Notes under the pieces: model-generated | Seen by the model: the letters and a program-made list of their open reading frames with translations, nothing else | Database searches by the model: none | Told to the model about the DNA's origin: nothing | Shown here: positions 1 to 64,000 of the stretch, piece after piece | Layout: every line of letters starts with the position of its first letter | How positions within the stretch are numbered: the first letter of the stretch is position 1 | Assembly (NCBI GenBank): GCA_963762255.1 | Contig: CAVXKA010000002.1 | Coordinates: 672,001 to 736,000 of the forward strand | Source: Candidatus Eiseniibacteriota bacterium | GTDB lineage: Bacteria > Eisenbacteria > RBG-16-71-46 > JABDJR01 | Reading direction: 5' to 3' | DNA: 64,000 nucleotides | Made by a program: the position numbers and the translations under genes

Positions 1-2348
1 GCGTTCTCGAACACACCGCCGCCACGGTTGCGAAGCAGGCGATTGGGACCCGCTCCATAATCGGGCAGGAAGATGTCGATGTCGCCGTCGTTGTCGTAGT
101 CCGCGCAGGCCATCCCCATGCTCTGGGTCGAATCGGCGAAGGCCAGCGGTGTCGCGTCGGTGAAGTTCCCTCCACCGTCGTTGCGCAGGAGATAATCGTC
201 CCCCTCGGCGACGATCAGAAGGTCCAGGTCCAGATCGTTGTCGTAGTCGATCCATGTCGCCGCCGCGTAGCCGTCATAGGTGGTGCCGAGCGGGCCGGTC
301 GTCACGTCCACGAAGGTGCCCGCGTCGTTGCGCAAGAGTTGGCTGACGGACCCTCCCCCCGGCGATTTGGCCACGTAGAGATCGGGGTCACCATCGTCGT
401 CGAAGTCCCCCCATGCCCCAGCCCGCCCTTCTCCAAACTGTAGGGCGGCAGGGGTCCTGTCGGTGAAGTACCCGTCGCGCGAGTTGTGGAAGAGCTTGTC
501 GCCGCCCCCGTTCGCAAGGAAGAGATCCAGGAATCCGTCCCGGTCGTAGTCGGCCCACGAGGCCCTCTGGCCGCTCACAGGGTCGTTCAGCGGCGGGAGC
601 GTCGCATCGACGAAGGTTCCGTTGTCGTTCCGATAGAGCGCGTTGGTCCCGATGTTGACGACCGCGTAGATGTCGAGATCCCCGTCGTTGTCGTAGTCCC
701 CCCAGACCGCATCGAGATCGTACCCGGGGTGGTCGAACGGCGACGGCACCACCTCCACGAGCGTGACCCCATTGTTGTGGAAGAGCTTGTCGGGACCGCC
801 CGGGACCACGGCGTACAGGTCGAGGTTGCCGTCCCCGTCGTAATCCGCGATCGCGACGCCGGTGGCGCTGAACGGACCCGCCAGCGCCGGCGGGGTTTGA
901 TTAACGAACTGCTCGAACACCGCGAGTTGGTAGCTTCCGCTCTGCCCGTCGTCGTTGGCGGCGACAAGACCGTGATAGGCGCTCGCCGTGGGAATGAAGT
1001 GGGTGCATCCCCCATCGGAGTCGACGAGCGCGTCGAGGCGCGATTGCCAGAGACCGGCATCCGGACTCAGAACGACCGCCTTCACGTCCGCGCCGTACCG
1101 CTGCAAGTGGACCTGATAGTCGACGTTGGCCTTCGGGAGGAAATCCCAGATCTCGAGCACGTCGTCCGAGCTGGTGCTGCGCGACACCCACGAGGCGAGG
1201 GGCAGTACATTCCCCCCGTCATCCCATTCCGTCCTGGCGTCCCCCGGTCCGGACTCCCTGGAAACCGCGGCGTAGTACGTGCCCAACGGGCCATACCCCC
1301 GATTGAAGTTCCCGGCCGCGAAATCCACGAATCCGGCCGGATGAGAAGTCTGCGCCAGAAGCTCACCGAAACAGACCGGCCACCAGGATCCAGTCGGGGT
1401 CCCGTAGCTCGCAACGTTCCAGTTCGTCTCGGGCCCGTCGGCGCGGACCCCCACCGCAGACCAGTATTCCTCGGTCTGCTGCATGCTGTAGTGCGCGTTC
1501 ACAGCCGGCGTCACGACGCTCGTCCCGCTCACGAGAGGTGTCGCGGAGGGACAGGCGCCTACTTCCACCGTGTACGTCCCGGACTCCCCATTGTCATTGA
1601 CCACAACCAGGCCGTACCAGTCCGAGACGCCTGGCATATAACTCACGCCGAAGTTGGACGTCGCATAGCACACCGCGCTCGCTCTGGCCGCGTAGTACTC
1701 ACCCGAGCCCGGACTCTTGAAGACGAGGATCTGCAGTTGGGCGGCCCCGATCGACTTCAGCAGGACGTGGTAGTCCTTACTTGCTTCCAGGTACACGTCC
1801 CAGATCTCGAGGATGTCCTCGGGTCCGGTCGTCCGCTCCAGAGGTGGGGCGTTCACCGTGATCGTTTCCGCGCCCGAGTCCCACTCGATGAGTCCGTTCT
1901 CCGTGCCGTAGTAGTGGGAGTAGGCGACGATGTCCTCACCGAGCGCATTGTGATTGAAGTCGCCAACTACGAAATCCACGCCTGAGGATCGATTGGAATA
2001 GGTCAGTAAGGTCTCGACACAGGGGGGAGGGAGCGCCCCCTCATCCGCGTAGAGCTGGATATCCCAGTCCTCCCCCGGCGCCGATCGAATGCCCACCGCC
2101 GACCAGAAGCCGACCGACTGCTGATAGGAATGGTAGTACTCGTCCGGGGGGCTCGACGGATACGCGGTGGCGCTCACTCCGGAAGCGAGAGGCGTGAACC
2201 AGCAGTTGATGAGGTCGAGCGGGCCCGCCGAAGAAGTGGTGGCGGTCCGAGTCCCCGCGTCGGCTGGCTTGGACGCCTCCGGAGAAGAGACGGTGAGGCT
2301 GGCGAGGGCAAGACCTATCAATCCGACGCCGATCAGGCAAGAGCGCAT
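1..2348 (-). CDS. Secreted FG-GAP/VCBS-repeat (beta-propeller, CRTAC1/ASPIC-like) protein; runs off the left edge
   Basis: Absent from the ORF track because no stop falls in the window. ATG at 2348 follows a GGAGG RBS. Signal-peptide-like start MRSCLIGVGLIGLALASLTVSS. Six in-frame D(Y/F)DxDGDxD repeats between about 75 and 850. Confidence 0.85.
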   Translation of the reverse strand, partial: MRSCLIGVGLIGLALASLTVSSPEASKPADAGTRTATTSSAGPLDLINCWFTPLASGVSATAYPSSPPDEYYHSYQQSVGFWSAVGIRSAPGEDWDIQLYADEGALPPPCVETLLTYSNRSSGVDFVVGDFNHNALGEDIVAYSHYYGTENGLIEWDSGAETITVNAPPLERTTGPEDILEIWDVYLEASKDYHVLLKSIGAAQLQILVFKSPGSGEYYAARASAVCYATSNFGVSYMPGVSDWYGLVVVNDNGESGTYTVEVGACPSATPLVSGTSVVTPAVNAHYSMQQTEEYWSAVGVRADGPETNWNVASYGTPTGSWWPVCFGELLAQTSHPAGFVDFAAGNFNRGYGPLGTYYAAVSRESGPGDARTEWDDGGNVLPLASWVSRSTSSDDVLEIWDFLPKANVDYQVHLQRYGADVKAVVLSPDAGLWQSRLDALVDSDGGCTHFIPTASAYHGLVAANDDGQSGSYQLAVFEQFVNQTPPALAGPFSATGVAIADYDGDGNLDLYAVVPGGPDKLFHNNGVTLVEVVPSPFDHPGYDLDAVWGDYDNDGDLDIYAVVNIGTNALYRNDNGTFVDATLPPLNDPVSGQRASWADYDRDGFLDLFLANGGGDKLFHNSRDGYFTDRTPAALQFGEGRAGAWGDFDDDGDPDLYVAKSPGGGSVSQLLRNDAGTFVDVTTGPLGTTYDGYAAATWIDYDNDLDLDLLIVAEGDDYLLRNDGGGNFTDATPLAFADSTQSMGMACADYDNDGDIDIFLPDYGAGPNRLLRNRGGGVFEN

Positions 2349-2382
2349 GTTCACCTCCGAGGACGTGACAACGCCGGTACTC

Positions 2383-2401
2383 GATAATGATGACAATTCT
2401 T
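2383..2401. promoter_or_regulatory. Fur-box-like AT-rich site upstream of the FG-GAP gene
   Basis: GATAATGATGACAATTCTT matches 14/19 of the Fur consensus GATAATGATAATCATTATC by hand count, in an AT-rich intergenic patch. Confidence 0.35.
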
Positions 2402-2463
2402 ATTCTATTTGCTGGTCGAATTATTGTAGCAGAATCCAGGAAGCCGCGTCGGATCAGGCGAAG

Positions 2464-3249
2464 CTAGGCCCCGCCCTCGGTCCGCCACGCTTCCGGCAGC
2501 AGCGCCGCCGCCGAGCGATCGAGCAGCCAGAGCGTGGACTTGAGCGACACCATGCGCGCGGGATGGTGCGGCGAGGCCTCGGGGGCCTGGAGCGCATCCC
2601 GCACTGCCTCGGCCTTGTCGGCGCCGGAAACCAGAAACATCGTGCACCGCGTGGAGCACAGCGCGGCGGGAGTCAAGGACACGCGCGGCTGACCGCTCGG
2701 GTGCGCGGTGGCCACCGCAAGCCGGACACCGAAGTCGGGCCACTCGTCCGCGGGGAAGAGCGAGGCGACGTGCCCGTCGCTGCCCAAGCCCAACACGACG
2801 AGATCGAAGAGCGGCACGCGCTGCGCCCACACGAGAAGCATCTTGTGCGTCTTCTCCGCCGCTTTCTCGGGGGAATACTCGCCGGGGATGCGGATCAGGC
2901 GGTCGGTGGGCACGCCGAGCGGCGCGAACAGCGCCTCGTTGGCCATACGAAAATTGGATTCCTCGTCGGTCACCGGAACACAGCGTTCATCGGTAAGCAC
3001 GAAGCGCACGCGCCGCCACGGCACGCGACTGCGCAGCGTGGGCGCCGAGAGGCGTTCATATACGGGGAACGGCGTGCGTCCACCTGCCAGGGCCACACGG
3101 GGACCGCTCGGCGACTCCCCCAACCGCGCGGTGAAGTAATCGGCCGCGGCGTCCATGAGCCCCGTCTTGTCGTCGTAGATTCTCAGGCGATGCCCCTCGG
3201 GCAGCGTGTCGCTCACCGCATCATCCCCCGCTCCGAGCCGTGCCGTCAT
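2464..3249 (-). CDS. pgl: 6-phosphogluconolactonase
   Basis: Motifs ALAGGRTP, DERCVP..ESNF, LGLGSDGHVASLFP and RVSLT. ATG overlaps the opcA stop (TGATG); alternative GTG start at 3216. Confidence 0.92.
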   Translation of the reverse strand: MTARLGAGDDAVSDTLPEGHRLRIYDDKTGLMDAAADYFTARLGESPSGPRVALAGGRTPFPVYERLSAPTLRSRVPWRRVRFVLTDERCVPVTDEESNFRMANEALFAPLGVPTDRLIRIPGEYSPEKAAEKTHKMLLVWAQRVPLFDLVVLGLGSDGHVASLFPADEWPDFGVRLAVATAHPSGQPRVSLTPAALCSTRCTMFLVSGADKAEAVRDALQAPEASPHHPARMVSLKSTLWLLDRSAAALLPEAWRTEGGA

Positions 3250-4392
3250 CACGGCCTTTCCAGTGCGCCCAGGCGCCGGGCCAGATCCATGGCCTCGCGT
3301 GCCGCGCGCGACATCTCGCGCCGGCGTATCTCCTCCACCACCGCGCTTGCCCGGCTCGTCTTGGTCTGGTTGAGCCGGGCGGCCGGTGCACCTCCCTCCT
3401 CGATGAGGATGGCTCCCTCGGCAGGGAGGCGCCTCCAGCATACAGAAACCGAAGGCTCCGCGAAGTCCATCGTGACGGCAAGGAGCGTGGACCCCCCTGC
3501 CGGGACGGACGCCGCGACAATGCGGACGGCGATCGGGCCGGCCAGACCGACGAACGAAGCGCCTGTTTCGGCGGCGCGCGCCCTGTCGAGGACGCGCCAG
3601 CCAAGACGCGAGGCAAGCCAACCGAGGAAGAGCCATGCCTTGAGCCGGCCTCCCGAGCCCTCGGCGACTGTCACGCTCACCGCGCGGATTGCGTCCAGAT
3701 TCTGCGCGCGCACCCCGTCGAAGCGGGAAGCCACCGCGCGCCGCCAATCGCCGAGTTCCGTCCAGAGAAGATCCCGGCAGGGCGGCGTCACGGTGTCCGG
3801 CGCCAGGCAGCGATCCCACAGCGCGAGCCCCTCGGCGATCCCGAGGTGGGACGCGTTGCCCAATAGAAGGTCGAGGTCGGACGAGAGCTCGCGCACCCAT
3901 CCCAGTGCCAGCGGCGACGTGCGTTCCGAGAGCGCGACCAACGGCACCCCGCCCACCGCGAGCGCACGCACTCCAGCCGCGATCACGCGATCCGCTCCGG
4001 TCGGCGCTTCCAGGTGAACGCTTTCGCAGCACACGAGCGACGCGCCGCTGGCGTAGCGCGAGCAGGTCGCGCTCACCCACGCCTGCGACCGTGTGTGCGC
4101 TGCGTCTGTCTCGACAAGCGATCACCCGCGAGGGATGTAGGCGCGCGATGTCGTCGACGAGATCCTGCATCCCGTCGTCTCCTGCGGCGGGTGCGACCAG
4201 CGTTGCCCGGCAGGCGCGCGCCACCGAGCGCCCCGTCTCACCCTCGCCGACCGCCGCTTCCGACTCCCAGAGCGCGGCGAGATCGCGCTCCACCGCGGCC
4301 GCGTCGAATCCGACCGGCGCGCTGCGGCCTAGCTGGACGACGTCTTCGTGTCCGGCCCGTGGCGCCGACGGCGCAGCGTCCGGCGCGTTCAT
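3249..4392 (-). CDS. opcA: Glucose-6-phosphate dehydrogenase assembly protein OpcA, with an apparent 1-nt frameshift near 4119
   Basis: Lies between zwf and pgl. Motifs AVERDLAALW, HPSRVI, VCCESVHL, DLLWTELGDWR and LGWLASRLGW. Removing one base at about 4119 joins the two frames (…RVILVETDAAHTRSQAWVSATC…). Confidence 0.8.
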
Positions 4393-5981
4393 CAGAGCCG
4401 CAACCACCGGCGGCCATCCGCTTCGAGCAGACGGTCCGCCTCGGCGGGACCCCACGTCCCCGCCTCGTAGAACGCGGGTTCCGGAGCGTTGCGTTCAGCG
4501 CCCCACGCTTCCGCGATCGGATCGACGAGGGACCACGCGAGCTCGACTTCGTCGCGGCGCGCGAACAGCGTCGAGTCGCCGGTGATCGCGTCCAGAAGAA
4601 GGCGCTCGTACGCCTCGGGGGGTTCCTTGCCGAACGAAGTGGAGTAGTTGAAGTCCATCCGCACTTCGTCGATGCGCATCGCTTGCGCCGGAGCCTTCGA
4701 CTCGAAGGAGAGCGAGATCCCCTCGTCGGGCTGGATGCGCAGGCGCAGCACGTTGGACCTCGGCCGCTCGGCGCCGCTCCCACGAAAGAGTTCGTAGGGC
4801 GGCTTCTTGAAGACGATGCCGATCTCTGTGGCGCGCTTGGGGAGCCGCTTGCCGGAACGCAGGTAGAACGGCGTTCCCGCCCACCGCCAGTTCGCCGCTT
4901 CGAGCTTGAGCGCGAGGTAGGTGTCCGTCCGCGAGCCGGTCGCCACGCCCGGTTCCTCGCGATAGCCGGGCACGCTCTCGCCGCCGGCGAGCCCCGCTCC
5001 GTACTGCCCGCGCACCACGCGGCGCGCGATCTCGTCCGGCGCGAAGGGCACGATGGAACGGAGCACCTTGGCCTTCTCGTCGCGCACCGACTTGGCGTCG
5101 AAGCGGACCGGCGGCTCCATGCAGACGAGCATCATGAGCTGGAGCAGGTGGTTCTGCAGCATGTCGCGCAGCACGCCCGCCTCCTCGTAGTAGCCCGCGC
5201 GCCCCTCCAATCCCACCGACTCGGCCACCGCGATCTGAACGTGATCGACGTAGCGACTGTTCCATAGCGGTTCGAAGATGCCGTTGTCGAGGCGGAACAC
5301 CAGGATGTTCTGCACCGTCTCCTTGCCCAGGTAATGATCAATACGAAACACCTGATCCTCATCGAACACGCCGAGCAACGTGTCGTTGAGGGCGCGCGCA
5401 GAAGCGAGATCCCGCCCAAACGGCTTCTCGACGACGATGCGCGACGCGCCCGCCTGGCCGGGGGCCCGCACGAGCCCGGCCCGGCCCAGATTCTGGATGA
5501 TCGTGGGATACGCGCTGGGCGGAGTGGCGAGATAGAAGAGATGCACGCCGGGATGGCCGCGCTCGGCGTCGATCGCGCGCAGCCGCTCTCCCAGCTTGCG
5601 GTAGGTCGCCTCGTCCTGGAACTCGCCGCAGACGTAGCTCAGGTCCCCGCAGAGCTGCGTCCACACTGCGTTGTCCACCGGACGACGGCGCGAGAAGCGG
5701 TCCACTCCCTCTCGCATTTCGGTGTGGAACTTCTCATCGGTCCAGTCACGCCGCGCCACGCCCACCACGCTGGTGTCTGGATGGAGAAGGCCCTCCCAAG
5801 CCAGGTTGTAAATCGCGGGGAGGAGCTTGCGGTGGGTGAGATCGCCGGTGGCGCCGAACATGACGAGCGTGCACGGGACCGGCTCGCGCTGCGACTCCAT
5901 CCCCACGCGAAGCGGGTTCGCACTCGCTGCGGCGGACGGCGGAGCGGCGGGATCCCCGGCGCCTCGGTCGGCCCCGCTCAA
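4392..5981 (-). CDS. zwf: Glucose-6-phosphate 1-dehydrogenase
   Basis: Motifs FGATGDL, VEKPFG, RIDHYLGKETVQN and WAGTPFYLRSGKRL. Probable TTG start overlaps the gnd stop; alternative ATG at 5900. Confidence 0.96.
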   Translation of the reverse strand: MSGADRGAGDPAAPPSAAASANPLRVGMESQREPVPCTLVMFGATGDLTHRKLLPAIYNLAWEGLLHPDTSVVGVARRDWTDEKFHTEMREGVDRFSRRRPVDNAVWTQLCGDLSYVCGEFQDEATYRKLGERLRAIDAERGHPGVHLFYLATPPSAYPTIIQNLGRAGLVRAPGQAGASRIVVEKPFGRDLASARALNDTLLGVFDEDQVFRIDHYLGKETVQNILVFRLDNGIFEPLWNSRYVDHVQIAVAESVGLEGRAGYYEEAGVLRDMLQNHLLQLMMLVCMEPPVRFDAKSVRDEKAKVLRSIVPFAPDEIARRVVRGQYGAGLAGGESVPGYREEPGVATGSRTDTYLALKLEAANWRWAGTPFYLRSGKRLPKRATEIGIVFKKPPYELFRGSGAERPRSNVLRLRIQPDEGISLSFESKAPAQAMRIDEVRMDFNYSTSFGKEPPEAYERLLLDAITGDSTLFARRDEVELAWSLVDPIAEAWGAERNAPEPAFYEAGTWGPAEADRLLEADGRRWLRL

Positions 5982-6886
5982 GACGACGCCTTCTTCACCG
6001 CGTGCCCTCCGAACTGCTGCCGGAGCGCGGCCAGCACCTTGGCCTGAAAGGAGTCTTCCTGCCGCGAGCGGAACCGCGTCATGAGCGCCGCGTAGAGCAC
6101 CGGCGCGGGAACGTCGTGGTCGACGGACTCCTGAAGCGTCCAGCGTCCCTCGCCGGAGTCGGACACGTAGCCGCTGAGCGATGCCAGCGACGGATCCTCG
6201 GCGAAGGCCCGCCCCGCCAGCTCCAGAAGCCACGATCGCACCACGCTCCCCTGCATCCAGACCGAGCAGAGCTGCTCGAGGTCGAACCCGTAGTCGGAGG
6301 CGTTGAGGATCTCGAAGCCTTCCGCGTAGGCCTGCATGAGGCCGTACTCGATCCCGTTGTGGACCATCTTCGCGTAGTGCCCCGCCCCCGACGGACCCAC
6401 GCGGGCCCAGCCCTGATCGCGCGCGGGAGCCAGGGTCTCGAAGATCGGTCGCACGCGATCCACGACCGACGTCTCGCCGCCGATCATGAGCGAGTAGCCG
6501 TTATCGAGCCCCCACACGCCGCCGCTCACACCTGCGTCGATGAAGTGAAGGCTGCGCTCCCGCAGCGCCTGCCCGCGGCGCACCGAGTCCTTGAAGTAGC
6601 TGTTGCCGCCGTCGATGACGACGTCGCCGGGAGCGAGCACATCGGCCAGGCTCCAGATCGTCGTCTCTGTCGGGTCCCCCGCCGGAACCATGACCCACGC
6701 GGTGCGCGGCGGCCGCAGCTTCCCCGCGGCCTCGGCGAGCGTCGACGCACCTTCCGCTCCCTCCGCGACCATGGCCGCCACGGCCTCGCGATCGAGGTCG
6801 AAGACCACCACGCGATGCCCGCCGCGCAGGAGCCGCCGCGTCATGTTGGCGCCCATCTTGCCGAGTCCGATCATCACGATATCCAT
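5978..6886 (-). CDS. gnd: 6-phosphogluconate dehydrogenase, decarboxylating (short YqeC type)
   Basis: Motifs IGLGKMG, IDGGNS, GVSGG, KMVHNGIEYG, SDSGEGRWT and FGGH. Confidence 0.95.
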   Translation of the reverse strand: MDIVMIGLGKMGANMTRRLLRGGHRVVVFDLDREAVAAMVAEGAEGASTLAEAAGKLRPPRTAWVMVPAGDPTETTIWSLADVLAPGDVVIDGGNSYFKDSVRRGQALRERSLHFIDAGVSGGVWGLDNGYSLMIGGETSVVDRVRPIFETLAPARDQGWARVGPSGAGHYAKMVHNGIEYGLMQAYAEGFEILNASDYGFDLEQLCSVWMQGSVVRSWLLELAGRAFAEDPSLASLSGYVSDSGEGRWTLQESVDHDVPAPVLYAALMTRFRSRQEDSFQAKVLAALRQQFGGHAVKKASS

Positions 6887-7602
6887 CACAGATCTCCTCC
6901 GTCGGGTCGAAGCACGATCTCCTCCGGCACCGAGCGCGGGTCCGTGGACAACGCCCAGATCACCGCGTCCGCCACCGAGCCCGGCGACATGAGTCGATCC
7001 GCGGGCGGGGCCTTTGCGTGCTCCCACATCGCGGTCGCGGTCGCGCCGGGAATGACCGCGGTGACGCGCACGCCGGTTCCGAGCGTCTCTTCCCGTAGCA
7101 CGCGCGTGAACCCGAGCAACCCGAACTTCGACGCGCCGTAGGCGCCGCAGCCGCGATACGCCTTCACACCCGCCACCGAGACGTTCATCACGACGTGCCC
7201 CTCGCGCGCGGCCAGCATCTCCGGGAGCACCTCGCGGGTGAAGAAGAACGGTCCACGCAGGTTGGTCTCCATAGCGCGATTCCAGACTTCCGTGGTGAGC
7301 TTCGCCACCGAAGCGTATTCCGCCACCCCCGCGTTGTTGATGAGGATGGACACGCGGCCGAAGCGCTCGCGCGCCGCATCCACCGCCCGGCGCACATTGT
7401 CCTCGCGGCGCACATCGCACACGATCGGCTCGAACGCGACCTCGTGCCCCGCGGCGTCGGCATCCCGCCCCAGCGCCTGGAGCGGCTCCTCGCGGCGGCC
7501 GACGCCGGCTACGTTCACGCCCAGCGCCAGCAACCGGAGCGCGATCTCGCGCCCTATGCCTGTCCCCGCGCCAGTCACGATCGCGGTACGGCCGGAGAGC
7601 AT
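6886..7602 (-). CDS. SDR oxidoreductase, sepiapterin-reductase-like
   Basis: Motifs TGAGTGIG, NNAG and YGASK; C-terminus EEIVLRPDGGDL. Directly follows folE and PTPS. Confidence 0.85.
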   Translation of the reverse strand: MLSGRTAIVTGAGTGIGREIALRLLALGVNVAGVGRREEPLQALGRDADAAGHEVAFEPIVCDVRREDNVRRAVDAARERFGRVSILINNAGVAEYASVAKLTTEVWNRAMETNLRGPFFFTREVLPEMLAAREGHVVMNVSVAGVKAYRGCGAYGASKFGLLGFTRVLREETLGTGVRVTAVIPGATATAMWEHAKAPPADRLMSPGSVADAVIWALSTDPRSVPEEIVLRPDGGDL

Positions 7603-8186
7603 CAGATCTCCGTCCTGTGCTTGAGCAAGTCCAGGAATTCGTTGCGTGTCCCGCGGTCCTCGCGGAACACGCCCAGCATGGCGCTGGTGATCGCCACCGA
7701 GTGCTGCTTCTGCACGCCGCGCATGGTCATGCACATGTGCGTCGCCTCGATCACCACCCCCACCCCCTGCGGCTGCAAGAGCTTTTGGATGGTCTGGGCG
7801 ATCTGGTTGGTCAAGCGCTCCTGCACCTGGAGTCGCCGCGCGCACACATCCACCAGGCGCGGGATCTTTGAGAACCCGACGATCTTGCCGTTGGGGATGT
7901 AGGCCACATGGGCCTTTCCCACGAACGGGAGGAGATGGTGCTCGCACATCGAATAGAGTTCGATGTCCCGGATGCAGATCATCTCGTCGGTGTCCTCGCT
8001 GAACAGGGCCTTGTTGAGCACGTCTTCCGGATCCTGCTTGTAGCCCTGCAAGAGGAAGCGATAGGCCTGGGCCACGCGGTGGGGTGTGCGCAGGAGCCCT
8101 TCGCGCTCGGGATCCTCGCCCAGCTCGACCAGCATCTCGCGCACCAGCGCTTCCAGTCGCGCGTTGTCCAATGGTTTCATCATCAA
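7602..8186 (-). CDS. folE: GTP cyclohydrolase I
   Basis: Motifs [35 protein letters not shown] and HMCMTMRGV. Confidence 0.97.
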
Positions 8187-8614
8187 CCTCTTTCGGGTCC
8201 GTAGAAATCCACGACGTTTCGATCGGTCTCATAGAGTCGGATGCGATACAGGATCCCCGCGGGAAGCGCCGGCTCCAGCACCTCCCAGGCCGCCACGGCG
8301 ATGTTCTCCGCGGTCGGGATGCGACCCCGCATGAAGTCCACGTCGCGGTTGAAATCGCGGTGGTCGCAACGCTCCCAGAACTCGCGCACGATGACCGCCT
8401 TGAGATGCTTGAGATCGACAACCATGCCGGTCTCAGGATCGGGCTTCCCGCGCACCGTCACCTCGAGCACGTAGTTGTGGCCGTGCCCGCCCTCGGTGGC
8501 GCACTTGCCGAAGACGGCGGCGTTCCGCGCATCGTCCCAGGCCGGATTGTGGAGCCGGTGCGCCGCGCAGAAGGCGATGCGCTTGGTGAGGTAGAGAGAA
8601 CCGTCCCGCATCAT
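8183..8614 (-). CDS. 6-pyruvoyl-tetrahydropterin synthase (PTPS-II type, Cx5HGH)
   Basis: Motifs [32 protein letters not shown] and LYETDRN. Confidence 0.92.
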
Positions 8615-9825
8615 CGCGCATCTCCTTCGCTCTCAGCGCCCGGCGCGCCTCCGCCACGCCGCCACGCATCCGCAAGCTCGCTCAGTCGTCCGGCGGGGAG
8701 TTTGCCCGTTCCAAGCCGATCGTTGCCCCCTCCGCGTCCTTCGCACGCGGCCAGCAGACCGCGCAGCACAGTACCGGCATGCGCGGGCCACCCCGAGGGC
8801 ACGGCGAGCGCCGCCCGCCCCTCGGCGCCGTTCGCGCTGGTGAGCAGCACCGGCGCGCCCCGCCGATCCGCCAGCGCCGACGCCATCGGCACCAGCCACT
8901 CGGCGCGGCCCGGCCCGACGTCCCGCACGAACGCGCCATCCACCGGCTCGGCAGCCCAGCGCTCGATCCGGTCCTCGCGCAGCTCGGTCTCGGCCTTCTC
9001 CGCCCGCGCGCGCTCGGCCCGCGCCTCCTCCTGAATCGCGGCGGCCCGCTCCGGCACGTCGAACTCATCGACGGTCAGCGCCAGGGCCAGACCCCGTAGC
9101 GCGCGATGCCGCCGCGCGTAGTCCCCCAGCGCGCGCGCCCCGCAGACGAACTCGATCCGGAGTCCCCCCTTCTTCCGCTCCCAGCGCAGGATCTTGATCG
9201 GTCCCACCTGGCCCGCCCGGTCGCAATGGGTGCCGCAGCAGGGAGTCGCGTCGAAAGTGCCCACGGCCACGACGCGGACGGGTCCTTCCGCCGGCGCTTC
9301 CTTGCGGAGGTGCCGAGGCGCGGAGGCGGCGTCGGGGTACCATGCGGCCACCACAGGGAGATCGGACATGACCACAACGTTCGCGGCGCGCTCGGCGCGG
9401 TCCATCGCATCCTCATCCAGGTTATCGCGGTCGAGATCGATCGTGCAGCGGTCCGCCCCCAGATGGAAGCCGACCGTGCCCGCCGCGGCCAGGTCGAGGA
9501 ACGCCCGACTCAAGATGTGCTGCCCGGTGTGCTGCTGGCGGTGATCGAGCCGGCGCTCCCAGTCCACCTCGCCGCTCACCGGACCCTCGGCGAGCACGCC
9601 CAAGATACGGTGGACAACGGTCTCGCCCTCTTCGAACACGTCCACGACGCGGCAGCCCCCGAGCACGCCGAGATCGTGCGGCTGGCCTCCTCCGGTGGGA
9701 TAGAGCGCCGTGCGATCGAGCACGACGTCGCAGAGCCCCTCTCCCGCGGCGCGGGCAGAGAGCACGACGGCGTCGAAGGCGCGCAGCGCGGAATCCTCGT
9801 AGTAGAGTCGTTGGGTGGCCGGCAT
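8611..9825 (-). CDS. Alanyl-tRNA editing protein (AlaX-L type with DHHA1 domain)
   Basis: Motifs LYYED, GGGQPHDLG, QHTGQHILS (HxxxH), CCGTH and C-terminal GRGGG. Confidence 0.9.
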   Translation of the reverse strand: MPATQRLYYEDSALRAFDAVVLSARAAGEGLCDVVLDRTALYPTGGGQPHDLGVLGGCRVVDVFEEGETVVHRILGVLAEGPVSGEVDWERRLDHRQQHTGQHILSRAFLDLAAAGTVGFHLGADRCTIDLDRDNLDEDAMDRAERAANVVVMSDLPVVAAWYPDAASAPRHLRKEAPAEGPVRVVAVGTFDATPCCGTHCDRAGQVGPIKILRWERKKGGLRIEFVCGARALGDYARRHRALRGLALALTVDEFDVPERAAAIQEEARAERARAEKAETELREDRIERWAAEPVDGAFVRDVGPGRAEWLVPMASALADRRGAPVLLTSANGAEGRAALAVPSGWPAHAGTVLRGLLAACEGRGGGNDRLGTGKLPAGRLSELADAWRRGGGAPGAESEGDAR

Positions 9826-9946
9826 CGGTCGAATACCCCGCAGGTGACGTTCCAGTATACGCGAAGGCGACTTCTGCTATACTGCTTCACGAGCGTGATC
9901 GGCGGCCTTCCCTGCATGGTCTTGCCGGATCGGGTTCAGGAGTCAG

Positions 9947-10357
9947 ATGCGCAAGCTCATTTCACTCGTCCTGGGATTCTCTTGCTGCGCGGCGGTCGCG
10001 ACCGCCGGCCCGCGTCAGTCCGGGTCTCCTCTGGACTCGACACCGTTCCGCAGCGATCGCGCCAACTTCAGTCTCTCCGCCGTCGGGGGCCAATCTCAAC
10101 TTTTTGACCGCGCCGCTCCGGCCTCCAAGGAGGCCACGGAAGCCCGAGAGCTCGCCGAGGTCCAGGCGATCGCCTACCGCATCTCCTACGCCGGGGTTCT
10201 GCTGCTGACCGCAGACCGGCTCTTCCGCTCGTTCGACTCCGTTCTCGAGAGCATGCAATTGAACGCCGAGGACGGGACCAACTTCCACTTCGTGATGGAG
10301 CCGAAAAGCCGAGGTTTCGAGATCGGGCTCCGCCTCTCCCGACCGATCGGCTTCTGA
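9947..10357 (+). CDS. Hypothetical secreted protein
   Basis: AGGAG RBS, signal-peptide-like N-terminus, beta-strand-like end terminating in Phe. Confidence 0.6.
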   Translation: MRKLISLVLGFSCCAAVATAGPRQSGSPLDSTPFRSDRANFSLSAVGGQSQLFDRAAPASKEATEARELAEVQAIAYRISYAGVLLLTADRLFRSFDSVLESMQLNAEDGTNFHFVMEPKSRGFEIGLRLSRPIGF

Positions 10358-10381
10358 TCCGCTCCTCGAGTTGAGGGGGTT

Positions 10382-10729
10382 ATGAGCGATACCTGTCTCT
10401 TCTGCAAGATCGCTCGCCGCGAACTGGACGCCGCCGTCGTGTACGAGGACGACGACGTGCTCGCCTTCAAGGACATCCAACCGCAGGCGCCCGTTCATGT
10501 GCTGATCATCCCCAAGCGCCACCTCGCCACCCTCAACGATTTCCGACCGGACCACGGCGACCTGATCGTCAAGCTCGTCCTCGCCGCGACCAAAATCGCG
10601 CGCGACCAGGGGGTGGCGGACGACGGCTACCGCCTGGTGTGGAACTGCCAGGAAGGGGCTGGGCAGTCGGTCTTTCACGTCCACCTGCACCTCCTCGGCG
10701 GGCGGCGCCTGAACTGGCCTCCCGGCTAG
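10382..10729 (+). CDS. hinT: Histidine triad (HIT) nucleotide-binding protein
   Basis: Motifs CLFCKI, PQAPVHVLIIPK and GQSVFHVHLHLLGGR. Confidence 0.95.
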   Translation: MSDTCLFCKIARRELDAAVVYEDDDVLAFKDIQPQAPVHVLIIPKRHLATLNDFRPDHGDLIVKLVLAATKIARDQGVADDGYRLVWNCQEGAGQSVFHVHLHLLGGRRLNWPPG

Positions 10730-10769
10730 CCTCAAAACCCCGCGAAGGTTCGGCCGATAACTCCCTGAG

Positions 10770-12431
10770 ATGCAATCTGTTCCTCTCCGGACCGCCCCGA
10801 CCGGCGGTCCTCGACCTCTTTCAGTTGTGGAGGGGCGCCGCGCCTATCTCGGGTGGGCGGTGGGCGTCGGCGCGTGCATGCTGCTTGTGCTCGGCGTCGC
10901 GATCGGCCGCCACGGCGCATCGGTCACGCCCGATTCCGTCCAGTACCTGAGCGCGGCCCATCATGTCGCTCGTGGGGACGGGGTCGTGACCTCGGTCACC
11001 GAACTCTCCGTTCTCCCCAAGATGGTCCCGCTCGGACCATGGCCTCCCCTCTACCCCGCCCTGGTCGGAGTCCTCATGCGGGCGGGGCTCGATGTCTTCG
11101 CGGTGGTGCGATGGCTGAACGTGATCCTTCTCCCGCTCGCGCTCTGGCCGCTGGCCGCGGTGGCGCGGCGCATCGCGGGGCCCCGCGTGGCCGCGATCAC
11201 GGTGCTCGCGCACACGCTTCTCTTCTATCCGGTCATGCTGTCCGCGTTCGTCTGGTCGGAGCCGGCGTACATCGTCTTCTCGCTGGCCAGCCTGGCGCTC
11301 CTCGGGCGCGGGATGGCGCGCACCGACGGGCGCCCGTGGGAACTGGCCCTGGCCGGGCTCTTCGCCGCCGCCGCGATGCTCACCCGCTACATCGGCTTCA
11401 CGCTGATCGGCGCCTCGCTCGGCGGTCTCTGGCTTCTCTCGCTGCATCGCCCGCCGAGGCGCTTCTGGCGCGACATGGCTTTCTACGCGGTTCCCGCGAT
11501 TCTCCCCAACGTGCTCTGGCTCTGGCGCAATCATCGAGCGACGGGATTCTTCTTCGGCGAGGCGCGCCCCGAGGCGTGGTTCCCGTGGGATCGCATCCTG
11601 GCCGATACGGGAAAGACGCTCGCCCTCGATGGAATGGCGCCGATCCTTCGACTCGACGCCCCCTGGGCGCCGGGACTGGGCATCGTGGGATTCGCCGGGG
11701 CCGTCCTCCTGGCGGGACTTCTGGTTCGCCGTCTTCGCCTCGTGCGCGTGACGAGCGCGGACGAGCGGGGCGGGCTCTCGTTCATCCTGTGGCTCTATGC
11801 GGCGGGCTTCATCCTCGGCATGATCCTGCTCTCGCGCCGGGTGGGGTTCGATCCGATCAACACGCGCTATCTCTCGCCCGCGTATCCGCCGCTGCTCGTC
11901 CTCATCGCCGCGTTCGTCGCGAAGGTGCTGGCCGGAGAGCGGCGTCGCCGGCCGCGGCACGCCGAGCGCAACCTGCTCATCACCGCGCTCGTGTTGCTGG
12001 CCGTTCCACAGGCAGCGAGCACCGTGCATCTCATCGCCCGCGCGGGGCACGAGGAGCGTGGGCTCACCGGTCCCTATTGGACGAGCAGCGCCTGGGACGA
12101 CGCGTCGTGGGACGCCGATCCGGGCCTGCGGCGGGCACAGATGCTGGCAGGCGACGGCGCACTGATCATCTCGAACGTCTGGGATCTGATCGGCATCCGC
12201 ACCGGGTTCGCCACCAAGGCGCTTCCCGAACTCACGTGGCCCGGCTTCCCGGAACGGCTCTGGGAGCATCCGGGCGCGGTGGTGGCGGTGCACCGCGATA
12301 TGCGGCGCTACCGGACCACCGATGAGGACCTGCGGGCGCTCGCCGAGGCCTCGGGACGCCTCATCTCGCTTGGTGAAACAGGCACGTGGTCCTTCTATCG
12401 AATCGTCGAACCCGAGGAGCGTGGGCAATGA
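10770..12431 (+). CDS. GT-C fold membrane glycosyltransferase (PMT/ArnT-like)
   Basis: Motifs TPDSVQY, WPPLYP, WSEP, LTRYIG and RYLSP, with many hydrophobic segments. Start uncertain. Confidence 0.75.
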   Translation: MQSVPLRTAPTGGPRPLSVVEGRRAYLGWAVGVGACMLLVLGVAIGRHGASVTPDSVQYLSAAHHVARGDGVVTSVTELSVLPKMVPLGPWPPLYPALVGVLMRAGLDVFAVVRWLNVILLPLALWPLAAVARRIAGPRVAAITVLAHTLLFYPVMLSAFVWSEPAYIVFSLASLALLGRGMARTDGRPWELALAGLFAAAAMLTRYIGFTLIGASLGGLWLLSLHRPPRRFWRDMAFYAVPAILPNVLWLWRNHRATGFFFGEARPEAWFPWDRILADTGKTLALDGMAPILRLDAPWAPGLGIVGFAGAVLLAGLLVRRLRLVRVTSADERGGLSFILWLYAAGFILGMILLSRRVGFDPINTRYLSPAYPPLLVLIAAFVAKVLAGERRRRPRHAERNLLITALVLLAVPQAASTVHLIARAGHEERGLTGPYWTSSAWDDASWDADPGLRRAQMLAGDGALIISNVWDLIGIRTGFATKALPELTWPGFPERLWEHPGAVVAVHRDMRRYRTTDEDLRALAEASGRLISLGETGTWSFYRIVEPEERGQ

Positions 12432-13903
12432 ACCGCACCGTATGGCGGAGCGTCCTGTCGCTCGGGCTTCTCGTGCTGCTCGTCGCCAACGCGGCCTACG
12501 CGTTCGACGCGCCGTCGTGGCGGGAGCGCATCCGTGCGAACCACGCGAACGCGGACTCCCTCATCGCTCTTGGCGCGGAGGCCGCGCGCAACGGTCATCC
12601 CCGCGAGGCGGTTCGCGCCTATGAGCAGGCGGTTGCAGTCGCCCCCGCGCGAAGGACCGAGATCGGTGGGAGACTCGCCTACCAGTACGCATGGGCCGGT
12701 GACCTCGGCCGCGCCCGGCGCGAGTTCGCCCGCGCTCGCGCGGCGCACCCGGAGGATAGAGATCTGCGGCGCGGCGAACTCCTGGTCATGAACTGGATGG
12801 GCGATCATCTGGCCGCATGGAAGGGATACGAAGTCCTGGTTGCGGAGAACGGAGAGCTGGACGACCGCGCGGAAGCTTGGGTGGAATTGGCCACGGCTCA
12901 GAACTGGGCGGGTCGGCGCGATCTCGCGTTGCGCTCCACCGAGTGGGCTCTCCACCTCGACCGCGGCAGTCGTGGGGCGCGCGATCTCGAGTCGACGATC
13001 CGCGCGGGACTGCGCCCCCGCGCAGGACTCTTCTATGACGGGGCCGAGGACTCGGACGACTACCGGGTGAACGGCGTGTGGGCGGAGGCAAGCGTCTCCC
13101 CGCACCCGCAACTCACCCTCTCTCCGTTCGCGAACGTGCAGGGCATCCGCCGGCCGGACATGCCGCACATCGACGAGACATGGGCCGGGATCACGGTCTC
13201 CGCGCAGCCGTTCACGCGCGCGGGCCTGTGGGCGCGGGCGGCCTGGCTCACCGACGTGCCGTCCGCGGCCGACTACGCCCCTCTGACCGGCGCGGCGACG
13301 ATCGACTATCGCCCGCACGACCGCACGCGCCTCGGCGTCTCCGTCGAGCGCTTCGCGGTGGTCTCCTATCGCGCGTACCCCGAGAAGATCACCGGCGAAA
13401 CGTACGGGCTCTTCGTCGAGACGCGTCCCGACTGGTTGAGCCGGGTGCGCCTCAGCGCCGACCGAGCGTTCTACCGCGGAGTGGCTCTCGCGGACGGAAC
13501 CCGCGCGCCCGCGAACCGGCGATGGAACATGGCGGTCGCGGCATCGCGACAGGTGTGGGCTCCCGCGCGCCTGCGCGCCGGCGCGATGGCGCGCCGTCTC
13601 ACCTTCGACCGCGGGGTGGACTACGGGATCTGGACCCCGCGCCGGTTCCACGCCGCCGCGGGTACCCTCGAGTGGGACTGGGGCACCCGCGACCGCTGGT
13701 CCTTGAACGGCGGCCTCGAAGGCGGGGCGGCTCGCGAGAACGGCGGCAAGACGGTCCTCTATGCCGGGTACCGGCTCGGGGCGTACCGAGCGCTCGGCTC
13801 GTTCACGCTCGAGTTCTCGGCGGGCCACACCGAGGGAAACGCGGAAACCGGCACCGGCTACGACCGCTCGTACGCCCACCTCGGCCTGCGCCGGCGCTTC
13901 TGA
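12428..13903 (+). CDS. Secreted TPR plus probable outer-membrane beta-barrel protein
   Basis: Signal peptide, TPR-like helices (QYAWAGD, QNWAGR), amphipathic beta-strands, and a terminal YAHLGLRRRF beta-signal-like motif. Confidence 0.7.
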   Translation: MNRTVWRSVLSLGLLVLLVANAAYAFDAPSWRERIRANHANADSLIALGAEAARNGHPREAVRAYEQAVAVAPARRTEIGGRLAYQYAWAGDLGRARREFARARAAHPEDRDLRRGELLVMNWMGDHLAAWKGYEVLVAENGELDDRAEAWVELATAQNWAGRRDLALRSTEWALHLDRGSRGARDLESTIRAGLRPRAGLFYDGAEDSDDYRVNGVWAEASVSPHPQLTLSPFANVQGIRRPDMPHIDETWAGITVSAQPFTRAGLWARAAWLTDVPSAADYAPLTGAATIDYRPHDRTRLGVSVERFAVVSYRAYPEKITGETYGLFVETRPDWLSRVRLSADRAFYRGVALADGTRAPANRRWNMAVAASRQVWAPARLRAGAMARRLTFDRGVDYGIWTPRRFHAAAGTLEWDWGTRDRWSLNGGLEGGAARENGGKTVLYAGYRLGAYRALGSFTLEFSAGHTEGNAETGTGYDRSYAHLGLRRRF

Positions 13904-14031
13904 AGCCCGGAATCCACGGGGCCCGCCCGCCTCTGGCATCCCCGCATCGCCTCCGGTAGACTCGATCCGTTTTCACCGCCCATGCGCTGTCATCGTGCCG
14001 TTCGCGGGACGTGGTCAGGAGGAGGAGGACG

Positions 14032-15584
<1,553 letters not shown>

Positions 15585-15588
<4 letters not shown>

Positions 15589-17018
15589 GAAGCGCACGCT
15601 CGGGGCCGGCGGCTGCGCTGGCCGGCCTCTTCGGACTGATGGCGGTGGCGGGGGCGGCACGGGCTGCCGCCCCTCTCGCCAGCACCGCAGACGTCCCTCC
15701 CGCCGGCGATCCGGTCGGACAGGCGGTCCAGGCGGTCTCCGCGGCGCGGATCGAAGCCGACATCCGCCGTCTGGCGGCGTTCGGCACCCGTCACACGCTC
15801 TCCGAGACCACGCCGGCTGAGCGCGGTATCGGCGCCGCGGCGCGTTGGGTGCAGGCGCAGTTCGACAGCATCTCCGCCGCCAACGGCGGACGTCTGCAGG
15901 TGGTGTGGGACGCGTGGGATCAAGAGCCCGAGGAACGCGTCCCCACTCGCGCGCGTCTCGCCAACGTGGTCGCGATACTCCCGGGGACGGCATCCGGCGC
16001 CGTGCCCGTGGGGGACGCCGGCACAGCCGTCCCTGCCGGTGGAGACGTCTGTTTTGTGGTGGGTGGCCACCTTGACTCCCGCGCCGCCGACATCATGGAT
16101 GCGGTCTCGGACGCACCCGGCGCCGACGACGACGGGAGCGGGATCGCGGTCGTGCTCGAATGCGCGCGGGTCATGGCCCGCTTGCAGTGGGACCATACGC
16201 TCGTCTTCATCGCGTTCACCGGCGAGGAGCAGAACCTTCTCGGCAGCACCCATTGGGCGCAGCTCGCCGCGGCGGATTCGCTACGACTCGGCGGCGCCGT
16301 CGCCGTCGACATGGCCGGTAATACGCGCGCCGCGGACGGAGCCCTGGTCGACGACTACGTGCGTGTATTCAGCGAGGGCGTCCCGGCGGTCGAGGACGAG
16401 GCGGCGGCGCGGCTGCGCGCGGCCACCGGGGGCGAGAACGATTCTCCCTCACGGCAGTGGGCACGCTACGTGCGCGAAGCCGCCGAGAAGTACGTCCCCG
16501 AGTTCGAAGCCCGGCTGGTCTTCCGCCGCGACCGATTCCTGCGGGGCGGCGACCACATTCCGTTCAACCGCGCCGGGTTCACGGCGGTGCGCCTGACCGA
16601 AGCCGTCGAGAACTACGATCACCAACATCAGAACCCGCGCACCGAGAACGGCGTCCGCTACGGCGACCTTCCCGAGTTCGTCGACTTCGCCTATGCCGCC
16701 CGCATCGCCGGCGTCGCCGTGGCCGCTCTCGGCCACGCCGCGTCGGCCCCCGAGGCGCCGCGCGGAGTCACGATCGACGTGAGCGGCCTCGCTGTCGACA
16801 CCACGCTGCGCTGGGAGCCGAGCCCCGAGGAGGATCTCGACGGCTACGAAGTTGTGTGGCGCGCCACCACCGAGCCGGTGTGGACTCACTTCCTCGACGT
16901 CGGCCCGGTGACCGAGGCCACGCTCCCCCTTTCCAAGGATGACACCCTGTTCGGCGTCAGGGTCCGTGACCGCGCCGGCCACCTGAGCCCGGCGGTCGTC
17001 CCGGTGCCGAAGCGATGA
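15585..17018 (+). CDS. M28 family metallopeptidase with C-terminal FN3-like domain
   Basis: Motifs FGTRHT, GGHLDS, GADDDGSG, GEEQ, GGDH and HQ. Signal peptide; TTG overlaps the pruA stop. Confidence 0.9.
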
Positions 17019-17695
17019 AGCTCACCGTCATCATCCCTGTGTTCAACGAGGAGCGGACGATCGAGCAGGTCGTGCGCGCGGTGGCGGCGGTCCCCATCGA
17101 CACGGACATCGTCGCTGTCGACGACGCTTCCGTCGACCGTACCCCGGAGATCCTGCGCGCGTTAGAGAGCGAGGGCCTGGTCCGCGTCTTTCGCCAGACT
17201 CGGAACCTTGGCAAGGGCGCCGCGGTACGCCGGGGCATCGACGAGGCCCGGGGGGAGATCTGCGTCATCCAGGACGCCGACCTCGAGTATCAGCCGAGCG
17301 ACTTCCCGGCACTCATCCGGCCCATCGTCGAGTACGGCGCCGACGCGGTCTACGGCAGCCGCTTTCTGGGACCGCACCGCGTCTTCCTTCACTGGCACTA
17401 CGCCGCCAACCGCTTCCTCACCGGGGCGGCCAACCTGCTCTTCGACACGATGCTTACCGACATGGAAACGGGGTACAAGGCGGTACGCACCGAGGTTCTG
17501 CGGGGAATGAACCTGCGGTCGAGCACCTTCGATATCGAGCCCGAGATCACGGCCAAGCTCTTCAAACGCAGGTGCAAGGTGTTCGAGATCCCGATTACGT
17601 ACAACGGCCGGACCTACGCCGAGGGGAAGAAGATCCGGGCCAAGGACGGCCTGCTGGCGGTGATCGCGCTCCTTCGCTTCCGTTTCGTCGACTGA
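17015..17695 (+). CDS. GT2 glycosyltransferase (polyprenol-phosphate sugar synthase/DPM1-like)
   Basis: Motifs IPVFNE, VDDAS, GKGAA, IQDADLEY, YGSRF and TDMETGYK. Confidence 0.92.
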   Translation: MKLTVIIPVFNEERTIEQVVRAVAAVPIDTDIVAVDDASVDRTPEILRALESEGLVRVFRQTRNLGKGAAVRRGIDEARGEICVIQDADLEYQPSDFPALIRPIVEYGADAVYGSRFLGPHRVFLHWHYAANRFLTGAANLLFDTMLTDMETGYKAVRTEVLRGMNLRSSTFDIEPEITAKLFKRRCKVFEIPITYNGRTYAEGKKIRAKDGLLAVIALLRFRFVD

Positions 17696-17761
17696 TCGGG
17701 CCCGTGATAGACTGCGCGCCCGGAAGAGAATCCGGGTGCATTTCACTGTGGTGAGGGACCA

Positions 17762-18325
17762 TTGAAGATCGCGTTCATCGGCACGCATGGGGTGGGAAAG
17801 ACGACCCTGTGTTTCGATCTCGCCGCCAATCTCAAGCGCCTCGACTTCACCGTGGACCTCGTGAAAGAGGTGGCGCGGGATTGTCCCCTGCCCATCAACC
17901 GCGACACCACCTACGACGCGCAATCGTGGATCTTTCACACCCAGATCGCGCGCGAGCTGGCCTCGGCGGGACGCCACGAGGTCGTCATCTGCGACCGCTC
18001 GGTGCTCGACAACTACGCGTATCTGGTCAACAAGATCGGGCGGCGCAAGGAAATGGACCCCCTCATCACCCACTGGCTCACCACGTACGGCGCGCTGGTC
18101 AAGGTGCCGATCTGGAAGGCCCCGAGTTTCGACGGCGTACGCGACGTGGGGCTCGAGTTCCAGCGCGAGATCGACCGCACGCTGGAAGCCCTCATCGCCG
18201 ATTTCGGCGTCTCCGTGCTGCGGCTGGAGCCGAGCGAGATGGAGATGTGGACCCAGCGTGTGCTCGACTACCTCGACCTCCCCACGCGGGCCGAACAAGT
18301 GCAGCTCTTCCCGGAGGATGCATGA
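17762..18325 (+). CDS. P-loop kinase/ATPase (NadR/AAA_28-like)
   Basis: Walker [14 protein letters not shown] and [11 protein letters not shown] start. Confidence 0.8.
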
Positions 18326-19470
18326 CCCGTCACGATTCCAAGCACCATTACCTTGCCGGGCCCCGCATCCAACCGCAAGCCATCCGCGGCGGCATGACGG
18401 TGGACACGCTCATCGACGAGACGTTCCTGGCCTACAACGCGGGGCGCATCCAGACCGCGGCGCGGCTCCTGGTCGAGAAGGGACTGCACGCGGACACGAC
18501 GATGGGGCTCTCGCTGGCCGGAGCCATGAGCCCGGCGGGGGTGACGCTTTCGACCATCATCCCGCTCGTGCAGGCGGGGTTCATCGACTGGATCGTCTCC
18601 ACGGGGGCGAATCTCTACCACGATGCGCATTTCGGGCTGGGGCTGGCGCTTCACCGAGGCAGCCACACCCTCGACGACCGTCAGCTCTTCGAGGCGGGGG
18701 TGATTCGCATCTACGACGTCCTCTTCGACTACGAGGTCCTGCTCAAGACCGACGCCTTCATCCGCGAGGTGATGAAGAACCCCGAGTTCAAACGCACGAT
18801 GGGCACCGCGGAGTTCCACCACTTGCTCGGCAAGCACCTCGCCGCGCGTGAGGAAGCGCTGGGGCTCAAGGACACGTGCCTCCTGACCGTCGCCTACCGC
18901 TGCGGCGTGCCGTGCTACGTCTCGTCGCCCGGGGATTCCTCGATCGGCATGAACGTGGCCGAGATGGCGATCCGCGGCGAGGGCCCGGTGATCGACGTGA
19001 GTCGCGACGTCAACGAGACGGCGGCCATCGTCTACGATGCCAAGAAGCACGGGAAGAGCGCGGTGCTGCTCCTGGGCGGCGGCTCACCCAAGAACTTCGT
19101 ACTGCAGACCGAGCCGCAGATCCAGGAAGTGCTGGGATTGCCGGAGAAGGGGCACGACTACTTCATTCAGGTGACGGACGCGCGGCCCGACACAGGCGGG
19201 CTTTCGGGGGCGACGCCCTCCGAGGCGGTCTCGTGGGGCAAGATCGATCCGTCCCAACTCCCCGACACGGTCGTCATCTACTCCGACACCACGATCGCGG
19301 CGCCGCTCCTGGCCGCCTACATGCTGAGTCGGCACGAGCCGCGCCCCTTGAAGCGGCTCTACGACCGCCGCGATGCGATCTACGGGCGATTGCGCGAGGA
19401 CTTCCTGTCAGCTCGGCGCGAGCCGGAGGACATTCGCGGCACACGCGACGAGGTGCGCCCGGGCGGTTAG
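18322..19470 (+). CDS. Deoxyhypusine synthase-like protein (possible homospermidine synthase)
   Basis: Motifs [21 protein letters not shown] and [19 protein letters not shown], with the catalytic Lys retained. Confidence 0.9.
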
Positions 19471-19503
19471 CCGCTCGGTCTGGACGACGCCGAGACGAGT
19501 CTT

Positions 19504-22161
19504 CTACTTCGCCTCGAAACGACCCTGGAAGAAACGCAGCTTGTCCGGCTCGTACACGAACGTGAGTCCCTTGAGACTCTCCCGCCGGGCGTAGACCCGC
19601 TGAATCCCCTCGGCGATCCCCCGCATGTGGTCGTTGGTGTAGACCCGGCGAGGAATCGTGAGGCGAACCAATTCCAGGGCGGGGCGGTAGTTTTGGCCCG
19701 TCTGCGGGTTCCGGCCCTTGGAGACGTTGCCGCGCTCCATGGCCCGCACCCCGGTCTCGACGTAGATCTCGGCCGCAAGTCGCTGAGCCGGGTACTCGTC
19801 CTGATCGATATGGGGCAGAAATCTCTTGGCATCGATGAAAATCGCATGCGTTCCCGCGGGGACGACGATCGGAACCCCGGCCTCTTGCAGGAGCTGCCCC
19901 AGATAGTGGGTTTGCTGCACGCGGGACCGGATGTACCGATCGTCCAGCATCTCCTCGATTCCGCGGTTGATGGCTGCGAGGTCCGCGGTGGCCAGCCCCC
20001 CGTCGGTGACGTTCCCCTCATAGATCCGCAGCAACTCCAACGCCTTGTCCGCCCATGCCTGATTGTCCCGGAAGGCGAGGAGGCCGCCGATGTTGATGAG
20101 GAAGTCCTTCTTCCCGCTCACCGTGCAGCCGTCTCCGTAGAGCATCATCTCCCGCACGATGTCTCGGATCTTCACCCCGCGGTAGCGAGGATCCCGATTC
20201 TGGATCATGTACGCATTCTCGACGAACCGGGTGGCATCGAAGAAGATCGGGATGCCGAGCGCGCTGCAGTACTCGTACACCTCCTTCATGTTGTCCATGC
20301 TGACCGGCTGGCCGCCGGCCATGTTCACCGAGTGCTCGAAGGAGATATAGGAGACCTTCTCCGCCCCGTGCTCGTCGACCACTGCGCGGAGCTTCTGCAG
20401 ATCGATGTTCCCCTTCCAGGGGAATTCGCTCTGGGTGTCATGGGCCTCGTCCACGATGATGTCGACGAAGACGCCCCCCGCCAGTTCCTGATGAAGCTTG
20501 GTCGTGGTGAAGTACATGTTTCCCGGCACCCATTGCCGATCCTTGATCATGACCTGGCTCAGGATGTGTTCGGCCGCCCGCCCCTGGTGGGTGGGAATGA
20601 TGAACTGGTACCCGAGAACATCCTGAAGCGTCGCGGTCAGGCGGTGGTACTCGTCGCTGGACGTGGCGCTCGCTCGCGCGCCGTCGTAGGCCGCCCACTG
20701 ATCGGTGCTCATGGCCGTGGTCCCGGAGTCGGTCAGGAGATCGATGGAGACGTCTCCGGAGCGAAGCAGGAACGTGTTGTACCCCGCCTCTCGAATCGCC
20801 CGCTCGCGCTGGTCCCGGGCGAGAACTCCGACCCTCTCCATGGTGTGGATCTGGTAGGGCAGGGTATCGAATTCGAAGGACCGGAGGTTCGGGAAGACCC
20901 AGTGGTAGTGCATCTGGTCCCGCCAGGCTCCACCCGCGATCTCCTGAAGACCCGCCACCTGGTCGCACTGCCCCTGCAAGGCAACGATCGCATCGGCCAC
21001 CTGATCGAGCTGCGCGTTGGTCATGGCCAACCGAGGAATCTGAACCGGCACCAGCCGGTCCTTGCCGACCAGACCGGTGGCCACCGCGCGAACTCCGGAG
21101 AGCAGATAGAGCGCGGCCGAGAACGTGTCCTGCTGGTGCTCGGTGATGTGCGGCAGGAATTCATCGGCCCGGATGTAGGCCCCGTCGCACCCCCGCTCCA
21201 GAGGGACGCCCGCATCCCGGAGCCTCTGTGTGAAGCGTTCCGTCTGGTGCATGACCCAGTGAACTTCACCCTCGTCGCACATCTCCTGGATCCCGCGGGC
21301 GAGAACTTCCATGGTCCGGCCGGCCATCCCCCCGTAGGTGTGCAGGCCCTCGTAGACCACGACCTCGTTCATGAACTTCTCGTGCACGTCGGGGTCGTCG
21401 GTCGTGAGAATGCCCCCGGTGTTGCACTTGGGATCCTGGGCTCCGTCCATCTGGAAGACATCGGTGGTCTTTACGATCTGCTTCACGATCTCGGCGACAG
21501 GCCTGTCGGCCTGGCCCGGCTCGTGGTGCTGGATGTACCAAGCGTTCTCGATCACCCGGGAACCGTCGCAGATGACGAGCTTCCCGTGCTTGGCCGCGGC
21601 TGCCTTCACCGCCCGCAGGTTGGCGAGGCTGAAGGGGTGCCGCCCGTCGGCGAACGCCTGAAGCCCGACGAAGGCCACGTTCCCCTGCTTGAGAACTCCC
21701 TCCAGTCGTCCCAGGTCGACGTTCCCGGTGAACACCGGCTCCTCGGTGTCCCGCACGTCCGGGTACTGAACGTTCAGCGGTCTGAACACGTCCAGCCGCG
21801 AGCGCGCGTTGCTTGGCACGGCGGACCCGGCCGGCACCAGGGTCGACACCACCAGCTTCACGCAGCCCAGCACGTTGTGAGTGGGACAGACGTACCCGTG
21901 CCCGAGAACGTCCTTCACCGCCCTCTCGAGCGATTCGAAATTGCGGGAGCCCGCGTAAGCCTCGTCGCCGATCAACTGACCGGAGAGCTGCTCCTGACTG
22001 AACGCGCTGGTTCCCAGCGAGCACATGTCGAAGTTGACCTGGGTCGGGGTCAGATGCCAGACGTTGAATCGGGCCCGGGAGAGATACTTCTTGCGCTCTT
22101 CCAGCGTGGGGAAGGAGAGAAGCCGGACCGTCTTGATCTTGTGGGGCTCGTGCGTGACCAT
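19504..22161 (-). CDS. Tandem-duplicated tyrosine phenol-lyase/tryptophanase-family protein (885 aa)
   Basis: Two consecutive beta-eliminating-lyase units in one frame. The C-terminal unit has DLLTDSGT, THQGRAAE, SGKKD and RLTIPRRVYT. The N-terminal unit has GDEAYAGS and YEGLHTYGG. ATG at 22161 follows an AAGGA RBS. Confidence 0.92.
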   Translation of the reverse strand: MVTHEPHKIKTVRLLSFPTLEERKKYLSRARFNVWHLTPTQVNFDMCSLGTSAFSQEQLSGQLIGDEAYAGSRNFESLERAVKDVLGHGYVCPTHNVLGCVKLVVSTLVPAGSAVPSNARSRLDVFRPLNVQYPDVRDTEEPVFTGNVDLGRLEGVLKQGNVAFVGLQAFADGRHPFSLANLRAVKAAAAKHGKLVICDGSRVIENAWYIQHHEPGQADRPVAEIVKQIVKTTDVFQMDGAQDPKCNTGGILTTDDPDVHEKFMNEVVVYEGLHTYGGMAGRTMEVLARGIQEMCDEGEVHWVMHQTERFTQRLRDAGVPLERGCDGAYIRADEFLPHITEHQQDTFSAALYLLSGVRAVATGLVGKDRLVPVQIPRLAMTNAQLDQVADAIVALQGQCDQVAGLQEIAGGAWRDQMHYHWVFPNLRSFEFDTLPYQIHTMERVGVLARDQRERAIREAGYNTFLLRSGDVSIDLLTDSGTTAMSTDQWAAYDGARASATSSDEYHRLTATLQDVLGYQFIIPTHQGRAAEHILSQVMIKDRQWVPGNMYFTTTKLHQELAGGVFVDIIVDEAHDTQSEFPWKGNIDLQKLRAVVDEHGAEKVSYISFEHSVNMAGGQPVSMDNMKEVYEYCSALGIPIFFDATRFVENAYMIQNRDPRYRGVKIRDIVREMMLYGDGCTVSGKKDFLINIGGLLAFRDNQAWADKALELLRIYEGNVTDGGLATADLAAINRGIEEMLDDRYIRSRVQQTHYLGQLLQEAGVPIVVPAGTHAIFIDAKRFLPHIDQDEYPAQRLAAEIYVETGVRAMERGNVSKGRNPQTGQNYRPALELVRLTIPRRVYTNDHMRGIAEGIQRVYARRESLKGLTFVYEPDKLRFFQGRFEAK

Positions 22162-22328
22162 GCTCGTTCCTTTGGAGAGATCCGATTCCGAGCGCGACCC
22201 GTCGATTAGAGCGGAAGGGGGCTCCGCCGGGCAAGAGGGTAAGAGATCATTCCCAAAATGTATCGCCGCGGACTTCCGGTATTTCGGGTTACTTGCCCAA
22301 CCGGCGAGCCCGGACGCGATCGACATCG

Positions 22329-22361
22329 CGAGGGGGGGTCGGATTCCCCGATCCCCCCTCG
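22329..22361. terminator. Strong hairpin between the T9SS-type gene and the lyase gene
   Basis: CGAGGGGGGGTCGG…CCGATCCCCCCTCG forms a 14-bp stem with one G-T pair. No clear U-tract. Confidence 0.45.
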
Positions 22362-22387
22362 AACGGACAGTTCCCCGATAGGCTCGA

Positions 22388-23845
22388 TCAGCGCATGAGT
22401 AGGAGCTTCCGGGTGAGCTTCTCCCCCGCCACCTCCAGGCGGTAGAAATAGATCCCCGACGGCATGGAGTCCGGCGACGTCGCATCGAGCGTCACCCGCT
22501 GCAAGCCGGGTTCCATCGGCGCGTTCACGATGACCCTCACCAACCGGCCCTGCACGTCGAAGAGGCTCAGGCGGACGGGCACTGTAGCTGCCCCGTCCTT
22601 CGCCGCGGGAACCTGGAACGAAATCTCCGTGCTCCGGGTGAACGGGTTCGGCGAGTTCTGGAGAAGTCTCGGAGTCGGCGAGAGGTCGCCGTCATCCAGA
22701 CCGCCCTGGCCGGTCGGGAAGATCTTGAATCCCTCGGGGGCGCGCGTCTGCAGTGTCGCCATCACGATGCCCCTGCTGGGGATGTTCCAAGTGAGGTTGG
22801 CCCCCGAGAAATAGGGCTCGTTCACCACCGGATTGATCGAGAGCAGCGGGTCGATGGGCACGCCGAGGGGAATCACATTCCCGTAGTCACTTATCGCCCA
22901 TGCGTCCCCGGTGAAGACGTCGATGACGGCGAAATCCAGCAGGACCCCCGCAGGCACACAGGTCGAGTACACGCCGGGAGCGGGATCTAGACCATCCGAG
23001 AAATCCCATGCGCCCTCGTCGGTCATGAAGCCAAGCCTCAGCACTTCGGGCGCGGCCATCAGCTCGACGGTAATTGTCACCCAGGTGCAATCTGGCTTGA
23101 ACTCCTCCGGCCAGCCGGTGCCGCCAAAGACCGGCATGACATTGAAGTTCTGCTTCTCATCCTTGGCCCTGTAGGGCTTGTACGAATGGCCGTTCGTGAT
23201 GTTCCTGATCTTCTGCTGCTTGTCGGCCTCGGTGAACGACCGATTGTCCTGAGCTCTCTGGCTTGCAGGCACGAGGGTTCCGTCACAGTTGACGTCCCCG
23301 GGATTCCTCGAATGGCCGGCTCCGCGAAGGATGTGATCGAGTTCGTGCGCGGCATTCTCCCCGATCGCATTGGAGCGGGCGGTCGAGTTGCTGAACCACG
23401 TCGAGACGTTCGGATCCGCGGTGAACTCTCCACCGTAGATGTTGGCCGTAGTGCTCCAGGCCTCCCCCCACACCAATCCATCCCCGGTCACGGTATCCCG
23501 ATCCGGAGTGATATTGAGCTGGTGATAGGACCCCGTCGTCGGCTTGACCGTCGTGAAGTTGATGAGCGTGGAGGCGAAGCCGTACTTGCTCTTCAGCGTC
23601 TCCATGACCATGCCTCGCTCGGTCGCGTTCAGCCAGTTGGACTGCATGCTCACATAGACGGTGATGACCGCACCGGTGCCCGGCTGGAGCATCATCCGGT
23701 CGGAGCGGGAGAGAGGAACAGGCGGCGAGAACCCGGGGGCGGGGCCGGACCACGCGGGGTCACGTCGACCCAGGTCGGCCGTCGCCGGAGCCGCGAGAAG
23801 GACGAGGGCGAGAGGGATCAGCAGGGCGATCGCGAACCAACGCAT
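22388..23845 (-). CDS. Secreted putative zinc metalloprotease with T9SS/FlgD-Ig-like C-terminal domain
   Basis: Signal peptide; AAHELDHILRGAGH (HExxH); C-terminus QNSPNPF…FDVQGRLV…SGIYFYRL…TRKLLLMR. Confidence 0.8.
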   Translation of the reverse strand: MRWFAIALLIPLALVLLAAPATADLGRRDPAWSGPAPGFSPPVPLSRSDRMMLQPGTGAVITVYVSMQSNWLNATERGMVMETLKSKYGFASTLINFTTVKPTTGSYHQLNITPDRDTVTGDGLVWGEAWSTTANIYGGEFTADPNVSTWFSNSTARSNAIGENAAHELDHILRGAGHSRNPGDVNCDGTLVPASQRAQDNRSFTEADKQQKIRNITNGHSYKPYRAKDEKQNFNVMPVFGGTGWPEEFKPDCTWVTITVELMAAPEVLRLGFMTDEGAWDFSDGLDPAPGVYSTCVPAGVLLDFAVIDVFTGDAWAISDYGNVIPLGVPIDPLLSINPVVNEPYFSGANLTWNIPSRGIVMATLQTRAPEGFKIFPTGQGGLDDGDLSPTPRLLQNSPNPFTRSTEISFQVPAAKDGAATVPVRLSLFDVQGRLVRVIVNAPMEPGLQRVTLDATSPDSMPSGIYFYRLEVAGEKLTRKLLLMR

Positions 23846-23915
23846 GCGCTACCCCCTATATTGGGGCACCCCGTGGGGGCCAAACCATGGCTCCGTACAG
23901 ATGCGATACATATAT

Positions 23916-23944
23916 ATAGTATTTCGGTTCTTGCCGCAGGTCAA
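23916..23944 (-). promoter_or_regulatory. Sigma70-like promoter
   Basis: TTGACC-N17-TACTAT on the minus strand, in an AT-rich patch upstream of 23845. Confidence 0.55.
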
Positions 23945-24014
23945 CGCATATGGCGGGGTCGTGCCGAGGATTCCCGCCGCCCGATGGACTCAATACAAGA
24001 CTAATTGCATCGTG

Positions 24015-25802
24015 TTAGTCGGTTTTGACGGTACGGACGCCATCCCCCGATCCTCGGCGCCGCACCCCCTCCAGGGCGCGCTTCAGCCCCTGTGCGTATG
24101 GAGCATCCGGCTCGCCCGCGAGAACTGTCGCCAGTTCCTCCTCGGCACGGTCGAGATCTCCACGCCGATCGGCGTCCTCGAGATATAGCTCGAAGTGGCA
24201 GCGGGCCAGTACGTACCTCGTGAAAAGCAGATCGGGAAAGCTGGCCAGCACCCGATCGAGGGGGTCGATGCACTCCTCGTAGCGGGCCGCCTCGTAGTCC
24301 GCCTTCACCTGATTGAGCATTCGGCTCGCCTCCCCGAAGGGAACCGTGCGATCGATCCGTGGATCCTGCTGCTCGGCGAGACGTCGATACGATTCCAGGT
24401 CTCGGAGGAAGGAGCGCGATTGCATGACTGAAGGAGCCCAGGACGGGTCCCGAGCGGTGAGAACGAGCGTCGCCCCCATCACTCCCATGGCGCCGAGAGC
24501 ACGCCACCGGCGCCCGGAGCGGAGCGTCGCCGCCAGCCAACACAACCCGGCAGCGGCGAAGATCGCCAGGTAGGGCACGATGAGAAGCCGGAAGCGGGCA
24601 AGAACGATGAACGCGATCGTCTGCAGGAAGATGAGCGCCATGAACACGTACAGGGGCAACAATTCCCTGCGGCGTCTCGCCGTCACGATCATTCCCAGGA
24701 TCGCGAAGGGCAGAAGAAAAGCGTACGAGGTGAACGGAAGCCGCAGCCCGGCGACCACGTTTCGGGCGTGGTAGAAGTTCACGTTGTTGGGAACCTCGTA
24801 GTCCCTCCAGAAGGCGCGCGTCTTCCTCCACCAGAGATTCGCGAGTCCTTCCGGCGCACCGGCATGGGCTTTGAAGACCTCGATGACGGTGGCCGGGAAC
24901 TGGTTCTTCGTCTTCCACACCGTCTCCTTGGTGGAAGGAGGAAGGTGAAATCCTACCGACCCCTCCACCGCAGTGTCCGGCGCGTTCCCGGAGATGAACG
25001 TCACCGGTCCCCGCGTGTCAATCTGGAGCAGCGGTTGACCCACCTCGGCGTTCCTCGCCGCGAGCAACCCCAGAGGAACGGCGAAGAGAAGCGCGTAGAC
25101 GGCGATGAACCTCAGGCGCTCGCGCCACACCTTCGTGGCGACGAGGACAAGGATCACCGCGCCCAGCCAGTACGCCGACGGTTTGGCCAGCAGGTCGATT
25201 CCGGCCACGAAACCGGCCGCCGCCCAGAGAGCCGCCCGCTTGCGGCTCATCGCGGCCAGGAGGGTGAGGAGCGCTGCGAGGTTGAGGAGGGTGAGGAGTG
25301 TCTCGCGGAGCAGGGTCATCTCGAAGAAGATGAAGGGACCGTAGACGGCGGTGATCAAGGCGGCAAGCAGAGGGATCCAGCCCGGGAAGAACCGGCGCGC
25401 GACGAGATAGACGAGCAGCACGCGCACCACCCCGAGAAGGAGCTGCGCGGCGTACGCGCGGTCCGGGTTCACCCCGGCGACTGCATAGATGGCCCCCACG
25501 AAATAGCCGTAGAGAGGGGCCTGATAGAAGGCGCTCGGCCCGCCGTACCACGCCACCCACTGCTCGGCGGGCGCGATGACGCGGGCCCAGGAGTGGCAGG
25601 GCAGAAACGCGTTCCGGTACAGGATGTCCCCGCCGGCAATACGAACACCGAATTGATGCCACGTGAAGTTGTCGAGTTCCGTGAAGTGCGTGTAGTCGAG
25701 CGGCATCTTGGACGTGAACTCGGCGAATATCGCGGCCCTCAGCAGCGCCGCCAACAGGAGGATCGCGCCGAGGAGAGTCCAGTCACGGCGACTTGGGTTC
25801 AC
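24015..25802 (-). CDS. GT-C (ArnT/PMT-like) glycosyltransferase with C-terminal TPR
   Basis: Motifs FYQAPLYGYF, LLRETL, KP, GNAP, EVPNN and ARFRL. Many TM helices and a TPR-like tail. Confidence 0.8.
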   Translation of the reverse strand: MNPSRRDWTLLGAILLLAALLRAAIFAEFTSKMPLDYTHFTELDNFTWHQFGVRIAGGDILYRNAFLPCHSWARVIAPAEQWVAWYGGPSAFYQAPLYGYFVGAIYAVAGVNPDRAYAAQLLLGVVRVLLVYLVARRFFPGWIPLLAALITAVYGPFIFFEMTLLRETLLTLLNLAALLTLLAAMSRKRAALWAAAGFVAGIDLLAKPSAYWLGAVILVLVATKVWRERLRFIAVYALLFAVPLGLLAARNAEVGQPLLQIDTRGPVTFISGNAPDTAVEGSVGFHLPPSTKETVWKTKNQFPATVIEVFKAHAGAPEGLANLWWRKTRAFWRDYEVPNNVNFYHARNVVAGLRLPFTSYAFLLPFAILGMIVTARRRRELLPLYVFMALIFLQTIAFIVLARFRLLIVPYLAIFAAAGLCWLAATLRSGRRWRALGAMGVMGATLVLTARDPSWAPSVMQSRSFLRDLESYRRLAEQQDPRIDRTVPFGEASRMLNQVKADYEAARYEECIDPLDRVLASFPDLLFTRYVLARCHFELYLEDADRRGDLDRAEEELATVLAGEPDAPYAQGLKRALEGVRRRGSGDGVRTVKTD

Positions 25803-28690
25803 GGCTTGCCCCGCTCGGCGACGTGCGCGGCGTACGCCGCGCTGGCAGGGTCGAGACGCGCTGCCATTTCCCAGGCGCGGGCCGCCTCGTCGCGGCGACC
25901 CAACCGATCCAGAGCCCGGGCGCGCGTATCGTGGTACGAAGCGCGCGTGCTGTCCACGCCGACGGCCGCGTCCGCCCAGCGCAGCGCCTCTTCGGAAGCG
26001 CCGCCCGACCCGTCGATCCGCCGCAGCAGCAGCCAGGCCAGAGCGTTCATCCCGTCACCGTGCTTCTCGTAGAGTCCGAGCAGGTTTCGCAACGTCCTCT
26101 CCGCTTCATCGAGCCGGTCGCGTTCGAGCAGGAAGCGTCCGTAGCGAAAGAGGTACTCCGCGTGCTTGGGTTGCGCAGCGAGAGCGGCGGTCATGGCCTG
26201 ATCGGTCTCCGTCATCCGCCCGAGAGATTCGTAGAGGAGCGCCGCGCGGAATCGATGCGCGGCCGACACGTCCGATCGCTCCGAAAGTACCGCCAGCGCG
26301 CGCAGCGCGGGCTCGGTCCGTCCCTCGTCGACGTCCAACTGAATCAGGTCCAGGTCCAGCGTGACCGGATCGAATCGGGACTTTCGCGCTTCGCTCAGAA
26401 GCGAGCGGGCAAGCCCTCGGTTGCCCCGCGCGCGCTCGAGTTCCGCTCGAGCGGCGAGAACCTCTCCCGATGCCGGACGGACGGTCCATGCGCGACGTAG
26501 CTCACGCTCTGCCCTTGCGAGATCGCCCGCCGCGATGTGGACCCGGGCCAGATGAAGAGCGGTCACGGGATCCGTCGCCCTCAGCGCACGCGCCTCGACC
26601 AGGGCCGATTCCGCCTTCGCGACGTGGCCCAGGGCGAGCTCGGCTAGACCCAGAACCTGCAGGACGTCCACCGCGTATCGGTTCCGCTCGAGTGCCTGAC
26701 GCGCCTCGTCGGCCGCCTCGCGGTGGGCCCCCCGGCGCAGGAGGTGCTGGGCCAAGGCTCCGCGCGCGAAAGCGCTGAGGGGGTTCAAGCTCGCCGCCGC
26801 CGCGAAGTTCGTGTACGCCTGATCGGTCCGCCCGATCTCGTCGCAGATGAGGCCGAGATAGACATGGCTCTCGATGTCCCACGGGCGTGCGGACGCGGCC
26901 ACGCGTTCGTACCGGCGGCGCGCATCACCGGCGCTCCCACGATCCCTTTCCAGGAGTCCCAGGAAGTACTCCGCGGAAAGAGCCGTGGGGTCGAGGTTCA
27001 GCACGGACTCGAAAGCCGCCGCGGCCCTGTCGACGTTGGCCGCCGCATAGTGGGCGACCCCGGTCTGCACGCGTGCGTCGAGATGAAGCGGTGCGATGTC
27101 CGCGCAGCGTCGAAACGCGTCGATCGCCTCGACGTATCTCCCCTCCTGCTGGCAGAGCCGGCCCAGTCCATAATGTGCGCCTGCATCGTCGGGATCGAGC
27201 CGGACCGCCTCGCGGAAGCGCCGTTCCGCATCCACGAAATCGCCCCGGCCCATGTGGGCGTAGCCCAGCTCGCCGATCGCCTCCGGGTTTCCGGGGAGGA
27301 TCTCGAGGGATTCCTCCAGGCGTTCGATGGCTTCGTCATGGCGGCCGATCTGGCTCAGGTACCGGCCATAGTAGAGATGCATCCGCGAGCTGCGCGGGAC
27401 CACGTCCAGGGCCGCGGCAAAGAGCGTGGCGTCGTCCCGCCAGTCCCGGCTCCGCTCCGCGGTTCGCGCACCGTAGAGTGCGAGCAGGACTCCAAGCGCC
27501 CCCCATCCGAGTGCGCGTCGTCGCGGCCGCGCGAGCCATTCGAAACCGAGCGCCAGGATCACCGCAAATCCCAGGGTCGGGAGGTAGAGGAGACGCTCGG
27601 CGAGGATCGTCCCGATGGGAACGATCAGGTTGGAGACAGGCAGGAGCGGCCCCAGGAGCAGCACCGCTCCCACGAGAAGCGCGTGATGGCGCCCGAAGGA
27701 CCGCAAGAGGAGCCAGGCGCCGGCGAATCCTACCGCGAGGGCCGCCAGCACTCTGACATTGAGGAGACTGACCAGAGGCGGGATCTGACTGTAGGAGTAG
27801 TCGGCGCTCAAGCGCAGCGGAAACGCGAGAAGCGCCGCATAGCGACCCAGGACATAGAGCGCACTGCCGATCCGCTGCGCGGCGGGCAGATCGTAAAGCG
27901 GATTGTCCATGATGCTCACCGCGGCCGGGCCGCCTGTCTGCTGCGGACCGAGTACAAGAAGGCGCAGGAGGCCGACCGCCAGCAGGGCCACCCCGTAGCC
28001 CGCGTAGACCGGCCAGGCGAATCGGCGGGCCGGCGGCCCCGACGCCGCACGCGGCGCGGCTCGCGCCGACGCTTCGATCACGACGGCCAGAAGCGGGAGC
28101 ACGACGGCGGATTCCTTGGTGAGGAGTGCGAGCAGGTAGGCGACGGAAGCACCGATCAGACGGCGACGTCCGCCGGACTCGATGTATCCGAAGTGGAAGA
28201 GCAGGGCAACAAGCGTGAAACCCGCGCTCAAGATGTCGGCGCGCCCGACGATCCCGGATACCGCCTCGACGTGGACGGGGTGCACGGCAAAGATGAACGC
28301 GCCGACGGCGGCGGCCGCTCGGCGCTTGATGAGCGCGAGCAGGAGAGCATAGGCGAGCAAAGACACGACGGCGTGCAGCGCGATATTGACCGCGTGGAAG
28401 CACGCGGGTCGGTAGCCCCAGAGCGCATGGTCGAACGCATAGGTCGCGATGACTACCGGCCGGTAGAGGCCGGCGTCGGCATTCTCCGCGCCCCAGTAAC
28501 CGGTGCTGAAGATGCGCGGGAGATTCTCGATGCTTCGGATGAGGGGGTTGCCGGCCACGATGGCGTTGTCGTCGTAGACGAACCCGTTTCGAAGCGTGTT
28601 CGCGTAGGCGGCGGCGCAGAGCAACAGGATGATGGCGGCCACCAGAAGGTGCCGCCTGGCGCCTGGTCTGATTTCCGGCTCCGCCATCAT
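25799..28690 (-). CDS. TMTC-like O-mannosyltransferase (GT-C plus long TPR array)
   Basis: Motifs FVYDD, LYRP, HPVHVEAVSGIVGRAD, KESA, LSADYS and AERLLYLP, followed by many TPRs. Confidence 0.88.
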   Translation of the reverse strand: MMAEPEIRPGARRHLLVAAIILLLCAAAYANTLRNGFVYDDNAIVAGNPLIRSIENLPRIFSTGYWGAENADAGLYRPVVIATYAFDHALWGYRPACFHAVNIALHAVVSLLAYALLLALIKRRAAAAVGAFIFAVHPVHVEAVSGIVGRADILSAGFTLVALLFHFGYIESGGRRRLIGASVAYLLALLTKESAVVLPLLAVVIEASARAAPRAASGPPARRFAWPVYAGYGVALLAVGLLRLLVLGPQQTGGPAAVSIMDNPLYDLPAAQRIGSALYVLGRYAALLAFPLRLSADYSYSQIPPLVSLLNVRVLAALAVGFAGAWLLLRSFGRHHALLVGAVLLLGPLLPVSNLIVPIGTILAERLLYLPTLGFAVILALGFEWLARPRRRALGWGALGVLLALYGARTAERSRDWRDDATLFAAALDVVPRSSRMHLYYGRYLSQIGRHDEAIERLEESLEILPGNPEAIGELGYAHMGRGDFVDAERRFREAVRLDPDDAGAHYGLGRLCQQEGRYVEAIDAFRRCADIAPLHLDARVQTGVAHYAAANVDRAAAAFESVLNLDPTALSAEYFLGLLERDRGSAGDARRRYERVAASARPWDIESHVYLGLICDEIGRTDQAYTNFAAAASLNPLSAFARGALAQHLLRRGAHREAADEARQALERNRYAVDVLQVLGLAELALGHVAKAESALVEARALRATDPVTALHLARVHIAAGDLARAERELRRAWTVRPASGEVLAARAELERARGNRGLARSLLSEARKSRFDPVTLDLDLIQLDVDEGRTEPALRALAVLSERSDVSAAHRFRAALLYESLGRMTETDQAMTAALAAQPKHAEYLFRYGRFLLERDRLDEAERTLRNLLGLYEKHGDGMNALAWLLLRRIDGSGGASEEALRWADAAVGVDSTRASYHDTRARALDRLGRRDEAARAWEMAARLDPASAAYAAHVAERGKP

Positions 28691-28866
28691 CGTCTTCCCG
28701 GGGAAGGACTCATCGGCCTCGTCTCGGCGGCTCGGGGTGAACCCGCCTGGGACATTCTAGTACGGCACGGGGGCCGAGTTCTTCATGAGAAGCGATATGC
28801 ACTATCAGTCCGTCTCGCCTCCATTCCCGTAGCTTTCGGCGGGTGGCGTCCCGTACGATTGTGCCC

Positions 28867-29760
28867 ATGAAATCTCGGATACCCGTCTACCTGCTCGTCC
28901 TCCTGTCTCTGCTGCCGTCGACGGCCGGGGCCTGGGGCGGTGACGTTCACCGTCTCATCAACCGGTCGGCCGTGGGGTGCCTGCCCGCGGACTTCCAGGC
29001 CTTCAGCCAATGGGCGGGGACTCTCGAGCAGCTCTCCACCGCTCCCGACGAGCGCAAGGACTATGTGAGCACGGAGGGGCAGCGCCACTACATCGACATC
29101 GACGATTACCCCGAGTTCTTCGCCGGCACCCTACCCCATGACTACCAGACCATGGTCGCCAGCTACGGCGCCTACAGGGTGATCGGCAATGGGACCCTCC
29201 CCTGGGCCATCGACGAGACGTACCGCAACATGGTGGCCGCGTTTCAGGCGCAGAACTGGACGGAGGCGGTGAGGCTCGCCGCCGACATCGGCCACTATGT
29301 GGGGGACCTGCACAATCCGCTCCACGATACGACCAATTACGACGGAGATGAGACCGGGCAGAGCGGCATCCACTCCCGCTTCGAATCCAACATGACGCGT
29401 ACCTACATGAGCTTTCTCACCCCGAGGCCGGAGCAGGCGCCCGTGGTGCACAACGTGCTCGACACCTCCTTCGACTGGATCGACGAGATCTATCCCGGGG
29501 TGAAGGTGATCCTCGACGCGGATTTAGAGGCCAAAGTGGAGTCCGGGGGAAGCACTAGGAGCACCGTGTACTACCAGACACTCTGGTCGGAGGTCGGCCA
29601 GTACACGGCCCTCTGGATAGAGAGCGCCACCGTCCGTGTCGCCTCGCTCTGGTACTCCGCGTGGATCGAGGCCGGCTCGCCCCTGCTCCCGGGGACGAGC
29701 CCCGTGCAGTCCGTGACCATCGGCCGGCTCAAGACAATGTTCCTGGTTCCCCGCCGTTGA
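28867..29760 (+). CDS. Secreted S1/P1 nuclease or zinc phospholipase C-like protein
   Basis: Signal peptide then WGGDVH, PD, HYIDID, GHYVGDLHNPLH and IHSRFE zinc-ligand motifs. Confidence 0.85.
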   Translation: MKSRIPVYLLVLLSLLPSTAGAWGGDVHRLINRSAVGCLPADFQAFSQWAGTLEQLSTAPDERKDYVSTEGQRHYIDIDDYPEFFAGTLPHDYQTMVASYGAYRVIGNGTLPWAIDETYRNMVAAFQAQNWTEAVRLAADIGHYVGDLHNPLHDTTNYDGDETGQSGIHSRFESNMTRTYMSFLTPRPEQAPVVHNVLDTSFDWIDEIYPGVKVILDADLEAKVESGGSTRSTVYYQTLWSEVGQYTALWIESATVRVASLWYSAWIEAGSPLLPGTSPVQSVTIGRLKTMFLVPRR

Positions 29761-29880
29761 CCTTTTGTGGTACAAGCGCCGGACGCAGATGATCGGCGAT
29801 CCCCCGCATGGGGGCGGCGAGGCCTAGGCCGGAGCCGTCGCGGGGGCCGCCCCGGCTCCAACGCAGGACAAGAGGCCGCC

Positions 29881-31404
29881 ATGACGACACCCTCCCACGA
29901 AGCCGCCAACCAACGCGAGGGGCTCTGGTTCTTCGGATTCCCCCTCGGCTATTGGATGCTCAACGTCATCGAGATGTGGGAGCGCATGGCCTTCTTTCTC
30001 GTCCGCAGCGTGGTGGCGATCTACATCATGCAGGCGGACGAGGTCAACGGCCTCCACTTCACCGCCATGCAAAAGGGGACCATCTACGCCTGGTGGGGAG
30101 TCTTCCAATCCATCCTGCCGATGATCACCGGCGGGTACGCCGACCGCTACGGCTACAAGAAGACGCTGGTGTTCTCGGTGACCGTCAACATCCTGGGCTA
30201 CGTCCTCATGGCCTACACCCGCAGCTTCTGGGGATTCTTCGCGGCGATCATGGTGCTGGCCACCGGCACCGCGTTCTTCAAGCCGAGCTTGCAGGGATCC
30301 CTCGCGCAGAACCTGACCAAGGCGAATTCCTCGGTGGGCTGGGGCATCTTCTACTGGATCGTAAACGTCGGAGCCGCCGCCGCGCCGCTCCTCGCCGCGT
30401 TCATCCGCCACGAGTACTCTTGGCGCATCCTCTTCCTCACCGCGGCCGGCATCACCTGCCTCAACTACGGGATGCTCTTCACCTTCAAGGACTTTCAATC
30501 CGGCGCCGACAAGACCCGCAATCCGCTTCAGGTCTTCTGGTACACGCTCAAGAACATCTTTCAGCTCCGCCTGATCGTCTGGCTTCTCATCATGTCCTGC
30601 TTCTGGCTGATGATGTATCAGCTCTGGGACCTCCACCCCAACTTCATCACCGACTGGATCGACAGCTCGCCGCTGGCCGCGACGCTTCAGGGATGGAGCT
30701 TCGTCCCGCAGAGCTGGATCACGATGACCGCGCGCGGGCCGCAGGTGCCGCAGGAACTTCTCCTGAACCTCAACGCCGCCCTCATCGTGATCCTCATGAT
30801 TCCCGTCTCCTGGGCGGTCCGTAAGATGCGCACGCTCTCGGCGATGGTCATCGGCATGTGCGTGGCGACGGTCGGCATCCTGGTTTCGGGGCTCACCGTC
30901 AGCGGCTATGTGTTCCTCCTCGGCGTTGTCTTCTTCTCACTGGGCGAGATGCTGACCGGCCCCAAGAAGAACGAGTACCTCGGCCTCATCGCCCCTCCCG
31001 GGAAGAAGGGGCTCTACCTCGGCTACGTGAACATCCCGGTGGGCATCGGCCTGTACGTGGGATCCAGCCTCGCCGGCTACCTCTACGGCAACTTCGGCGA
31101 CAAGTCGGTTCTCGCCCAGAAGTACCTCATCGAGCACACGCCGTTCGGCGCGGACAAGCTCCCGTTCTGGAAGGGGGGCGTGGGGCAGCTCGAGGGCGTG
31201 CTCGGGGTGCCGCGCACCGAGGCCATGGCCAAGCTCCAGGAGGTCCTGGCCATCGATAACGTCGCGGCCACACGGCTGCTCTGGGATACATACAGCCCGC
31301 AGTACCATGTTTGGCTGCCGTTCGCGGCGATCGGGGTTGTGGCGATCATCGCCCTCATCATCTTCAACCAGATGGCCAGGCGCTGGTCGGACATGAACGC
31401 CTGA
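29881..31404 (+). CDS. MFS transporter, POT/peptide-like
   Basis: Motifs EMWERMAF (ExxER), [13 protein letters not shown] and FYWIVNVG. Confidence 0.88.
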
Positions 31405-31413
31405 TCGGGTCGG

Positions 31414-34400
31414 CTACTTCTTCCCGAACCAGCGACGCAGGCGGGTTTGGAACCCGTCCATGTAGATGTAGAAGACCGGCGTGACGAAGAGGGTGAGGAA
31501 CTGCGAGAAGAGCAGTCCGCCCACGACGGCCAGACCGAGGGGGCGCCGGGACTCGGAGCCCGCGCCCAGCCCCGACCGCGATCGGCAGCGTCCCCATGAG
31601 CGCGGCCATCGTCGTCATCATGATCGGCCGGAAGCGGACCATGCACGCCTCGTAGATGGCCTCGCTCGGCGTCTTTCCCCCGCCCCGCTGCGCGTCGAGG
31701 GCGAAGTCGATCATCATGATGCCGTTCTTCTTCACCAGCCCGATCAGCATGATGATGCCCGACGAAGGCGTAGACGCCCAGATCGATCTTGAAGATGAGC
31801 AGCGTGACCAGGGCGCCGAACCCGGCGAAGGGCAGGGCGGAGAGAATCGTGAGCGGGTGGATGAAGCTCTCGTAGAGGATGCCCAGCACGAGGTAGATGA
31901 CGAGAATGGCCAGCCACAGGAGGAGCCCCAGTCCCCGGCAAGGAGGACTGGAACGCCTGGGCCGTCCCCTGAAAGCTCGTGCTGATGGTGGCAGGGAGTT
32001 CGGTGCGCGCCAGGGCCTGCACCTGGGTCACCGCGTCCCCCAGCGCCACGCCGGGCTTCAGGTTGAAGGAGAGCGTCACCGAGGGAAGTTGCCCGAGGTG
32101 GTTGATCGAGGCCGGCCCGAGCCCTTCGCGCAGGCTGGCGATCGTGCTCAGCGGCACCAGCGCGCCCGCCGACGACCGCACGTAGAGCAGGGAGAGCGCG
32201 GCCGGGCTCATGCGGTACTCGGGCAGCAGCTCCAGGATCACCGAGTACTCGTTGTTGGGCGCGTAGATCGTGCTCACCTGACCGGAAGCGAACGCGTCGG
32301 CAAGGCTCGACTCCACCTGCTGCACCGAGATCCCCAGCGCCGAAGCCCGATCCCGGTTGATGTCCACGTTGACCTCGGGGGTGCGGATTTGGAGGTCGCT
32401 GGTCACGTCCTGCAGGCCGGGCAGGTCCTTCATCTTGTCCAGCATGGCCTGCGCGCGCGTCGTAGAGCTCGTCGGTGTCCGTCCCCTGCAGGGTGAACTG
32501 GTAGGCGCTGCGACTGCTCTGGCCGCCGATGCTGATGGGGGGAGGGTTTTGCAGATAGACGCGCACGCCGGGTATGCGGGCAAGCTTGGGGCGAAGCTCC
32601 TCGATGACCTGGTCGGCGCTGAGCTTCGCGCTCTTCCCGGGGCTTGAGCCGGATGAAGAGGTTTCCCTGGTTGGAGGCGCCGGACCCTCGGCCCCCCGCC
32701 GAGGACATGAACGCGTCCACGTTCGGATCCGCGGCGACCACCTCCGCCACCGCCTTCTGGTGCTCCACCATGGAATCGAAGGAGGTCCCCTCCGCCGCCT
32801 CGGTGGAGCCGGAGATCCGACTCGTGTCCTCGCTTGCCAGAAACCCCTTCGGGATGCGCTGCGAACAGGACCACCGTCAAGGCCAGGATCACCGCCGAGT
32901 AGAGCATGGTGATGCGCCTGTGGCGGATCGACCACGACAGTCCCTTCTCGTAGACGTGGAGCATCCGGCCGAAGAAACGCTCCGAGAACGCGTAGACACG
33001 CCCATGGTGGGCTTGGGCCGAGGGCCGAAGGAAGCGGCTGGAGAGCATCGGGGTCAGCGAGAGCGAGACGAAGCCGGAGATGAGGATCGCGGCCGAGATG
33101 GTGATGGCGAACTCGTGGAAGAGCCGGCCGAGGATTCCCCCCATGAACAGGATCGGGATGAAGACCGCGGTCAGAGCCAGGGTCATCGAGAGGATCGTGA
33201 AGCCGATCTCGCGCGATCCGTTGAGGGCGGCCTCGTGGGGCGACTCCCCCATCTCCATGTGCCGGACGATGTTCTCGAGCATGACGATGGCGTCGTCCAC
33301 CACGAACCCGACCGAGAGGGTCAGCGCCATCAGCGAGAGGTTGTCCAGGCTGAACCCCATGAGAAAGAGAACGACGAAGGTGCCCACGATCGACATGGGG
33401 AGGGCCAGCGACGGGATCACCGTCGCCGAGATGTTGCGCAGGAAGAGGAAGATCACGAGCACGACCAGGATCAGCGTGAGGAGCAGGGTGCCTTTCACGT
33501 CCGCCACCGACGCGCGGATCGACTCCGAGCGGTCGAAGAGGATGTTCATCGTCACCGAGGCCGGGAGCTGCTCCTGGAAGGAGGGCAGCAGGGCCTTCAC
33601 CGCACTCGGCCACCGCCACCGTGTTGGTGCCGGGCTGCCGCTGGATGGCCAGGACGACCGCCCGCTGATCGATATACCAGGCCGCATTCTTGTCGTTCTG
33701 CACACTGTCGACGACCCGACCCAGTTCCTCGAGACGCACCGGCTGCCCGTCGCGATAGGCCACGATGATCGGCTTGTAGGCGTCGGCCTCCAGCAATTGT
33801 CCGTTGGCCTGGATGGTGAAGCTCTCATGCGGGCCGTCCAGAACTCCGGTGGGGAGGTTCACGTTGGCGGCGCTGATGGCGTCGGCCACCTCGTCGACGC
33901 CGATCCCTCGGCTGGCCAGCGCCTTGGGATCGAGCTGCACGCGCACCGCGTACTTCTGCGACCCGAACACCAGGACCTGAGCCACCCCGCTCACCATCGA
34001 GATCCGCTGCGCCAGCATCGTTTCGCCGTACTCGTCGAGGGTGTAGAGCGGGAGCGTGGGCGAGGTCAGGGCGATGAAGAGGATCGGCGAGTCGGCCGGG
34101 TTCACCTTGCGATACGAAGGGGGGCTCGGCATATCCGGGGGAAGCTGGCGCAGCGTGGCGGCGATCGCCGACTGCACGTCCTGGGCGGCGGCGTCGATAT
34201 CCCGGCTCAGGCTGAACTGCAGGGTGATCTGGGTCGAGCCCAGCGAGTTGGTGGAGGTCATCGACTCGAGACCGGCGATGGTCGAGAACTGGCGCTCGAG
34301 GGGGGTCGCCACCGAGGAGGCCATCGTCTCCGGGTTGGCGCCGGGGAGACTGGCCGAGACCTGCAGGGTCGGATAGTCGACATTCGGGCAGGTCGCTCAC

Positions 34401-34499
34401 CGGAAGCAGCCGGTAGCCCATGATGCCGAAGAGAAGAATGGCCAGCATGATCAGGGTGGTCATGACCGGCCGCCGGATGAAGATCTCGGCGATGTTCAT
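31414..34499 (-). pseudogene. RND efflux permease (MdtB/C-like), broken by about 8 apparent single-base insertions (pseudogene or read errors)
   Basis: Motifs [39 protein letters not shown] and RFRPIMMTT are spread across frames. Stop at 31414. Confidence 0.85.
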
Positions 34500-35691
34500 G
34501 ATCCGGTGGCCTCCGCGGGAGCCGCCCCTGCCTTGATATCGACCTTGGCTCCCGGCACGAGACGAAGCTGGCCGTCGGTGACCACACGGTCGCCGGCCTG
34601 CACGCCGCGCTCCACCACCACGTCGCCGTCGGTCTCCATCCCCACCGTGACCGGCTGCACGGCCACGGTCAGATCGGGCTTGATCACGTAGACGAAGCTC
34701 CCCTGCTGGCTCTTCTGCACCGCCGCGCGCCGGAACCACCACCGCGCCTTTGCGTACGGTGAGGACCAGGGAGACGTCGACGAACTGCCCCGGCCAGAGG
34801 CTCTCGTCCGCATTGGGGAAGGTAGCCTTGAGCAGGATCATCCCGGTCGTCTCGTCCACCCGTTGTCGATGAAGGTCAGATCTCCGGCGACCACCTGCGC
34901 CGTGTCCCCCGAAGCGGAAGCCTCGACCCGCAGCGTCCCCGCGCGAGCGCGCGCGCGGATCTCGGGCAGCGAGCGGCTCGGGCACGCAGAAGCTGACGTA
35001 CACCGGCACGATTTGCTGGATCACCACCAGCGGGTTGGCGTCGTTGGCGCTCGACCAGATTCCCCGGGTGGACGAGGAGGTTCCCGGTGCGCCCGGAGAT
35101 GGGGGCGCGGATCGAGCAGAAGCTCAGGTTGAGCCGCGCGTTGCGGCACGCGGCGGCGTCGGCGTCGAGGGTGGCATGCAAGGCCGCGGCGTCGGACTTC
35201 ACCTGATCGAACTGGTCCTTGGTGACGTAGTCCTTGTCCACCAGCTCGGCGTAGCGCTGTTGCTGGGCGTCGGCACCGGCGGAGAGGGCGCTGTCCCTGG
35301 CGGAGTCGGCCAGCGCCGACTGCAGCGCGATCTCGTAGGGGCGGCGGTCGATCGTAACGAGCAGCTCACCCTTGCGGACGTTATCACCCTCCCGAAATTC
35401 GACCCGGGTCAGCTCTCCCCCCACCCGCGGGCGCACGTTGACCGTGTTGTACGCCTCCACCGTGCCGATCGCCTTGAGCGTGACCGGGACATCCTTGAGG
35501 ACGGCCTCACCGGCGGTCACCGGTACCGGCCCCACGACAGGCCGGCCCTTCCTGCCGGCTTCTCTCGTGCACCCGGCGAGCGGCCCGAGCGCGACGAGCG
35601 CTATCGAACCGGCGATGAGACACAGGGCCGGGCGCCCGAGAGTCCGCCGTGCAAGCGCGAGGGCCTCGGGCACGGAACGACGGTCGATCAT
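34496..35691 (-). pseudogene. RND periplasmic adaptor (MFP) with several frameshifts
   Basis: Motifs IGTVEAYNTV, FREGDNV, IRAPISGRTG, LWPGQFV and VVTDGQ fall in different frames. Confidence 0.8.
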
Positions 35692-37187
35692 GGCTTGCCT
35701 TCCTTCCGCGTGCCCTCGGCGGCGCCCTCTCCCGGAACCGCAATCGAGGGTCCAAGCGCCCCGGTGTCGTGCGCGAGCTGCGCGAGCGAGATATACCAGT
35801 CAGCGCGGGCCTGCACTTGCAACCCGCGGGCCTGTTCGAGCGCCGCTTGAGCGGCGAGGAGGTCCAGGATCGTGCCGACACCGGCCTGGTAGCGTCCCCG
35901 AGCCACGTCATGGGACGCGGTGGCGCTTTGCAGGAGATCCTCGATCGACTTGAGCCGCTGCTGGGCGGTCTTGAATCCGTAGTAGCTGGTCCAGACCTGC
36001 AGCGTCACCGCTTGCTCGAGGCTCTGCAGCCGCGCCCGTGCGAGGTCGGCTTCGGCCCTGGATCGCCGGACATCGTAGTGATGCGAGAAACCGGTAAAGA
36101 GGGGCATGCGCAACTGCAAGACGGCGGAGAAGGTATTGTTGAAGCCGCTGCTCGCGTCCGGGTAGAAGCGCCCGAGGCTTCCCGTGGCGGAGAGGGTCGG
36201 ATAGCCCTGCGCCTTCACCGTTCCCACGTGGGCCTCGGCCTCGCGCATCTGCGCGCGCGCCGCGGCGAGGTCCGGCCGATTCGCCTTGGCCTCATCGAGA
36301 TAGCGATCGACGTCCTGGGAGGTCTGATCGAGCGGCGGCTCCATACTCGACGCGTCCACGTCGAACGGCGTGTTCGCGGGGAGCCCCATCGAGGTCGCGA
36401 GCGCTCCGCGCGTCACCGCGATCCGGCCGCGCAGCGTCTCCACCGAGAGTCCCACCTGGGAGAGCGCGGTTTGGGCTTGCAGCACATCGGCGATGGTGGC
36501 CAAGCCCGCCTTGTGGCGATCCTGTGCCGCGTCCAGACTGGCCTTCGCCTCCGCCTGCGTGGACTCCTCGGCCGCGAGCAGGGCTCTGGCGGTGACGTAC
36601 TCGTAGTAGGCCTGCTCGACCTGCAGCACGACATTCTGGATGACCGCGTTGTGCGTCCAGTCGGCGGCCAGCAGTGCTTGACGCGTCTCCTCCACCGCCG
36701 CGTGCCGTCCGCCGAAGTTGAAGAGCATCCAGGTGACGTCGGCGGTCCCCGCGACCCAGCGTTGAATCGCAGCGGTACGGCCGGCGCCCGGCACGCCCTT
36801 CTGGACGGTTCGGTTGGCGGAGACGTTCGCCTGGGGGTAGTAGGAACCGCGCTCGCTGCCGTAGGCGGCGGCGGCGGACCGCGCCGAGGCCCATGCCGCG
36901 CGGGTCTGGGAGCTCGTGCGCAGCGCGACATCAACGATCTCGGCCAGCCCCCAACTTGCGCTGGTTGCGGCGAGATCCGGAGGGATCGATGGCGGCGGCG
37001 CGGGCTGCAAGGGTTGCGCCAGTACCTCTGCCGGAGGCGTCCACGGCGTCTCCGGCGCGGGGGCGACCGCGGGCCCGCCGTAGAGAGATGTCTGCGAGCA
37101 GCCGATCAGCCCGATCGCCAGGGCCGCCGCCAGCGCGGTCAGGATCCCGTATCTGTTCGTCGCTGCGTGTTTCGTGTCTTCGACCAT
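35688..37187 (-). CDS. TolC-family outer membrane efflux lipoprotein
   Basis: Lipobox LIGC, RPDL and RYQAGVGTILDLLAAQ. First gene of the RND operon. Confidence 0.9.
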   Translation of the reverse strand: MVEDTKHAATNRYGILTALAAALAIGLIGCSQTSLYGGPAVAPAPETPWTPPAEVLAQPLQPAPPPSIPPDLAATSASWGLAEIVDVALRTSSQTRAAWASARSAAAAYGSERGSYYPQANVSANRTVQKGVPGAGRTAAIQRWVAGTADVTWMLFNFGGRHAAVEETRQALLAADWTHNAVIQNVVLQVEQAYYEYVTARALLAAEESTQAEAKASLDAAQDRHKAGLATIADVLQAQTALSQVGLSVETLRGRIAVTRGALATSMGLPANTPFDVDASSMEPPLDQTSQDVDRYLDEAKANRPDLAAARAQMREAEAHVGTVKAQGYPTLSATGSLGRFYPDASSGFNNTFSAVLQLRMPLFTGFSHHYDVRRSRAEADLARARLQSLEQAVTLQVWTSYYGFKTAQQRLKSIEDLLQSATASHDVARGRYQAGVGTILDLLAAQAALEQARGLQVQARADWYISLAQLAHDTGALGPSIAVPGEGAAEGTRKEGKP

Positions 37188-37440
37188 GGGAGCCTCGCAG
37201 GGGTCAAGAGCGGAGATTCTACTTCCAATCCCGGCCTCCGGTCCTTACTTCCGTGTTCCGGGATGGGCCCCCGGCTCAGTCCTAGACGGCCCATCCCGCC
37301 CGATGCTAAGGTTCTCCGCAATACTTCAACGATCTCGGTAAGTGCATTGACGGCTCGCGAGCCTCTGCCAGCCCGCCCGCCGCCCGTTTCGGACCGATAC
37401 CGACGCCAGGGCGCTACCCGAAAACCAGAGGCTCAAATCC

Positions 37441-39069
37441 ATGCGCAGTCCGCACATCCTGATGATCTATCCCCGTTTCAACCCCGATTCCTTCTGGAAC
37501 TATCAGGCCACCTGCGAAGTGGCCGGCGCACGGTACTCGGCGGCGCCGCTCGGCCTCATCACCGTCGCCGCCATGCTCCCTCCCGATTGGGAGGTGCGCC
37601 TCGTGAACCGGAATACGGAGGAGTTGAGCCCGTCCGACCTCGCGTGGGCGGACATGGTCATGACCGGCGGCATGCTTCCCCAACAAGGGGACACGCTTCA
37701 CGTGATCGCGCTCGCCCACGAGGCGGGCAAACCGGTCGTGGTGGGAGGCACCGATGTCTCCTCCAGCCCCCATGTTTACGACGACGCGGAGTTCCGCGTC
37801 GTCGGAGAGGCGGAGGGGATCCTCGACCAGCTCATCGCCGCGTGGCAACGCGGCGATTCTGGCGGCACCTTCAAAGCGGAGGAATTCCCGGACGTCACCA
37901 CCTCGCCGGTGCCCCGCTTCGACCTTCTCAAGTTCGAGCACTACATGCACGTGGGCGTCCAGGTCACACGCGGCTGCCCCTTCACCTGCGAGTTCTGCAA
38001 CGTGATCGAGCTGAACGGCCGCACGCCGCGGGTCAAGACCACCGAGCAGGTGCTGCGCGAGCTGACCGCGCTCTATGACCTCGGCTACCGCGGGCACGTC
38101 GATTTCGTGGACGACAATCTGATCGGCAACCGCCGAGTGATCAAGCCGATCCTCAAAGAGCTCGCCGTCTGGCTCGAGCGGCACAACTACCCCTTCGAGT
38201 TCTCCACCGAAGCGAGCATGAACCTCGCCGACGACGACGAGCTTCTCGTGCTCATGAAGCGTGCGAACTTCTTCGCCGTGTTCGTGGGAATCGAGACCCC
38301 GGATACCGCCGCACTCCTGGGGGCGGGCAAGCGACAGAACACCCGACGGGACATCGTGGAAAGCATCCGCAAGATCTACGGCGCCGGCATCTTCGTGAAC
38401 GCCGGGTTCATCATCGGCTTCGACGCCGAGAAGGACCGGATGGCCGAGCCGATGATCGCCTGCATCGAGGACGCCGCGATCCCGATCGCCATGGTGGGCC
38501 TACTCTATGCGCTCCCCAACACGCAGCTCTGGCGCCGTCTGGCAGCGGAAGGTCGGCTTCACGCCAACTCGGATCGAGTGCAGGGGGTGACCGTCGCCGA
38601 CCAGTGCACGTCGGGGCTCAACTTCGACACGATCCGCCCGCGTCAGGACATGATCGACGACTATCGGACTGTCTTGCGAAGGATCTACGAACCGCGGGCC
38701 TTCTTCGGTCGGGCCGCCCGGGTGACCCGGTTGCTGGACGTATCCGGGCATCGCGTGAACCGCCCACTGCGCGCCATGCTCCGCGACCTGCGCTCCTTCG
38801 CCCGCATCACGTGGCGCACCGGGGTTCTCGACCGCCGCAGCCGCGCTTCCTACTGGCGTGCGGTCGGCGATTGCCTCCTGCACAATCCGCGCGCGGCGCG
38901 GATCATGGTGTCCTTCGCGGCGCTCTACCTGCACTTCGGGCCGTACTCGCGCTTCCTCGATGCCCGTATGGCGGCGGAGATCGAGGGAGTGGCCGTCACT
39001 TCCCATCCGCAGCTTCGCACCGCCGGATCGCTTGCCGCAGTGAAGGGGCCGCTTCCCGCCAACGGGTAG
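37441..39069 (+). CDS. B12-binding radical SAM protein (DUF4070 type)
   Basis: Motifs PLGLITVAAMLP, RGCPFTCEFC, FVDDNLIGN, FVGIET and GFIIGFD. Confidence 0.9.
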   Translation: MRSPHILMIYPRFNPDSFWNYQATCEVAGARYSAAPLGLITVAAMLPPDWEVRLVNRNTEELSPSDLAWADMVMTGGMLPQQGDTLHVIALAHEAGKPVVVGGTDVSSSPHVYDDAEFRVVGEAEGILDQLIAAWQRGDSGGTFKAEEFPDVTTSPVPRFDLLKFEHYMHVGVQVTRGCPFTCEFCNVIELNGRTPRVKTTEQVLRELTALYDLGYRGHVDFVDDNLIGNRRVIKPILKELAVWLERHNYPFEFSTEASMNLADDDELLVLMKRANFFAVFVGIETPDTAALLGAGKRQNTRRDIVESIRKIYGAGIFVNAGFIIGFDAEKDRMAEPMIACIEDAAIPIAMVGLLYALPNTQLWRRLAAEGRLHANSDRVQGVTVADQCTSGLNFDTIRPRQDMIDDYRTVLRRIYEPRAFFGRAARVTRLLDVSGHRVNRPLRAMLRDLRSFARITWRTGVLDRRSRASYWRAVGDCLLHNPRAARIMVSFAALYLHFGPYSRFLDARMAAEIEGVAVTSHPQLRTAGSLAAVKGPLPANG

Positions 39070-40846
39070 CGTCGGCGCGAAAGAGTTCGGCCAACCGTAG
39101 GCCTCCGGCCGTCGCCTCGTCGAGGTGAGCGGCGGCGGCATCGTCCCCCGACTCCGCACGGATCGCGATCACGGAGAAGTACCAGCCGAGCGCGTGGTCC
39201 GGTTCGAGCCGGCAGGCTTCCTCGAAGTTCCGGCGCGCCTCGGCGGGGTCCCCCGTCTCGAGCCCGATCCGCCCCAGCATGCGGTATGCGGCGGCGTCCG
39301 AGGGGTCCATATCCAAGACGCGATGGAAGGCGTCGCGCGCCTCAGCGTACTCGCCGAGTTGAGTGAGCGCGGTGCCCAGGTTCAGCCAGTCCTGCGACTT
39401 CGCGAAGGGGCTCGCCACGATCCGCCGCAGGATGGCCGCAGCACGAACATGGTCGCCGTCCTGGATGGCGAGAACGCCCACCGCGGCGATCTCCGCGCGC
39501 TCGGCGGCGGATCCCGGCGTGAGGTCATCGACGCGACTGTGCGCGAGGAGCGCCCGCGCCTGCTCGGTCTTGCCCGTGCGCAAGAGTTCCGAGATCAGGA
39601 AGTGCCGCACCACCGAGGCGTCGGGATTCGCGCGCAGCGCCGAACGGAAGAGTGTCTCGCTGTCCCGCCAGTCCCCCGAACGCTGGATGGAGACGGTGGT
39701 GAGAGCGGTGATGGGAAGCACGGCGAGCGCGGTCAGGGCCCACGCCGGCCGGTGCAGGCCGAGTCGTCTGCCCAGCGCTTGCGCGCCGGCGGCGGCAAGA
39801 ACGGCCAGCCCGAGAAGAGGAAGGTAGACGAAGCGCTCGGCGAAGACGAAGTAGGACGCGATGAGGTTGAGCGACGGAATCAGGGCAAGGTAGAACCACA
39901 CGAGACCGAAGCGCGCCCCGCGCGAGCGCGTGCGCCAGAGCAGCAGCGCCGCGATCGCTTGCAGGGCGACCGAGATCCAGAGCCTTGCCGAGCCGAGCCC
40001 GGCCGCAGCCAGATCGGTGTGGTCGATGGTGAGAGGGTACGGCCATACGAAGAGCTTCATGTGGAGCGGGATCCAGGCTACCGAGCTGGGGAAGAGCCAG
40101 CCGAGACCGGATCCGGGCGGGGGCACATCCCCCGCCGCGGCGAGAAGGCGGCCGCGCAACAGCAGGAAGAGCGCGCCCATCACCGCCATGGTCGCTAGAA
40201 CTCTCCACGGCGCCTCGGTACGTTCTGCGCGCTTGCGCGCGCCCGCCCGGTCCAACACCCACAGCGCCCCGAGCAAGATCGGCAGCACCAGCACGCTTTC
40301 CTTGGTGAGCAACCCGAGTCCGAACGGCGCGAGGAGCCACCAGAGCCGCCCCCGCCGCCCGTTCCCGCGCGCGATGGCGAGAAACGTGAGCGACACGGCA
40401 AGAACGAGAATCGCGGCGAGCAAATCATCCTGCGCCTTGATGGAAGCCACGACCTCAGTCTGCAGCGGATGGCAGGCGAAGAGCGCTCCCGCCGCGAGCG
40501 CGGGGGCGGGATCGAGATAGCGCCGCACCAGCAGCCACGCGAGGAGCGTTGCGACGGCGTGGAGAAGCAGGTTCACCGCATGATAGGGCCACGGAGTGTC
40601 GCCGAACGCGCGGTGCTCGGCCATGAACGCAAGCGTGCGGACGGGGCGGTACGCCCGCACGTTGTCCCCCACGCCGTGCGTGGCGGGCTCGGTGAGAACG
40701 GTGAGCAACGGCGCGCCGGCGCGCACCGAGGGGTTCTCGACCAGGACCGCGACGTCGTCGTAGGCGAAGCCGTTGCCCAGCGTGCGGCCGAAGGCGATGA
40801 GCACGAGCAGCACGAGAAGGAGCGCGGACCCGAGGTCTCGCTTCAT
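38996..40846 (-). CDS. Second TMTC-like GT-C plus TPR protein
   Basis: Motifs FAYDD, AYRP, HPLQTEVV, KES and AERFVYLP, then TPRs. Overlaps the 3' end of the convergent radical SAM gene. Confidence 0.85.
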   Translation of the reverse strand: MKRDLGSALLLVLLVLIAFGRTLGNGFAYDDVAVLVENPSVRAGAPLLTVLTEPATHGVGDNVRAYRPVRTLAFMAEHRAFGDTPWPYHAVNLLLHAVATLLAWLLVRRYLDPAPALAAGALFACHPLQTEVVASIKAQDDLLAAILVLAVSLTFLAIARGNGRRGRLWWLLAPFGLGLLTKESVLVLPILLGALWVLDRAGARKRAERTEAPWRVLATMAVMGALFLLLRGRLLAAAGDVPPPGSGLGWLFPSSVAWIPLHMKLFVWPYPLTIDHTDLAAAGLGSARLWISVALQAIAALLLWRTRSRGARFGLVWFYLALIPSLNLIASYFVFAERFVYLPLLGLAVLAAAGAQALGRRLGLHRPAWALTALAVLPITALTTVSIQRSGDWRDSETLFRSALRANPDASVVRHFLISELLRTGKTEQARALLAHSRVDDLTPGSAAERAEIAAVGVLAIQDGDHVRAAAILRRIVASPFAKSQDWLNLGTALTQLGEYAEARDAFHRVLDMDPSDAAAYRMLGRIGLETGDPAEARRNFEEACRLEPDHALGWYFSVIAIRAESGDDAAAAHLDEATAGGLRLAELFRADATRWREAAPSLRQAIRRCEAADGK

Positions 40847-42624
40847 CGCGGGTACACGATGGCAGGAGAGAGCACGCTGGCCTGTCCCAGCCCGAAGAAC
40901 CCGGTGGCGACGAGCGCGAAACCGCCCTCGGGTTCTGCCGGATCCCCGAGGATGCCGAAGGGGAGACCGTTCTTCGCGTAGGCCAGGCGCGCGAAGGCGA
41001 GCGATACCAGCGGCTTCACGCGTTCATCCGCGTCCGGGATCGACGCGTACTGGGCCAGCAGGTAGAGGACGCCGGCACGCTTCGAGGACTCCCACGCGTT
41101 TTCCGGGGCCCACCATGTCGGATCCTCAAGCCACAGGTGCAACCCCTTGGGCCCGAGAAGGTATAGCGTCAGCGTCTCGCGGAGGATTCGCTGCACGTCC
41201 GGGTTTCCATAGCGACAGACCCAGAGCATGCCTTCGATAAGGTAGAAGTGGTCGCCAAGCACGCCCGATGGGGTGACATTGCCTCCCTCTCGATCGTGGG
41301 AGTGGAAGAGAATCTCACCGCTCGCTTCCAAGCTTACCGCGAGGAAGATCGCCGCCCGCTCCGCCGCGCGCAGGTAGATCGTATCGCCGGTCGCGCCGTA
41401 GAGCGCGGCGAGGTTCGTGGCCTGCACTCCGGTCGCGACGCTGTACGGGGTCGTGAACGTCTTGCCTTCGTACTGGAGGTTCGGAAACGCGCCGTTCGGA
41501 AGTTGGTTCGGAAGCACGATGGCGTCGGCGTACCGGCGAGCGGCGGCAAGGTAGCGCGTCCGGCGTTCCTCGTCGGCAGCGGGGGCGGCCACCGCGAGGC
41601 AAAGTGCCATCGAACCCACGTCGGCGAGGTTGGCGCTTCGGTTGGCAGTCACGACGATCGCCGAATCGGGCGGACACCCGAGGCGGCCGAAGTACTGTGA
41701 TCGCCAGGTGCCATCCGCCTCCTGATCCTCTGTGAACTGGTCGAGGCAGGCGAACGCGGATTCCCGGTACTCGTCCTCGTGGAGCAGGGCGGCACCGGCG
41801 AGAATGGTGCGGAGAGCGAACGAGTTCTCGTACCAGTTCCCACTGTAGGTGAAGCACCCCGCGGCGGGACGCTGCGCCATCAGATACCTGCACGCCCGGC
41901 GCAACACCGCGCGCGCGAGATTCGAAGAAGGGGCGGGGAGGTCTTGCGGATCGGCGGACAGCGCCTGCGGGCCGAGCCGCGGGGGATCCGCCACGGGTCT
42001 CCAGATCGGCGTGGTGCCGGAGTCTGGACGGGCTTCGTACAGGGTGAGACCGTTGGCCGCGAACGTGTCGCAATCCCGAGTGACGAGACGGACCCGCAGC
42101 CGCCCGTCCGCCGACGCGAACGAGAACGGCACATCCACGAACTCCCCCGGGCGGGTCGCGACACGGCCGATCACCTGGGTTCCGTTCACGATGACGTCCA
42201 CCGGCCCCTGCGGCCGGGTGAGGTCACCGAGAGTGAGGGTTGCCTTGTACGCGATCAGCGTGTCGACGCGCATCTCGAAGGTGGCATCGACACCGCGCAC
42301 GAGGTCGCCGAGGAAGGAGTCGCGTGTGCCCGCTCGGTCCTCGCGGCGTACGATGCCCCCCAACCATGCCGCGCCGCGGATCGGGTGCGATCGGTCAAAG
42401 ACCCAGGATCTCGGGGCGGGGCGCGTGACCGGGCCGAAGTCGATCCTCGCTACGCGCGGCCATCCATCCATTTCGGGTGGATCCCCCTGATAGGGGCGCA
42501 CCCTGGCGGGGGCGACGAAGGGGGCACTTCCGGCACGGGCCGGCGATCCTGGACTCACCGTCCCGTTGAGGAGGATCAGCACGCTCACCAGGCTCAACGC
42601 GAGAGGCCGCCGCCCGTCCATCAC
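40843..42624 (-). CDS. Secreted protein: galactose-binding-like beta-sandwich plus probable (alpha/alpha) barrel (glycoside hydrolase/lyase-like)
   Basis: Signal peptide; IDFGP…YKATLTLGD beta-rich region; helical repeats QEADGTW, QLPNGAF and ATGDTIYLRAAERAA. Confidence 0.55.
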   Translation of the reverse strand: MMDGRRPLALSLVSVLILLNGTVSPGSPARAGSAPFVAPARVRPYQGDPPEMDGWPRVARIDFGPVTRPAPRSWVFDRSHPIRGAAWLGGIVRREDRAGTRDSFLGDLVRGVDATFEMRVDTLIAYKATLTLGDLTRPQGPVDVIVNGTQVIGRVATRPGEFVDVPFSFASADGRLRVRLVTRDCDTFAANGLTLYEARPDSGTTPIWRPVADPPRLGPQALSADPQDLPAPSSNLARAVLRRACRYLMAQRPAAGCFTYSGNWYENSFALRTILAGAALLHEDEYRESAFACLDQFTEDQEADGTWRSQYFGRLGCPPDSAIVVTANRSANLADVGSMALCLAVAAPAADEERRTRYLAAARRYADAIVLPNQLPNGAFPNLQYEGKTFTTPYSVATGVQATNLAALYGATGDTIYLRAAERAAIFLAVSLEASGEILFHSHDREGGNVTPSGVLGDHFYLIEGMLWVCRYGNPDVQRILRETLTLYLLGPKGLHLWLEDPTWWAPENAWESSKRAGVLYLLAQYASIPDADERVKPLVSLAFARLAYAKNGLPFGILGDPAEPEGGFALVATGFFGLGQASVLSPAIVYPR

Positions 42625-42626
42625 CC

Positions 42627-43067
42627 CTACTTCGGCGCGTTTTCGGCGAAGAGCCGGCGCACCCGTCGCTCGCAGGATTGTCCGTCAGGGGACCGCAGCG
42701 CGCACGCGGCTTCCCCGCTTCGGATGTGCGCGATGATGCGCAACACGGTGTCGCGGACGCCCGCTCGCGACTCGGCGGCGACGGCGTCCGCGACCACCCC
42801 GAGACAGGTGCACACCGGAGCGTCCGCGGATTTCGGGAAGGCGGGAGAGACCAGCGCCTCCGCCGGCACCGTGGTGCTCCATGCGTCGAAGTAGCCGACC
42901 GGGCAGGCCGCGGTCCAGCAGAAGTGGGCGTCACTCGTGAACGCGCGCGCGCGTTCTTCGCCGATCTGCGCCACGAGGGTCTCCCGCTCCACCCGAACCC
43001 CCCGCGCGCCGCACTTCGGGCAGGTGGGTGCCGGCGCCTCGGGATCCTTCATGAAAGCCTTGTTCAT
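42627..43067 (-). CDS. Cys-rich metal-binding protein (CopZ Zn-binding/BFD-like [2Fe-2S] domain)
   Basis: Cysteine pattern CPKCG, FCWTAACPVGYF, VCTCLG and CALRSPDGQSC. Confidence 0.75.
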   Translation of the reverse strand: MNKAFMKDPEAPAPTCPKCGARGVRVERETLVAQIGEERARAFTSDAHFCWTAACPVGYFDAWSTTVPAEALVSPAFPKSADAPVCTCLGVVADAVAAESRAGVRDTVLRIIAHIRSGEAACALRSPDGQSCERRVRRLFAENAPK

Positions 43068-43213
43068 CGCACGAGCCCTCGTACCCGCCTCGCCCATCCG
43101 CGCGGGCGAGGAAGATAGCGCGGGGGCCAACCCGTCGCAACCGACGGCCGCCACGCAGGCGTCCATCGTGTAAGCTGGTTGCCACTTCAACCCGGAGAGA
43201 GACCCACGGCGCC

Positions 43214-45157
43214 ATGATCCGACTCAACGACATCAGCTACTCCATCGGCAGGCGCGTCCTGTTCGAGGGGGTCCGCTGGGTCATCGCCCCCGGCGATCGC
43301 GTGGCTCTGATCGGGCCGAACGGCGCCGGCAAGACGACGCTGATCCGGGTCGCTCTGGGCGAACTCACCGCCGACTCCGGGACACGAGTGCTGTCGCGCG
43401 GCACCCGACTGGGCTACCTGCCGCAGGAGGCCGCGGAGCGGTTCGACGGCACGGTGCTGGACCGGGCCATGGAGGCCCACCGTTCGCTCTTGAACATGCG
43501 CGAGGAGTTGGATGCCTTGCATCAGCGGCTGGAGACGATCCAGGCCGACGATCCGGAGCTCGAGACCATCCTCGAGCGGGCGGGCGAGCTGCAGAGTCAC
43601 CTCGAGCTCCTGGACGAGCATTCCCTCGAGCCGGAAGCGCGGCGCGTCTTGTCGGGCCTCGGTTTCTCCAGCGAGGATCAGGATCGGCCGCTGGCGGAGT
43701 TCTCCGGCGGGTGGCGGATGAGAGCCGCGCTGGCCGCGCTTCTCCTGGCCGATCCGACGGTGCTGTTTCTCGACGAGCCGACGAACCATCTCGATCTGCC
43801 GGCCATGGAATGGCTGGAGGACTATCTGGTCGATTTCCACGGTGGGTTGGTGGTGGTTTCGCACGACCGGGTCTTTCTGGACCGGGTGACCGCGGGAATC
43901 CGCGAGCTGGAGCATGGGCTGACCGACTATCCGATGAAGTTCACCGAGTACCTGAACGAGAAGGAAAAGCGGCGGGAGCAAGCCGAGGCGCACAACGTCC
44001 AGGTGGAGCTGAAGGTGGCGCAGTTGAACCGCTTCGTCGAGCGATTCGGCGCGAAGAACACCAAGGCCACGCAGGCGCAGAGCAAGAGGAAGCAGATCGG
44101 GAAGCTCCTGGAGACCCGGAAGGTCATCCCTCGCAAGTCCAAGACGATCACGATCCGGTTCCCCGAGCCTCCGCACGCCGGCCGGATGCTGGTGAACTTG
44201 AAGGATGCGGCCGTCGGCTACGGCGAGAAGACGGTGGTCTCCGGCATCAACCTGACCTTCGAGAAAGGGAGCAAGGTGGCCATCGTCGGCGCCAACGGCG
44301 CGGGCAAGACCACGCTCTTGAAGCTCCTGGCCGGCCAGCTACCGGCTCAATCCGGCGAGAGACAAGTTTTCGATCTGACGCGGATGGCCTGGTTCGCCCA
44401 GCACGCAGCCGAAACACTCGACCGCTCCATGACGGTTCTCGAGGCCGTGGAGGACGTGGCGCCCGAAGCGTGGCGCCCGCGGCTCCGGTCGCTCCTGGGG
44501 AGCTTTCTCTTCTCGGGGGACGATGTCTTCAAGACCTGCGGCATTCTCTCCGGCGGCGAACGGCAGCGCGTGGCGCTCGCCCGAATCCTCGTCACGCCGG
44601 CCAACCTGCTCCTCCTGGACGAGCCGACCCATCATCTCGACATGGCAGGCAAGCAGGTTCTCGAAGAGTCGCTCGAGCAGTACCCGGGCGCGGTCATCGT
44701 CGTCACCCACGACCGGTCGCTGATGGCTCGGCTGGCCACGCGCGTCATTGAGGTCAATGACGGGAAGGCAGTCCTCTACCCCGGTGGCTACGAGGACTAT
44801 GAGGCGGCGCGGTTGGCGCGGAAGGCGGAGGCGGAGCGGGCTCCGGCGCGAACGGGCGATGGGGTGGCCGACGACGATAGGGGCACCGAGCTGCCCGCGC
44901 TCGGGCGCGGGCCCGCACCTTCGTCCGCACACCGCTCACGAAACCGCTCCGATCCCGGCGCGGCGAAGAAGGCCGCCAAGCTGGCGCAGATGGAGCGGGA
45001 GATCGAAACCCGCGAAGCCCGGCTGAGCGCGGTCGAGTCGGAGATGGCGGATCCCGCGGTCTACAGTCAGGGGACACGGATCAAGGAGCTGGTGGCGGAG
45101 CACCGAGGGCTGCTCGACGAACTGGAGTCGCTCTGGCGACAGTTGGACGGGCTATAG
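43214..45157 (+). CDS. ABC-F family ATPase
   Basis: Two ABC cassettes (GPNGAGKT/FSGGW/DEPTNHLD and GANGAGKT/LSGGE/DEPTHHLD), no TM segments, C-terminal coiled coil. Confidence 0.95.
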   Translation: MIRLNDISYSIGRRVLFEGVRWVIAPGDRVALIGPNGAGKTTLIRVALGELTADSGTRVLSRGTRLGYLPQEAAERFDGTVLDRAMEAHRSLLNMREELDALHQRLETIQADDPELETILERAGELQSHLELLDEHSLEPEARRVLSGLGFSSEDQDRPLAEFSGGWRMRAALAALLLADPTVLFLDEPTNHLDLPAMEWLEDYLVDFHGGLVVVSHDRVFLDRVTAGIRELEHGLTDYPMKFTEYLNEKEKRREQAEAHNVQVELKVAQLNRFVERFGAKNTKATQAQSKRKQIGKLLETRKVIPRKSKTITIRFPEPPHAGRMLVNLKDAAVGYGEKTVVSGINLTFEKGSKVAIVGANGAGKTTLLKLLAGQLPAQSGERQVFDLTRMAWFAQHAAETLDRSMTVLEAVEDVAPEAWRPRLRSLLGSFLFSGDDVFKTCGILSGGERQRVALARILVTPANLLLLDEPTHHLDMAGKQVLEESLEQYPGAVIVVTHDRSLMARLATRVIEVNDGKAVLYPGGYEDYEAARLARKAEAERAPARTGDGVADDDRGTELPALGRGPAPSSAHRSRNRSDPGAAKKAAKLAQMEREIETREARLSAVESEMADPAVYSQGTRIKELVAEHRGLLDELESLWRQLDGL

Positions 45158-45294
45158 GTCCGCGGTAGACCCTTGCACGGGTGGGACAGATATCCCCTCG
45201 AAGGCCTCCAAGGGGTCGTGTAGGATTTCCCGACGATCGAGAGAGAGCCCGAACGACCTTCGGAGCCTCGGATTCCCCGAACAGGGTGCCTGGC

Positions 45295-46704
45295 ATGAAC
45301 GCATTGAAGGACATCTACGACAGCTCCCCCCGATTCCTCCAGGATCTTCATGTCAACGCCTTTGGAATCAGGAACCTGCCCAGGTTCAGGAAACGGGATC
45401 GACTGATCCGGGACATCGCCTTCACGGAACGGTTGGACCGGCAGCGCCAGATCGAGTACGTCGAGACGAAGCTGAAGGAGATCATCACCCACGCCGTCAC
45501 CCATGTCCCCTTCTACCGGCAGTTCTCCGGTCTCACGACGGACCTCGATCGCAGGAGCGTCTTCGAGGTTCTCAAAGAGCTTCCCATCACGAACAAGGAG
45601 ACGATCAATCGGGATCCTCGGGCGTTCCTGGCCGAGAATCAGAAGCCCGGCGTGATCTCGAGGACGTCGGGCACGACAGGGACCCCGTTTTCCGTCCACA
45701 TGGACCGGTATACGTTTCTTCTGACCGACGCCCTATGGTGGCGGCGAACTCTGTGGGCGGGCTACGAGAAGGGCGACTGGATCGCCCGACTTGTCGGAGA
45801 CCCCGTCATCCCCCTGAAGGTCAAAGACCCGGTCGAGCCGTGGCGGGTGTCCCACTTCGACCGGAGAATCTACTTCTCCACCTTCCACCTGACCAGGAAG
45901 ACGGCGGTCAGAATCGGGGAGTTCCTGAACCGGCGGAAGCCGGCGTTCGTCATGGGCTACCCCTCCTCGCTCGAAATCCTCTGCAATTACCTGAAGCAGG
46001 CGGGCTTCCGCAGGGACTGGAACCTCAAGAACGTGCTCTTCTCCAGCGAGCCGATGCACGCTCATCAGGAGCTCGTGATCCGCGAGGTCTTCCAATCGGG
46101 AATTCGGGGTTTGTATGGATCGGGCGAGCGTGTGGTTTCCGCCGCCCAATGCGATTTCGGCAACTATCACCTGTCTCTCGTGGACGGGTTCGTCGAGGGC
46201 CAGTTCGGGATCATGGACAGTGTGAAGCCCGCCGCCGTCACCACGCTGACCAACAAGCTCATGCCTCTTATCCGCTACCAGATCGGGGACGAAACCGAGC
46301 TGCAGCCGTCTCTGGCGTGTGCCTGCGGCCGCACACTGCCCGTCGTCTCCCCGGTGATCACCAAGCACGAGGACTACATCATCACGCCTTCGGGGAGAAG
46401 GATCGCTCCCAGCGCCGTCGTCTGGGCTTTCATCCACCAGGAGATCAAGGACATCAACAAGAGCCAGGTGGTGCAGGAGGACGAACGCACGGTCCGGGTC
46501 TATCTGGACACCGACGAGGAGAGCTTCCTCAAGTACCGAGACGTGTTGAAGCACTCCATGGTGGACGTGTTCTTCGGCGAGATGGGGGTGGACGTCGTTC
46601 GGGCCGACCATATCGATGTCCAGCAGTCAGGCAAGTCCCGCTTCATCGTCAACAAGTTGAGGCACAGGTTTCATGATGTATCGACCGGTGCCGACCCCGA
46701 GTAG
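45295..46704 (+). CDS. CapK/phenylacetate-CoA ligase-like adenylate-forming enzyme
   Basis: Motifs HVPFYR, TSGTTGTP, GYPSS, YGSGE and MPLIRYQIGD. Confidence 0.88.
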   Translation: MNALKDIYDSSPRFLQDLHVNAFGIRNLPRFRKRDRLIRDIAFTERLDRQRQIEYVETKLKEIITHAVTHVPFYRQFSGLTTDLDRRSVFEVLKELPITNKETINRDPRAFLAENQKPGVISRTSGTTGTPFSVHMDRYTFLLTDALWWRRTLWAGYEKGDWIARLVGDPVIPLKVKDPVEPWRVSHFDRRIYFSTFHLTRKTAVRIGEFLNRRKPAFVMGYPSSLEILCNYLKQAGFRRDWNLKNVLFSSEPMHAHQELVIREVFQSGIRGLYGSGERVVSAAQCDFGNYHLSLVDGFVEGQFGIMDSVKPAAVTTLTNKLMPLIRYQIGDETELQPSLACACGRTLPVVSPVITKHEDYIITPSGRRIAPSAVVWAFIHQEIKDINKSQVVQEDERTVRVYLDTDEESFLKYRDVLKHSMVDVFFGEMGVDVVRADHIDVQQSGKSRFIVNKLRHRFHDVSTGADPE

Positions 46705-46728
46705 CCGCATGCCGAAGCGGGCGGATGG

Positions 46729-47751
46729 ATGAAGAAGATCCTCTTCGTCGGCGGGACCACGGGCGGCGGCGTCGCCACGATCAACAACGAGGTGATCAGG
46801 ATCTTCCGTGACGCCGGCTACGAGTACCGGCTCGTGGATACGGAGAAGATGAAGTCGCGCTGGCCGGCTCCGGTGGCCTATTTCCTCTCCTACGTCCTCA
46901 CCCTGGCCAAGATCGTCTCTTTCCGGCCCCGCGTCGTCTACCTGCAGATCGCCCAGACCGGCTATCTCCATCAGAGCCTGTTCCTGCTGATTGCCAAGCT
47001 CGCCCGCCGCGAGACGGTGGCCCACTTTCATGCGAAGTCGAATCTGCGGGGATCGTGCACTCCACAGCAATTCAGGAGGATCCTCTTCTCGGAGAGGTAC
47101 ATCGACCAGATGATCCTGCTGACCGAGCCGTGCCGGCGCTGCCTGATCGACGGCGGTTGGACCAAGCCGACCCATGTGGTTCCGAACTTCATCAGTGTCG
47201 AGGACTTGCCGTCGGAGTTTCGACCCGTGGGCGAGCGGCGGAAGTGCCTGTACATCGGTCGGATGGATTGGGAGAAGGGCATCTTTGAAGTCCTCAAGAT
47301 CGCGCGACGTCTGCCTGAGGAGCAATTCGTGTTTGTCGGCAACTTCGCCGACCCGGCACAGCAGGAGCGGTTCACGCGTGAGCTGCAGACGACGAGCAAC
47401 GCCAGTTGGCTGGGACCTCTCTACGGCCGCGACAAGTACAGCGTCATCGCCGCATCGAAGATCCTCGTGTTCCCGACGAGGAGGGACGAATTCCCCATGA
47501 CGCTCATCGAGGCCACCATCCTGGGTTGCGTCCCCCTCGTGAGTCCGGTGGGATCTGTAGGGGAGATCGTCAGAGACGGTTTCAACGGGGTGACCATCGA
47601 TCCGGATGACGTCGACGGCATCGTCCGCAAGATCCACGATCTCAGAGACGGTGAGCACCTGCAGCGGATGTCGGCGAACGGCATCGAGTACGCGCGAACC
47701 CACTTCACGAGCGATGCGGTGCGGGAGCGGATCCTGGGGATCGTAGGCTGA
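46729..47751 (+). CDS. GT4 glycosyltransferase
   Basis: Motifs VVPNFI, IGRMDWEKG, DEFPMTLIEA and VGSVGEIV. Confidence 0.88.
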   Translation: MKKILFVGGTTGGGVATINNEVIRIFRDAGYEYRLVDTEKMKSRWPAPVAYFLSYVLTLAKIVSFRPRVVYLQIAQTGYLHQSLFLLIAKLARRETVAHFHAKSNLRGSCTPQQFRRILFSERYIDQMILLTEPCRRCLIDGGWTKPTHVVPNFISVEDLPSEFRPVGERRKCLYIGRMDWEKGIFEVLKIARRLPEEQFVFVGNFADPAQQERFTRELQTTSNASWLGPLYGRDKYSVIAASKILVFPTRRDEFPMTLIEATILGCVPLVSPVGSVGEIVRDGFNGVTIDPDDVDGIVRKIHDLRDGEHLQRMSANGIEYARTHFTSDAVRERILGIVG

Positions 47752-47752
47752 C

Positions 47753-48850
47753 ATGGTCAGAATCAACTTCATGGGCGACGTGATGTTCGCGGAGCTGCTG
47801 GAGACCTACCGGCGGGGCCTCGTCACCACCCTGGACCGCGAGGGAATCGATCCCTTCGAACACGCCCGGCCGGCGCTGGAGCGGGGCGACCTCAACGTCA
47901 TCAACCTCGAATGCGTCCTCAGCGATCGGTCCCGGCTCCACAAGCCGTTCGCGAACATCCTGATCTCTCCGGAGCGATACCTCAGGTTCCTGGTCGACAA
48001 CCGGATCAACGTCGTCACCACCGCCAACAACCACGCCCTCGATCACGGGATCGAGGCCTTGGGGCACTCGATCGAGCTGCTCGGATCCCATGGGATCGCG
48101 GTGATGGGCTACCAGCCGGGCGACTACTTCCAGCGCGCGCCGGTCGTCCTGGAAGTGAAGGGGCGGAAGGTCGGATTCCTCGGCTACAACATCTCCAACT
48201 TCCCCATCGATGACAAACGCAAGGTCGTCGACAGGATCAAGAGCACGATTGCAGAGTCGCGCGGTTCGGCGGACACGCTGGTCGTCTCGATGCACTGGGG
48301 GGAGGAGTACTCCAACATACCGCCCCCCTACGTCATCCGGTTCGGGCGGGAGATCCTGGACGCCGGCTGCGACATCCTGCACGGGCACCACTCGCACCAG
48401 ATCCAGGGCGTGCTGCAGGACCGGAACCGGATCTTCGCACCCAGCCTCGGCAATTTCGTGTTCGACCAGATGATCGGGCCGAACCGGATCACCGCGATCC
48501 TGAGCGTTGCCGTGGGTGAGGATTCCCTGGCCTACGAGTACCTGCCGTACTACCTCAACCGCCGCTTCCAACCCGAACCCGCCCCGAGATACGGGGCATA
48601 TATCGAGGAGATCAACCGCTATCTGGCGGAGAGCTACACAATCGGAAGCGAGGAGCGGTACGCGCAGAGAATCGCTTCTCGGGTGCGGGACGGGCACCGC
48701 CGGAACCGAATCAGGATGCGGCTCAAGATGCTGGGCCACTTCTGGACCTACCTCCCCTATCGGAAGGAGATCCAGGAGTTCCGCGCCAGGCGAATGAAGC
48801 TCTTCTCCGTGATCCACGGTGAGGAGAGCCTGCCGAAGCGCCAGCCCTAG
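47753..48850 (+). CDS. CapA/PGA_cap metallophosphoesterase-family protein
   Basis: Motifs GDVM, NLE, ANNHALDHG, HWGEE, GHHSH and SLGNFVFD. Confidence 0.9.
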   Translation: MVRINFMGDVMFAELLETYRRGLVTTLDREGIDPFEHARPALERGDLNVINLECVLSDRSRLHKPFANILISPERYLRFLVDNRINVVTTANNHALDHGIEALGHSIELLGSHGIAVMGYQPGDYFQRAPVVLEVKGRKVGFLGYNISNFPIDDKRKVVDRIKSTIAESRGSADTLVVSMHWGEEYSNIPPPYVIRFGREILDAGCDILHGHHSHQIQGVLQDRNRIFAPSLGNFVFDQMIGPNRITAILSVAVGEDSLAYEYLPYYLNRRFQPEPAPRYGAYIEEINRYLAESYTIGSEERYAQRIASRVRDGHRRNRIRMRLKMLGHFWTYLPYRKEIQEFRARRMKLFSVIHGEESLPKRQP

Positions 48851-48890
48851 TCCGGGGAGGGCCGGGCGAGAGCCGGGCCGCCGGCGCGAG

Positions 48891-49964
48891 CTACCCGCGC
48901 TTGAGCACTTCCAAGTAGATCTCCGAGGCCCGCTCGATCATCCTCGCCACCGAGAACTCCGTTTCGATCCGCTTCCGTCCGGCTTGACCCATGGCGAGCG
49001 CCTTCTCCCGGTTCGCTTCGAGCCAGAGGAGCTTCTCGACGAGGGCGTCCGCGTCGGACGGCGGGATCAGGAAACCCGTGACCCCGTCGATCACCAGCTC
49101 CCTGTTCCCTCCCTGGTCGGTGCATACCACCGGAAGGCCGGCGGCCATGTATTCCATGATGCTATTGGATAGCCCTTCACCATAGGTCGACAGGAGAACG
49201 CCTACGCGGGCGCAATCGTAGTGGTCCAAGACCTCGGGTGCGCGCCCGGGAAAGAAGAACCGGCCCGCCTCGATCATGTCCGAGGCTGAGGACACCAGAA
49301 CGTCGAAATCCGGTCCGTTCCCGAGGGCGGTGAAGATGGCGACGGATTGCCGGCCGGCCACGATCTTTCTCGCGGCTTGGACGAACATGGGGAAGTCCTT
49401 GCGATCGTCCATCGTGGCGGTCATGACGACGTGAAACGAGTCGCTGGGGTGAGTACCGCGGCCGGCACGTTCCAGGCGCTTTGGGTCGAATCCGTTGTAG
49501 AGGACCCGGCCGCGGTCGGGCGCGACGCCGAAGGCCGCCAGACCGGCCCTGCTGTTGGCGATCGTCAGGTTCCCCAGCGAGCTGGCGATCTTCAAGTGCA
49601 AGGCCCTGCGCGGCGGAATCATCCCGCGTCGAATCACGCCCGAGACATGGGGAAGCCTCCACCGCTTGCAACAGATCTCGGCCGCGAAGGACGACATCCA
49701 ACCCCAGGAATGCACGACATCGGGCTTCAGCCCGCCCATCTCGTTCCAGAGGGGGACGATTGGAGAGATGTCGAGCCGGAACTTTCGCGGGGAGATGACC
49801 AGGGGGATTCCGGCGTCCCGCAGTTCCCGTGCGAACAAGCCGCCTTCCAACGCGAAGACGGACACCTCCCACGGGTCGCGCAGGGAGGTGGCCAGAAGCG
49901 TCAACTGCCGCTCCGCGCCCCCCCCACCGAGACTGTCGCAGACCATCAGGATTCTCTTCGGCAC
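48891..49964 (-). CDS. GT4 glycosyltransferase
   Basis: Motifs GGAERQ, YNGFD and [18 protein letters not shown]. Confidence 0.9.
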
Positions 49965-50117
49965 CGGCGGAGGGTAACGCGAAGCCCTCGGCTAAGCAAC
50001 GAGGCCGACCCCGCTCGTGGTCCTGGTGGCGCCCGGGGAGAGGCTGGGCGGTCGGCCTTTTCCCGGGATGAGAAACCGGACAAATGCAGTAGTGTTTACC
50101 TACGCGGGAGGAAGCCA

Positions 50118-50726
50118 ATGGGTCGGAAGCTGGTGAGAATCTTCGGAGTGGTGGTTGTGGCCGGAGCCGCCCTGGCGCTGCTCCGAATCGTACCTGGCCG
50201 ATCAGGGGAGACGCAGATGAGCAATGAGAGCGAGAGGAACGACGCCGGCGCGAAGACGGCCAAGCCACCGAAGGATGAGCTCAAGCGCACGCTCGATCCC
50301 CTTCAGTACCAAGTCACCCAGGAGTGCGGCACCGAGCCGGCGTTCCACAATGCCTACTGGGACAACCACGAGCCCGGCATCTACGTGGATGTGGTATCGG
50401 GTGAGCCGCTCTTCAGCTCGTTGGACAAGTTCGACTCCGGAAGCGGCTGGCCGAGTTTCACGCGCCCCTTGATCCAGGAAAACGTCACCGAGCACGGGGA
50501 CGTCTCGTTCGGGATGCGGCGCACCGAGGTCCGCTCGCGGGAAGCCGACTCGCACCTCGGCCACGTCTTCGACGACGGACCCGGACCGGAGGGGCTCCGC
50601 TACTGCATCAACTCCGCGTCTCTCCGGTTCATCCCGGTGGACAGCCTGGAGGCACTGGGCTACGGAGCGTATCTCGCACTGTTCCGTGCCGACTCGGTCG
50701 GGGCGGGGCCGGACGAATCCCGGTAG
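50118..50726 (+). CDS. msrB: Peptide-methionine (R)-S-oxide reductase with N-terminal export/anchor segment
   Basis: Motifs [28 protein letters not shown] and RYCINS. GGGAGG RBS before ATG 50118; alternative start at 50217. Confidence 0.93.
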
Positions 50727-51592
50727 GTCGGGCTCGACAGCACTTCCTCGCACGTCCCCCACCGGTACTCGCGCAGCAGCGCGCGCAGCTTCCGCTCGGT
50801 CGTGTTGAGACCCACGGTGCACTTGAACCGCCGCACGAGCGGCATCGGAACGCGGGGGGCGTCCGAGGCGAAGTCGCGGGGATGAAGGTAGACAACGGTA
50901 GGCCGTCCTGCCGCAGACTCCCGGCGGATGCCGTGCCGGATGAGCGACAGCGGCAAGAGCCGCAGGTATCCACCGCCGCTATAGCAGACCCGCGCACCAC
51001 CCAGGCTCGCGACAGAGATCGGCAACTCCCGCAGGGTCCGTCCGCTGGGAGCGGTGATGGTGTGCGGCCCGCGCGGGCATGGATAGCCGCCGTGACCCCG
51101 GGGCGCCGGGAAGAGGCTCGAGTCGTAGGTCAGGCCGGCGTCCAGCAGCGTGTCGAATGCCCACTCGGTGCCGGGCGTGATCGAGAACGACGGCGCGCGA
51201 AAGCCGCGGATGACAATGCCGGGGCCGGCCGCCGCTCGGATCGCATCAAGCGACTCGCGCAGGTCCGCGGCGAACGCCGCCGGCGTCAGGTCGTAGATCT
51301 TGCGGTGCCAATACGAGTGCGTACCGATCTCGTGCCCCGCCTCCGCGATCCGGCGGATCAGCGCCGGGTGCCGCTCCGCAACCCACCCGAGCACGAAGAA
51401 CGTCGCGCGCGTTTCGTGCTCGGCGCACACGCGCAGGATCAGGTCGGTGTACCGCTCGACGATCGACGACTCGTCGCTCAAGCGCGGCCAGTCGGCCGGG
51501 TCGCGAACGGCCTCGATCTCGACCAAGTGAAACCAGTCCTCGATGTCGAACGACAGCGCGTGCATGGGCTCGGCGGGTGGGGTCGCGTTCAT
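50660..51592 (-). CDS. Polysaccharide deacetylase (DUF3473/XrtA-associated type)
   Basis: Motifs [41 protein letters not shown] and YLHP. Confidence 0.9.
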
Positions 51593-52245
51593 GGGGCGGC
51601 CGGAGCGATGTCGAGGGTCACGAAGTAGTCTCTGGCGATGCGCTCGATCCGAACACGGCCGGGGTCGTACCCGGCGAACAACTCTTTCAGATGAGCACGG
51701 CTGTACAGGAACAGATCGCACCGGTTGCGGTAGCGCACCCGGCGCTGCCAGGCGAGGAATCCCCCGGCGGCAGGAAAGCTGAACATCACGCGGCGTCGCG
51801 CCAGCGAGGCCGCGCGCTCGATGACCGTCTTCGGGTCAGCCATGTAATCCATGAACCCTGTGAGGATGACGTAGTCGAAGGTCTCCCGGAACGGGTGGGT
51901 CAAGAAGTCGCCCAGCACGAACTCGCAGGGCGGCACGACGCCCGCTTCGGTGGCGTGTCGGCGGGCGACGCCAAGCATGCCCTCCGCGAAGTCGATCCCG
52001 AGGACGCGCCCCGCGCCGCGACGGGCGAACGTGATCGCGTAATGACCCGGTCCGGTCCCGACGTCGAGGACCGAGCGCCCCGCGACCGGATCGCAGGCGG
52101 CGACGGATCTCTCGAACCTCAGGCGCACGGACTTGCGCAGGTGCCGGTTCAAGAGCCGGTTGAGGAACGTGTTCTTGTTGCCGTAGATCGCGTCAAAGTC
52201 GCCGGCGTAGGAGTCGAAGAACTCGGACACGCTCGTCTTGACCAT
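51589..52245 (-). CDS. Class I SAM-dependent methyltransferase
   Basis: Motifs VLDVGTGPG, GIDFAEGM and FDY. Confidence 0.88.
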   Translation of the reverse strand: MVKTSVSEFFDSYAGDFDAIYGNKNTFLNRLLNRHLRKSVRLRFERSVAACDPVAGRSVLDVGTGPGHYAITFARRGAGRVLGIDFAEGMLGVARRHATEAGVVPPCEFVLGDFLTHPFRETFDYVILTGFMDYMADPKTVIERAASLARRRVMFSFPAAGGFLAWQRRVRYRNRCDLFLYSRAHLKELFAGYDPGRVRIERIARDYFVTLDIAPAAP

Positions 52246-52342
52246 GGTTGCCCTTCTGCTCCTTGAGGCACAGACGCTTGAGGGATTCTAGCGCGCATGC
52301 GGCACGAAGAAGAACTCGTTCAAGTGCCGGCGTTGCCCGAGC

Positions 52343-52843
52343 CTACCTGCGCACGGGGGATTCCATCGAGCCCTTGCCGCGTCCGAGGCGGTTCACGGCT
52401 CGCTTCTGAAGCAGGTGGAAGGCGAATCCGAACACGCTTCCGACCACCAGGGACACTCCCAGGAAGGCGATGACGTCGGCCGCTCGGCCAGTGATGGTGA
52501 AGAAGAGGAACCGGATGTCGTCGGTGACAAATCGCATGCCGGTTGTGTACGAGATCGAGAAACGCACGACCCCCCACAGGAGCAGCCCGAAGACGGCGCC
52601 TATGCCAAGGGCACGGTTGGGCGTTGTCATGAAGCGTCCGAGACTCACTCCGAATAGCATTCCGATGATGCCCGAGGGAATCACGACCACGAGTCCCAAC
52701 ACCGTGGCCGGCCAGTCGGAGCGGCGGGTCATCGCGGCGACAAGCACGTGGAAGGCTGCCGCGGCCAACCCGAAGAGAATCCCGACCAGGCATCCCAGGG
52801 ACGCGCGTCTCTCGCTGCTAGCCGGGGTTGGGTCGGGCTCCAT
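52343..52843 (-). CDS. Small multi-pass membrane protein
   Basis: GAGGGGAG RBS before ATG 52843; about 4 hydrophobic helices. Confidence 0.7.
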   Translation of the reverse strand: MEPDPTPASSERRASLGCLVGILFGLAAAAFHVLVAAMTRRSDWPATVLGLVVVIPSGIIGMLFGVSLGRFMTTPNRALGIGAVFGLLLWGVVRFSISYTTGMRFVTDDIRFLFFTITGRAADVIAFLGVSLVVGSVFGFAFHLLQKRAVNRLGRGKGSMESPVRR

Positions 52844-52902
52844 TCGTACTCCCCTCTCTGCGCGCACGGCCGGATCGAGTGCGGGCACGCGTTCGTCTTG
52901 AG

Positions 52903-53170
52903 CTACGGCAAGAACTTCTCCGGGTGCGCGAGCTTCTCCGGCAGATAGGTCTCGATCACGTAGTTGAGCCCATGCTTGGCCAGCGCCTGCTGCTCGGCGC
53001 GCACCTCCATGCGGATCAACTGCTCCAGCGCCCGCTGCCACTCACGATGGTGCTGCACGAACGGATCGTTCTTGATCGCGTCCCGCGCGCGCTTGACGTC
53101 CACATCGGTCAACGGATGCGTCGGCAGCTCGTAGTCGATGATGTCCTGCGGCGTCACCCCAAGGAACCGC
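52903..53170 (-). repeat. Orphan copy of the 3' end of the topo VI A gene (direct repeat of 63244-63510)
   Basis: 268 bp. Hand alignment gives 19 substitutions and 1 indel against 63244-63510. Encodes RFLGVTPQDII…HPEKFLP*. Confidence 0.95.
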
Positions 53171-53196
53171 CTTCGCGACAGATAGGCCGTGCGGCC

Positions 53197-54330
53197 TCAA
53201 GTCCCGGCCGCTGCCGCCAATGCCCCCTGCCGAGCCTGCACGAGGCGGAAGAAATCCCAGGTCATGAACACGTACGGGGATTCCTCGCCGCCGCGATCCT
53301 GCGGGTGCCAGACGAGGCCGAGGTGGATGTTGCGGCGCGGATGGAGCAGCAAACCCAACCCGGTACCCATGTCCTCGCGAAACGTGGCGGTGACGGAGGC
53401 GCCCAGGTAGTTCTGGCCCGAGTCGCCGGTGTAGCGCAGGTGGCCGAGCAGCTCCAGGTTCACGACCCCCTTCCCGCGGATGTCCTGCCAAGTGAGGGTG
53501 GAGAGCTCAACGCCCAACCCCGGGTGTAGCAGAATCCACTGGGCCCGGGGCGGGTGCAGGGCGTCGAAGGAGAGGACGACGCCGTTAACCAGCGATTCCC
53601 AGGGGTACTGCGAGTAGCCGCTGGTGAGGTAGTTCTCCCAGCGGGCGTCCGCGGCGACGATCTCGTGCAAGGCTACATCCTTGACGGGCAGAAGGAAGTC
53701 GTCCAGCACCGCCGCCACGGCGTCGCCGCGCAGACGCAGATCGAGTGCGGTCTCCGGCTCCACCAGCAGTCGGATACTGTCATCATCGGTGTATTCCCAC
53801 ACCGTGAACCTGTCAGTCGAGCCAGAAAAGTAGCTCAACCCTTCGAGCGGCTTGTCCGGAAGCAACGACCTATTGTTGTACCGCAGGCTGCCAGACATGA
53901 CGCTGCGGCGCTTGAGCGTCAGCTTCTGAGCCGGGCCACCGGTGGCCGCGACCGCGGCCGCGAAGTCGGTCACCACGGAATCGAAGTGGGCAGCGAATGC
54001 GGCGAAGATCGCGGGGTCAGCCTGGCTGGGGGCTGTGCCGTCGCGGTAGCGATCGGCAAGGGCCCGCAAAATGGCCAGGTAGTCATCGCGGGCGAGTTCA
54101 TCCGCGAACTCCGCAAGGATCTGCGTGCGGTAACGGGGATCCTGGTCCACGTGCGCTGCCTGCGCCCAATCCGCCACAGGGGCCGCCCAATACTGTGGCA
54201 GCAAGTCGCTCTCCGCGACGACGGTCGCCGCGTGGGTGGCGAAAGGCACGACCACTAAGAGCGCGAGCAGGAGAGCGACCCGCACGGCGCGGATCGCTTT
54301 GACATCCAACGTCATCACGCGTCCAGCCAC
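53197..54330 (-). CDS. Secreted hypothetical protein, helical N-terminal half and beta-strand-rich C-terminal half
   Basis: GGAGGGAG RBS and GTG start; signal peptide ALLLALLVVVPFATHA; 16 bp downstream of the hydrolase gene. Confidence 0.75.
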   Translation of the reverse strand: MAGRVMTLDVKAIRAVRVALLLALLVVVPFATHAATVVAESDLLPQYWAAPVADWAQAAHVDQDPRYRTQILAEFADELARDDYLAILRALADRYRDGTAPSQADPAIFAAFAAHFDSVVTDFAAAVAATGGPAQKLTLKRRSVMSGSLRYNNRSLLPDKPLEGLSYFSGSTDRFTVWEYTDDDSIRLLVEPETALDLRLRGDAVAAVLDDFLLPVKDVALHEIVAADARWENYLTSGYSQYPWESLVNGVVLSFDALHPPRAQWILLHPGLGVELSTLTWQDIRGKGVVNLELLGHLRYTGDSGQNYLGASVTATFREDMGTGLGLLLHPRRNIHLGLVWHPQDRGGEESPYVFMTWDFFRLVQARQGALAAAAGT

Positions 54331-54346
54331 AGTCTCCCTCCTCGAC

Positions 54347-55420
54347 TCAGGGCCGGTTCTCGATTACGCGCTTGATCTCCTCAATGATCTTGCGCGCCTG
54401 CGCCAGGACCTTGAATAGCTGCTCGAGTGACGAGTCTTCCGCAAGCTGGCCAAGAAGCGCACGCAGTTCAGCCAGTTGATCCTGCAACGCCGGGATCGGC
54501 GCGAAGTCGCCGCCGAACTGCGGGTAGCTTGCGCTGTCCACAGCCGCGCGCATCTGGGCGCGGGTGATCGCGCTGCCACCCATGACGCGGTTGAGCAGCG
54601 GGATGTGGACCCTCGGATGGTCGAGATAGTGCGTGAGCCCGTGGATGTTCCACTGGCGGTAGTGAAAGAGATCCTCGTGGAGAAAGTAACGCCCTTGAAA
54701 GTGCACGGGAGCGAAGCGGCGCACGACGAGGCAGGGATCCAGTTCGTGTCGGAAATCGAAGAACGCGGAGCACAGCGAACTCTTGCTCTCATTGGGCCCG
54801 GGGCGCACGAACGAGTCGTAGGCGGGGAAATCCGTCTGCAGCAGCCGACTGACGTTGGCGAGCATGAAGATGCTGTCAAGTCGAGCTTGCGGCGGCCGGA
54901 ACGGTCCGGCCCCGCCCAGCGGCTGGGTGGCCATCACCTGCAGAGCGTCGTGCGCGACCGCGGTTCCGAGGCTATGCGCCAGGACGGTGCAGCGGCCGAG
55001 GTCCCAGCCGGCATGATCCTTGACGCCCTGGACAATCTGCCGCACGACCGAGGCGCGGATGCGCTCCTGGTAGAGATTGAAAAAGCGGTAGATCACCACG
55101 TCGGCCAGGTGCGACCAGAAGAACGGCGGGTGTTCGGCGGCGATGCCATCGAGCCAGCCGAGAGTGCCGCCTAGCTTGATCTGCTGCTGCGACGCGAACT
55201 GCGACACCGCGCCCGCACCATCCTGCCACTGCTTGAGGACGTTGCACAGGATGTCGTCGTAGTTGACCGGCACGACCGTCACGTCGGCCGGCCAGCCCGA
55301 GTCCTTGAACGTGGGGTAGCGCCGACTGATCTCGTCGAGCTTCTGCTTGACCTCGTCGAGCCAGGTATCGGCTTCATGCACTCCCATACCGTGGACGACG
55401 AAGAGCACATGTCGGGCCAT
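54347..55420 (-). CDS. Alpha/beta-hydrolase (lipase-like)
   Basis: Oxyanion motif VVHGMG, nucleophile elbow LAHSLGT, C-terminal amphipathic helix. GGGAGG RBS. Confidence 0.8.
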   Translation of the reverse strand: MARHVLFVVHGMGVHEADTWLDEVKQKLDEISRRYPTFKDSGWPADVTVVPVNYDDILCNVLKQWQDGAGAVSQFASQQQIKLGGTLGWLDGIAAEHPPFFWSHLADVVIYRFFNLYQERIRASVVRQIVQGVKDHAGWDLGRCTVLAHSLGTAVAHDALQVMATQPLGGAGPFRPPQARLDSIFMLANVSRLLQTDFPAYDSFVRPGPNESKSSLCSAFFDFRHELDPCLVVRRFAPVHFQGRYFLHEDLFHYRQWNIHGLTHYLDHPRVHIPLLNRVMGGSAITRAQMRAAVDSASYPQFGGDFAPIPALQDQLAELRALLGQLAEDSSLEQLFKVLAQARKIIEEIKRVIENRP

Positions 55421-55485
55421 AACACCTCCCTCGCACGCTGTTGACCGTCGAGAGGTCGATTCACGGTGCGGGAGCTATTAAGCGA

Positions 55486-55515
55486 AGCATAGGGAAATCC
55501 CCAAAACGCTGTCAA
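55486..55515 (-). promoter_or_regulatory. Sigma70-like promoter for the hydrolase and secreted-protein pair
   Basis: TTGACA-N18-TATGCT on the minus strand. The spacer contains the inverted repeat GGGA-AA-TCCC. Confidence 0.6.
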
Positions 55516-55705
55516 TCACAAGACCCACGTGCCAAGTTGTCGACGGCGGCGGGTCGGTAACCGGTCGAACCGGTGTCATTTCTCCGGATCCGTCAAGGGT
55601 GGGGTAGAATCCCCTACGCGTTCCTGCGACTCGCGGACCCTGCTGCGGCGCGCCTGGTGCGTTCACTTGCGGGGACCGACCAACCCCCGACACGGAGGAC
55701 GCGTC

Positions 55706-57844
55706 ATGCGTATCGATCCATCCTTCGTCATCCTCGAATCCGGCCAGAACGTGGAGGATGCGCTCGGCGCCGTACCTCCGGGTGGATCCGTCCACTACGT
55801 TGTCATCCGACGCGAGTTGGGCGACAGCGTCTTCTGGTACACGATCCGCGTCGACGCCTTCCTGCGGCGGATCGCGAACCACCCCGTAAGGCAGCCGATC
55901 GAGGTCGCACTCGAGCTCCATGAACGCGACGCTGTCCCGGTCCATCCCGAGGGCGCGACGGAGGGCGACAGCTACCGTCCTGGCGCGGTAGTGATAAGCC
56001 CTCGTGGTCGCGTGATGGGTGTTCTGGAGATGGTGTACCTCGCGCCGCCACCCACTGCCGAGGCGCCGCGGAGAAACCGCAGGTTCCGCGACCTCTTGAG
56101 GTTTGGTCGGCCCAAGGAGAGGCGGGGCGAAGCAGGGGCGCCTCCCGATGAATCCGTGCACGCTCCCGGAGAGTACATGGATGCCGGCCCGAAGGCGATG
56201 CCGCCGGCGGCCGACGAGCGTCCAGCGACCACTGCAGCCCCTCCCCCCACCACACCGACCGCTCCCGAGAAGCGGGCGTTCCAGGCATGGCCCGACCTCG
56301 GCGCGCCGGTCGTGGTAGAGGAACACCAAATCTTCGATCTCGTCATTGGCTTTGCGCGAAGCGCGCGTGCGGACGTGTCCGGCGGTCCGGTGGTGCTCGA
56401 CTTGGCCCCGCCCGAGTTCGACCTTCACATCCAGGTGGCCGCGGCGGGATTCGACGCCCCGGAGGGCTGGACCCGCATGCTGCACGTGGTGCGCGACAAT
56501 CCATGGTCGGCGCACGTGACGGTGGAGCTCGTGGCCACCGACGGCATCGCAAGGAGCGAGGTGCGCTCGATCACGGTCCTGTTTCACTTCGAGGGGCAGC
56601 TATGTGGTCAGGCGCGTCGCAAGGTGGTCGTGGTGCCGCAGGGCACGGCCATCGACTCCGCGACGCCGATGGCGGCGGACGTTGCGGCGAAGCCCAGTAC
56701 CACGGGTGTGCCGGTGAGGGTGAAGCCGGGGCTCAGGGCCCCCGACCTTACCGCCACCATCCAGCTCACCACCGGGCGCGCCTCGCGCGAGGTCTTCCTC
56801 TGGACGTTTGAATCCCCGCACTCCGTCGCACTGCCTGAGACGCCGGCGACCACCGAATTCGATACCGGCGTCGGCGCTTACGTGGACAGCGTGCTGCAGC
56901 AACTGGTAGCTCTCTCAGGCGAGCCGACCGCGGATAATCAGATGCGCGGGATAGGTCGGCAAATCGCGCGTCGCATGCCGGCGGCCTTCTGGTCGGTGTT
57001 GAAACAGGTGAGCCAGATCACCGCCGGCGCGGGCCGCGCCCCAGACGTGCTGCTCGTGACCGAAGAGACCCGCCTGCCCTGGGAGCTGGCGTGGATGCCC
57101 GAACCGCTCGATCCAGCACGCGCGGCGCACCTCGGGGCGCAGGTCAATCTCGGCCGCTGGATCCTCGGAGACTCCGGCCCCGCACTTCCTCCCGAGGATC
57201 GGCTGCCTTACCGCAACATCGTCGTGGTAGTGGGAAACTACCCGAAGGGCGCCGGGGTGGCGGCGCTGCCCGACGCGGTGGCCGAAGCCGACTGGCTGAA
57301 GCAGAAGGAGCAGTCACGCGCCACAGTAATCGAGATGGAGGGCACCGAACTTGACTCATTCCTCGAGGGCGAGGTGCCGGTCGCGGGCTGCGAGTTGATC
57401 CACTTTGCCTGTCACGGCCGCTCGAAGACGGGCGCGCCCGCGGAGACCCACCTCGTGATGCAGGGCGGGCAGACGTTTACGCCGCAGGTACTCGAGGGCT
57501 CGGAGATCGGCGCCAAGTGGGCTCCGCTTCTGTTCCTGAACGCGTGCGAGGTGGGCCGCGCGGGCGTGGCGCTCGGCGAGACCGCGGGCTTTGCGGGCGC
57601 CGCGCTTTACCAAGGATGCCGCGCGTTTGTTGGCCCGCTGTGGCAGGTGCAGAGCGACGTCGCGCGCGAGATAGCCGAAGCGTTCTACACGGGCGCGCTT
57701 GCCGGCGAGCCGATCGCGGCGGTGTTGCGCGACATCCGCGCGAAGTACATCTACAGCGGTCCCGGCAGTCCGCCGTCTCCCGACACGTATCTCGCCTATG
57801 TCTACTACGGCCATCCTGCGCTCCGACTGGAGTGCCAGCCCTGA
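55706..57844 (+). CDS. CHAT (caspase-like) protease with CBS-like N-terminus, Pro-rich linker and Ig-like (TCAD7-like) middle domain
   Basis: Motifs LPWEL, IHFACHG, LFLNACEVG, FVGPLW and AYVYYG. GGAGG RBS. Confidence 0.88.
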   Translation: MRIDPSFVILESGQNVEDALGAVPPGGSVHYVVIRRELGDSVFWYTIRVDAFLRRIANHPVRQPIEVALELHERDAVPVHPEGATEGDSYRPGAVVISPRGRVMGVLEMVYLAPPPTAEAPRRNRRFRDLLRFGRPKERRGEAGAPPDESVHAPGEYMDAGPKAMPPAADERPATTAAPPPTTPTAPEKRAFQAWPDLGAPVVVEEHQIFDLVIGFARSARADVSGGPVVLDLAPPEFDLHIQVAAAGFDAPEGWTRMLHVVRDNPWSAHVTVELVATDGIARSEVRSITVLFHFEGQLCGQARRKVVVVPQGTAIDSATPMAADVAAKPSTTGVPVRVKPGLRAPDLTATIQLTTGRASREVFLWTFESPHSVALPETPATTEFDTGVGAYVDSVLQQLVALSGEPTADNQMRGIGRQIARRMPAAFWSVLKQVSQITAGAGRAPDVLLVTEETRLPWELAWMPEPLDPARAAHLGAQVNLGRWILGDSGPALPPEDRLPYRNIVVVVGNYPKGAGVAALPDAVAEADWLKQKEQSRATVIEMEGTELDSFLEGEVPVAGCELIHFACHGRSKTGAPAETHLVMQGGQTFTPQVLEGSEIGAKWAPLLFLNACEVGRAGVALGETAGFAGAALYQGCRAFVGPLWQVQSDVAREIAEAFYTGALAGEPIAAVLRDIRAKYIYSGPGSPPSPDTYLAYVYYGHPALRLECQP

Positions 57845-57860
57845 ACGAGGAGGAACTTCC

Positions 57861-59375
57861 ATGAGTGAATTCGAGCTTCTCTCCGGCGCATCCCCGATCG
57901 AGCTGGGCCCAGGCTGGACGCTGCGCGCTCCGGGCTTCTCCGGGCGCGGCGCATTCGAGCTGGCGGCACGCGGCGCGCGCCGCGCACCGGGGAGCCCGGA
58001 CCTCGGGTTGCTCGACGATGTGGTTGCCCGGCTGGCGATGACCGAGCGCGCCGTCGCCGTGCTCGATCTCGAGCCGGAGCCTGCGACGGATCCCTGGCGA
58101 CGCGGGATCGGCCAGGAGCCACCCGCCATTGAGTTCGAGACGCCCGAGCCTCCAGAGGGGTTCGAGCAGGTGATTCTGGCGGTGGACGAGGGCTCGATTG
58201 TCTCGTGGCACATTGGCGAGACACACGTCGCAACCGATGACCGCCGCGGTGCGACCGCCATGCGTCACTACCGCGTGCCGGCACGTAGGGTCTCGCCCAC
58301 CCCACCCGGCGCGGACCGGCGCGGGCTGTTCTCGGTGATCGCTCGGAAGGTGCTCAAGGTGCTGGTGTTCCCCATCACGGATTTCGTGGTGGGGGAAATC
58401 GGTCGCGGCGTGGCGCGCCTGTGGGAGAGCGGCCACGCCCCCTATGGGGTGCGCACCTTCGAGCCTGGCAACTTCAAGGCTGCGAACGTGGGCGCGTTCG
58501 GCGACCCTGACTGGCGGAGGATCGCCGGGGGCCCTGCGCTGCTCTTCGTCCACGGCACATTCAGTACCGCGCATGGCTGCTTCAGCCGCATGAACCCGCA
58601 GGCCCTTGCCGAGCTAGGCACCCGCTATGGCGGACGGACGTTCGCGTTCAACCACTGGACGCTGTCGCACGACCCACGTGAGAACGTGAAATGGCTGATC
58701 GGGCAGATTCCGCAGGGGCCTGCGCTTGATGTGGACATCGTCTGCCACAGCCGTGGCGGGCTGGTCGCCCGCACACTCGCGCATGCACTCGACGAGCTGG
58801 GGGGAGCGGGCCGAGTGCGGGTGGGACGCATCGTGTTCGTCGCCACCCCCAACGACGGAACGCGGCTAGCACAGGCCGACCACATGGTGAACATGCTTGA
58901 CCGCTATACGAACGTGGTGCAGTTCCTTCCCGACGGCCCGATCGAGATCGTGCTGGAAGGCGTGGTGACGGCGGTGAAGACGCTGGCCCACGCGGGTCTC
59001 AGCCACCTGCCCGGGCTCGCGGCGCAGGATCCCGGTAGCCGGTTCCTCGATTGGCTACGTGAGAAAGACACGGCCGGCACCGAGTACTACGCGCTAGCCG
59101 CTGACTGGGAGCCGAACGTCGGTCCGCTGTGGGACCTTGTGAAGCAGGAGATCGCGGACCGGATCATGGATGGCGTGTTCCAGAACGAGAAGAACGACCT
59201 GGTTGTGCCGACGCTCGGCGTCGGCCAAGCGCTGCGCGGGAAAGGGTTCCCCGTGGAGAATGCGCGGCAATTCACGTTTCCGCCGAACGCGGGCGTCACG
59301 CACACCAGCTTCTTCGGCGATCCATCGACCGCCGACCGCCTGCTCGAGTGGCTCACGCCGCGCGGCGGATCTTGA
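57861..59375 (+). CDS. Alpha/beta-hydrolase (PGAP1/lipase-like) with extra N-terminal domain
   Basis: Motifs LFVHGTFS, CHSRGGL, ATPNDGT, NDLVVP and H(TSFF). GAGGAGG RBS; 16 bp after the CHAT gene. Confidence 0.88.
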   Translation: MSEFELLSGASPIELGPGWTLRAPGFSGRGAFELAARGARRAPGSPDLGLLDDVVARLAMTERAVAVLDLEPEPATDPWRRGIGQEPPAIEFETPEPPEGFEQVILAVDEGSIVSWHIGETHVATDDRRGATAMRHYRVPARRVSPTPPGADRRGLFSVIARKVLKVLVFPITDFVVGEIGRGVARLWESGHAPYGVRTFEPGNFKAANVGAFGDPDWRRIAGGPALLFVHGTFSTAHGCFSRMNPQALAELGTRYGGRTFAFNHWTLSHDPRENVKWLIGQIPQGPALDVDIVCHSRGGLVARTLAHALDELGGAGRVRVGRIVFVATPNDGTRLAQADHMVNMLDRYTNVVQFLPDGPIEIVLEGVVTAVKTLAHAGLSHLPGLAAQDPGSRFLDWLREKDTAGTEYYALAADWEPNVGPLWDLVKQEIADRIMDGVFQNEKNDLVVPTLGVGQALRGKGFPVENARQFTFPPNAGVTHTSFFGDPSTADRLLEWLTPRGGS

Positions 59376-59500
59376 ACGGGGCGGAGGAGCGCCCGAGGGT
59401 CTGTGGCCGCCGTGACACTCGCCTCACCGACCGCGGCGAGGACGCGATAGAATCCCACACGCGCTCAGCCTCCTTCCAGCCGCAAACCGGAGTTGCCAAC

Positions 59501-62500
59501 ATGCCCGAGCAAACGACTCTTCACATCCGCGAACGTGCCGCCGGTCCGGGGAGGCACGCTATCGGGCTCACCTTACAGCGTCCCGGGCAGGCGGATATCG
59601 GGGCGGAGGCGAACATCGAATTCGCGCTCACCCCGCAGGAGCACGAGGAGCTGCGCTGGTATCTGGAGGACTACCTGCTGCGGCCGGAGGCGATCCAAGA
59701 GGTTCAAATCGAGCAGATCGAAGCATGGATGCAACGATGGGGCAAAGAATTGTACACGAAGGTCCTGGCTGCCAACATGAACACACAGGCCATCTGGTTT
59801 GCGGTGCGCGAACAGTTGGCCAACCTGCGAGTTGAAATCTCTGCGGGCATCGCGGAAGCCGCTTCCATTCCTTGGGAGCTGATGCGGGATCCCCAGTCCG
59901 ACTCACCCATCGCCCTTCGTGTTCGATCGTTCGTGCGCGTCCAGTCGAACCCAAACCTCAGTTTCGTCCCCGTGCCATCGGCCGACGAAGGACGCATCCG
60001 CCTGCTGTACGTCGTATGCCGGCCAGCCGGGATTGAAGACGTTGAGCTGCGGGTTGTGGCCAACCGGCTCTTGCAGGATGCAGGCAAGGATCTCACTCGC
60101 TTCGACATCACCGCCCTCCGGCCACCCACGTTCGAGCAACTGCAAAGAGTGCTGAGCGACGCCAATACCGCCGGGCGCCCGTACCACATCGTCCACTTCG
60201 ATGGGCACGGCGTCTACGAGGACCTGAGCAAGACCCCCCTGGCTGACTGGTTGAGAGCCATCAACGCCCTGACGCTGGGAGGCAGTAGGGCGGGCAAGCA
60301 CGGCTACCTACTGTTCGAACATCCCAGCAGCGAGCACAAGATGCGCCCCGTGACTGGGGACGAACTTGGCAAGTTGCTCCACGACACGGGCGTGCCCGTA
60401 CTGGTGCTGAACGCCTGCCAATCCGCCATGCACCAAGCCGGGACTGATCCGGACGGGGCGGGCCTGGCCAGCAACGCCCACGATGAAATCCGGGCCATCG
60501 GTTCGCTGACCCAAGCCGTCATCGACCAGGGTATCCCTGCCGTCCTCGGCATGCGATACAGCGTCTTTGTCGTCACCGCGGCCCAGTACGTTGGCCAGCT
60601 CTACGCCGCATTGGCCAAAGGCCGCCCCTTCGGCGAGGCGGCCAGCGAGGCTCGCAAGCACCTGGCTCGCAACCCGGACCGATGGATAGGTCTGCAGCCT
60701 CGCCCGCTGCAGGATTGGTTTGTCCCGGTAGTCTACGAAGCAGCCCCGATCCGGCTGCTGCCGCAAGAGACGGCTTTCGAAGGCGGCGAGCAGCCGGAAC
60801 TCGACCCAGTCCAGAATGACCCTTCACTGCTGCGCTACGTGCCCGACACCGGCTTCGTCGGCCGCGACGAAACGCTGCTGATGCTCGACCGCGCCTTCGA
60901 CGCCCACCCTGTTGTGCTACTGCACGCCTATGCCGGGCAGGGCAAGACCGCCACCGCAGTTGAATTCGCCCGCTGGTATGCCCGAACAGGCGGCCTCGGC
61001 CCGCGGCCTCTTGTTCTGTTCACTTCCTTCGAGCATCCCATCGACCTCGACGATGTCTTGAACCAGATCGGGCAGCGCACCGTCCAGGACTGGAGCGCGA
61101 TCAACGAGAGTCACGAGAAGCGCTCACGTGTAGTCCAACTGCTCCGGCAAGTTCCCTTGCTGTGGATCTGGGACAACGTGGAACCCGTCGCTGGCTTCCC
61201 GGCCGGGACCGAATCCGCCCGAGCGCCAGAGGAACAGGCCGAGCTGGCCGCCTTCTTGAAGCAGGTCAAGCTGGACCCGGCTACAAGAGCCAAGATCCTG
61301 CTGACCAGTCGCCGGGACGAGCAAGCGTGGCTGGGCGGCATCCCGCACCGGGTTCCCATGCCCCACATGACCGCTGCGGACGCCGCCCACTTGGCGGTGC
61401 AAATCGGTGCCGAACGGGAGCTGGACCGAAGCCAAGTCGCGCAGTGGCAACCTCTGCTGGACTACTGTGCCGGCAATCCGCTGACGCTGCGGATCATCGC
61501 TGGACAGGCTGTGCAGTTGGGCCTGCGAGACCGGGATCAGGTTGCAGCCTTCATCCAGGCGGTGCGAGACGGCGAGCAGCGCATCGAAGACGTCAACACA
61601 GCCGAGGGCCGGGACCGTTCGCTGGGCGCCTCGCTCGACTACGGCTTCCGCAACACCTTTGAGGCTAATGAGCTGTCCATCATCGCCCTGCTGCACCTAT
61701 TCCAGGGCACCGTGGATGTGGATACCCTCGCGTCGATGGGCGAAGCGAGCGACCATGCCCTGCCCGAACTCGAGGAGAGGACCAAGGAACACCTGACGAG
61801 CGTGCTCGACCGGGCACGGGACACCGGCCTGCTGACCTATCTGGGCGGAACGTCCTATGGAATCCACCCGGCTCTACCATGGTTCCTCCGTCAGTTGTTC
61901 GCCCAGCATTACGACGGACAGCAAGGCCGCTCGACCGCCACCCTCCGGGCTTGGGTCGAGGCCGTTGGCGCAATGGGCGAGCAGTACCAACGGCAGTTCA
62001 GCCGAGGCAACCAAGACGTCATCCAAAACCTCGCCTTGGAAGAAGCCAACCTGCTGCACGCCCGTCGCACCGCTCGCCGCCACGGTTGGTGGCAATCCGT
62101 GATTGCCGCCATGCAGGGCCTGCGAACCCTCTGCAAGTACCAAGGCCGGACGTCCGAATGGTCCCGGTTGGTGGCGGAAATCACCCCCGACTACTGCACC
62201 CTCGACGACGCCCCCATGCCCGGCCGTGAAGGTGAATTCACCGTGGTCATGAGCTACCGAGTTGACCTGGCCCAGGGACACTACCGAGACCTCGCCCAAG
62301 CTGCCTCCCTGCAGGCGAAAGTGACGGCCTGGGACCGCCAGCAAGCCGCCCCCGTCCTCGCCCTCCCCAACGACACCCCCCTGGACCCCTACCAGCGCCA
62401 CCTTGTCCACACCTTAGGCGCCAGCGTGTTCGCCCTTGCCCAAATCCTCATGGAGCAGGGCAACCCGGACTGCGTAGCAGCGTACGAGGAATCCATTCAG

Positions 62501-63157
62501 CATATGCAGCGAATCCAGGACACATCCACTGAAGCCATTGCTCACTACAACCTCGGACACGCCTTCATGGAAGTCCCCGCCATCCGCGACCTAGACGCCG
62601 CCGAGACCGCCTACCAGCGAAGCATGGCCTTGCGAGACACGATGGATGCCTTGGGTCGTTCCGCGAGCATCAAGCAGGTCGGTATGGTCCACCATGCAAG
62701 ATTCTCCGAATCCCGTCGGCGACAAGAGCCGGTGGCGACCATGCGGAAGCACGCCCAGGCAGCGGAGCAGCACTACCACCGGGCTCTCGCACTCTGCCCC
62801 CCCACCGCTCTCCCCCACCTAGGCCCCTTCCACCACCAGTTGGGCCTTCTCTACAGGAACGTCGGCCTGACCGAGCAAGCCCGAGAGCACTACGAGAAGG
62901 CCGTCCAGTACTTCGAGCGCACCGGCAACCGCCACAGTGCAGGCAAGACTCGCTTCAACATCGCCATCATGTACCTCAGCGCTGCGGAACGAGAGACCAC
63001 CGCGTCCCGTCAGATAGACCTCCTGCGCCGCGCGCAGGCCTACGCCCAGGCCGCCCTGCGCGACTTCAAGCACTACCAAGGCCGCGCCAGCGCAGAGGAA
63101 ACCGGAGCCCAGCGTCTCATCGACCATATCGCCGAAGCCCTCGATCAGCACACTTAG
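59501..63157 (+). CDS. CHAT-STAND(NB-ARC-like)-TPR protein, NLR-like protease (1218 aa)
   Basis: CHAT motifs IPWEL, VHFDGHG and VLNAC. NTPase motifs FVGR, Walker A YAGQGKT, Walker B IWDNVE, LTSR and GNPL. C-terminal TPRs. Confidence 0.9.
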   Translation: MPEQTTLHIRERAAGPGRHAIGLTLQRPGQADIGAEANIEFALTPQEHEELRWYLEDYLLRPEAIQEVQIEQIEAWMQRWGKELYTKVLAANMNTQAIWFAVREQLANLRVEISAGIAEAASIPWELMRDPQSDSPIALRVRSFVRVQSNPNLSFVPVPSADEGRIRLLYVVCRPAGIEDVELRVVANRLLQDAGKDLTRFDITALRPPTFEQLQRVLSDANTAGRPYHIVHFDGHGVYEDLSKTPLADWLRAINALTLGGSRAGKHGYLLFEHPSSEHKMRPVTGDELGKLLHDTGVPVLVLNACQSAMHQAGTDPDGAGLASNAHDEIRAIGSLTQAVIDQGIPAVLGMRYSVFVVTAAQYVGQLYAALAKGRPFGEAASEARKHLARNPDRWIGLQPRPLQDWFVPVVYEAAPIRLLPQETAFEGGEQPELDPVQNDPSLLRYVPDTGFVGRDETLLMLDRAFDAHPVVLLHAYAGQGKTATAVEFARWYARTGGLGPRPLVLFTSFEHPIDLDDVLNQIGQRTVQDWSAINESHEKRSRVVQLLRQVPLLWIWDNVEPVAGFPAGTESARAPEEQAELAAFLKQVKLDPATRAKILLTSRRDEQAWLGGIPHRVPMPHMTAADAAHLAVQIGAERELDRSQVAQWQPLLDYCAGNPLTLRIIAGQAVQLGLRDRDQVAAFIQAVRDGEQRIEDVNTAEGRDRSLGASLDYGFRNTFEANELSIIALLHLFQGTVDVDTLASMGEASDHALPELEERTKEHLTSVLDRARDTGLLTYLGGTSYGIHPALPWFLRQLFAQHYDGQQGRSTATLRAWVEAVGAMGEQYQRQFSRGNQDVIQNLALEEANLLHARRTARRHGWWQSVIAAMQGLRTLCKYQGRTSEWSRLVAEITPDYCTLDDAPMPGREGEFTVVMSYRVDLAQGHYRDLAQAASLQAKVTAWDRQQAAPVLALPNDTPLDPYQRHLVHTLGASVFALAQILMEQGNPDCVAAYEESIQHMQRIQDTSTEAIAHYNLGHAFMEVPAIRDLDAAETAYQRSMALRDTMDALGRSASIKQVGMVHHARFSESRRRQEPVATMRKHAQAAEQHYHRALALCPPTALPHLGPFHHQLGLLYRNVGLTEQAREHYEKAVQYFERTGNRHSAGKTRFNIAIMYLSAAERETTASRQIDLLRRAQAYAQAALRDFKHYQGRASAEETGAQRLIDHIAEALDQHT

Positions 63158-63243
63158 CAGCCGGCTGTGGCGCTTGAGGATGACGTTCAAGACCTCCGCC
63201 GGGGGCCTTGCGGGGGCGCGAGCCGGTTTGCGCGTGGTGCGAC

Positions 63244-64000
63244 CTACGGCAAGAACTTCTCCGGGTGCGCCAGCTTCTCCGGCAGGTAGGTCTCGATCAC
63301 GTAGTTGAGCCCGTGCTTGGCCAGCGCCTGCTGCTCGGCGCGCACCCCCATGCGGATCAGCTGCTCGAGCGCCCGCTGCCACTCGCGTGGTGCTGGACGA
63401 ACGGGTCGTTCTTGAGCGCGTCCTGCGCGCGCTTGACGTCCACGTCCTTCAGCGGGTGCGTCGGCAGCTCGTAGTCGATGATGTCCTGCGGCGTGACGCC
63501 GAGGAACCGCGCCTGCGGCACGCAGAAGAACTCGTTCAGGTGCGCGGCGTTGCCCGAGCCGACCTTGAGCGTGCGGTAGATGTTCATGAAGCCGTAGGGG
63601 TCGCCGTCGACGAAGACGTAGACCGGGATCTTCTTCTCGTCGGCCAGCCGGCGGATGAAGCGCCGGCACGCGCGCGTCGGCACGCCGCCCATCGACACCA
63701 GGATGCAGTTGGCCTCGTGCCAGTAGTTGTGCTTGACCAGCCGCTGGAACATGCCGGCGGTCTCGATGACGAGGATGAACTTCGCCTTGGTCTCGAACTC
63801 GAGGTGCTCGACCGAGATCGGGATCGAATAGGCGCCGCTGCCGAACTTCGTGCAGTCGATGCGCAGCGTCTTGCCGGTGTCGCGGTCGCGGTCGATGACC
63901 ACGAGCTGGCCGGCCACCTCGCCGCCCTTCTCCTCGGGGATGAAGCCGAGCTGCTCGCGGTTCACCGCGAAGAGCGCCTCCACGTCGTCCATCACCGTGT
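63244..64000 (-). CDS. top6A: DNA topoisomerase VI subunit A (Spo11-like), 5' end beyond the window; apparent 1-nt deletion near 63387
   Basis: TOPRIM motifs VIETAGMFQRL, GGVPTRACRRF, FVDGDPYG and LGVTPQDI…EQQAL. The paralogous tail at 52903-53170 has the missing base. Confidence 0.88.
   Translation of the reverse strand, partial: HGDGRRGGALRGEPRAARLHPRGEGRRGGRPARGHRPRPRHRQDAAHRLHEVRQRRLFDPDLGRAPRVRDQGEVHPRHRDRRHVPAAGQAQLLARGQLHPGVDGRRADARVPALHPPAGRREEDPGLRLRRRRPLRLHEHLPHAQGRLGQRRAPERVLLRAAGAVPRRHAAGHHRLRAADAPAEGRGRQARAGRAQERPVRPAPREWQRALEQLIRMGVRAEQQALAKHGLNYVIETYLPEKLAHPEKFLP

Follow-up and report, generated by a model that had tools for sequence, protein, structure and literature searches.

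On the minus strand of the window, i.e., the whole stretch of 64,000 nucleotides that was analyzed, a single open reading frame starts with an ATG at position 22161 and ends, stop codon included, at position 19504 (Table 1). A longer reading frame reaching to 22485 was rejected as it would overlap the upstream gene, whose end lies at 22388, and the length of 885 amino acyl residues is common to 60 of 121 homologs. In HMM searches, Pfam family PF01212 is matched with 323.9 bits (cut-off 27) in two stretches, one per half of the protein, and an alignment of both halves gives 27% identity (E 2e-44). An earlier note on this DNA had proposed two modules resembling tyrosine phenol-lyase (TPL) in one reading frame, and this is borne out, as each half aligns over its full length to solved TPLs; residues 3–406 of the N-half align to residues 4–438 of 9j3u (E 3.1e-60) and residues 432–883 of the C-half to residues 4–454 of 1c7g (E 8.6e-163). 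Every motif quoted in that note was found at the place given for it. TPL numbering (D214, S254, K257, M288, Y291) is taken from the printed PDB alignment. Neighboring genes in the window encode an M28 peptidase, a GT2 protein, an AAA_28 ATPase, a deoxyhypusine-synthase-like protein, an unnamed secreted protein, and a PMT_2/TPR protein; no pathway link emerges from them, no neighbor family recurs in more than 12 of 38 related loci, and a promoter and terminator scan of positions 19300–22500 found nothing.

Table 1. Features of the fused gene and its product; positions are those of the window, residues those of the 885-residue protein.
Feature	Position	Strand	Description
Whole CDS (P0001)	19504..22161	-	885 amino acids plus stop; tandem fusion of two PF01212 (β-eliminating lyase) modules
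N-half, residues 1–431	20869..22161	-	TPL-fold module without cofactor site; donor of trans-acting loops
N-half G65–S72 (GDEAYAGS)	21946..21969	-	E67 corresponds to TPL Glu69, Y69 to the general acid Tyr71 of TPL
N-half D239–K245 (DGAQDPK)	21427..21447	-	In place of TPL S254-G-K256-K257-D; PLP lysine lost (Q242)
N-half Y270–G278 (YEGLHTYGG)	21328..21354	-	L273 corresponds to TPL Met288, Y276 to TPL Tyr291
Junction	20833..20949	-	N-half tail 405–431 directly joins the N-terminal arm of the C-half, 432–443; no separate linker
C-half, residues 432–885	19507..20868	-	Catalytic TPL-type module with cofactor and substrate site
C-half G494–S501 (GARASATS)	20659..20682	-	Degenerate counterpart of the Tyr71 loop, without Glu69 or Tyr71 equivalent
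C-half M549–T554 (MYFTTT)	20500..20517	-	F551 corresponds to TPL Phe123, T552 to TPL Thr124; each position 121/121
C-half S682–D686 (SGKKD)	20104..20118	-	K685 corresponds to PLP-binding Lys257; 121/121 homologs, 228/228 fused proteins
C-half Y714–G722 (YEGNVTDGG)	19996..20022	-	D720 replaces Tyr291, N717 replaces Met288
C-half M808–G811 (MERG)	19729..19740	-	M808 corresponds to TPL Met379, R810 to TPL Arg381; 121/121
C-half R833–R839 (RLTIPRR)	19645..19665	-	R833 corresponds to TPL Arg404; 121/121 homologs, 228/228 fused proteins
C-half L875–F878 (LRFF)	19528..19539	-	F877/F878 correspond to TPL Phe448/Phe449; 121/121

Among the 38 related genome loci, 31 contain one intact ORF spanning both halves, three are truncated at the ends of contigs, and four (L013, L030, L037, and L041, with at least two ORFs) are interrupted by frame changes, which look like frame errors and not like natural splits. 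A contig of 3121 nucleotides from a soil run of another study matches positions 19886–22161 without gaps and spans the junction. Because of these intact loci and this independent bridging contig, the fusion is no assembly artifact. No TPL fusion divided into two genes was found among the representatives and the 38 related loci, nor did searches with the N-half as query find a stand-alone N-type protein among the 50%-identity representatives. The best N-half match of about 455 residues, P0122, was discarded as a stand-alone candidate since it is an incomplete piece extending into the start of a C-half. In sequencing runs, at most 0.33 of the sampled words were present in any one run; RNA-library contigs (X17), about 91–93% identical, come from a relative and none of them spans the junction, and X16 yielded short pieces only.

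The C-half resembles canonical TPL in fold and in nearly all of its site residues. Its predicted model superimposes on TPL with a Z score of 53.1 and an rmsd of 1.5 Å over 439 residues at 54% identity, and Foldseek places the model (pLDDT 83.3) on 1c7g with a TM score of 0.94, normalized by target, which corresponds to the TPL fold. Besides the motifs listed in Table 1, the C-half contains THQGRA from residue 524 and FDATR from residue 641. The equivalents of the PLP-binding set of TPL (Lys257, Lys256, Asp214, Arg217, Asn185, Ser254, and Gln98-Gly99-Arg100) are each present in all 121 close homologs, and the same is true for K684, K685, R528, N613, D642, R645, T552, R810, R833, F877, and F878, among which R833 is presumably the carboxylate anchor. 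What the C-half does not carry is a tyrosine at the places of Tyr71 or Tyr291, and it thus departs from a canonical TPL of identical subunits. Counts over the 121 homologs give no Tyr at C-half positions 495–501, D720 is invariant in them, and among 228 C-halves of fused proteins only two have a Tyr at the Tyr291 place.

Just these tyrosine loops are kept in the N-half, the single-chain model of which has pLDDT values mostly of 85–95. Residues G65, D66, E67, Y69, A70, and G71 as well as each residue from E271 through G278 are present in 121/121 close homologs, the GDEAYAGS segment is identical in all of seven deep clusters of TPL-type fusions, and Tyr occupies the Tyr291 place in 226 of 228 N-halves of fused proteins. 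The N-half is devoid of the PLP lysine and of the equivalents of Arg100 and Arg404; of the PLP-binding set only Asp199, Arg202, and a Ser for Thr216 are left. Motifs THNVLG (from residue 94), CDGSR (198), and VPVQIP (371) are present along with DGAQD (239). Q242 occurs in 121 and D239 in 120 of the 121 homologs, and there is hardly any variation in the replacement motifs DGAQDPK and FADGQHP. An N-half “LRSF” had been taken as an equivalent of the F448 segment, which does not hold, as it is not conserved and position 427 is Arg in only 4/121. In the tail of the N-half, W413, R414, D415, Y419, W421, and F431 are conserved.

The reciprocal pattern, in which one half keeps the tyrosine loops and the other the cofactor residues, occurs in each of the 121 close homologs (74–95% identity), which are mostly from uncultured Gemmatimonadota and Eisenbacteria, and in 7/7 deep TPL-type fusion clusters, whose mutual identity is at or below about 50%. 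In these deep clusters, C-halves are canonical at 126 of 126 cells for cis-site residues and at 5 of 28 for trans residues, N-halves at 24/126 and 21/28, respectively, and all seven trans misses of N-halves are replacements of Met288 by Leu. Of the 53 N-half positions that are identical in all seven clusters, 25 lie in the tyrosine segments 65–74 and 267–293, i.e., 25 of 37 positions are invariant there vs. 28 of 367 elsewhere in the N-half (Fisher p 1.6e-16, only indicative since the sequences are related). Judged by the markers Tyr71, Tyr291, and Lys257, none of 228 fused two-module proteins has both sites complete; the C-site is complete in 226, and two cyanobacterial proteins (P0280 and P0281) possess the mirror-image arrangement.

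Purifying selection is strong on both halves (ω about 0.05–0.12). Among 496 CDS pairs, the 10 closest (dS 0.16–0.49) have ω values from 0.057 to 0.108 for the N-half and from 0.045 to 0.122 for the C-half; dN/dS values from more distant pairs were set aside, as they seem to suffer from saturation or from a bias due to the high G+C content. Although the N-half evolves faster, with a mean pairwise identity among the seven deep clusters of 0.34 vs. 0.57 for the C-half, as might be expected of a functionless duplicate in decay, its low ω values make such decay extremely improbable, and the same holds for an artifact of assembly or annotation, given the single intact ORF in most loci, at least 120 fusion clusters of 866–925 residues, and the independent contig over the junction.

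Each half keeps only those parts of the site that the other half has lost, and therefore one working site is expected from both. At most one such site can exist per module pair, because the C-half is devoid of Tyr71 and Tyr291 and the N-half of Lys257, Arg100, and Arg404. We consider it probable that the protein is a single-chain pseudo-heterodimer of TPL with one composite active site. This had been suggested in the earlier note from the reciprocal degeneration of the halves and is supported by everything that was computed: aligning each half to TPL reveals the reciprocal keeping and loss of site residues throughout the close and the deep homologs, and the literature and the predicted interface agree with it.

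[quoted passage not shown] Lys685 of the C-half would form the Schiff base with PLP, which would also be contacted by Gln526, Gly527, Arg528, Asn613, Asp642, Arg645, and Ser682, while Arg833 would bind the substrate carboxylate and Thr552, Arg810, Met808, Phe877, and Phe878 would surround the phenol ring. Trans-acting loops of the N-half would contribute Tyr276, Glu67, and, as general acid, Tyr69; the Glu69 of TPL probably has a part in a monovalent-cation site. In the mirror site, consisting of the N-half pocket and C-half loops, neither the lysine nor the phosphate-binding arginine nor either of the tyrosines would be present, and for this reason no PLP should bind there. One PLP per 885-residue chain would be expected, and the reaction would be the conversion of L-tyrosine to phenol, pyruvate, and ammonia; for intra-chain pairing, PLP stoichiometry, and substrate we rely on inference.

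That tyrosines are supplied by the partner subunit, as the earlier note had stated, is documented for tryptophanase (TIL) in passages of two studies (PMC2770544; PMC11301627). In E. coli tryptophanase, hydroxyls of Tyr74 and Tyr307 bind the PLP phosphate of the neighboring subunit, and the exchange Y74F lowers activity from 45.7 to 0.2 U/mg, as a portion of the first study reports (PMC2770544); judging from its motif, E. coli Tyr307 is probably the equivalent of TPL Tyr291. An excerpt of the second study describes Tyr-72* of Proteus TIL as a proton donor contributed by the second chain of the catalytic dimer (PMC11301627). For TPL, sections of a third study name Tyr71 as general acid, Arg381 as general base, and Thr124 as crucial, and describe Phe448 and Phe449 as a lid over the substrate ring (PMC10170061).

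When N-half and C-half were predicted as two chains together with PLP, a score of 0.92 was obtained vs. 0.00 for the best of three controls; of 157 solved complexes 116 attain the score mark, as do 2 of 215 mismatched pairs, although our run, unlike that calibration, employed our own alignment and an accompanying ligand. Contacts agree between runs to at least 95%, and the partner pLDDT is at least 93. According to residue lists, which hold no atomic distances, the predicted interface comprises residues 66–73, 268–273, and 278–283 on the N-half side and 464–469, 476–482, 525–529, and 690–691 on the C-half side, with pseudo-symmetric contact pairs between C-half 690/691 and N-half 280–283, C-half 724 and N-half 247/248, and C-half 525 and N-half 95. 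This puts the N-half tyrosine loops, in the predicted complex, opposite to elements of the C-half cofactor site, in a pseudo-twofold manner as in the catalytic dimer, but the high score of the two-chain prediction may stem from solved dimers of TPL and tryptophanase that the predictor had learned. A point against the proposed packing is that, in the VIA-align rows, a few N-half residues (about 61–64) align where the own N-terminal arm (10–14) of a TPL chain lies.

The composite site might instead form between chains, from the N-half of one and the C-half of another, in a domain-swapped dimer mimicking the TPL tetramer and without an intramolecular pseudo-dimer. In favor of such a swap, the junction possesses no free linker and has pLDDT values of 42–59 over residues 431–450 in the single-chain AlphaFold2 model. 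In canonical enzymes the N-terminal arm forms a β-sheet together with a subunit that belongs to the other catalytic dimer (residues 12–17 and 58–60), as stated in a passage of PMC2770544, and tethering of the C-half arm to the N-half tail might therefore favor another geometry. Also, the halves were run separately in the two-chain prediction, where intra- and inter-chain sites look alike. However, the pTM of 0.80 of the single-chain model (mean pLDDT 83.3) suggests a confident mutual position of the halves, and residues 413 and 415 of the N-half tail are within the interface with the C-half in the two-chain prediction. On balance, we regard an inter-chain site as unlikely and prefer the composite site within one chain.

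With regard to the substrate, the residues lend weight to the earlier proposal of a TPL and not a tryptophanase, and the enzyme is probably a true TPL. The specificity residues Thr124, Arg381, Met379, Phe36, Phe123, Phe448, and Phe449 of TPL are found in 121/121 C-halves, including T552, R810, and F877/F878, whereas a stand-alone paralog of 455 residues in the same genome has D, I, and H at the places of T552, R810, and F877 and is of the tryptophanase type. Thr and Phe occupy the positions at which tryptophanase-type rows have the indole-binding Asp and His, a role that part of PMC11301627 assigns to Asp-133 and His-458 of tryptophanase. A β-eliminating lyase with one composite site and a physiological substrate other than L-tyrosine, i.e., another β-substituted or aromatic amino acid, seems rather doubtful, even though the C-half alone scores 633.8 bits with the equivalog model TIGR02618, below its cut-off of 720.7, 7/7 TPL-type clusters have Leu in place of the trans residue Met288, so that specificity could differ from that of the studied TPLs, and the gene neighborhood gives no pathway hint. 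TIGR02618 is still the best-scoring model for the C-half, every specificity residue is kept, and TPL-type C-halves group with canonical singles bearing the TPL signature in a careful tree (94/95). The N-half reaches 250.7 bits with TIGR02618, and the whole protein exceeds the cut-off with 879.1 bits only through summing of the two modules; the score with the tryptophanase model TIGR02617 is 627.9, below the cut-off of 825.8. In our literature search, no biochemical data on any fused member were found.

Another suggestion of the earlier note, that the dead second pocket is regulatory or shifts specificity, remains unsupported, since just one of the 16 former-pocket positions is identical across the seven deep clusters. 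Besides lending its tyrosine loops, the N-half might bind an allosteric ligand in the former cofactor pocket and in this way modulate the C-half site or its specificity, and in the close family 10 of these 16 positions are at least 98% conserved vs. 142 of 431 over the whole N-half (Fisher p 0.015), with DGAQDPK and FADGQHP among the well-kept motifs. However, conservation of a buried core is to be expected among proteins that share at least 74% identity, the deep clusters retain the tyrosine loops completely but not the pocket, and domain HMM searches found no ligand or regulatory domain signature; an allosteric pocket thus appears improbable. Likewise improbable and speculative is the idea that fusion may force a fold-type I PLP dimer to one site, in either polarity, and that the rebuilt invariant pocket (D172, D239, and Q242) and tail (W413, R414, and D415) of the N-half, the latter being in contact with the C-half in the prediction, form an allosteric or gating device for the one live site; if true, this would be a regulated TPL without counterpart among the studied enzymes.

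A quick tree places the N-halves outside the TPL clade, but a single clade of N-halves, C-halves, and TPL singles is compatible with an AU test (not rejected, p 0.971), and the constrained tree is better than the quick tree by 89.8 log-likelihood units. The backbone of a first careful tree was unresolved. In a second careful tree, all 18 N-halves lie on one side of a branch (97/86), which could be due to one origin or to long-branch attraction; between one and three fusion events may have taken place.

Canonical TPL (EC 4.1.99.2; Citrobacter freundii and Erwinia herbicola; 1c7g, 2tpl, and 2ez1) shares with the C-half the fold and the PLP-binding and substrate residues and, with the fused protein, the location of the active site at the interface of two modules. 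However, it is a homotetramer of identical subunits of 456 residues with four equivalent sites, whereas here two diverged modules are joined in one chain. Tryptophanase (EC 4.1.99.1; E. coli and Proteus vulgaris; 2c44 and 1ax4) also belongs to PF01212 and employs the same two trans-acting tyrosines, but has Asp, Ile/Leu/Val, and His where the fused C-half has Thr552, Arg810, and Phe877. A similar organization is known from another fold-type I PLP enzyme, serine palmitoyltransferase, in which LCB1 is devoid of the PLP lysine and serves the single site of its partner LCB2. At the sequence level the TPL fusion has this organization, as the N-half without PLP lysine keeps the lent residues and the C-half keeps the lysine. 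Serine palmitoyltransferase, in contrast, is a membrane-associated member of the α-oxoamine synthase family with another chemistry and shares only the fold with TPL (Z about 29). In the AdoMetDC prozyme of trypanosomatids and in deoxyhypusine synthase pairs, a dead paralog and an impaired active paralog form a working interface site; these are separate chains of unrelated folds in eukaryotic parasites, whereas the TPL fusion is a covalent bacterial tandem. Coccolithoviral LCB2-LCB1 is encoded by one fused gene in most EhV genomes and by separate genes in EhV-18 and EhV-145, as a passage of PMC5371807 reports. Our literature search, made outside subscription journals, brought up no account of a TPL or tryptophanase that occurs naturally as a tandem.

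TPL and tryptophanase are textbook examples of PLP enzymes, and L-DOPA is produced industrially with TPL as the catalyst. Database names such as “tryptophanase” or “tyrosine phenol-lyase” conceal the fused architecture, which engineers could use as a single-chain scaffold that would have one site per chain. In homo-oligomers, the division of labor between subunits is accessible only by mutating all sites at once, whereas the fusion would distribute “cis” and “trans” half sites over two linked modules, so that each could be tested by single mutations. N-halves that still possess the lysine, fully degenerate N-halves, and the mirror polarity of two cyanobacterial proteins provide a stepwise evolutionary series, and the split into cis and trans functions is kept under strong selection in many uncultured bacteria of soils and sediments.

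The product of the fused lyase gene, one ORF of 885 codons plus stop, matches the beta-eliminating lyase family PF01212 of Pfam in two stretches. The alignment of residues 432-883 to solved structures of tyrosine phenol-lyase (TPL) covers their whole length (residues 4-454 of 1c7g, E 8.6e-163), residues 3-406 align with TPL residues 4-438 (E 3.1e-60), and the N-half (residues 1-431) and C-half (residues 432-885) share 27% identity (E 2e-44). The earlier note had described these modules as reciprocally degenerate on the basis of motifs in both halves, and every motif it quoted is found where it was placed. In TPL numbering, for which D214, S254, K257, M288 and Y291 can be counted from the PDB alignment, the alignment to TPL displays a complete cofactor and substrate set in the C-half, consisting of the equivalents of Gln98-Gly99-Arg100, Phe123, Thr124, Asn185, Asp214, Thr216, Arg217, Ser254, Lys256, Lys257, Met379, Arg381, Arg404, Phe448, and Phe449. 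Where TPL has Tyr71, the C-half is without a tyrosine (GARASATS), and it carries Asp720 at the place of Tyr291 and Asn717 at that of Met288. The N-half retains GDEAYAGS (Glu67, Tyr69) and YEGLHTYGG (Leu273, Tyr276). In this half, Asn-Val-Leu replaces Gln98-Gly99-Arg100, Asp239 replaces Ser254, Ala241-Gln242 replaces Lys256-Lys257, Pro372 replaces Arg404, and the residues at the 123/124 and 381 places are unrelated to those of TPL.

Enzymes of the TPL/tryptophanase family form their active site where the two subunits of a “catalytic dimer” meet. In E. coli tryptophanase, the Tyr74 and Tyr307 hydroxyls of one subunit bind the PLP phosphate of the neighboring subunit, and the Y74F exchange reduces activity from 45.7 to 0.2 U/mg (PMC2770544); judging from the common TYGG motif, Tyr307 would be equivalent to Tyr291 of TPL. 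In Proteus tryptophan indole-lyase the proton donor is Tyr-72* from the other chain (PMC11301627). TPL employs Tyr71 as its general acid and Arg381 as its general base; Thr124 is crucial, and the cofactor lysine is situated at the interface with a neighboring subunit (PMC10170061). Seen in this light, the N-half preserves the residues that a subunit lends (trans residues) and the C-half those that a subunit owns (cis residues).

The AlphaFold2 model of the whole protein, built from a 66-row alignment, has a mean pLDDT of 83.3 and a pTM of 0.80, with low confidence for residues 1-10, 68-71, 439-448, 479-481, 811-815, and 873-877, and its C-half superimposes on 1c7g, also matched by Foldseek, with Z 53.1 and an rmsd of 1.5 Å over 439 residues. 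In many rows of the VIA-align output the aligned model range begins with N-half residues 61-64 and then goes on in the C-half; in the model, residues around 61-64 of the N-half sit where the N-terminal arm (10-14) of a TPL chain itself lies. When N-half and C-half were predicted as two separate chains with PLP, a design that is silent on intra- versus inter-chain pairing, the score was 0.92, the best of three controls reaching 0.00; the score mark is attained by 116 of 157 solved complexes, compared with 2 of 215 mismatched pairs. Contact agreement between runs was at least 95% and partner pLDDT at least 93. The confident interface comprises, among others, N-half residues 35-40, 47-51, 66-73, 95-99, 247-248, 268-273, 278-283, 413, and 415 and C-half residues 464-469, 476-482, 496-503, 525-529, 690-691, 712-719, 722-727, and 874-878, thereby taking in the tyrosine loops of the N-half together with the C-half equivalents of Thr49, Ser51-Thr53, Gln98, and Arg100. 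The contact C690/691 with N280-283 and the contact C724 with N247/248 are pseudo-symmetry mates of one another, so that the predicted interface is of the catalytic-dimer kind; C525 contacts N95. The pass of the two-chain prediction may be mere memory of solved TPL dimers.

The fusion itself is real, as seen from related loci and an independent assembly. Among 38 related loci from species-level genomes, labeled mostly Gemmatimonadota (with three Planctomycetota and one each of Thermoanaerobaculia, Myxococcales, and Deltaproteobacteria), 31 have an intact single ORF spanning both halves, three are truncated at a contig end and four are frame-broken. In the latter loci (L013, L030, L037, and L041), the fused gene is divided into at least two overlapping ORFs by frame changes, of which two lie close to the junction; sequencing errors or natural breaks could be the cause. 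A 3121-nt contig from a soil run of another study spans positions 19886-22161 without a gap, at 95 differences. The start ATG at 22161 is preceded by AAAGGAACGAGC, and the resulting length of 885 residues is common to 60 of 121 homologs (the query and 120 close fused relatives); in the longer frame, the first ATG (22485) falls within the upstream gene, whose end lies at 22388. Within the phylum of the window, 31 of 206 species genomes, the source genome counted, and 10 of 83 genera contain the N-half at E <= 1e-80. It is found in none of the seven other genomes of the source genome's own family; its distribution is therefore patchy.

Coordinates of the fused lyase gene, its neighbors in the window, and the stand-alone paralog
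Feature	Position	Strand	Remarks
GT2 glycosyltransferase	17015-17695		precedes deoxyhypusine synthase family gene
AAA_28 ATPase	17762-18325		precedes deoxyhypusine synthase family gene
Deoxyhypusine synthase family gene	18322-19470	+	PF01916, E 2e-69; convergent with fused lyase gene
Fused lyase gene	19504-22161	-	885 aa, two TPL-like modules
Upstream gene	22388-23845	-	485 aa, N-terminal hydrophobic segment; no Pfam match at E <= 1e-4
Stand-alone paralog	contig 3 of the window's genome (G000), 724169-725512; locus L002, 1486-2853	-	455 aa, tryptophanase type

Of 7999 candidates scored in a homolog search limited to proteins of 486-1549 aa, 1737 matched at E <= 0.001. The best 120 of these, named tryptophanase or tyrosine phenol-lyase in the database, are 866-925 aa long, share 74-95% identity at 98-100% query coverage, and originate from MAGs of Eisenbacteria, Gemmatimonadota, Acidobacteriota, and Myxococcales. 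Over the 121 sequences, mean identity to the query is 75% for the N-half and 80% for the C-half; Glu67, Tyr69, Tyr276, and Gln242 of the N-half are each present in 121/121, as are all of the listed C-half cofactor and substrate residues and Asp720. Searching 50%-identity representatives without a profile, with the N-half as the sole query, recovered 11 full two-module representatives, seven of them with a TPL-signature C-half. In these seven deep clusters, cis positions are canonical in 126/126 cells of the C-half and 24/126 of the N-half, and trans positions in 5/28 and 21/28 cells, respectively, all N-half trans misses being Met288 to Leu. Fifty-three N-half positions are identical in all seven clusters, 25 of them within the two tyrosine segments 65-74 and 267-293 (25/37 versus 28/367 elsewhere). 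Omega values (Nei-Gojobori, 32 coding sequences), taken from the ten closest pairs with dS of 0.16-0.49, are 0.057-0.108 for the N-half and 0.045-0.122 for the C-half. Such low values rule out that the N-half is a mere remnant and identify it as a selected module.

The proposal that the former N-half pocket serves as a conserved regulatory site is unsupported at depth, as only one of its 16 positions is identical across the seven deep clusters. Within the close family, 10 of the 16 positions are at least 98% conserved, versus 142 of 431 over the whole N-half, and a subfamily-specific role may exist. The N-half “LRSF”, a candidate equivalent of F448, is not conserved, Arg427 occurring in 4/121 sequences; conserved residues of the N-half tail are W413, R414, D415, Y419, W421, and F431.

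By its residues the fused lyase would be a TPL, since Thr552, Arg810, and Phe877/Phe878 of its C-half stand against Asp (124), Ile (381), and His (448) in the stand-alone paralog of the same genome, in which both tyrosines and the lysine are retained. The second of two careful trees groups TPL-type C-halves with TPL-signature stand-alone proteins (94/95). By the curated model TIGR02618, it would not strictly qualify: the C-half alone scores 633.8 (cut-off 720.7), and the whole protein, at 879.1, passes only because HMMER sums the two modules, and automatic annotation therefore names the fusion plain TPL. The tryptophanase-type paralog is adjoined by an aldehyde dehydrogenase gene on one side and an aconitase-family gene on the other, and its best PDB matches by overall sequence are TPLs.

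A wider set of 228 two-module proteins, out of 231 fetched at 800-1100 aa and biased to relatives of two queries, was pooled. Lys257, Arg100, Arg404, and Asp214 occur in 228/228 C-halves, and the TPL signature in 215/228. Tyrosines, counted by regular expression with by-eye corrections for P0304 (missed Tyr) and P0075 (false C-half positive), are present at 71 and at 291 in 226/228 N-halves each, and persist in 11/228 (Tyr71) and only 2/228 (Tyr291) C-halves; Lys257 persists in 15/228 N-halves. By the three markers Tyr71, Tyr291, and Lys257, none of the 228 proteins has both sites complete. One family of lysine-keeping fusions labeled as cyanobacterial (Pantanalinema, Stenomitos), consisting of P0134, P0272-P0279, and P0138, possesses a near-full cofactor set in the N-half (Lys256/Lys257, Arg100, and Arg404). 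Its C-half retains Tyr71 and misses only Tyr291; instead of the TPL signature it has Val at 381 and Ala-Thr at 448/449. This family could represent an intermediate that has two cofactor sites. In P0280 (944 aa) and P0281 (927 aa), labeled Chroococcales cyanobacterium MAG, the pattern is reversed: the cis set and lysine are retained in the N-half, where Phe and Cys stand in for the two tyrosines. Both tyrosines persist in the C-half, which has Thr for Asn185 and His for Arg217, so that the live site would be that of the N-half. Lysine-keeping and mirror-image fusions look like stages and variants of a common collapse to a single site.

In the full-text literature searched, with most subscription journals outside its coverage, no natural tandem TPL or tryptophanase is described. 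The underlying principle is already known: LCB1 of serine palmitoyltransferase is without the lysine, and pseudoenzyme-activated enzymes follow the same principle. A natural single-chain fusion of serine palmitoyltransferase exists in coccolithoviruses (PMC5371807). The fused lyase would share this principle with serine palmitoyltransferase, both in having one partner without the lysine and in the single-chain fusion.

Follow-up and report, generated by a model that had tools for sequence, protein, structure and literature searches.

A duplicated topoisomerase VI A gene tail bounding a recombinase-less island in a Candidatus Eiseniibacteriota genome

Displaced gene ends in described systems

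Prophage e14 and phage 21 of Escherichia coli replace the 3'-end of the icd gene with their own variant of its last ~165 nt; icd stays whole, and the integrase is encoded next to the site. Minimal mobile elements and gene-flux hot spots between conserved genes reportedly exchange their contents by flanking homologous recombination (Saunders & Snyder 2002; Oliveira et al. 2017). Orphaned 3'-regions and homology-facilitated illegitimate recombination are said to have been the subject of older work (Jackson et al. 2009; de Vries & Wackernagel 2002). Cis-mobilizable elements (CIMEs) can accrete in tandem at the 3'-end of a protein gene, for example fda in Streptococcus thermophilus. The definition of CIMEs in the ICEberg 2.0 paper (PMC6323972) is that of elements which have lost integration and transfer genes, keep attL and attR, and undergo tandem accretion. 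CIMEs have short repeats and lie beside, or derive from, integrase-bearing ICEs whose att site they share. In rhs, CDI and T6SS effector-immunity loci, orphaned 3'-regions arise by C-terminal displacement, for which homology-facilitated illegitimate recombination is proposed in the passages on these loci by Kirchberger et al. (2017, PMC5361080); what is displaced there is a variable toxin tip accompanied by immunity genes, and the break is at the conserved/variable boundary.

The top6A locus described here shares features with each of these. As in e14 and icd, the insert brings a slightly different tail of a housekeeping gene and the displaced tail is on its far side, but the island has no integrase and the attached tail is frameshifted. 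As in minimal mobile elements, differing cargo (0, 1.7, 3.4, 7.3 and 43.8 kb) is found between the same conserved genes with no mobility genes, but two-sided exchange leaves no duplicated tail, and the top6A tails need a one-sided or single-crossover event. The likeness to CIMEs, as so defined, lies in an island bounded by direct repeats at a protein-gene 3'-end, with integration and transfer genes absent inside and possibly with remnants of several elements in a row; it differs in that no such ICE was found near top6A in 86 loci and that the repeat is 268 nt long. With rhs, CDI and T6SS loci, as those passages portray them, it has in common a conserved 5'-part of the gene as anchor, a new 3'-end and cargo added beside the gene, older 3' fragments shifted downstream in the same orientation, the lack of a recombinase, and repeated events at the locus. 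Here, however, the gene encodes a housekeeping topoisomerase subunit, the ortholog tails are 92% identical, the cargo is unrelated to the gene, and two junctions coincide within 3 nt for no evident reason.

Anatomy of the top6A repeat

The window, the whole stretch of 64,000 nt analysed from genome G000, ends within top6A, which is on the minus strand (gene body 63511..64000) and whose 5'-part continues beyond the window as far as about G000:C2:736446. It is preceded on the same strand by a cyclase-family gene and by top6B (563 aa). The gene has TP6A_N, Topo_VI_alpha and Toprim domains (Pfam, on L006:358-1446) and is 66–87% identical to its relatives over residues up to ~354. Its 3'-end occurs twice in direct orientation, as a gene-attached copy T (63244..63510, minus strand; the last 267 nt including the stop codon) and a displaced copy T' (52903..53170, minus strand; the last 268 nt, gene nt 936–1202). 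They are identical at 245 of 265 aligned bases, in agreement with an earlier note on this DNA that had described a ~268-bp top6A tail with its stop present twice, about 10.3 kb apart. The repeat appeared as two abutting families, 52900–53046/63241–63387 (95%) and 53048–53170/63388–63510 (90%), with spacings of 10341 and 10340; together they are one ~268-nt repeat with a single 1-nt indel. The stop codon is present in both copies, and homology ends abruptly, as had also been stated, at ...AGGAACCGC (53170/63510). A search of the 4.14 Mb genome with positions 63100–64000 returned the query itself, T' (92%), a 57-nt piece and two extra 23–28-nt matches near the E-value cut-off, so the tail repeat is not a dispersed family.

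T' is in frame with its stop intact, and its 84-codon frame matches Toprim positions 95–170 of 170 (Pfam, E 5.6e-20). T carries a 1-nt deletion at 63387/63388, not within a homopolymer, which shifts the frame and is followed by a premature TGA at 63357–63359; its Toprim match is split across two frames (1–131 and 120–170 of 170), and relatives align to G000 top6A only to residue ~354–357 of 362. The gene is not cleanly restored, which departs from the earlier note's picture of integrative elements that restore their target. Over 87 codons the two copies differ by 14.5 synonymous and 4.5 non-synonymous changes (dS 0.29, dN 0.023, dN/dS 0.079; binomial p 4e-6), and all four amino-acid states of each copy are found in other top6A genes too. 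This low ratio and the shared states indicate that T and T' are orthologs from two lineages. The proposed insertion beside top6A that left a displaced tail is supported. The tails are of xenologous origin; they diverged within working genes of related lineages and were joined afterwards. An in-situ duplication is ruled out by the same purifying-selection divergence and shared states. The same-genus genome G001 is nearer to T' (164/176) than to T (156/175); at 17 comparable sites where the copies differ it agrees with T' at 11, with T at 4 and with neither at 2, and the sites where it agrees with T' are spread along the whole tail with no single switch point.

A third top6A piece lies beyond T'. 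The fragment U' (52292..52372, minus strand, in the orientation of the gene) is 81 nt of decayed sequence from gene nt 853–938, the segment that in the gene itself (U, 63508..63593, minus strand) is directly 5' of T and is the source type of U'. It aligns to top6A over 86 columns (81%, E 2.9e-14), and its 57-nt core scores 89 against a shuffle maximum of 32. T' and U' are the only top6A fragments seen, and not the decayed full-length paralog that the earlier note had offered as the refuting case. Besides a 1-nt deletion, U' shows two non-synonymous changes of its own. Its 57-nt core holds three disabling changes, whereas T' has no unique one over 267 nt; our own calculation for this excess gives (57/321)^3 = 0.006. 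The greater decay of U' calls for a minimum of two events. Between T' and U' is gene G (P0003; 52343..52843, minus strand), which encodes a 166-aa hydrophobic orphan protein (GC3 0.81) and has its last ~10 codons and stop within top6A-derived sequence; matches to it in the phylum's 205 other genomes are at chance level only (E 0.002–0.008), and a metagenome scan gave none. The 879-nt unit T'-G-U' was considered as an integron gene cassette and rejected. attC sites are imperfect palindromes with a single-strand fold and RYYYAAC ... GTTRRRY boxes; the folds at the junctions here are no better than shuffles, and the attC-like repeats that G000 does have are quite unlike the junction regions of this unit.

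The end of U' and the start of T' meet at one top6A coordinate with a 3-nt GCG overlap. The junction between the insert end X and T' (53170/53171) and that between U' and the adjoining sequence R (52292/52291) are both within 3 nt of gene nt 936–938; we estimate that random illegitimate joins would coincide this closely in about 1–2% of cases, and the coincidence speaks for either a defined site or one complex event. GCG is common to both junctions, X ending in ...AAGGCG where top6A has ...CAGGCGCG. A circular permutation turns U'T'-G into the order seen, T'-G-U'. We note that the frameshift in T, the third top6A piece at 52292–52372 and the 43.8-kb insert zone described below were missed by the earlier note.

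The insert and the gap downstream of top6A

The insert between the tails (53171..63243, 10.07 kb) has five genes in two modules, as judged from the ORF list, a GC3 frame plot and Pfam. P0001 (53197..54330, minus strand; 377 aa) has no family match and an N-terminal hydrophobic stretch resembling a signal peptide; three homologs (32–40% identity) were found among 5.8 billion proteins, and 0/205 other genomes of the phylum have one. Its C-terminus is 7–15 residues shorter than those of the homologs, and its stop is 27 nt from T', with a reading frame common to both. Its conserved partner P0002 (54347..55420, minus strand; 357 aa) is likewise without a family match, and an HSLGT motif suggests that it may be an alpha/beta-hydrolase. 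P0002 is directly upstream of the P0001 homolog in 7/7 foreign loci (Planctomycetota, Gemmatimonadota and a gammaproteobacterium), all of them without CHAT genes, and the cargo is thus a mosaic.

The other three genes are on the plus strand and encode a TCAD7 and CHAT protease-domain protein (55529..57844; Pfam TCAD7 6.3e-12, CHAT 1.4e-20; the coordinates are those of the longest ORF and the true start may be later), a DUF7379 protein (57699..59375; Pfam 1.9e-51; also the longest ORF, for which the overlap with adjacent genes makes a later true start probable), and a protein with CHAT, AAA_16-like NTPase and TPR regions (59129..63157; Pfam CHAT 1.6e-19, TPR_12 2.1e-09, with AAA_16 below the cut-off at 0.0023). 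TCAD, CHAT and NTPase-repeat domains reportedly mark conflict systems (Kaur et al. 2020), and it is with ternary-complex-associated/CHAT conflict systems that we compared this cluster of TCAD7 plus CHAT, DUF7379, and CHAT plus TPR with a sub-threshold AAA_16. The last gene and top6A converge, their stop codons 86 nt apart. The 27-nt gap between P0001 and T' and this 86-nt gap leave no room for att arms. As the earlier note had it, no integrase or transposase lies between the tails: none of the five ORFs has a recombinase match in Pfam, PADLOC, NCBIfam or PHROGs, the last three of which gave nothing useful for these ORFs. By the PF00589 and PF00239 searches, the window as a whole holds no recombinase either.

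The 10.3-kb island is the top6A-proximal part of a 43.8-kb lineage-specific insert zone that separates top6A from its ancestral convergent neighbour, a deoxyhypusine-synthase-like gene (17809..19470, plus strand; Pfam DS 6e-69). This gene is 79% identical over 397 codons to the G007 gene 38–50 nt past the top6A stop, and synteny with relatives starts at it and continues leftwards. The older accessory zone between it and U' (19471..52291) contains methyltransferase, polysaccharide deacetylase, MsrB and glycosyltransferase genes among others (Pfam), and none of its ORFs is matched downstream of top6A in six relatives. The empty site in relatives has top6A followed after about 55 nt by the convergent deoxyhypusine-synthase-like gene; the form of empty site that the earlier note had suggested looking for, with the gene at 52343–52843 directly next, was not found. 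Other cargo, which it had also envisaged, is present there: the block conserved downstream begins +38/+50 nt (G007), +1.77 kb (G004), +3.43 kb (G006) or ~+7.3 kb (G003) away, and none of the four has tail copies at this spot. The gap between the two genes has taken up DNA repeatedly (43.8 kb here, 0–7.3 kb in relatives), and the gap downstream of top6A is a general insert hot spot.

A second partial top6A tail is also present downstream of the gene in 3/80 metagenome loci, which represent two independent uncultured lineages: L105 (5.55 kb downstream, 152-nt repeat) and L115, identical to L116 (2.69 kb downstream, ~155-nt repeat). These orphan tails have the orientation of the gene, and the inserts have no recombinase by Pfam. 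Their breakpoints are at tail residues H36 (L115) and W40 (L105) versus gene nt 936 in G000, that is, about 115–130 nt further 3' than nt 936–938, and integrase-less tail duplications with other breakpoints favour host recombination over a dedicated att site. The displaced-tail starts of L105 and L115 are ~12 nt apart, and both are within ~10 nt of the frameshift in the G000 T copy.

Origin of the displaced tail

We tentatively favour, at slightly under even chances, the explanation that the repeat is the footprint of a 3'-tail displacement made without an integrase and anchored by homology with top6A, along the lines of homology-facilitated illegitimate recombination. DNA of a related lineage, its top6A trailed by the CHAT/TCAD7 genes and the P0002-P0001 pair, would have entered the cell and paired with the resident chromosome, the conserved top6A serving as homologous anchor; an illegitimate join, perhaps by microhomology, would then have tied the non-homologous far end just past P0001 to gene nt ~936 of the resident top6A. 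As far as that join, the incoming top6A 3'-end (T) and the 10 kb of cargo would thus have taken the place of the resident gene, and the resident last 268 nt (T') would have been displaced downstream as an orphan; in the simplest view U' is an older orphan, left there by a previous event. Purifying selection on the tails, the lack of a recombinase, the short insert ends, the truncated P0001, the mosaic cargo, the hot spot and the recurrence in other lineages all count for this, and the same mechanism has been put forward in print for orphaned 3'-regions (PMC5361080). Against it count the greater decay of U', which calls for two events or more, and the order T'-G-U', which one simple displacement does not yield. 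The shared coordinate of the U' end and T' start makes it necessary to assume a local breakage hot spot, and the clustering of the L105 and L115 breaks near the G000 frameshift is not predicted by random joins. The frameshift is in the attached tail and T' is intact, which also counts against displacement.

A serious rival, which we nevertheless consider unlikely, is site-specific integration with tandem accretion by a recombinase encoded elsewhere or since lost, top6A nt ~936–938 being the att core; a recombinase acting in trans keeps some probability because two window junctions share one top6A coordinate. An older small element with U'|T' as attP and G as cargo and a newer 10-kb element with X|T as attP would both have inserted at the core, each bringing a replacement tail, and would now be integrase-less like CIMEs, and U'|R would stem from an aberrant deletion made by the recombinase or from insertion at a secondary site. 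In support, the junctions X|T' and U'|R and the intact U|T all fall on a single coordinate to within 3 nt, opening a circle at that point would produce the order T'-G-U', and the greater decay of U' fits a never-translated P-arm beside a tail that served as the gene end while integrated. CIMEs as defined in PMC6323972 provide a precedent, since they have shed their genes for integration and transfer, retain attL and attR, and accrete in tandem. An enzyme could act in trans, since G000 has ten tyrosine- and four serine-recombinase places above the Pfam cut-off (PF00589 matched 13 places genome-wide and PF00239 four), but neither profile matched in C2:724–736 kb, and 0/4,775 ORFs from 86 related top6A loci match home-made Tyr or Ser profiles that recovered five Tyr and one Ser G000 places outside the build. 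The earlier note's point that the insert has no recombinase stands. In none of these 86 loci was an integrase-bearing element found adjoining top6A, and a separate second tail is present in 0/86 other top6A-bearing genomes of the phylum. The two other tail-duplication lineages do not break at nt 936–938. Moreover, the junction has no inverted repeat (7-nt arms, ≤1 mismatch, 6–8-nt spacer; across the window such a pattern turns up every 121 nt or so) and no unusual single-strand fold (z-scores −0.6 to +0.7, no better than shuffles), and the reconstructed X.R target is unlike the top6A site, 78% of random 50-mers scoring as well. Identity blocks of 268 nt and arms overlapping coding sequence are also unusual for att sites.

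A Campbell-type single crossover is improbable. A circle carrying the 268-nt top6A 3' fragment and 10 kb, either a self-ligated donor fragment or an excised circle, would have integrated RecA-dependently within the tail and so exactly duplicated the fragment, the abrupt end of homology at X|T' being the point of circle closure. The arrangement A-U-T-insert-X|T' is precisely the product of such an event, no recombinase is present, the repeat exceeds the ~25–30 nt usually taken as the RecA pairing minimum, and recombination between direct tails would naturally excise such circles. It predicts, however, a donor/recipient mosaic in each copy, at odds with the 11 of 17 agreements of T' with G001 and the lack of a switch point, it leaves U' and its ending at the closure point unaccounted for, and it is not evident how a 10-kb circle lacking genes for replication or transfer would have arrived.

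An assembly artefact, in which two strains were merged, or else the chromosome with a free 10-kb circle, the merged sequences having the top6A tail in common and the T frameshift being a consensus error, is highly improbable in spite of the three-contig, metagenome-type assembly and the top6A-tail indels in other few-contig assemblies of the phylum (G051, G021 and G038), since by our reasoning a repeat-mediated mis-join cannot make the unique X|T' and U'|R adjacencies, the 7.5% difference between the copies is enough to separate them in long reads, the T deletion is outside any homopolymer, similar structures occur in two assemblies from other samples, and long reading frames near the site are intact (in the island 1342 aa and 771 aa; top6B, 563 aa), which argues for a low indel error rate.

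A more speculative and rather unlikely extension is that the 3'-end of bacterial top6A has two docking points, at nt ~936–938 and at ~nt 1050–1065 (tail residues H36–W40). Sequence-directed machinery would reuse them in uncultured lineages that are not related to each other, and would bring in accessory or defence islands lacking a recombinase together with a replacement tail. This machinery could be a trans-acting recombinase or nuclease, or a break hot spot from convergent transcription, and if the proposal is true the T frameshift would be the scar of the use of the second point. If instead the favoured integrase-free 3'-tail displacement is correct, the orphaned-3'-region logic of rhs and T6SS effector genes would here apply to a housekeeping gene.

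The duplicated top6A tail

The genome that carries the window (C2:672001-736000) comprises 4.14 Mb in 3 contigs; its top6A gene lies on the minus strand with its body crossing the window end, and a cyclase-family gene and top6B lie upstream. In a homolog search the closest named top6A proteins are from metagenome bins of Candidatus Eisenbacteria and Acidobacteriota, and among 7,879 homologs the highest protein identities are 86-88%. The tail duplication reported in the earlier note is borne out by a repeat search, in which 52900-53046 matches 63241-63387 (95%) and 53048-53170 matches 63388-63510 (90%); the spacings of 10341 and 10340 show that the two pairs form one direct repeat of 268 nt, interrupted by a 1-nt indel. 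The tail still on the gene (T, 63244-63510) and the displaced tail (T', 52903-53170), both on the minus strand, are identical at 245 of 265 aligned bases, a stop codon is present in each, and homology ends at ...AGGAACCGC. When 63100-64000 was compared with the whole genome no copy beyond T and T' was found; besides these there were a 57-nt piece at 52292-52348 and two 23-28-nt matches at the E-value limit.

Restoration of top6A is not clean. One base is absent from T, at 63387/63388; Toprim is matched in two separate frames, which cover profile positions 1-131 and 120-170, and the top6A reading frame closes within T at the TGA at 63357-63359. Of 40 relatives searched 27 matched, and 26 of these align to this top6A only until residue 354-357 of 362, the lone exception (G033) having its gene divided over two contigs. 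The frame of T' is unbroken for 84 codons plus a stop. Because the missing base is outside any homopolymer and no long ORF nearby is broken, we lean towards reading the frameshift as a real change and not an error. Other top6A tails are also damaged: that of G051 (L068) has a 1-nt insertion ~15 nt beyond this lesion, that of G188 (L069) a 66-nt deletion, and the gene of the same-genus genome G001 (L008) is fused, 83 nt short of its stop, to a truncated convergent ORF. Together with the -1 lesion at tail residue H37 in our genome, these lesions are concentrated in the final ~160 nt of the gene, and either the C-terminal ~47 residues of Top6A are dispensable or the stretch is fragile.

Over 87 codons T and T' show 14.5 synonymous and 4.5 non-synonymous differences (dS 0.29, dN 0.023, ratio 0.079), a synonymous excess with a binomial p of 4e-6. 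At the four amino-acid differences (T/K, R/Q, I/L and E/G) every state is found in other top6A genes, and T' has the G001 states at all four. Over the stretch comparable with G001, T' and G001 are identical at 164/176 positions, T and G001 at 156/175, and T and T' at 158/175. The motif HHREWQRALEQLIRM is common to T, T' and G001 and absent from all other tails shown (45 homologs), which indicates that both copies came from that genus-level group. By these comparisons T and T' are orthologs from different lineages; an origin by duplication in situ, with the untranslated copy then decaying, was rejected, as it would not yield this pattern of differences. A sliding comparison along top6A (12 windows) was too noisy to assign donor and recipient.

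A third fragment and the genes of the insert

Positions 52292-52348 are a 91-95% copy of 63508-63565, and a sensitive search widens this third fragment (U') to 52292-52372, equivalent to gene nucleotides 853-938 (86 columns, 81%, E 2.9e-14); the initial signal for the extra 30 nt was weak and was confirmed by the 86-column alignment. T' represents gene nucleotides 936-1202, and the end of U' meets the start of T' with GCG common to both. Following the gene strand, one meets top6A (ending in the source segment of U' and then T), the insert, the junction of the insert end X with T' (53170/53171), 55 nt, the ORF P0003 (52343-52843), U', its junction with the sequence R beyond (52292/52291), and a methyltransferase gene, so that T'-P0003-U' is a circular permutation of U'T'-P0003. 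P0003 is a 166-aa orphan membrane-type ORF whose stop lies 4 nt inside U'. U' carries a 1-nt deletion and Cys to Phe and Gln to His changes at two residues that are invariant in all tails shown, and T' has no unique disabling change; by our own calculation three random lesions over 57 + 264 nt would all fall in U' with a probability of 0.006, so U' is probably the older orphan.

The coordinate shared by the X|T' and U'|R junctions shows no fold or symmetry, and a bulged inverted repeat spotted there by eye was not significant. A reconstructed X.R joint has no pseudo-att likeness to the top6A site, 78% of random 50-mers being as similar. The 879-nt unit T'-P0003-U' was also considered as an integron cassette and rejected, since its junction folds no better than shuffled sequences and the attC-like repeats of the genome differ from it. 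Those repeats lie outside the window: at least 17 copies, each ~100 nt long, 82-97% similar and set 0.5-2.6 kb apart, occupy C1:1538871-1556030 and have ...TCTAAC start and ...GTTAG-type end boxes resembling chromosomal-integron attC sites. A tyrosine-recombinase fragment (C1:1537589-1538311) is immediately upstream, and smaller groups are at C1:835004-841500, C1:486056-490585 and C2:1157257-1157636.

The insert (53171-63243) is 10.07 kb long and has five genes, whose frames are backed by third-position GC. Two are on the minus strand and without family match: P0001 (53197-54330), with a signal-peptide-like N-terminus, and P0002 (54347-55420), with an HSLGT motif. The three plus-strand genes (55529-63157) encode, by Pfam, a TCAD7 + CHAT protein, a DUF7379 protein and a CHAT + TPR protein with a sub-threshold NTPase match; their longest ORFs overlap by 146 and 247 nt, so the true starts are probably internal. 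This cluster joins two CHAT protease domains, TCAD7, DUF7379 and TPR repeats, fits no PADLOC model, and contains TCAD/CHAT domains that we take to be linked to conflict systems. PADLOC, NCBIfam and PHROGs searches of six proteins gave one match, to a PHROG of unknown function (E 0.00095).

P0001 was not found in the other 205 genomes of the phylum and has three homologs of 32-40% identity among 5.8 billion proteins. P0002 and P0001 are adjacent in 7/7 loci (L072-L078; four Planctomycetota, two Gemmatimonadota, one gammaproteobacterium) without CHAT genes, which makes the insert itself a mosaic. The pair, an alpha/beta-hydrolase-like motif protein and a predicted secreted protein of no family, is a conserved two-gene module that within this phylum occurs here only. 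T' is in the frame of P0001, with only the P0001 TGA stop and nine codons between them (53171-53199); since P0001 also falls 7-15 residues short of its homologs in length, the end of the insert may lie within the former 3' end of a P0001 gene.

No recombinase is among the five insert genes, as had been noticed from the sequence alone. PF00589 has 13 places in the genome (10 above cut-off) and PF00239 has 4, with none of either in C2:672-736 kb.

The locus downstream of top6A in other genomes

An empty site with top6A followed directly by P0003, as had been proposed, did not materialise: P0003 gave only chance-level matches in 205 other phylum genomes (E 0.002-0.008), and a metagenome scan gave 367 pattern matches, 0 of them confirmed. 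G001 has nothing in common with 46000-64000 except top6A (88%) and a single weak match of 270 nt, and since its top6A contig ends 400 nt past the convergent-ORF fusion it offers no empty site. In genus g4 a conserved convergent gene follows top6A, starting at +38/+50 nt (G007), +1.77 kb (G004) or +3.43 kb (G006), and in G003 (genus g3) parts of the conserved block are at about +7.3 kb; no second tail was found in these four genomes. The ortholog of that neighbour in our genome is a deoxyhypusine-synthase-like gene at 17809-19470 (79% over 397 codons), to the left of which synteny with relatives runs on. The ORFs of 19471-63243 have no counterpart downstream of the relatives' top6A, bar weak glycosyltransferase-type matches and one other (27-34% identity), so the 10-kb insert is the top6A-proximal end of a 43.8-kb lineage-specific zone, which separates two genes that are adjacent in a relative. 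By these gene orders the locus is a hot spot for inserts.

The tail is present in 88 of 206 genomes of the phylum (the same 206 for the phylum- and class-level searches), and a separate second copy was found in ours only; where other genomes gave two matches, the cause is a frame split that leaves adjacent pieces (G051, G188, G038) or a contig end (G005, G203). The G203 bin has two differing top6A 3' regions (C134:6640-6891 and C11:3-176; L070, L071), both cut by contig ends, which may reflect a strain mixture or another duplicated tail. Among 80 metagenome loci retrieved with our protein (75-84% identity), three have a further partial tail, on the strand of the first: the copies of a 152-nt repeat lie 5.55 kb apart in L105, and those of a ~155-nt repeat 2.69 kb apart in L115 and L116, where the displaced copy has three indels. 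Since L115 and L116 show 100% identity over 11,762 nt, the three loci represent two independent lineages. Comparing each of 106 loci with itself at the DNA level (six genomes occur twice; 52 loci extend at least 2 kb downstream) revealed no further displaced tail, four other rows being 23-32-nt matches taken as chance. The displaced tails start at tail residue H36 (L115) and W40 (L105), within about 10 nt of our frameshift at H37.

The L105 insert has unknown ORFs only; the 2.7-kb L115 insert has an MT-A70 DNA methyltransferase together with two unknown ORFs, which may make up a restriction-modification set, and a Schlafen AlbA_2/HATPase_c_4 gene is directly beyond its displaced tail (the whole region is L115:11095-15203, with L116 the same). 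No recombinase was found in either insert. None of 4,775 ORFs from 86 loci was hit by home-made profiles built from the tyrosine and serine recombinases of our genome; in a control on that genome the same profiles recovered places left out of the build, five for tyrosine recombinases (in six overlapping ORFs) and one for serine recombinases.

Possible routes of acquisition

One-sided homology-anchored capture of DNA is known mainly from laboratory transformation experiments and is inferred for toxin loci, and icd/e14 and minimal mobile elements serve as comparison systems. Capture of the insert by the host's own recombination is the reading that we favour, tentatively and at not quite an even chance. 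It fits the anatomy of the locus, the xenologous tails, the closely set ends of the insert, the varying content of the hot spot in relatives, the absence of a recombinase both here and at 86 related loci, and the return of the pattern elsewhere with different breakpoints. Homology in top6A would anchor the incoming DNA, and its far end would be joined illegitimately. The same mechanism is proposed for 3' regions left orphaned at T6SS and rhs loci (PMC5361080). Host capture does not account for the coordinate common to X|T' and U'|R, for the clustering of breakpoints elsewhere near our frameshift, or for the damage being in the attached tail and not in the displaced one.

The common coordinate and the greater decay of U' than of T' are both accounted for if a trans-acting recombinase used a defined site, with tandem accretion of the kind described for CIMEs (PMC6323972); we consider this possible though doubtful, as no enzyme, no core and no integrase-bearing relative was found. 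It would make top6A a new kind of attachment site, for elements wholly dependent on a recombinase encoded elsewhere; a literature search on top6A as an integration site returned no 'topoisomerase VI' paper among its best matches, which is not proof of absence. A Campbell-type single crossover would yield the main repeat and is improbable, leaving both U' and the lack of a mosaic pattern unaccounted for. An assembly artefact is very unlikely, the junctions being unique sequence and a similar structure being present in two other assemblies.

If host capture is correct, these loci are natural footprints of one-sided, homology-anchored uptake of foreign DNA; the gene acted on would be a housekeeping one, and the hosts are Candidatus Eisenbacteria-like bacteria for which metagenomes are the only source. 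Each acquisition would leave an orphaned tail as a datable record, and conflict- or defence-type gene sets could spread among related species without mobile-element machinery.

Follow-up and report, generated by a model that had tools for sequence, protein, structure and literature searches.

A probably acquired five-gene island at the 3' end of top6A joins three separately inherited modules around a caspase-like protease and lipase-like hydrolase pair

The window, by which we mean the whole 64,000-nt stretch of DNA analysed, contains a 10.3-kb island at the 3' end of top6A. We read this island as horizontally acquired and its five genes as three modules (g2-g1, g3-g4 and g5) that are inherited separately elsewhere, with g3-g4, a protease and its candidate zymogen, as the core; we place the probability of this reading at about 0.65. 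The features of the island are as follows.

52900..53170, minus strand: left boundary repeat, an orphan copy of the top6A 3' end and direct repeat of 63241-63510
53197-54330, minus strand: g1, 377 aa, partner of g2, predicted to be exported or membrane-anchored
54347-55420, minus strand: g2, 357 aa, putative lipase-like serine hydrolase with no signal peptide
55421..55705, no strand: divergent intergenic region between g2 and g3, 285 bp
55706-57844, plus strand: g3, 712 aa from ATG, TCAD7 (aa 4-106), conserved middle region and CHAT (His570/Cys614)
57861-59375, plus strand: g4, 504 aa, beta-rich N-terminal domain and DUF7379 alpha/beta-hydrolase (Ser297/Asp446/His481)
59501-63157, plus strand: g5, 1218 aa, CHAT (His236/Cys306), STAND-type NTPase and TPR
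63241..63510, minus strand: right boundary repeat, the in-gene 3' end of top6A (top6A by Pfam, L002:357-1445)

Positions 53197-63157 are filled by five open reading frames with coding-type GC3 (0.76-0.83). The preliminary description of this DNA had proposed an island of five genes with assigned domains, and on these points it was borne out: all five reading frames are real, their domains are as given, and every catalytic motif quoted (the His/Cys motifs of both CHAT domains, AHSLG and CHSRGG) is present and conserved in relatives. The 3' end of top6A is repeated directly over 270 nt, with 90-95% identity, and the two copies enclose exactly g1-g5. The top6A tail of a same-genus genome matched the left repeat at 93.5% over 185 nt and the in-gene copy at 89.2%. 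Neither g5 nor DUF7379 was found in seven other genomes of the same family, and strong DUF7379 matches were limited to 7 of the phylum's 206 genomes, a patchy distribution. What is shown directly for this island is the structure and linkage of its genes, their domains and catalytic residues, and how they are distributed.

No empty insertion site was found among same-family genomes, five of which have top6A, the same-genus contig being only 2.7 kb long. In these five genomes, the DNA past the top6A stop resembles neither the left flank in the window nor the island. A tRNA scan of positions 40000-64000 was empty, and no tRNA attachment site is therefore present there. Promoter and terminator sites in the island were no more numerous than in shuffled sequences; the g2/g3 intergenic region holds a single sigma-70-like match (55515-55486, minus strand), and shuffles gave as many. 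Coding-type ORFs of the flanks were scanned with Pfam from position 43214 to the window end and for 10 kb past it, and the families recovered were glycosyltransferases, PGA_cap, a deacetylase, a methyltransferase, MsrB, topoisomerase VI A and B, a cyclase, CorA and ABC transporters.

The preliminary description had also joined all five genes into a single sensor-to-protease cascade that would free both g4 and g2 as lipase effectors and include g1 as its secreted component. One pair of boundary repeats does enclose all five genes, the 285-bp divergent region is common to g2-g1 and g3-g4, and the two pairs adjoin in a distant Gemmatimonadales genome as well (L014; identities of 41%, 35% and 34%), a side-by-side arrangement that exceeds the chance expectation for two rare modules. 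However, the homologues split into three modules, as judged from gene neighbourhoods in genome, metagenome and viral collections, from whole-genome searches and from annotated plasmids. CHAT, DUF7379, g3, g4 and g5 were absent from all 80 g2-centred loci, only 1 of 80 g4-centred loci (L014) held g1-g2, and among 401 Gemmatimonadota genomes searched, the five that hold g2 included none with DUF7379 over the cut-off. Co-occurrence of homologues, which had been set beforehand as the test of a single system, was thus not found for g1-g2 and the rest. The conserved neighbours of g2-g1 elsewhere are instead Ser/Thr kinases, an ABC-2/M1 peptidase protein and MFS and AcrB transporters, with no defence genes, and no protease beside g2 was found elsewhere in the g2-centred survey. 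We regard a cascade of all five genes as very improbable. A two-tier version, in which g5 would activate g3 and g3 would unlock both the cytoplasmic g4 and g2, with g2 acting on the envelope via exported g1, is likewise a long shot; if it were true, the adjacency of g2-g1 and g3-g4 in L014 would reflect function and not chance.

In the modular reading that we prefer, g2-g1 stands apart as a hydrolase with an exported partner, probably unrelated to the proteases. The g2 stop and the g1 start are separated by 16 bases, and in 57 of 80 g2-centred loci the gene right after g2 is g1. The g2 protein has an HG motif (aa 10-11), the nucleophile motif AHSLG (aa 148-152, Ser150), Asp228 and His260, and all 32 relatives examined share H149, S150, G152, D228 and H260. 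At the profile level it matches class 3 lipases weakly (E 0.011), and none of its 259 homologues has a Pfam family. Likewise, neither g1 nor g2 falls into a Pfam family, and g1 also has no PADLOC or NCBIfam match. The g1 family counts 416 representatives in the 50%-clustered library, and the g1 model is confident (pLDDT 89.4); nothing in the PDB matched it (best E 0.11). The prediction that g1 is secreted rests on a hydrophobic helix near its N-terminus (modelled at residues 10-27), after which comes THA-AT. PagL was rejected as an identity for g1, its score of 0.77 being too low for use and the fold search giving no support; Atlas look-ups otherwise led to unnamed clusters.

The g3 protein carries TCAD7 (PF19973; E 5.5e-12, 46.3 bits versus a cut-off of 24) and CHAT (E 1.2e-20), separated by a middle region of 240 aa. 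The name TCAD7, for which the Pfam title is 'Ternary complex associated domain 7', goes back to the work on ternary systems by Kaur, Burroughs, Iyer and Aravind. The catalytic motifs of CHAT are HFACHG (aa 566-571) and LNAC (aa 611-614); H566, H570 and C614 do not vary among 24 homologues and are retained in at least 90% of a set of 48. By Pfam, CHAT is present in all 24 homologues and TCAD7 in 21.

The g4 protein matches DUF7379 at E 1.5e-51, and its triad of S297 (in the nucleophile motif CHSRGG, aa 295-300), D446 and H481 is kept in 118 of 118 homologues. When the g4 model was compared with known structures using Foldseek, bacterial lipases came out on top (5h6g, E 5.5e-8, TM 0.59 on target). 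Two Arg sites in the N-terminal domain are also conserved. At the first, R129 is found in 116 and G130 in 114 of the 118 homologues; at the second (R154-G155), all 118 have R154, with S (63) or G (54) as the next residue. Both sites sit in loops with pLDDT below 50 in a model with a mean pLDDT of 72. The family is large, with more than 1293 homologous proteins and 560 loci across 185,579 species (one genome per species), and DUF7362 covers the N-terminal domain in 12 of 26 relatives. The literature searched holds no mention of DUF7379, and the family may already appear in the source data of Kaur et al. (2020) or the supplementary figures of Evans et al. (2025).

The genes g3 and g4 run in the same direction with 16 bases between the g3 stop and the g4 start. 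Among the 64 loci with at least 2.2 kb of room upstream of the hydrolase (window included), a CHAT ORF ends right before the DUF7379 gene in 51, and the remaining 13 have no upstream CHAT. The Ruegeria pomeroyi megaplasmid encodes both domains in a single 966-aa fusion protein, the gene for which adjoins a SIR2_2/AAA_21 gene and an IS5 transposase. The coupling of this second CHAT protein to an alpha/beta-hydrolase, as first described, therefore stands on both linkage and fusion, and we consider g3-g4 a genuine conserved functional pair. A complex prediction for g3 (aa 240-712) with full-length g4, run with custom alignments, scored 0.00 and is uninformative on binding either way.

We next consider how the pair may work. 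In Lysobacter capsici AZ78, according to Evans et al. (2025; 10.1101/2025.11.14.688446), LcCaspase cleaves the zymogen LcHydrolase at two Arg-Gly sites and the resulting fragments are toxic. This precedent, together with the conserved Arg-Gly/Ser sites of g4, supports the earlier proposal that protease cleavage releases a lipase effector, and g3 probably switches g4 on by cutting it. In such a scheme, a cytoplasmic TCAD7-CHAT protease would be co-transcribed with a latent lipase-like hydrolase. Upon a signal, g3 would cut g4 after R129 (R129-G130), after R154 (R154-G155) and possibly at a further site near residue 81; the R129 and R154 sites lie in loops predicted to be disordered, and cutting within the N-terminal domain would relieve autoinhibition. 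The freed g4 may then kill or arrest the cell, as in abortive infection or programmed death. Cleavage, activation, toxicity and a role in defence are thus what we infer for g3-g4. The proposal that the hydrolases attack the membrane found no support, and the characterised relative likewise has no known substrate.

No PADLOC model matched any of the five proteins at E 0.01 or better, and a defence role for g3-g4, as for all five genes, is therefore argued by analogy only. This lack of a PADLOC match would also fit a role of g3-g4 in regulated housekeeping, for instance in remodelling lipids or the envelope, or in developmental proteolysis where bacteria aggregate, with the hydrolase serving as a co-factor or regulator of the protease and not as its substrate. 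In 11 of 80 g4-centred loci the upstream genes include Ser/Thr kinases, even the relative studied by Evans et al. (2025) has a hydrolase with no known substrate, and Kaur et al. (2020; PMC7159879) tie a multicellular habit to such systems. A housekeeping role is nevertheless at odds with the patchy occurrence of DUF7379 in the phylum and in the family (none of seven other same-family genomes), with the location of the pair inside an inserted island, with the SIR2/AAA and IS genes that adjoin the Ruegeria fusion gene, and with the toxicity reported for the hydrolase fragments of the relative. We consider it unlikely, and continue to favour g3-g4 as a protease and zymogen pair.

The third module, g5, was described beforehand as a CHAT-STAND-TPR protein, and the sensor-protease architecture is indeed present. 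Pfam assigns CHAT (E 1.4e-19) and TPR_12 (E 1.6e-9), and the AAA_16 match is weak (E 0.002; 19.1 bits, under the cut-off of 32.6). The CHAT motifs are HFDGHG (aa 232-237) and LNAC (aa 303-306), and the NTPase motifs are GQGKT (479-483), WIWDNVE (555-561), TSRR (602-605) and GNPL (658-661). We take the TSR and GxPL motifs to be of the NB-ARC type. In 18 of 18 family members H232, C306, G479, G481 and K482 are invariant, and the NTPase motifs are largely so. No useful match was obtained against PDB sequences, and NCBIfam gave only TPR matches, all sub-threshold. The family contains 2942 homologues; the best 119 of these are 61-75% identical over 1218 aa and the named ones among the 119 span four phyla, making the family unusually uniform. 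In seven of seven other loci with g5 relatives (L165, L181-L186), g1-g4 were absent. Two of the seven are IMG/VR contigs, one with endolysin-like and Bro-N genes and the other with a serine recombinase gene beside the relative. Most likely, g5 works on its own, as a single-protein NLR-like sensor-protease in which the TPR part would bind a trigger, the NTPase would drive assembly and CHAT would thereby become active.

The start of g5 lies 125 bases past the g4 stop on the same strand, and g3, g4 and g5 may instead form a three-gene cascade in which g5 would detect a phage protein and then cut g3 or g4 itself through its CHAT domain, with the hydrolase as their common death effector. A CHAT gene directly follows g3-g4 in six other loci (L017, L025, L026, L032, L036, L040), five of which have TPR or AAA_16 in its product, and in 28 of 81 loci another CHAT gene of any kind is found no more than about 10 kb away. 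Where there is room, a CHAT gene starts immediately past the hydrolase in 9 of 67 loci. In 6 of the 7 of these that also have g3 (window included), the downstream CHAT protein has NTPase and/or TPR, which favours a three-gene unit over a fully autonomous g5. In published work, the alpha/beta-hydrolase occurs with sensor-fused proteases, one of the sensors being a STAND NTPase (Evans et al. 2025), and vWA systems pair two caspase domains with a hydrolase (Kaur et al. 2020; PMC7159879). However, the six loci are all from Gemmatimonadota and are therefore kin and not independent cases. By tblastn, the CHAT part of g5 matched CHAT proteins in only four of the six, at 23-26% identity, and its STAND and TPR parts matched nothing in 80 g4-centred loci. 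Moreover, the seven g5-family loci mentioned above have neither g3 nor g4, and few genomes of Gemmatimonadota, where g3-g4 is common, have a g5 relative (3 of 401). We therefore regard the three-gene cascade as a tentative reading, and the chance that g5 feeds the g3-g4 module as about one in three.

Taken together, the analysis places a large and uncharacterised family, TCAD7-CHAT with DUF7362/DUF7379 (more than 1293 proteins, 560 loci), under a newly demonstrated mechanism, and it names key residues, namely Cys614 in g3 and Ser297, R129-G130 and R154-G155 in g4. It also illustrates that first-pass readings of a 'defence island' can fuse separate modules into a single system. The g5 family is of note for being very uniform, for having no PADLOC model and for also appearing as cargo in viral contigs, and g2-g1 for its lack of a Pfam family and for a g1 that is confidently modelled and has no solved structural relative.

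The pairing of a caspase-like protease with a lipase-like hydrolase is already described, and g3-g4 adds a member to it. The term 'undescribed' in the preliminary description does not hold for this pair, since all domains of g3 and g4 have Pfam entries and, according to Kaur et al. (2020, eLife, PMC7159879), a caspase domain always has an alpha/beta-hydrolase gene beside it. The domain pair, the TCAD on the protease and the predicted joint action are shared with the vWA-MoxR (VMAP, iSTAND) ternary and GAP1 systems of the same report, whereas g3-g4 is free-standing beside a CHAT-STAND-TPR gene. A vWA-MoxR-VMAP ternary system was ruled out, with no MoxR or vWA gene in the scanned flanks; Pfam recognised no MoxR, vWA, VMAP or GAP1 gene among the scanned ORFs of the island and of roughly 10 kb on either side. 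A gasdermin or type III-E Craspase system was rejected as well, with no gasdermin, Cas7-11 or Csx30 in the five proteins or scanned flanks (Pfam, NCBIfam and PADLOC).

The g5 protein resembles the Avs12-fused caspase-like protease of Ktedonobacter racemifer (Evans et al. 2025) in its N-terminal caspase-like domain, its STAND NTPase with Walker A/B, TSR and GxPL, and its C-terminal TPR. Unlike the described Avs/AVAST or bNACHT families, it matches no PADLOC model, Avs models included, and no small substrate gene of the EACC1 or Pepco type was recognised alongside.

In gene arrangement and protein type, the closest parallel to g3-g4 is that of LcCaspase and LcHydrolase. In both, the gene for a caspase-like Cys protease adjoins that for a lipase-like alpha/beta-hydrolase, and the proteins are cytoplasmic; both hydrolases have two Arg sites followed by Gly (in g4, conserved candidate cleavage sites, with R154 followed by S or G in the homologues), and modules of this type are sometimes joined to STAND sensors. 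LcHydrolase is about 33 kDa judging from its fragment sizes and is reported to be cut inside the hydrolase fold (Evans et al. 2025), whereas g4 has 504 aa and a separate beta-rich N-terminal domain that holds the Arg sites, and g3 differs from LcCaspase in having TCAD7 and the 240-aa middle region. Two further systems use another protease class or effector fold and are reportedly tied to Hachiman, Avs or CRISPR sensors, which were not seen here. These are the SAVED-CHAT to PCaspase cascade of type III-B CRISPR, in which one protease activates another, and the Trypsin-MBL module (10.1101/2025.09.03.673762), which the proposed action of g3 on g4 would resemble in that a linked protease strips autoinhibitory loops from a hydrolase effector.

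Five open reading frames whose third codon positions show the GC bias of real genes (GC3 0.76–0.83; 0.82–0.99 in the genes on either side; genome 65% GC) fill positions 53197-63157, and we refer to them as g1 to g5, with coordinates that give the most plausible starts:

g1: 53197-54330, minus strand, 377 aa, no Pfam match
g2: 54347-55420, minus strand, 357 aa, no Pfam match
g3: 55706-57844, plus strand, 712 aa, Pfam TCAD7 and CHAT
g4: 57861-59375, plus strand, 504 aa, Pfam DUF7379
g5: 59501-63157, plus strand, 1218 aa, Pfam CHAT and TPR, with AAA_16 below threshold

Gaps of 16 bases separate g2 from g1 and g3 from g4, g5 follows g4 after 125 bases, and a 285-bp spacer lies between the divergent g2 and g3. 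None of the five proteins was matched by a PADLOC model, and an NCBIfam search of them returned nothing beyond the Pfam results. The genes and motifs named in the preliminary description were all found at the expected place and are conserved in relatives. Its reading of the five genes as one system was not borne out, as homologues of g1 to g5 do not travel together: none of 80 metagenome loci centred on g2 holds g3, g4 or g5, and all seven other g5 loci with readable surroundings lack g1 to g4. These results indicated that three modules, namely g2-g1, g3-g4 and g5 on its own, make up a composite island at 53197-63157.

The island is enclosed by a direct repeat of ∼270 nt (52900-53170 and 63241-63510, 90–95% identical) that brackets exactly g1 to g5. 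The right-hand repeat belongs to the topoisomerase VI A gene (top6A), whose 3' end it forms; the left-hand one stands alone as an orphan tail. Compared with the end of top6A in a genome of the same genus over the 185 nt comparable, the orphan tail was 93.5% identical and the in-gene right copy 89.2%; this difference, though small, would fit an element that carried its own replacement gene end. A further 57-nt top6A fragment (52292-52348, corresponding to 63508-63565, 92–95% identical) lies ∼550 nt left of the orphan tail, in the wrong order relative to the intact gene, and may have been left behind by a previous insertion into this site. No integrase was found with the island, and a tRNA scan of 40000-64000 found none. 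Searches of the seven other genomes of the same family found no g5 and no DUF7379; among 206 genomes of the phylum, g5 relatives occur in two and strong DUF7379 matches in seven, genome G000 being included in both counts. To the left of the island lie polysaccharide genes and to the right topoisomerase VI A and B, a cyclase, CorA and ABC transporters; Pfam detected neither MoxR nor vWA in the scanned flanks. The cyclase-family gene stands between the two topoisomerase subunits (63244 onward in the window; 357-3808 in L002, the DNA past its end). Translated with table 11, the window reads as bacterial.

The g2 family is small, with 259 proteins, none of which has a Pfam family. Its members keep an invariant HG, AHSxG, Asp and His in alpha/beta-hydrolase order, and the profile similarity of g2 to class 3 lipases is weak. 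The g1 family (416 representatives) has no Pfam entry; g1 begins with an N-terminal hydrophobic helix, and its high-confidence model (pLDDT 89.4) combines a helical domain with a 45-residue helix and a sheet of six strands; the best PDB match, at E 0.11, is not significant. In 57 of the 80 g2-centred loci g1 directly follows g2, and most of the others end too early. Both genes were present in 41 of 44 loci (42 metagenome loci longer than 7 kb, the window and the Gemmatimonadales locus L014), with conserved neighbours encoding Ser/Thr kinases, an ABC-2/M1 peptidase protein, MFS and AcrB transporters and an unnamed membrane protein. Among 401 Gemmatimonadota genomes g2 occurs in five, and none of these five has DUF7379 over the cut-off. 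The sole exception is L014, where g3-g4 is followed 2.7 kb downstream by g2-g1 (only 34–41% identity for these proteins). Two such meetings, in the window and in L014, exceed chance expectation for rare modules; both modules may favour variable regions, and the two meetings do not amount to one system. The unnamed g2-g1 pair remains a side lead.

The third module, g5, opens with a CHAT domain whose dyad is intact, continues with an NTPase (Walker A GQGKT, Walker B WIWDNVE, then TSRR and GNPL) and ends in a TPR region, and the dyad and NTPase motifs are conserved in 18 relatives. At least 2942 proteins pass E 0.001 (8000 candidates scored), and the 119 closest relatives listed (the best 120 matches, query included) are 61–75% identical over the full length of 1218 aa; the named relatives among the best matches come from Anaerolineae, Thermodesulfobacteriota, Acidobacteriota and Bacteroidota. 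The seven other loci came from genome G059, one Streptomyces plasmid, three Gemmatimonadota genomes and two IMG/VR viral contigs. In G059 the g5 relative sits between rpoD and rsmE/mutS2, and in the IMG/VR contigs (L185 and L186) it lies beside endolysin-like and Bro-N genes in one and a large serine recombinase in the other. With g1 to g4 missing around all seven, g5 behaves as a self-contained, mobile, single-gene system. The uniformity of the family, with named members from several phyla, and its occurrence in viral contigs beside lysis, antirepressor or recombinase genes suggest a recent, wide horizontal spread of such a system, one without a PADLOC match, and this uniform family is the other side lead that remains.

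The g4 family is large (proteins of ∼505 aa, at least 1293 passing E 0.001 with 8000 candidates scored), and g4 relatives were found at 560 loci in a collection of one genome per species. Linkage was counted by six-frame analysis of the best 80 of these 560 loci, with 10-kb flanks, together with the window. Of the 64 loci with 2.2 kb or more of upstream room, 51 have a CHAT reading frame that ends directly before the hydrolase gene; several loci (L035, L049 and L078) have no upstream CHAT and a downstream one instead. The upstream g3 homologues carry CHAT in 24 of 24 cases and TCAD7 in 21 of 24, and the hydrolases carry DUF7379 in 26 of 26 and an N-terminal DUF7362 in 12 of 26. On the Ruegeria pomeroyi DSS-3 megaplasmid (L180, NC_006569.1 129335-135232), the two domains are fused in a single 966-aa protein (DUF7379 at 210-382, CHAT at 662-943), a fusion indicating that protease and hydrolase work together. 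This gene is followed by those for a 986-aa SIR2_2 and AAA_21/AAA_15 protein and a 297-aa protein without a family; an IS5 transposase adjoins the fusion gene and the SIR2_2/AAA_21 gene, and the locus looks like a separate variant of the protease-hydrolase module with its own partner. Elsewhere, a 656-aa CHAT and SIR2_2 protein is encoded near a g3-g4 pair (L031, 15121-17091, minus strand).

A second protease may also accompany the pair. Of the 67 loci with room for a CHAT gene downstream of the hydrolase, 9 have one that begins immediately after it. In six of the seven of these loci that also hold g3 (window included), the downstream CHAT protein has AAA_16 and/or TPR, and all of these seven except the window are from Gemmatimonadota. 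The downstream proteins are 23–26% identical to g5 in the four of six loci matched by its CHAT part (tblastn). A different, upstream arrangement was seen in four proteobacterial loci, from Dyella, Burkholderiaceae, Variovorax and Luteibacter (L029, L039, L044 and L050), where genes for a 420-aa CHAT protein and a 541-aa protein without a Pfam family precede the g3-like and g4-like genes, all four on one strand. Thus, the second protease is a recurrent but optional companion of g3-g4. The downstream CHAT genes with NTPase/TPR regions count against full autonomy of g5; that g5 itself feeds the g3-g4 pair is a tentative reading, to which we would give something like one chance in three.

Within the central pair, the protease dyad of g3 (H570, C614) and the hydrolase triad of g4 (S297, D446, H481) are intact and invariant in relatives. 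In the AlphaFold model (mean pLDDT 72), g4 has an alpha/beta-hydrolase core capped by helices and, at the N-terminus, a beta-rich domain; its top structural matches are bacterial lipases, and a profile search returned a "putative lipase" (7x2p, E 1.1e-5). Among 118 full-length g4 homologues, 116 retain R129 and 114 the following G130, while R154 never varies, the next residue being Ser in 63 and Gly in 54; 108 have Arg at a third column, near residue 82. In the model, both R129 and R154 lie in segments with pLDDT <50. Conserved Arg sites in low-pLDDT segments are the signature expected of a protease-gated zymogen, and on this signature we take cleavage as the most likely mechanism: g3 would cut g4, a candidate zymogen of this kind.

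The central module is of a known kind, foreseen in 2020 and demonstrated in 2025 for another representative, so the label "undescribed" in the preliminary description fails. Kaur et al. 2020 (PMC7159879) state that the caspase-superfamily domain in their systems always has a neighbouring gene for an alpha/beta-hydrolase domain and that the pair probably acts jointly. According to Evans et al. 2025 (bioRxiv 10.1101/2025.11.14.688446), a caspase-like protease of Lysobacter capsici cuts the adjacent alpha/beta-hydrolase at two sites, following Arg73 and Arg117. They report an Arg with Gly after it as conserved across 161 homologues, and killing of Escherichia coli when the N- and C-terminal hydrolase fragments are expressed together; they do not know the substrate of the hydrolase. 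By analogy with this precedent and with the conserved Arg sites of g4, the earlier proposal of a protease acting on a lipase-like effector appears to have been the right guess for the central pair. The concrete value of these data lies in testable candidate cleavage sites for the very large g3-g4 family. The parallel has its caveats: g4 is much longer than the L. capsici hydrolase as described by Evans et al., and it carries its Arg sites in a distinct N-terminal domain, whereas those of the L. capsici hydrolase are reported inside the fold.
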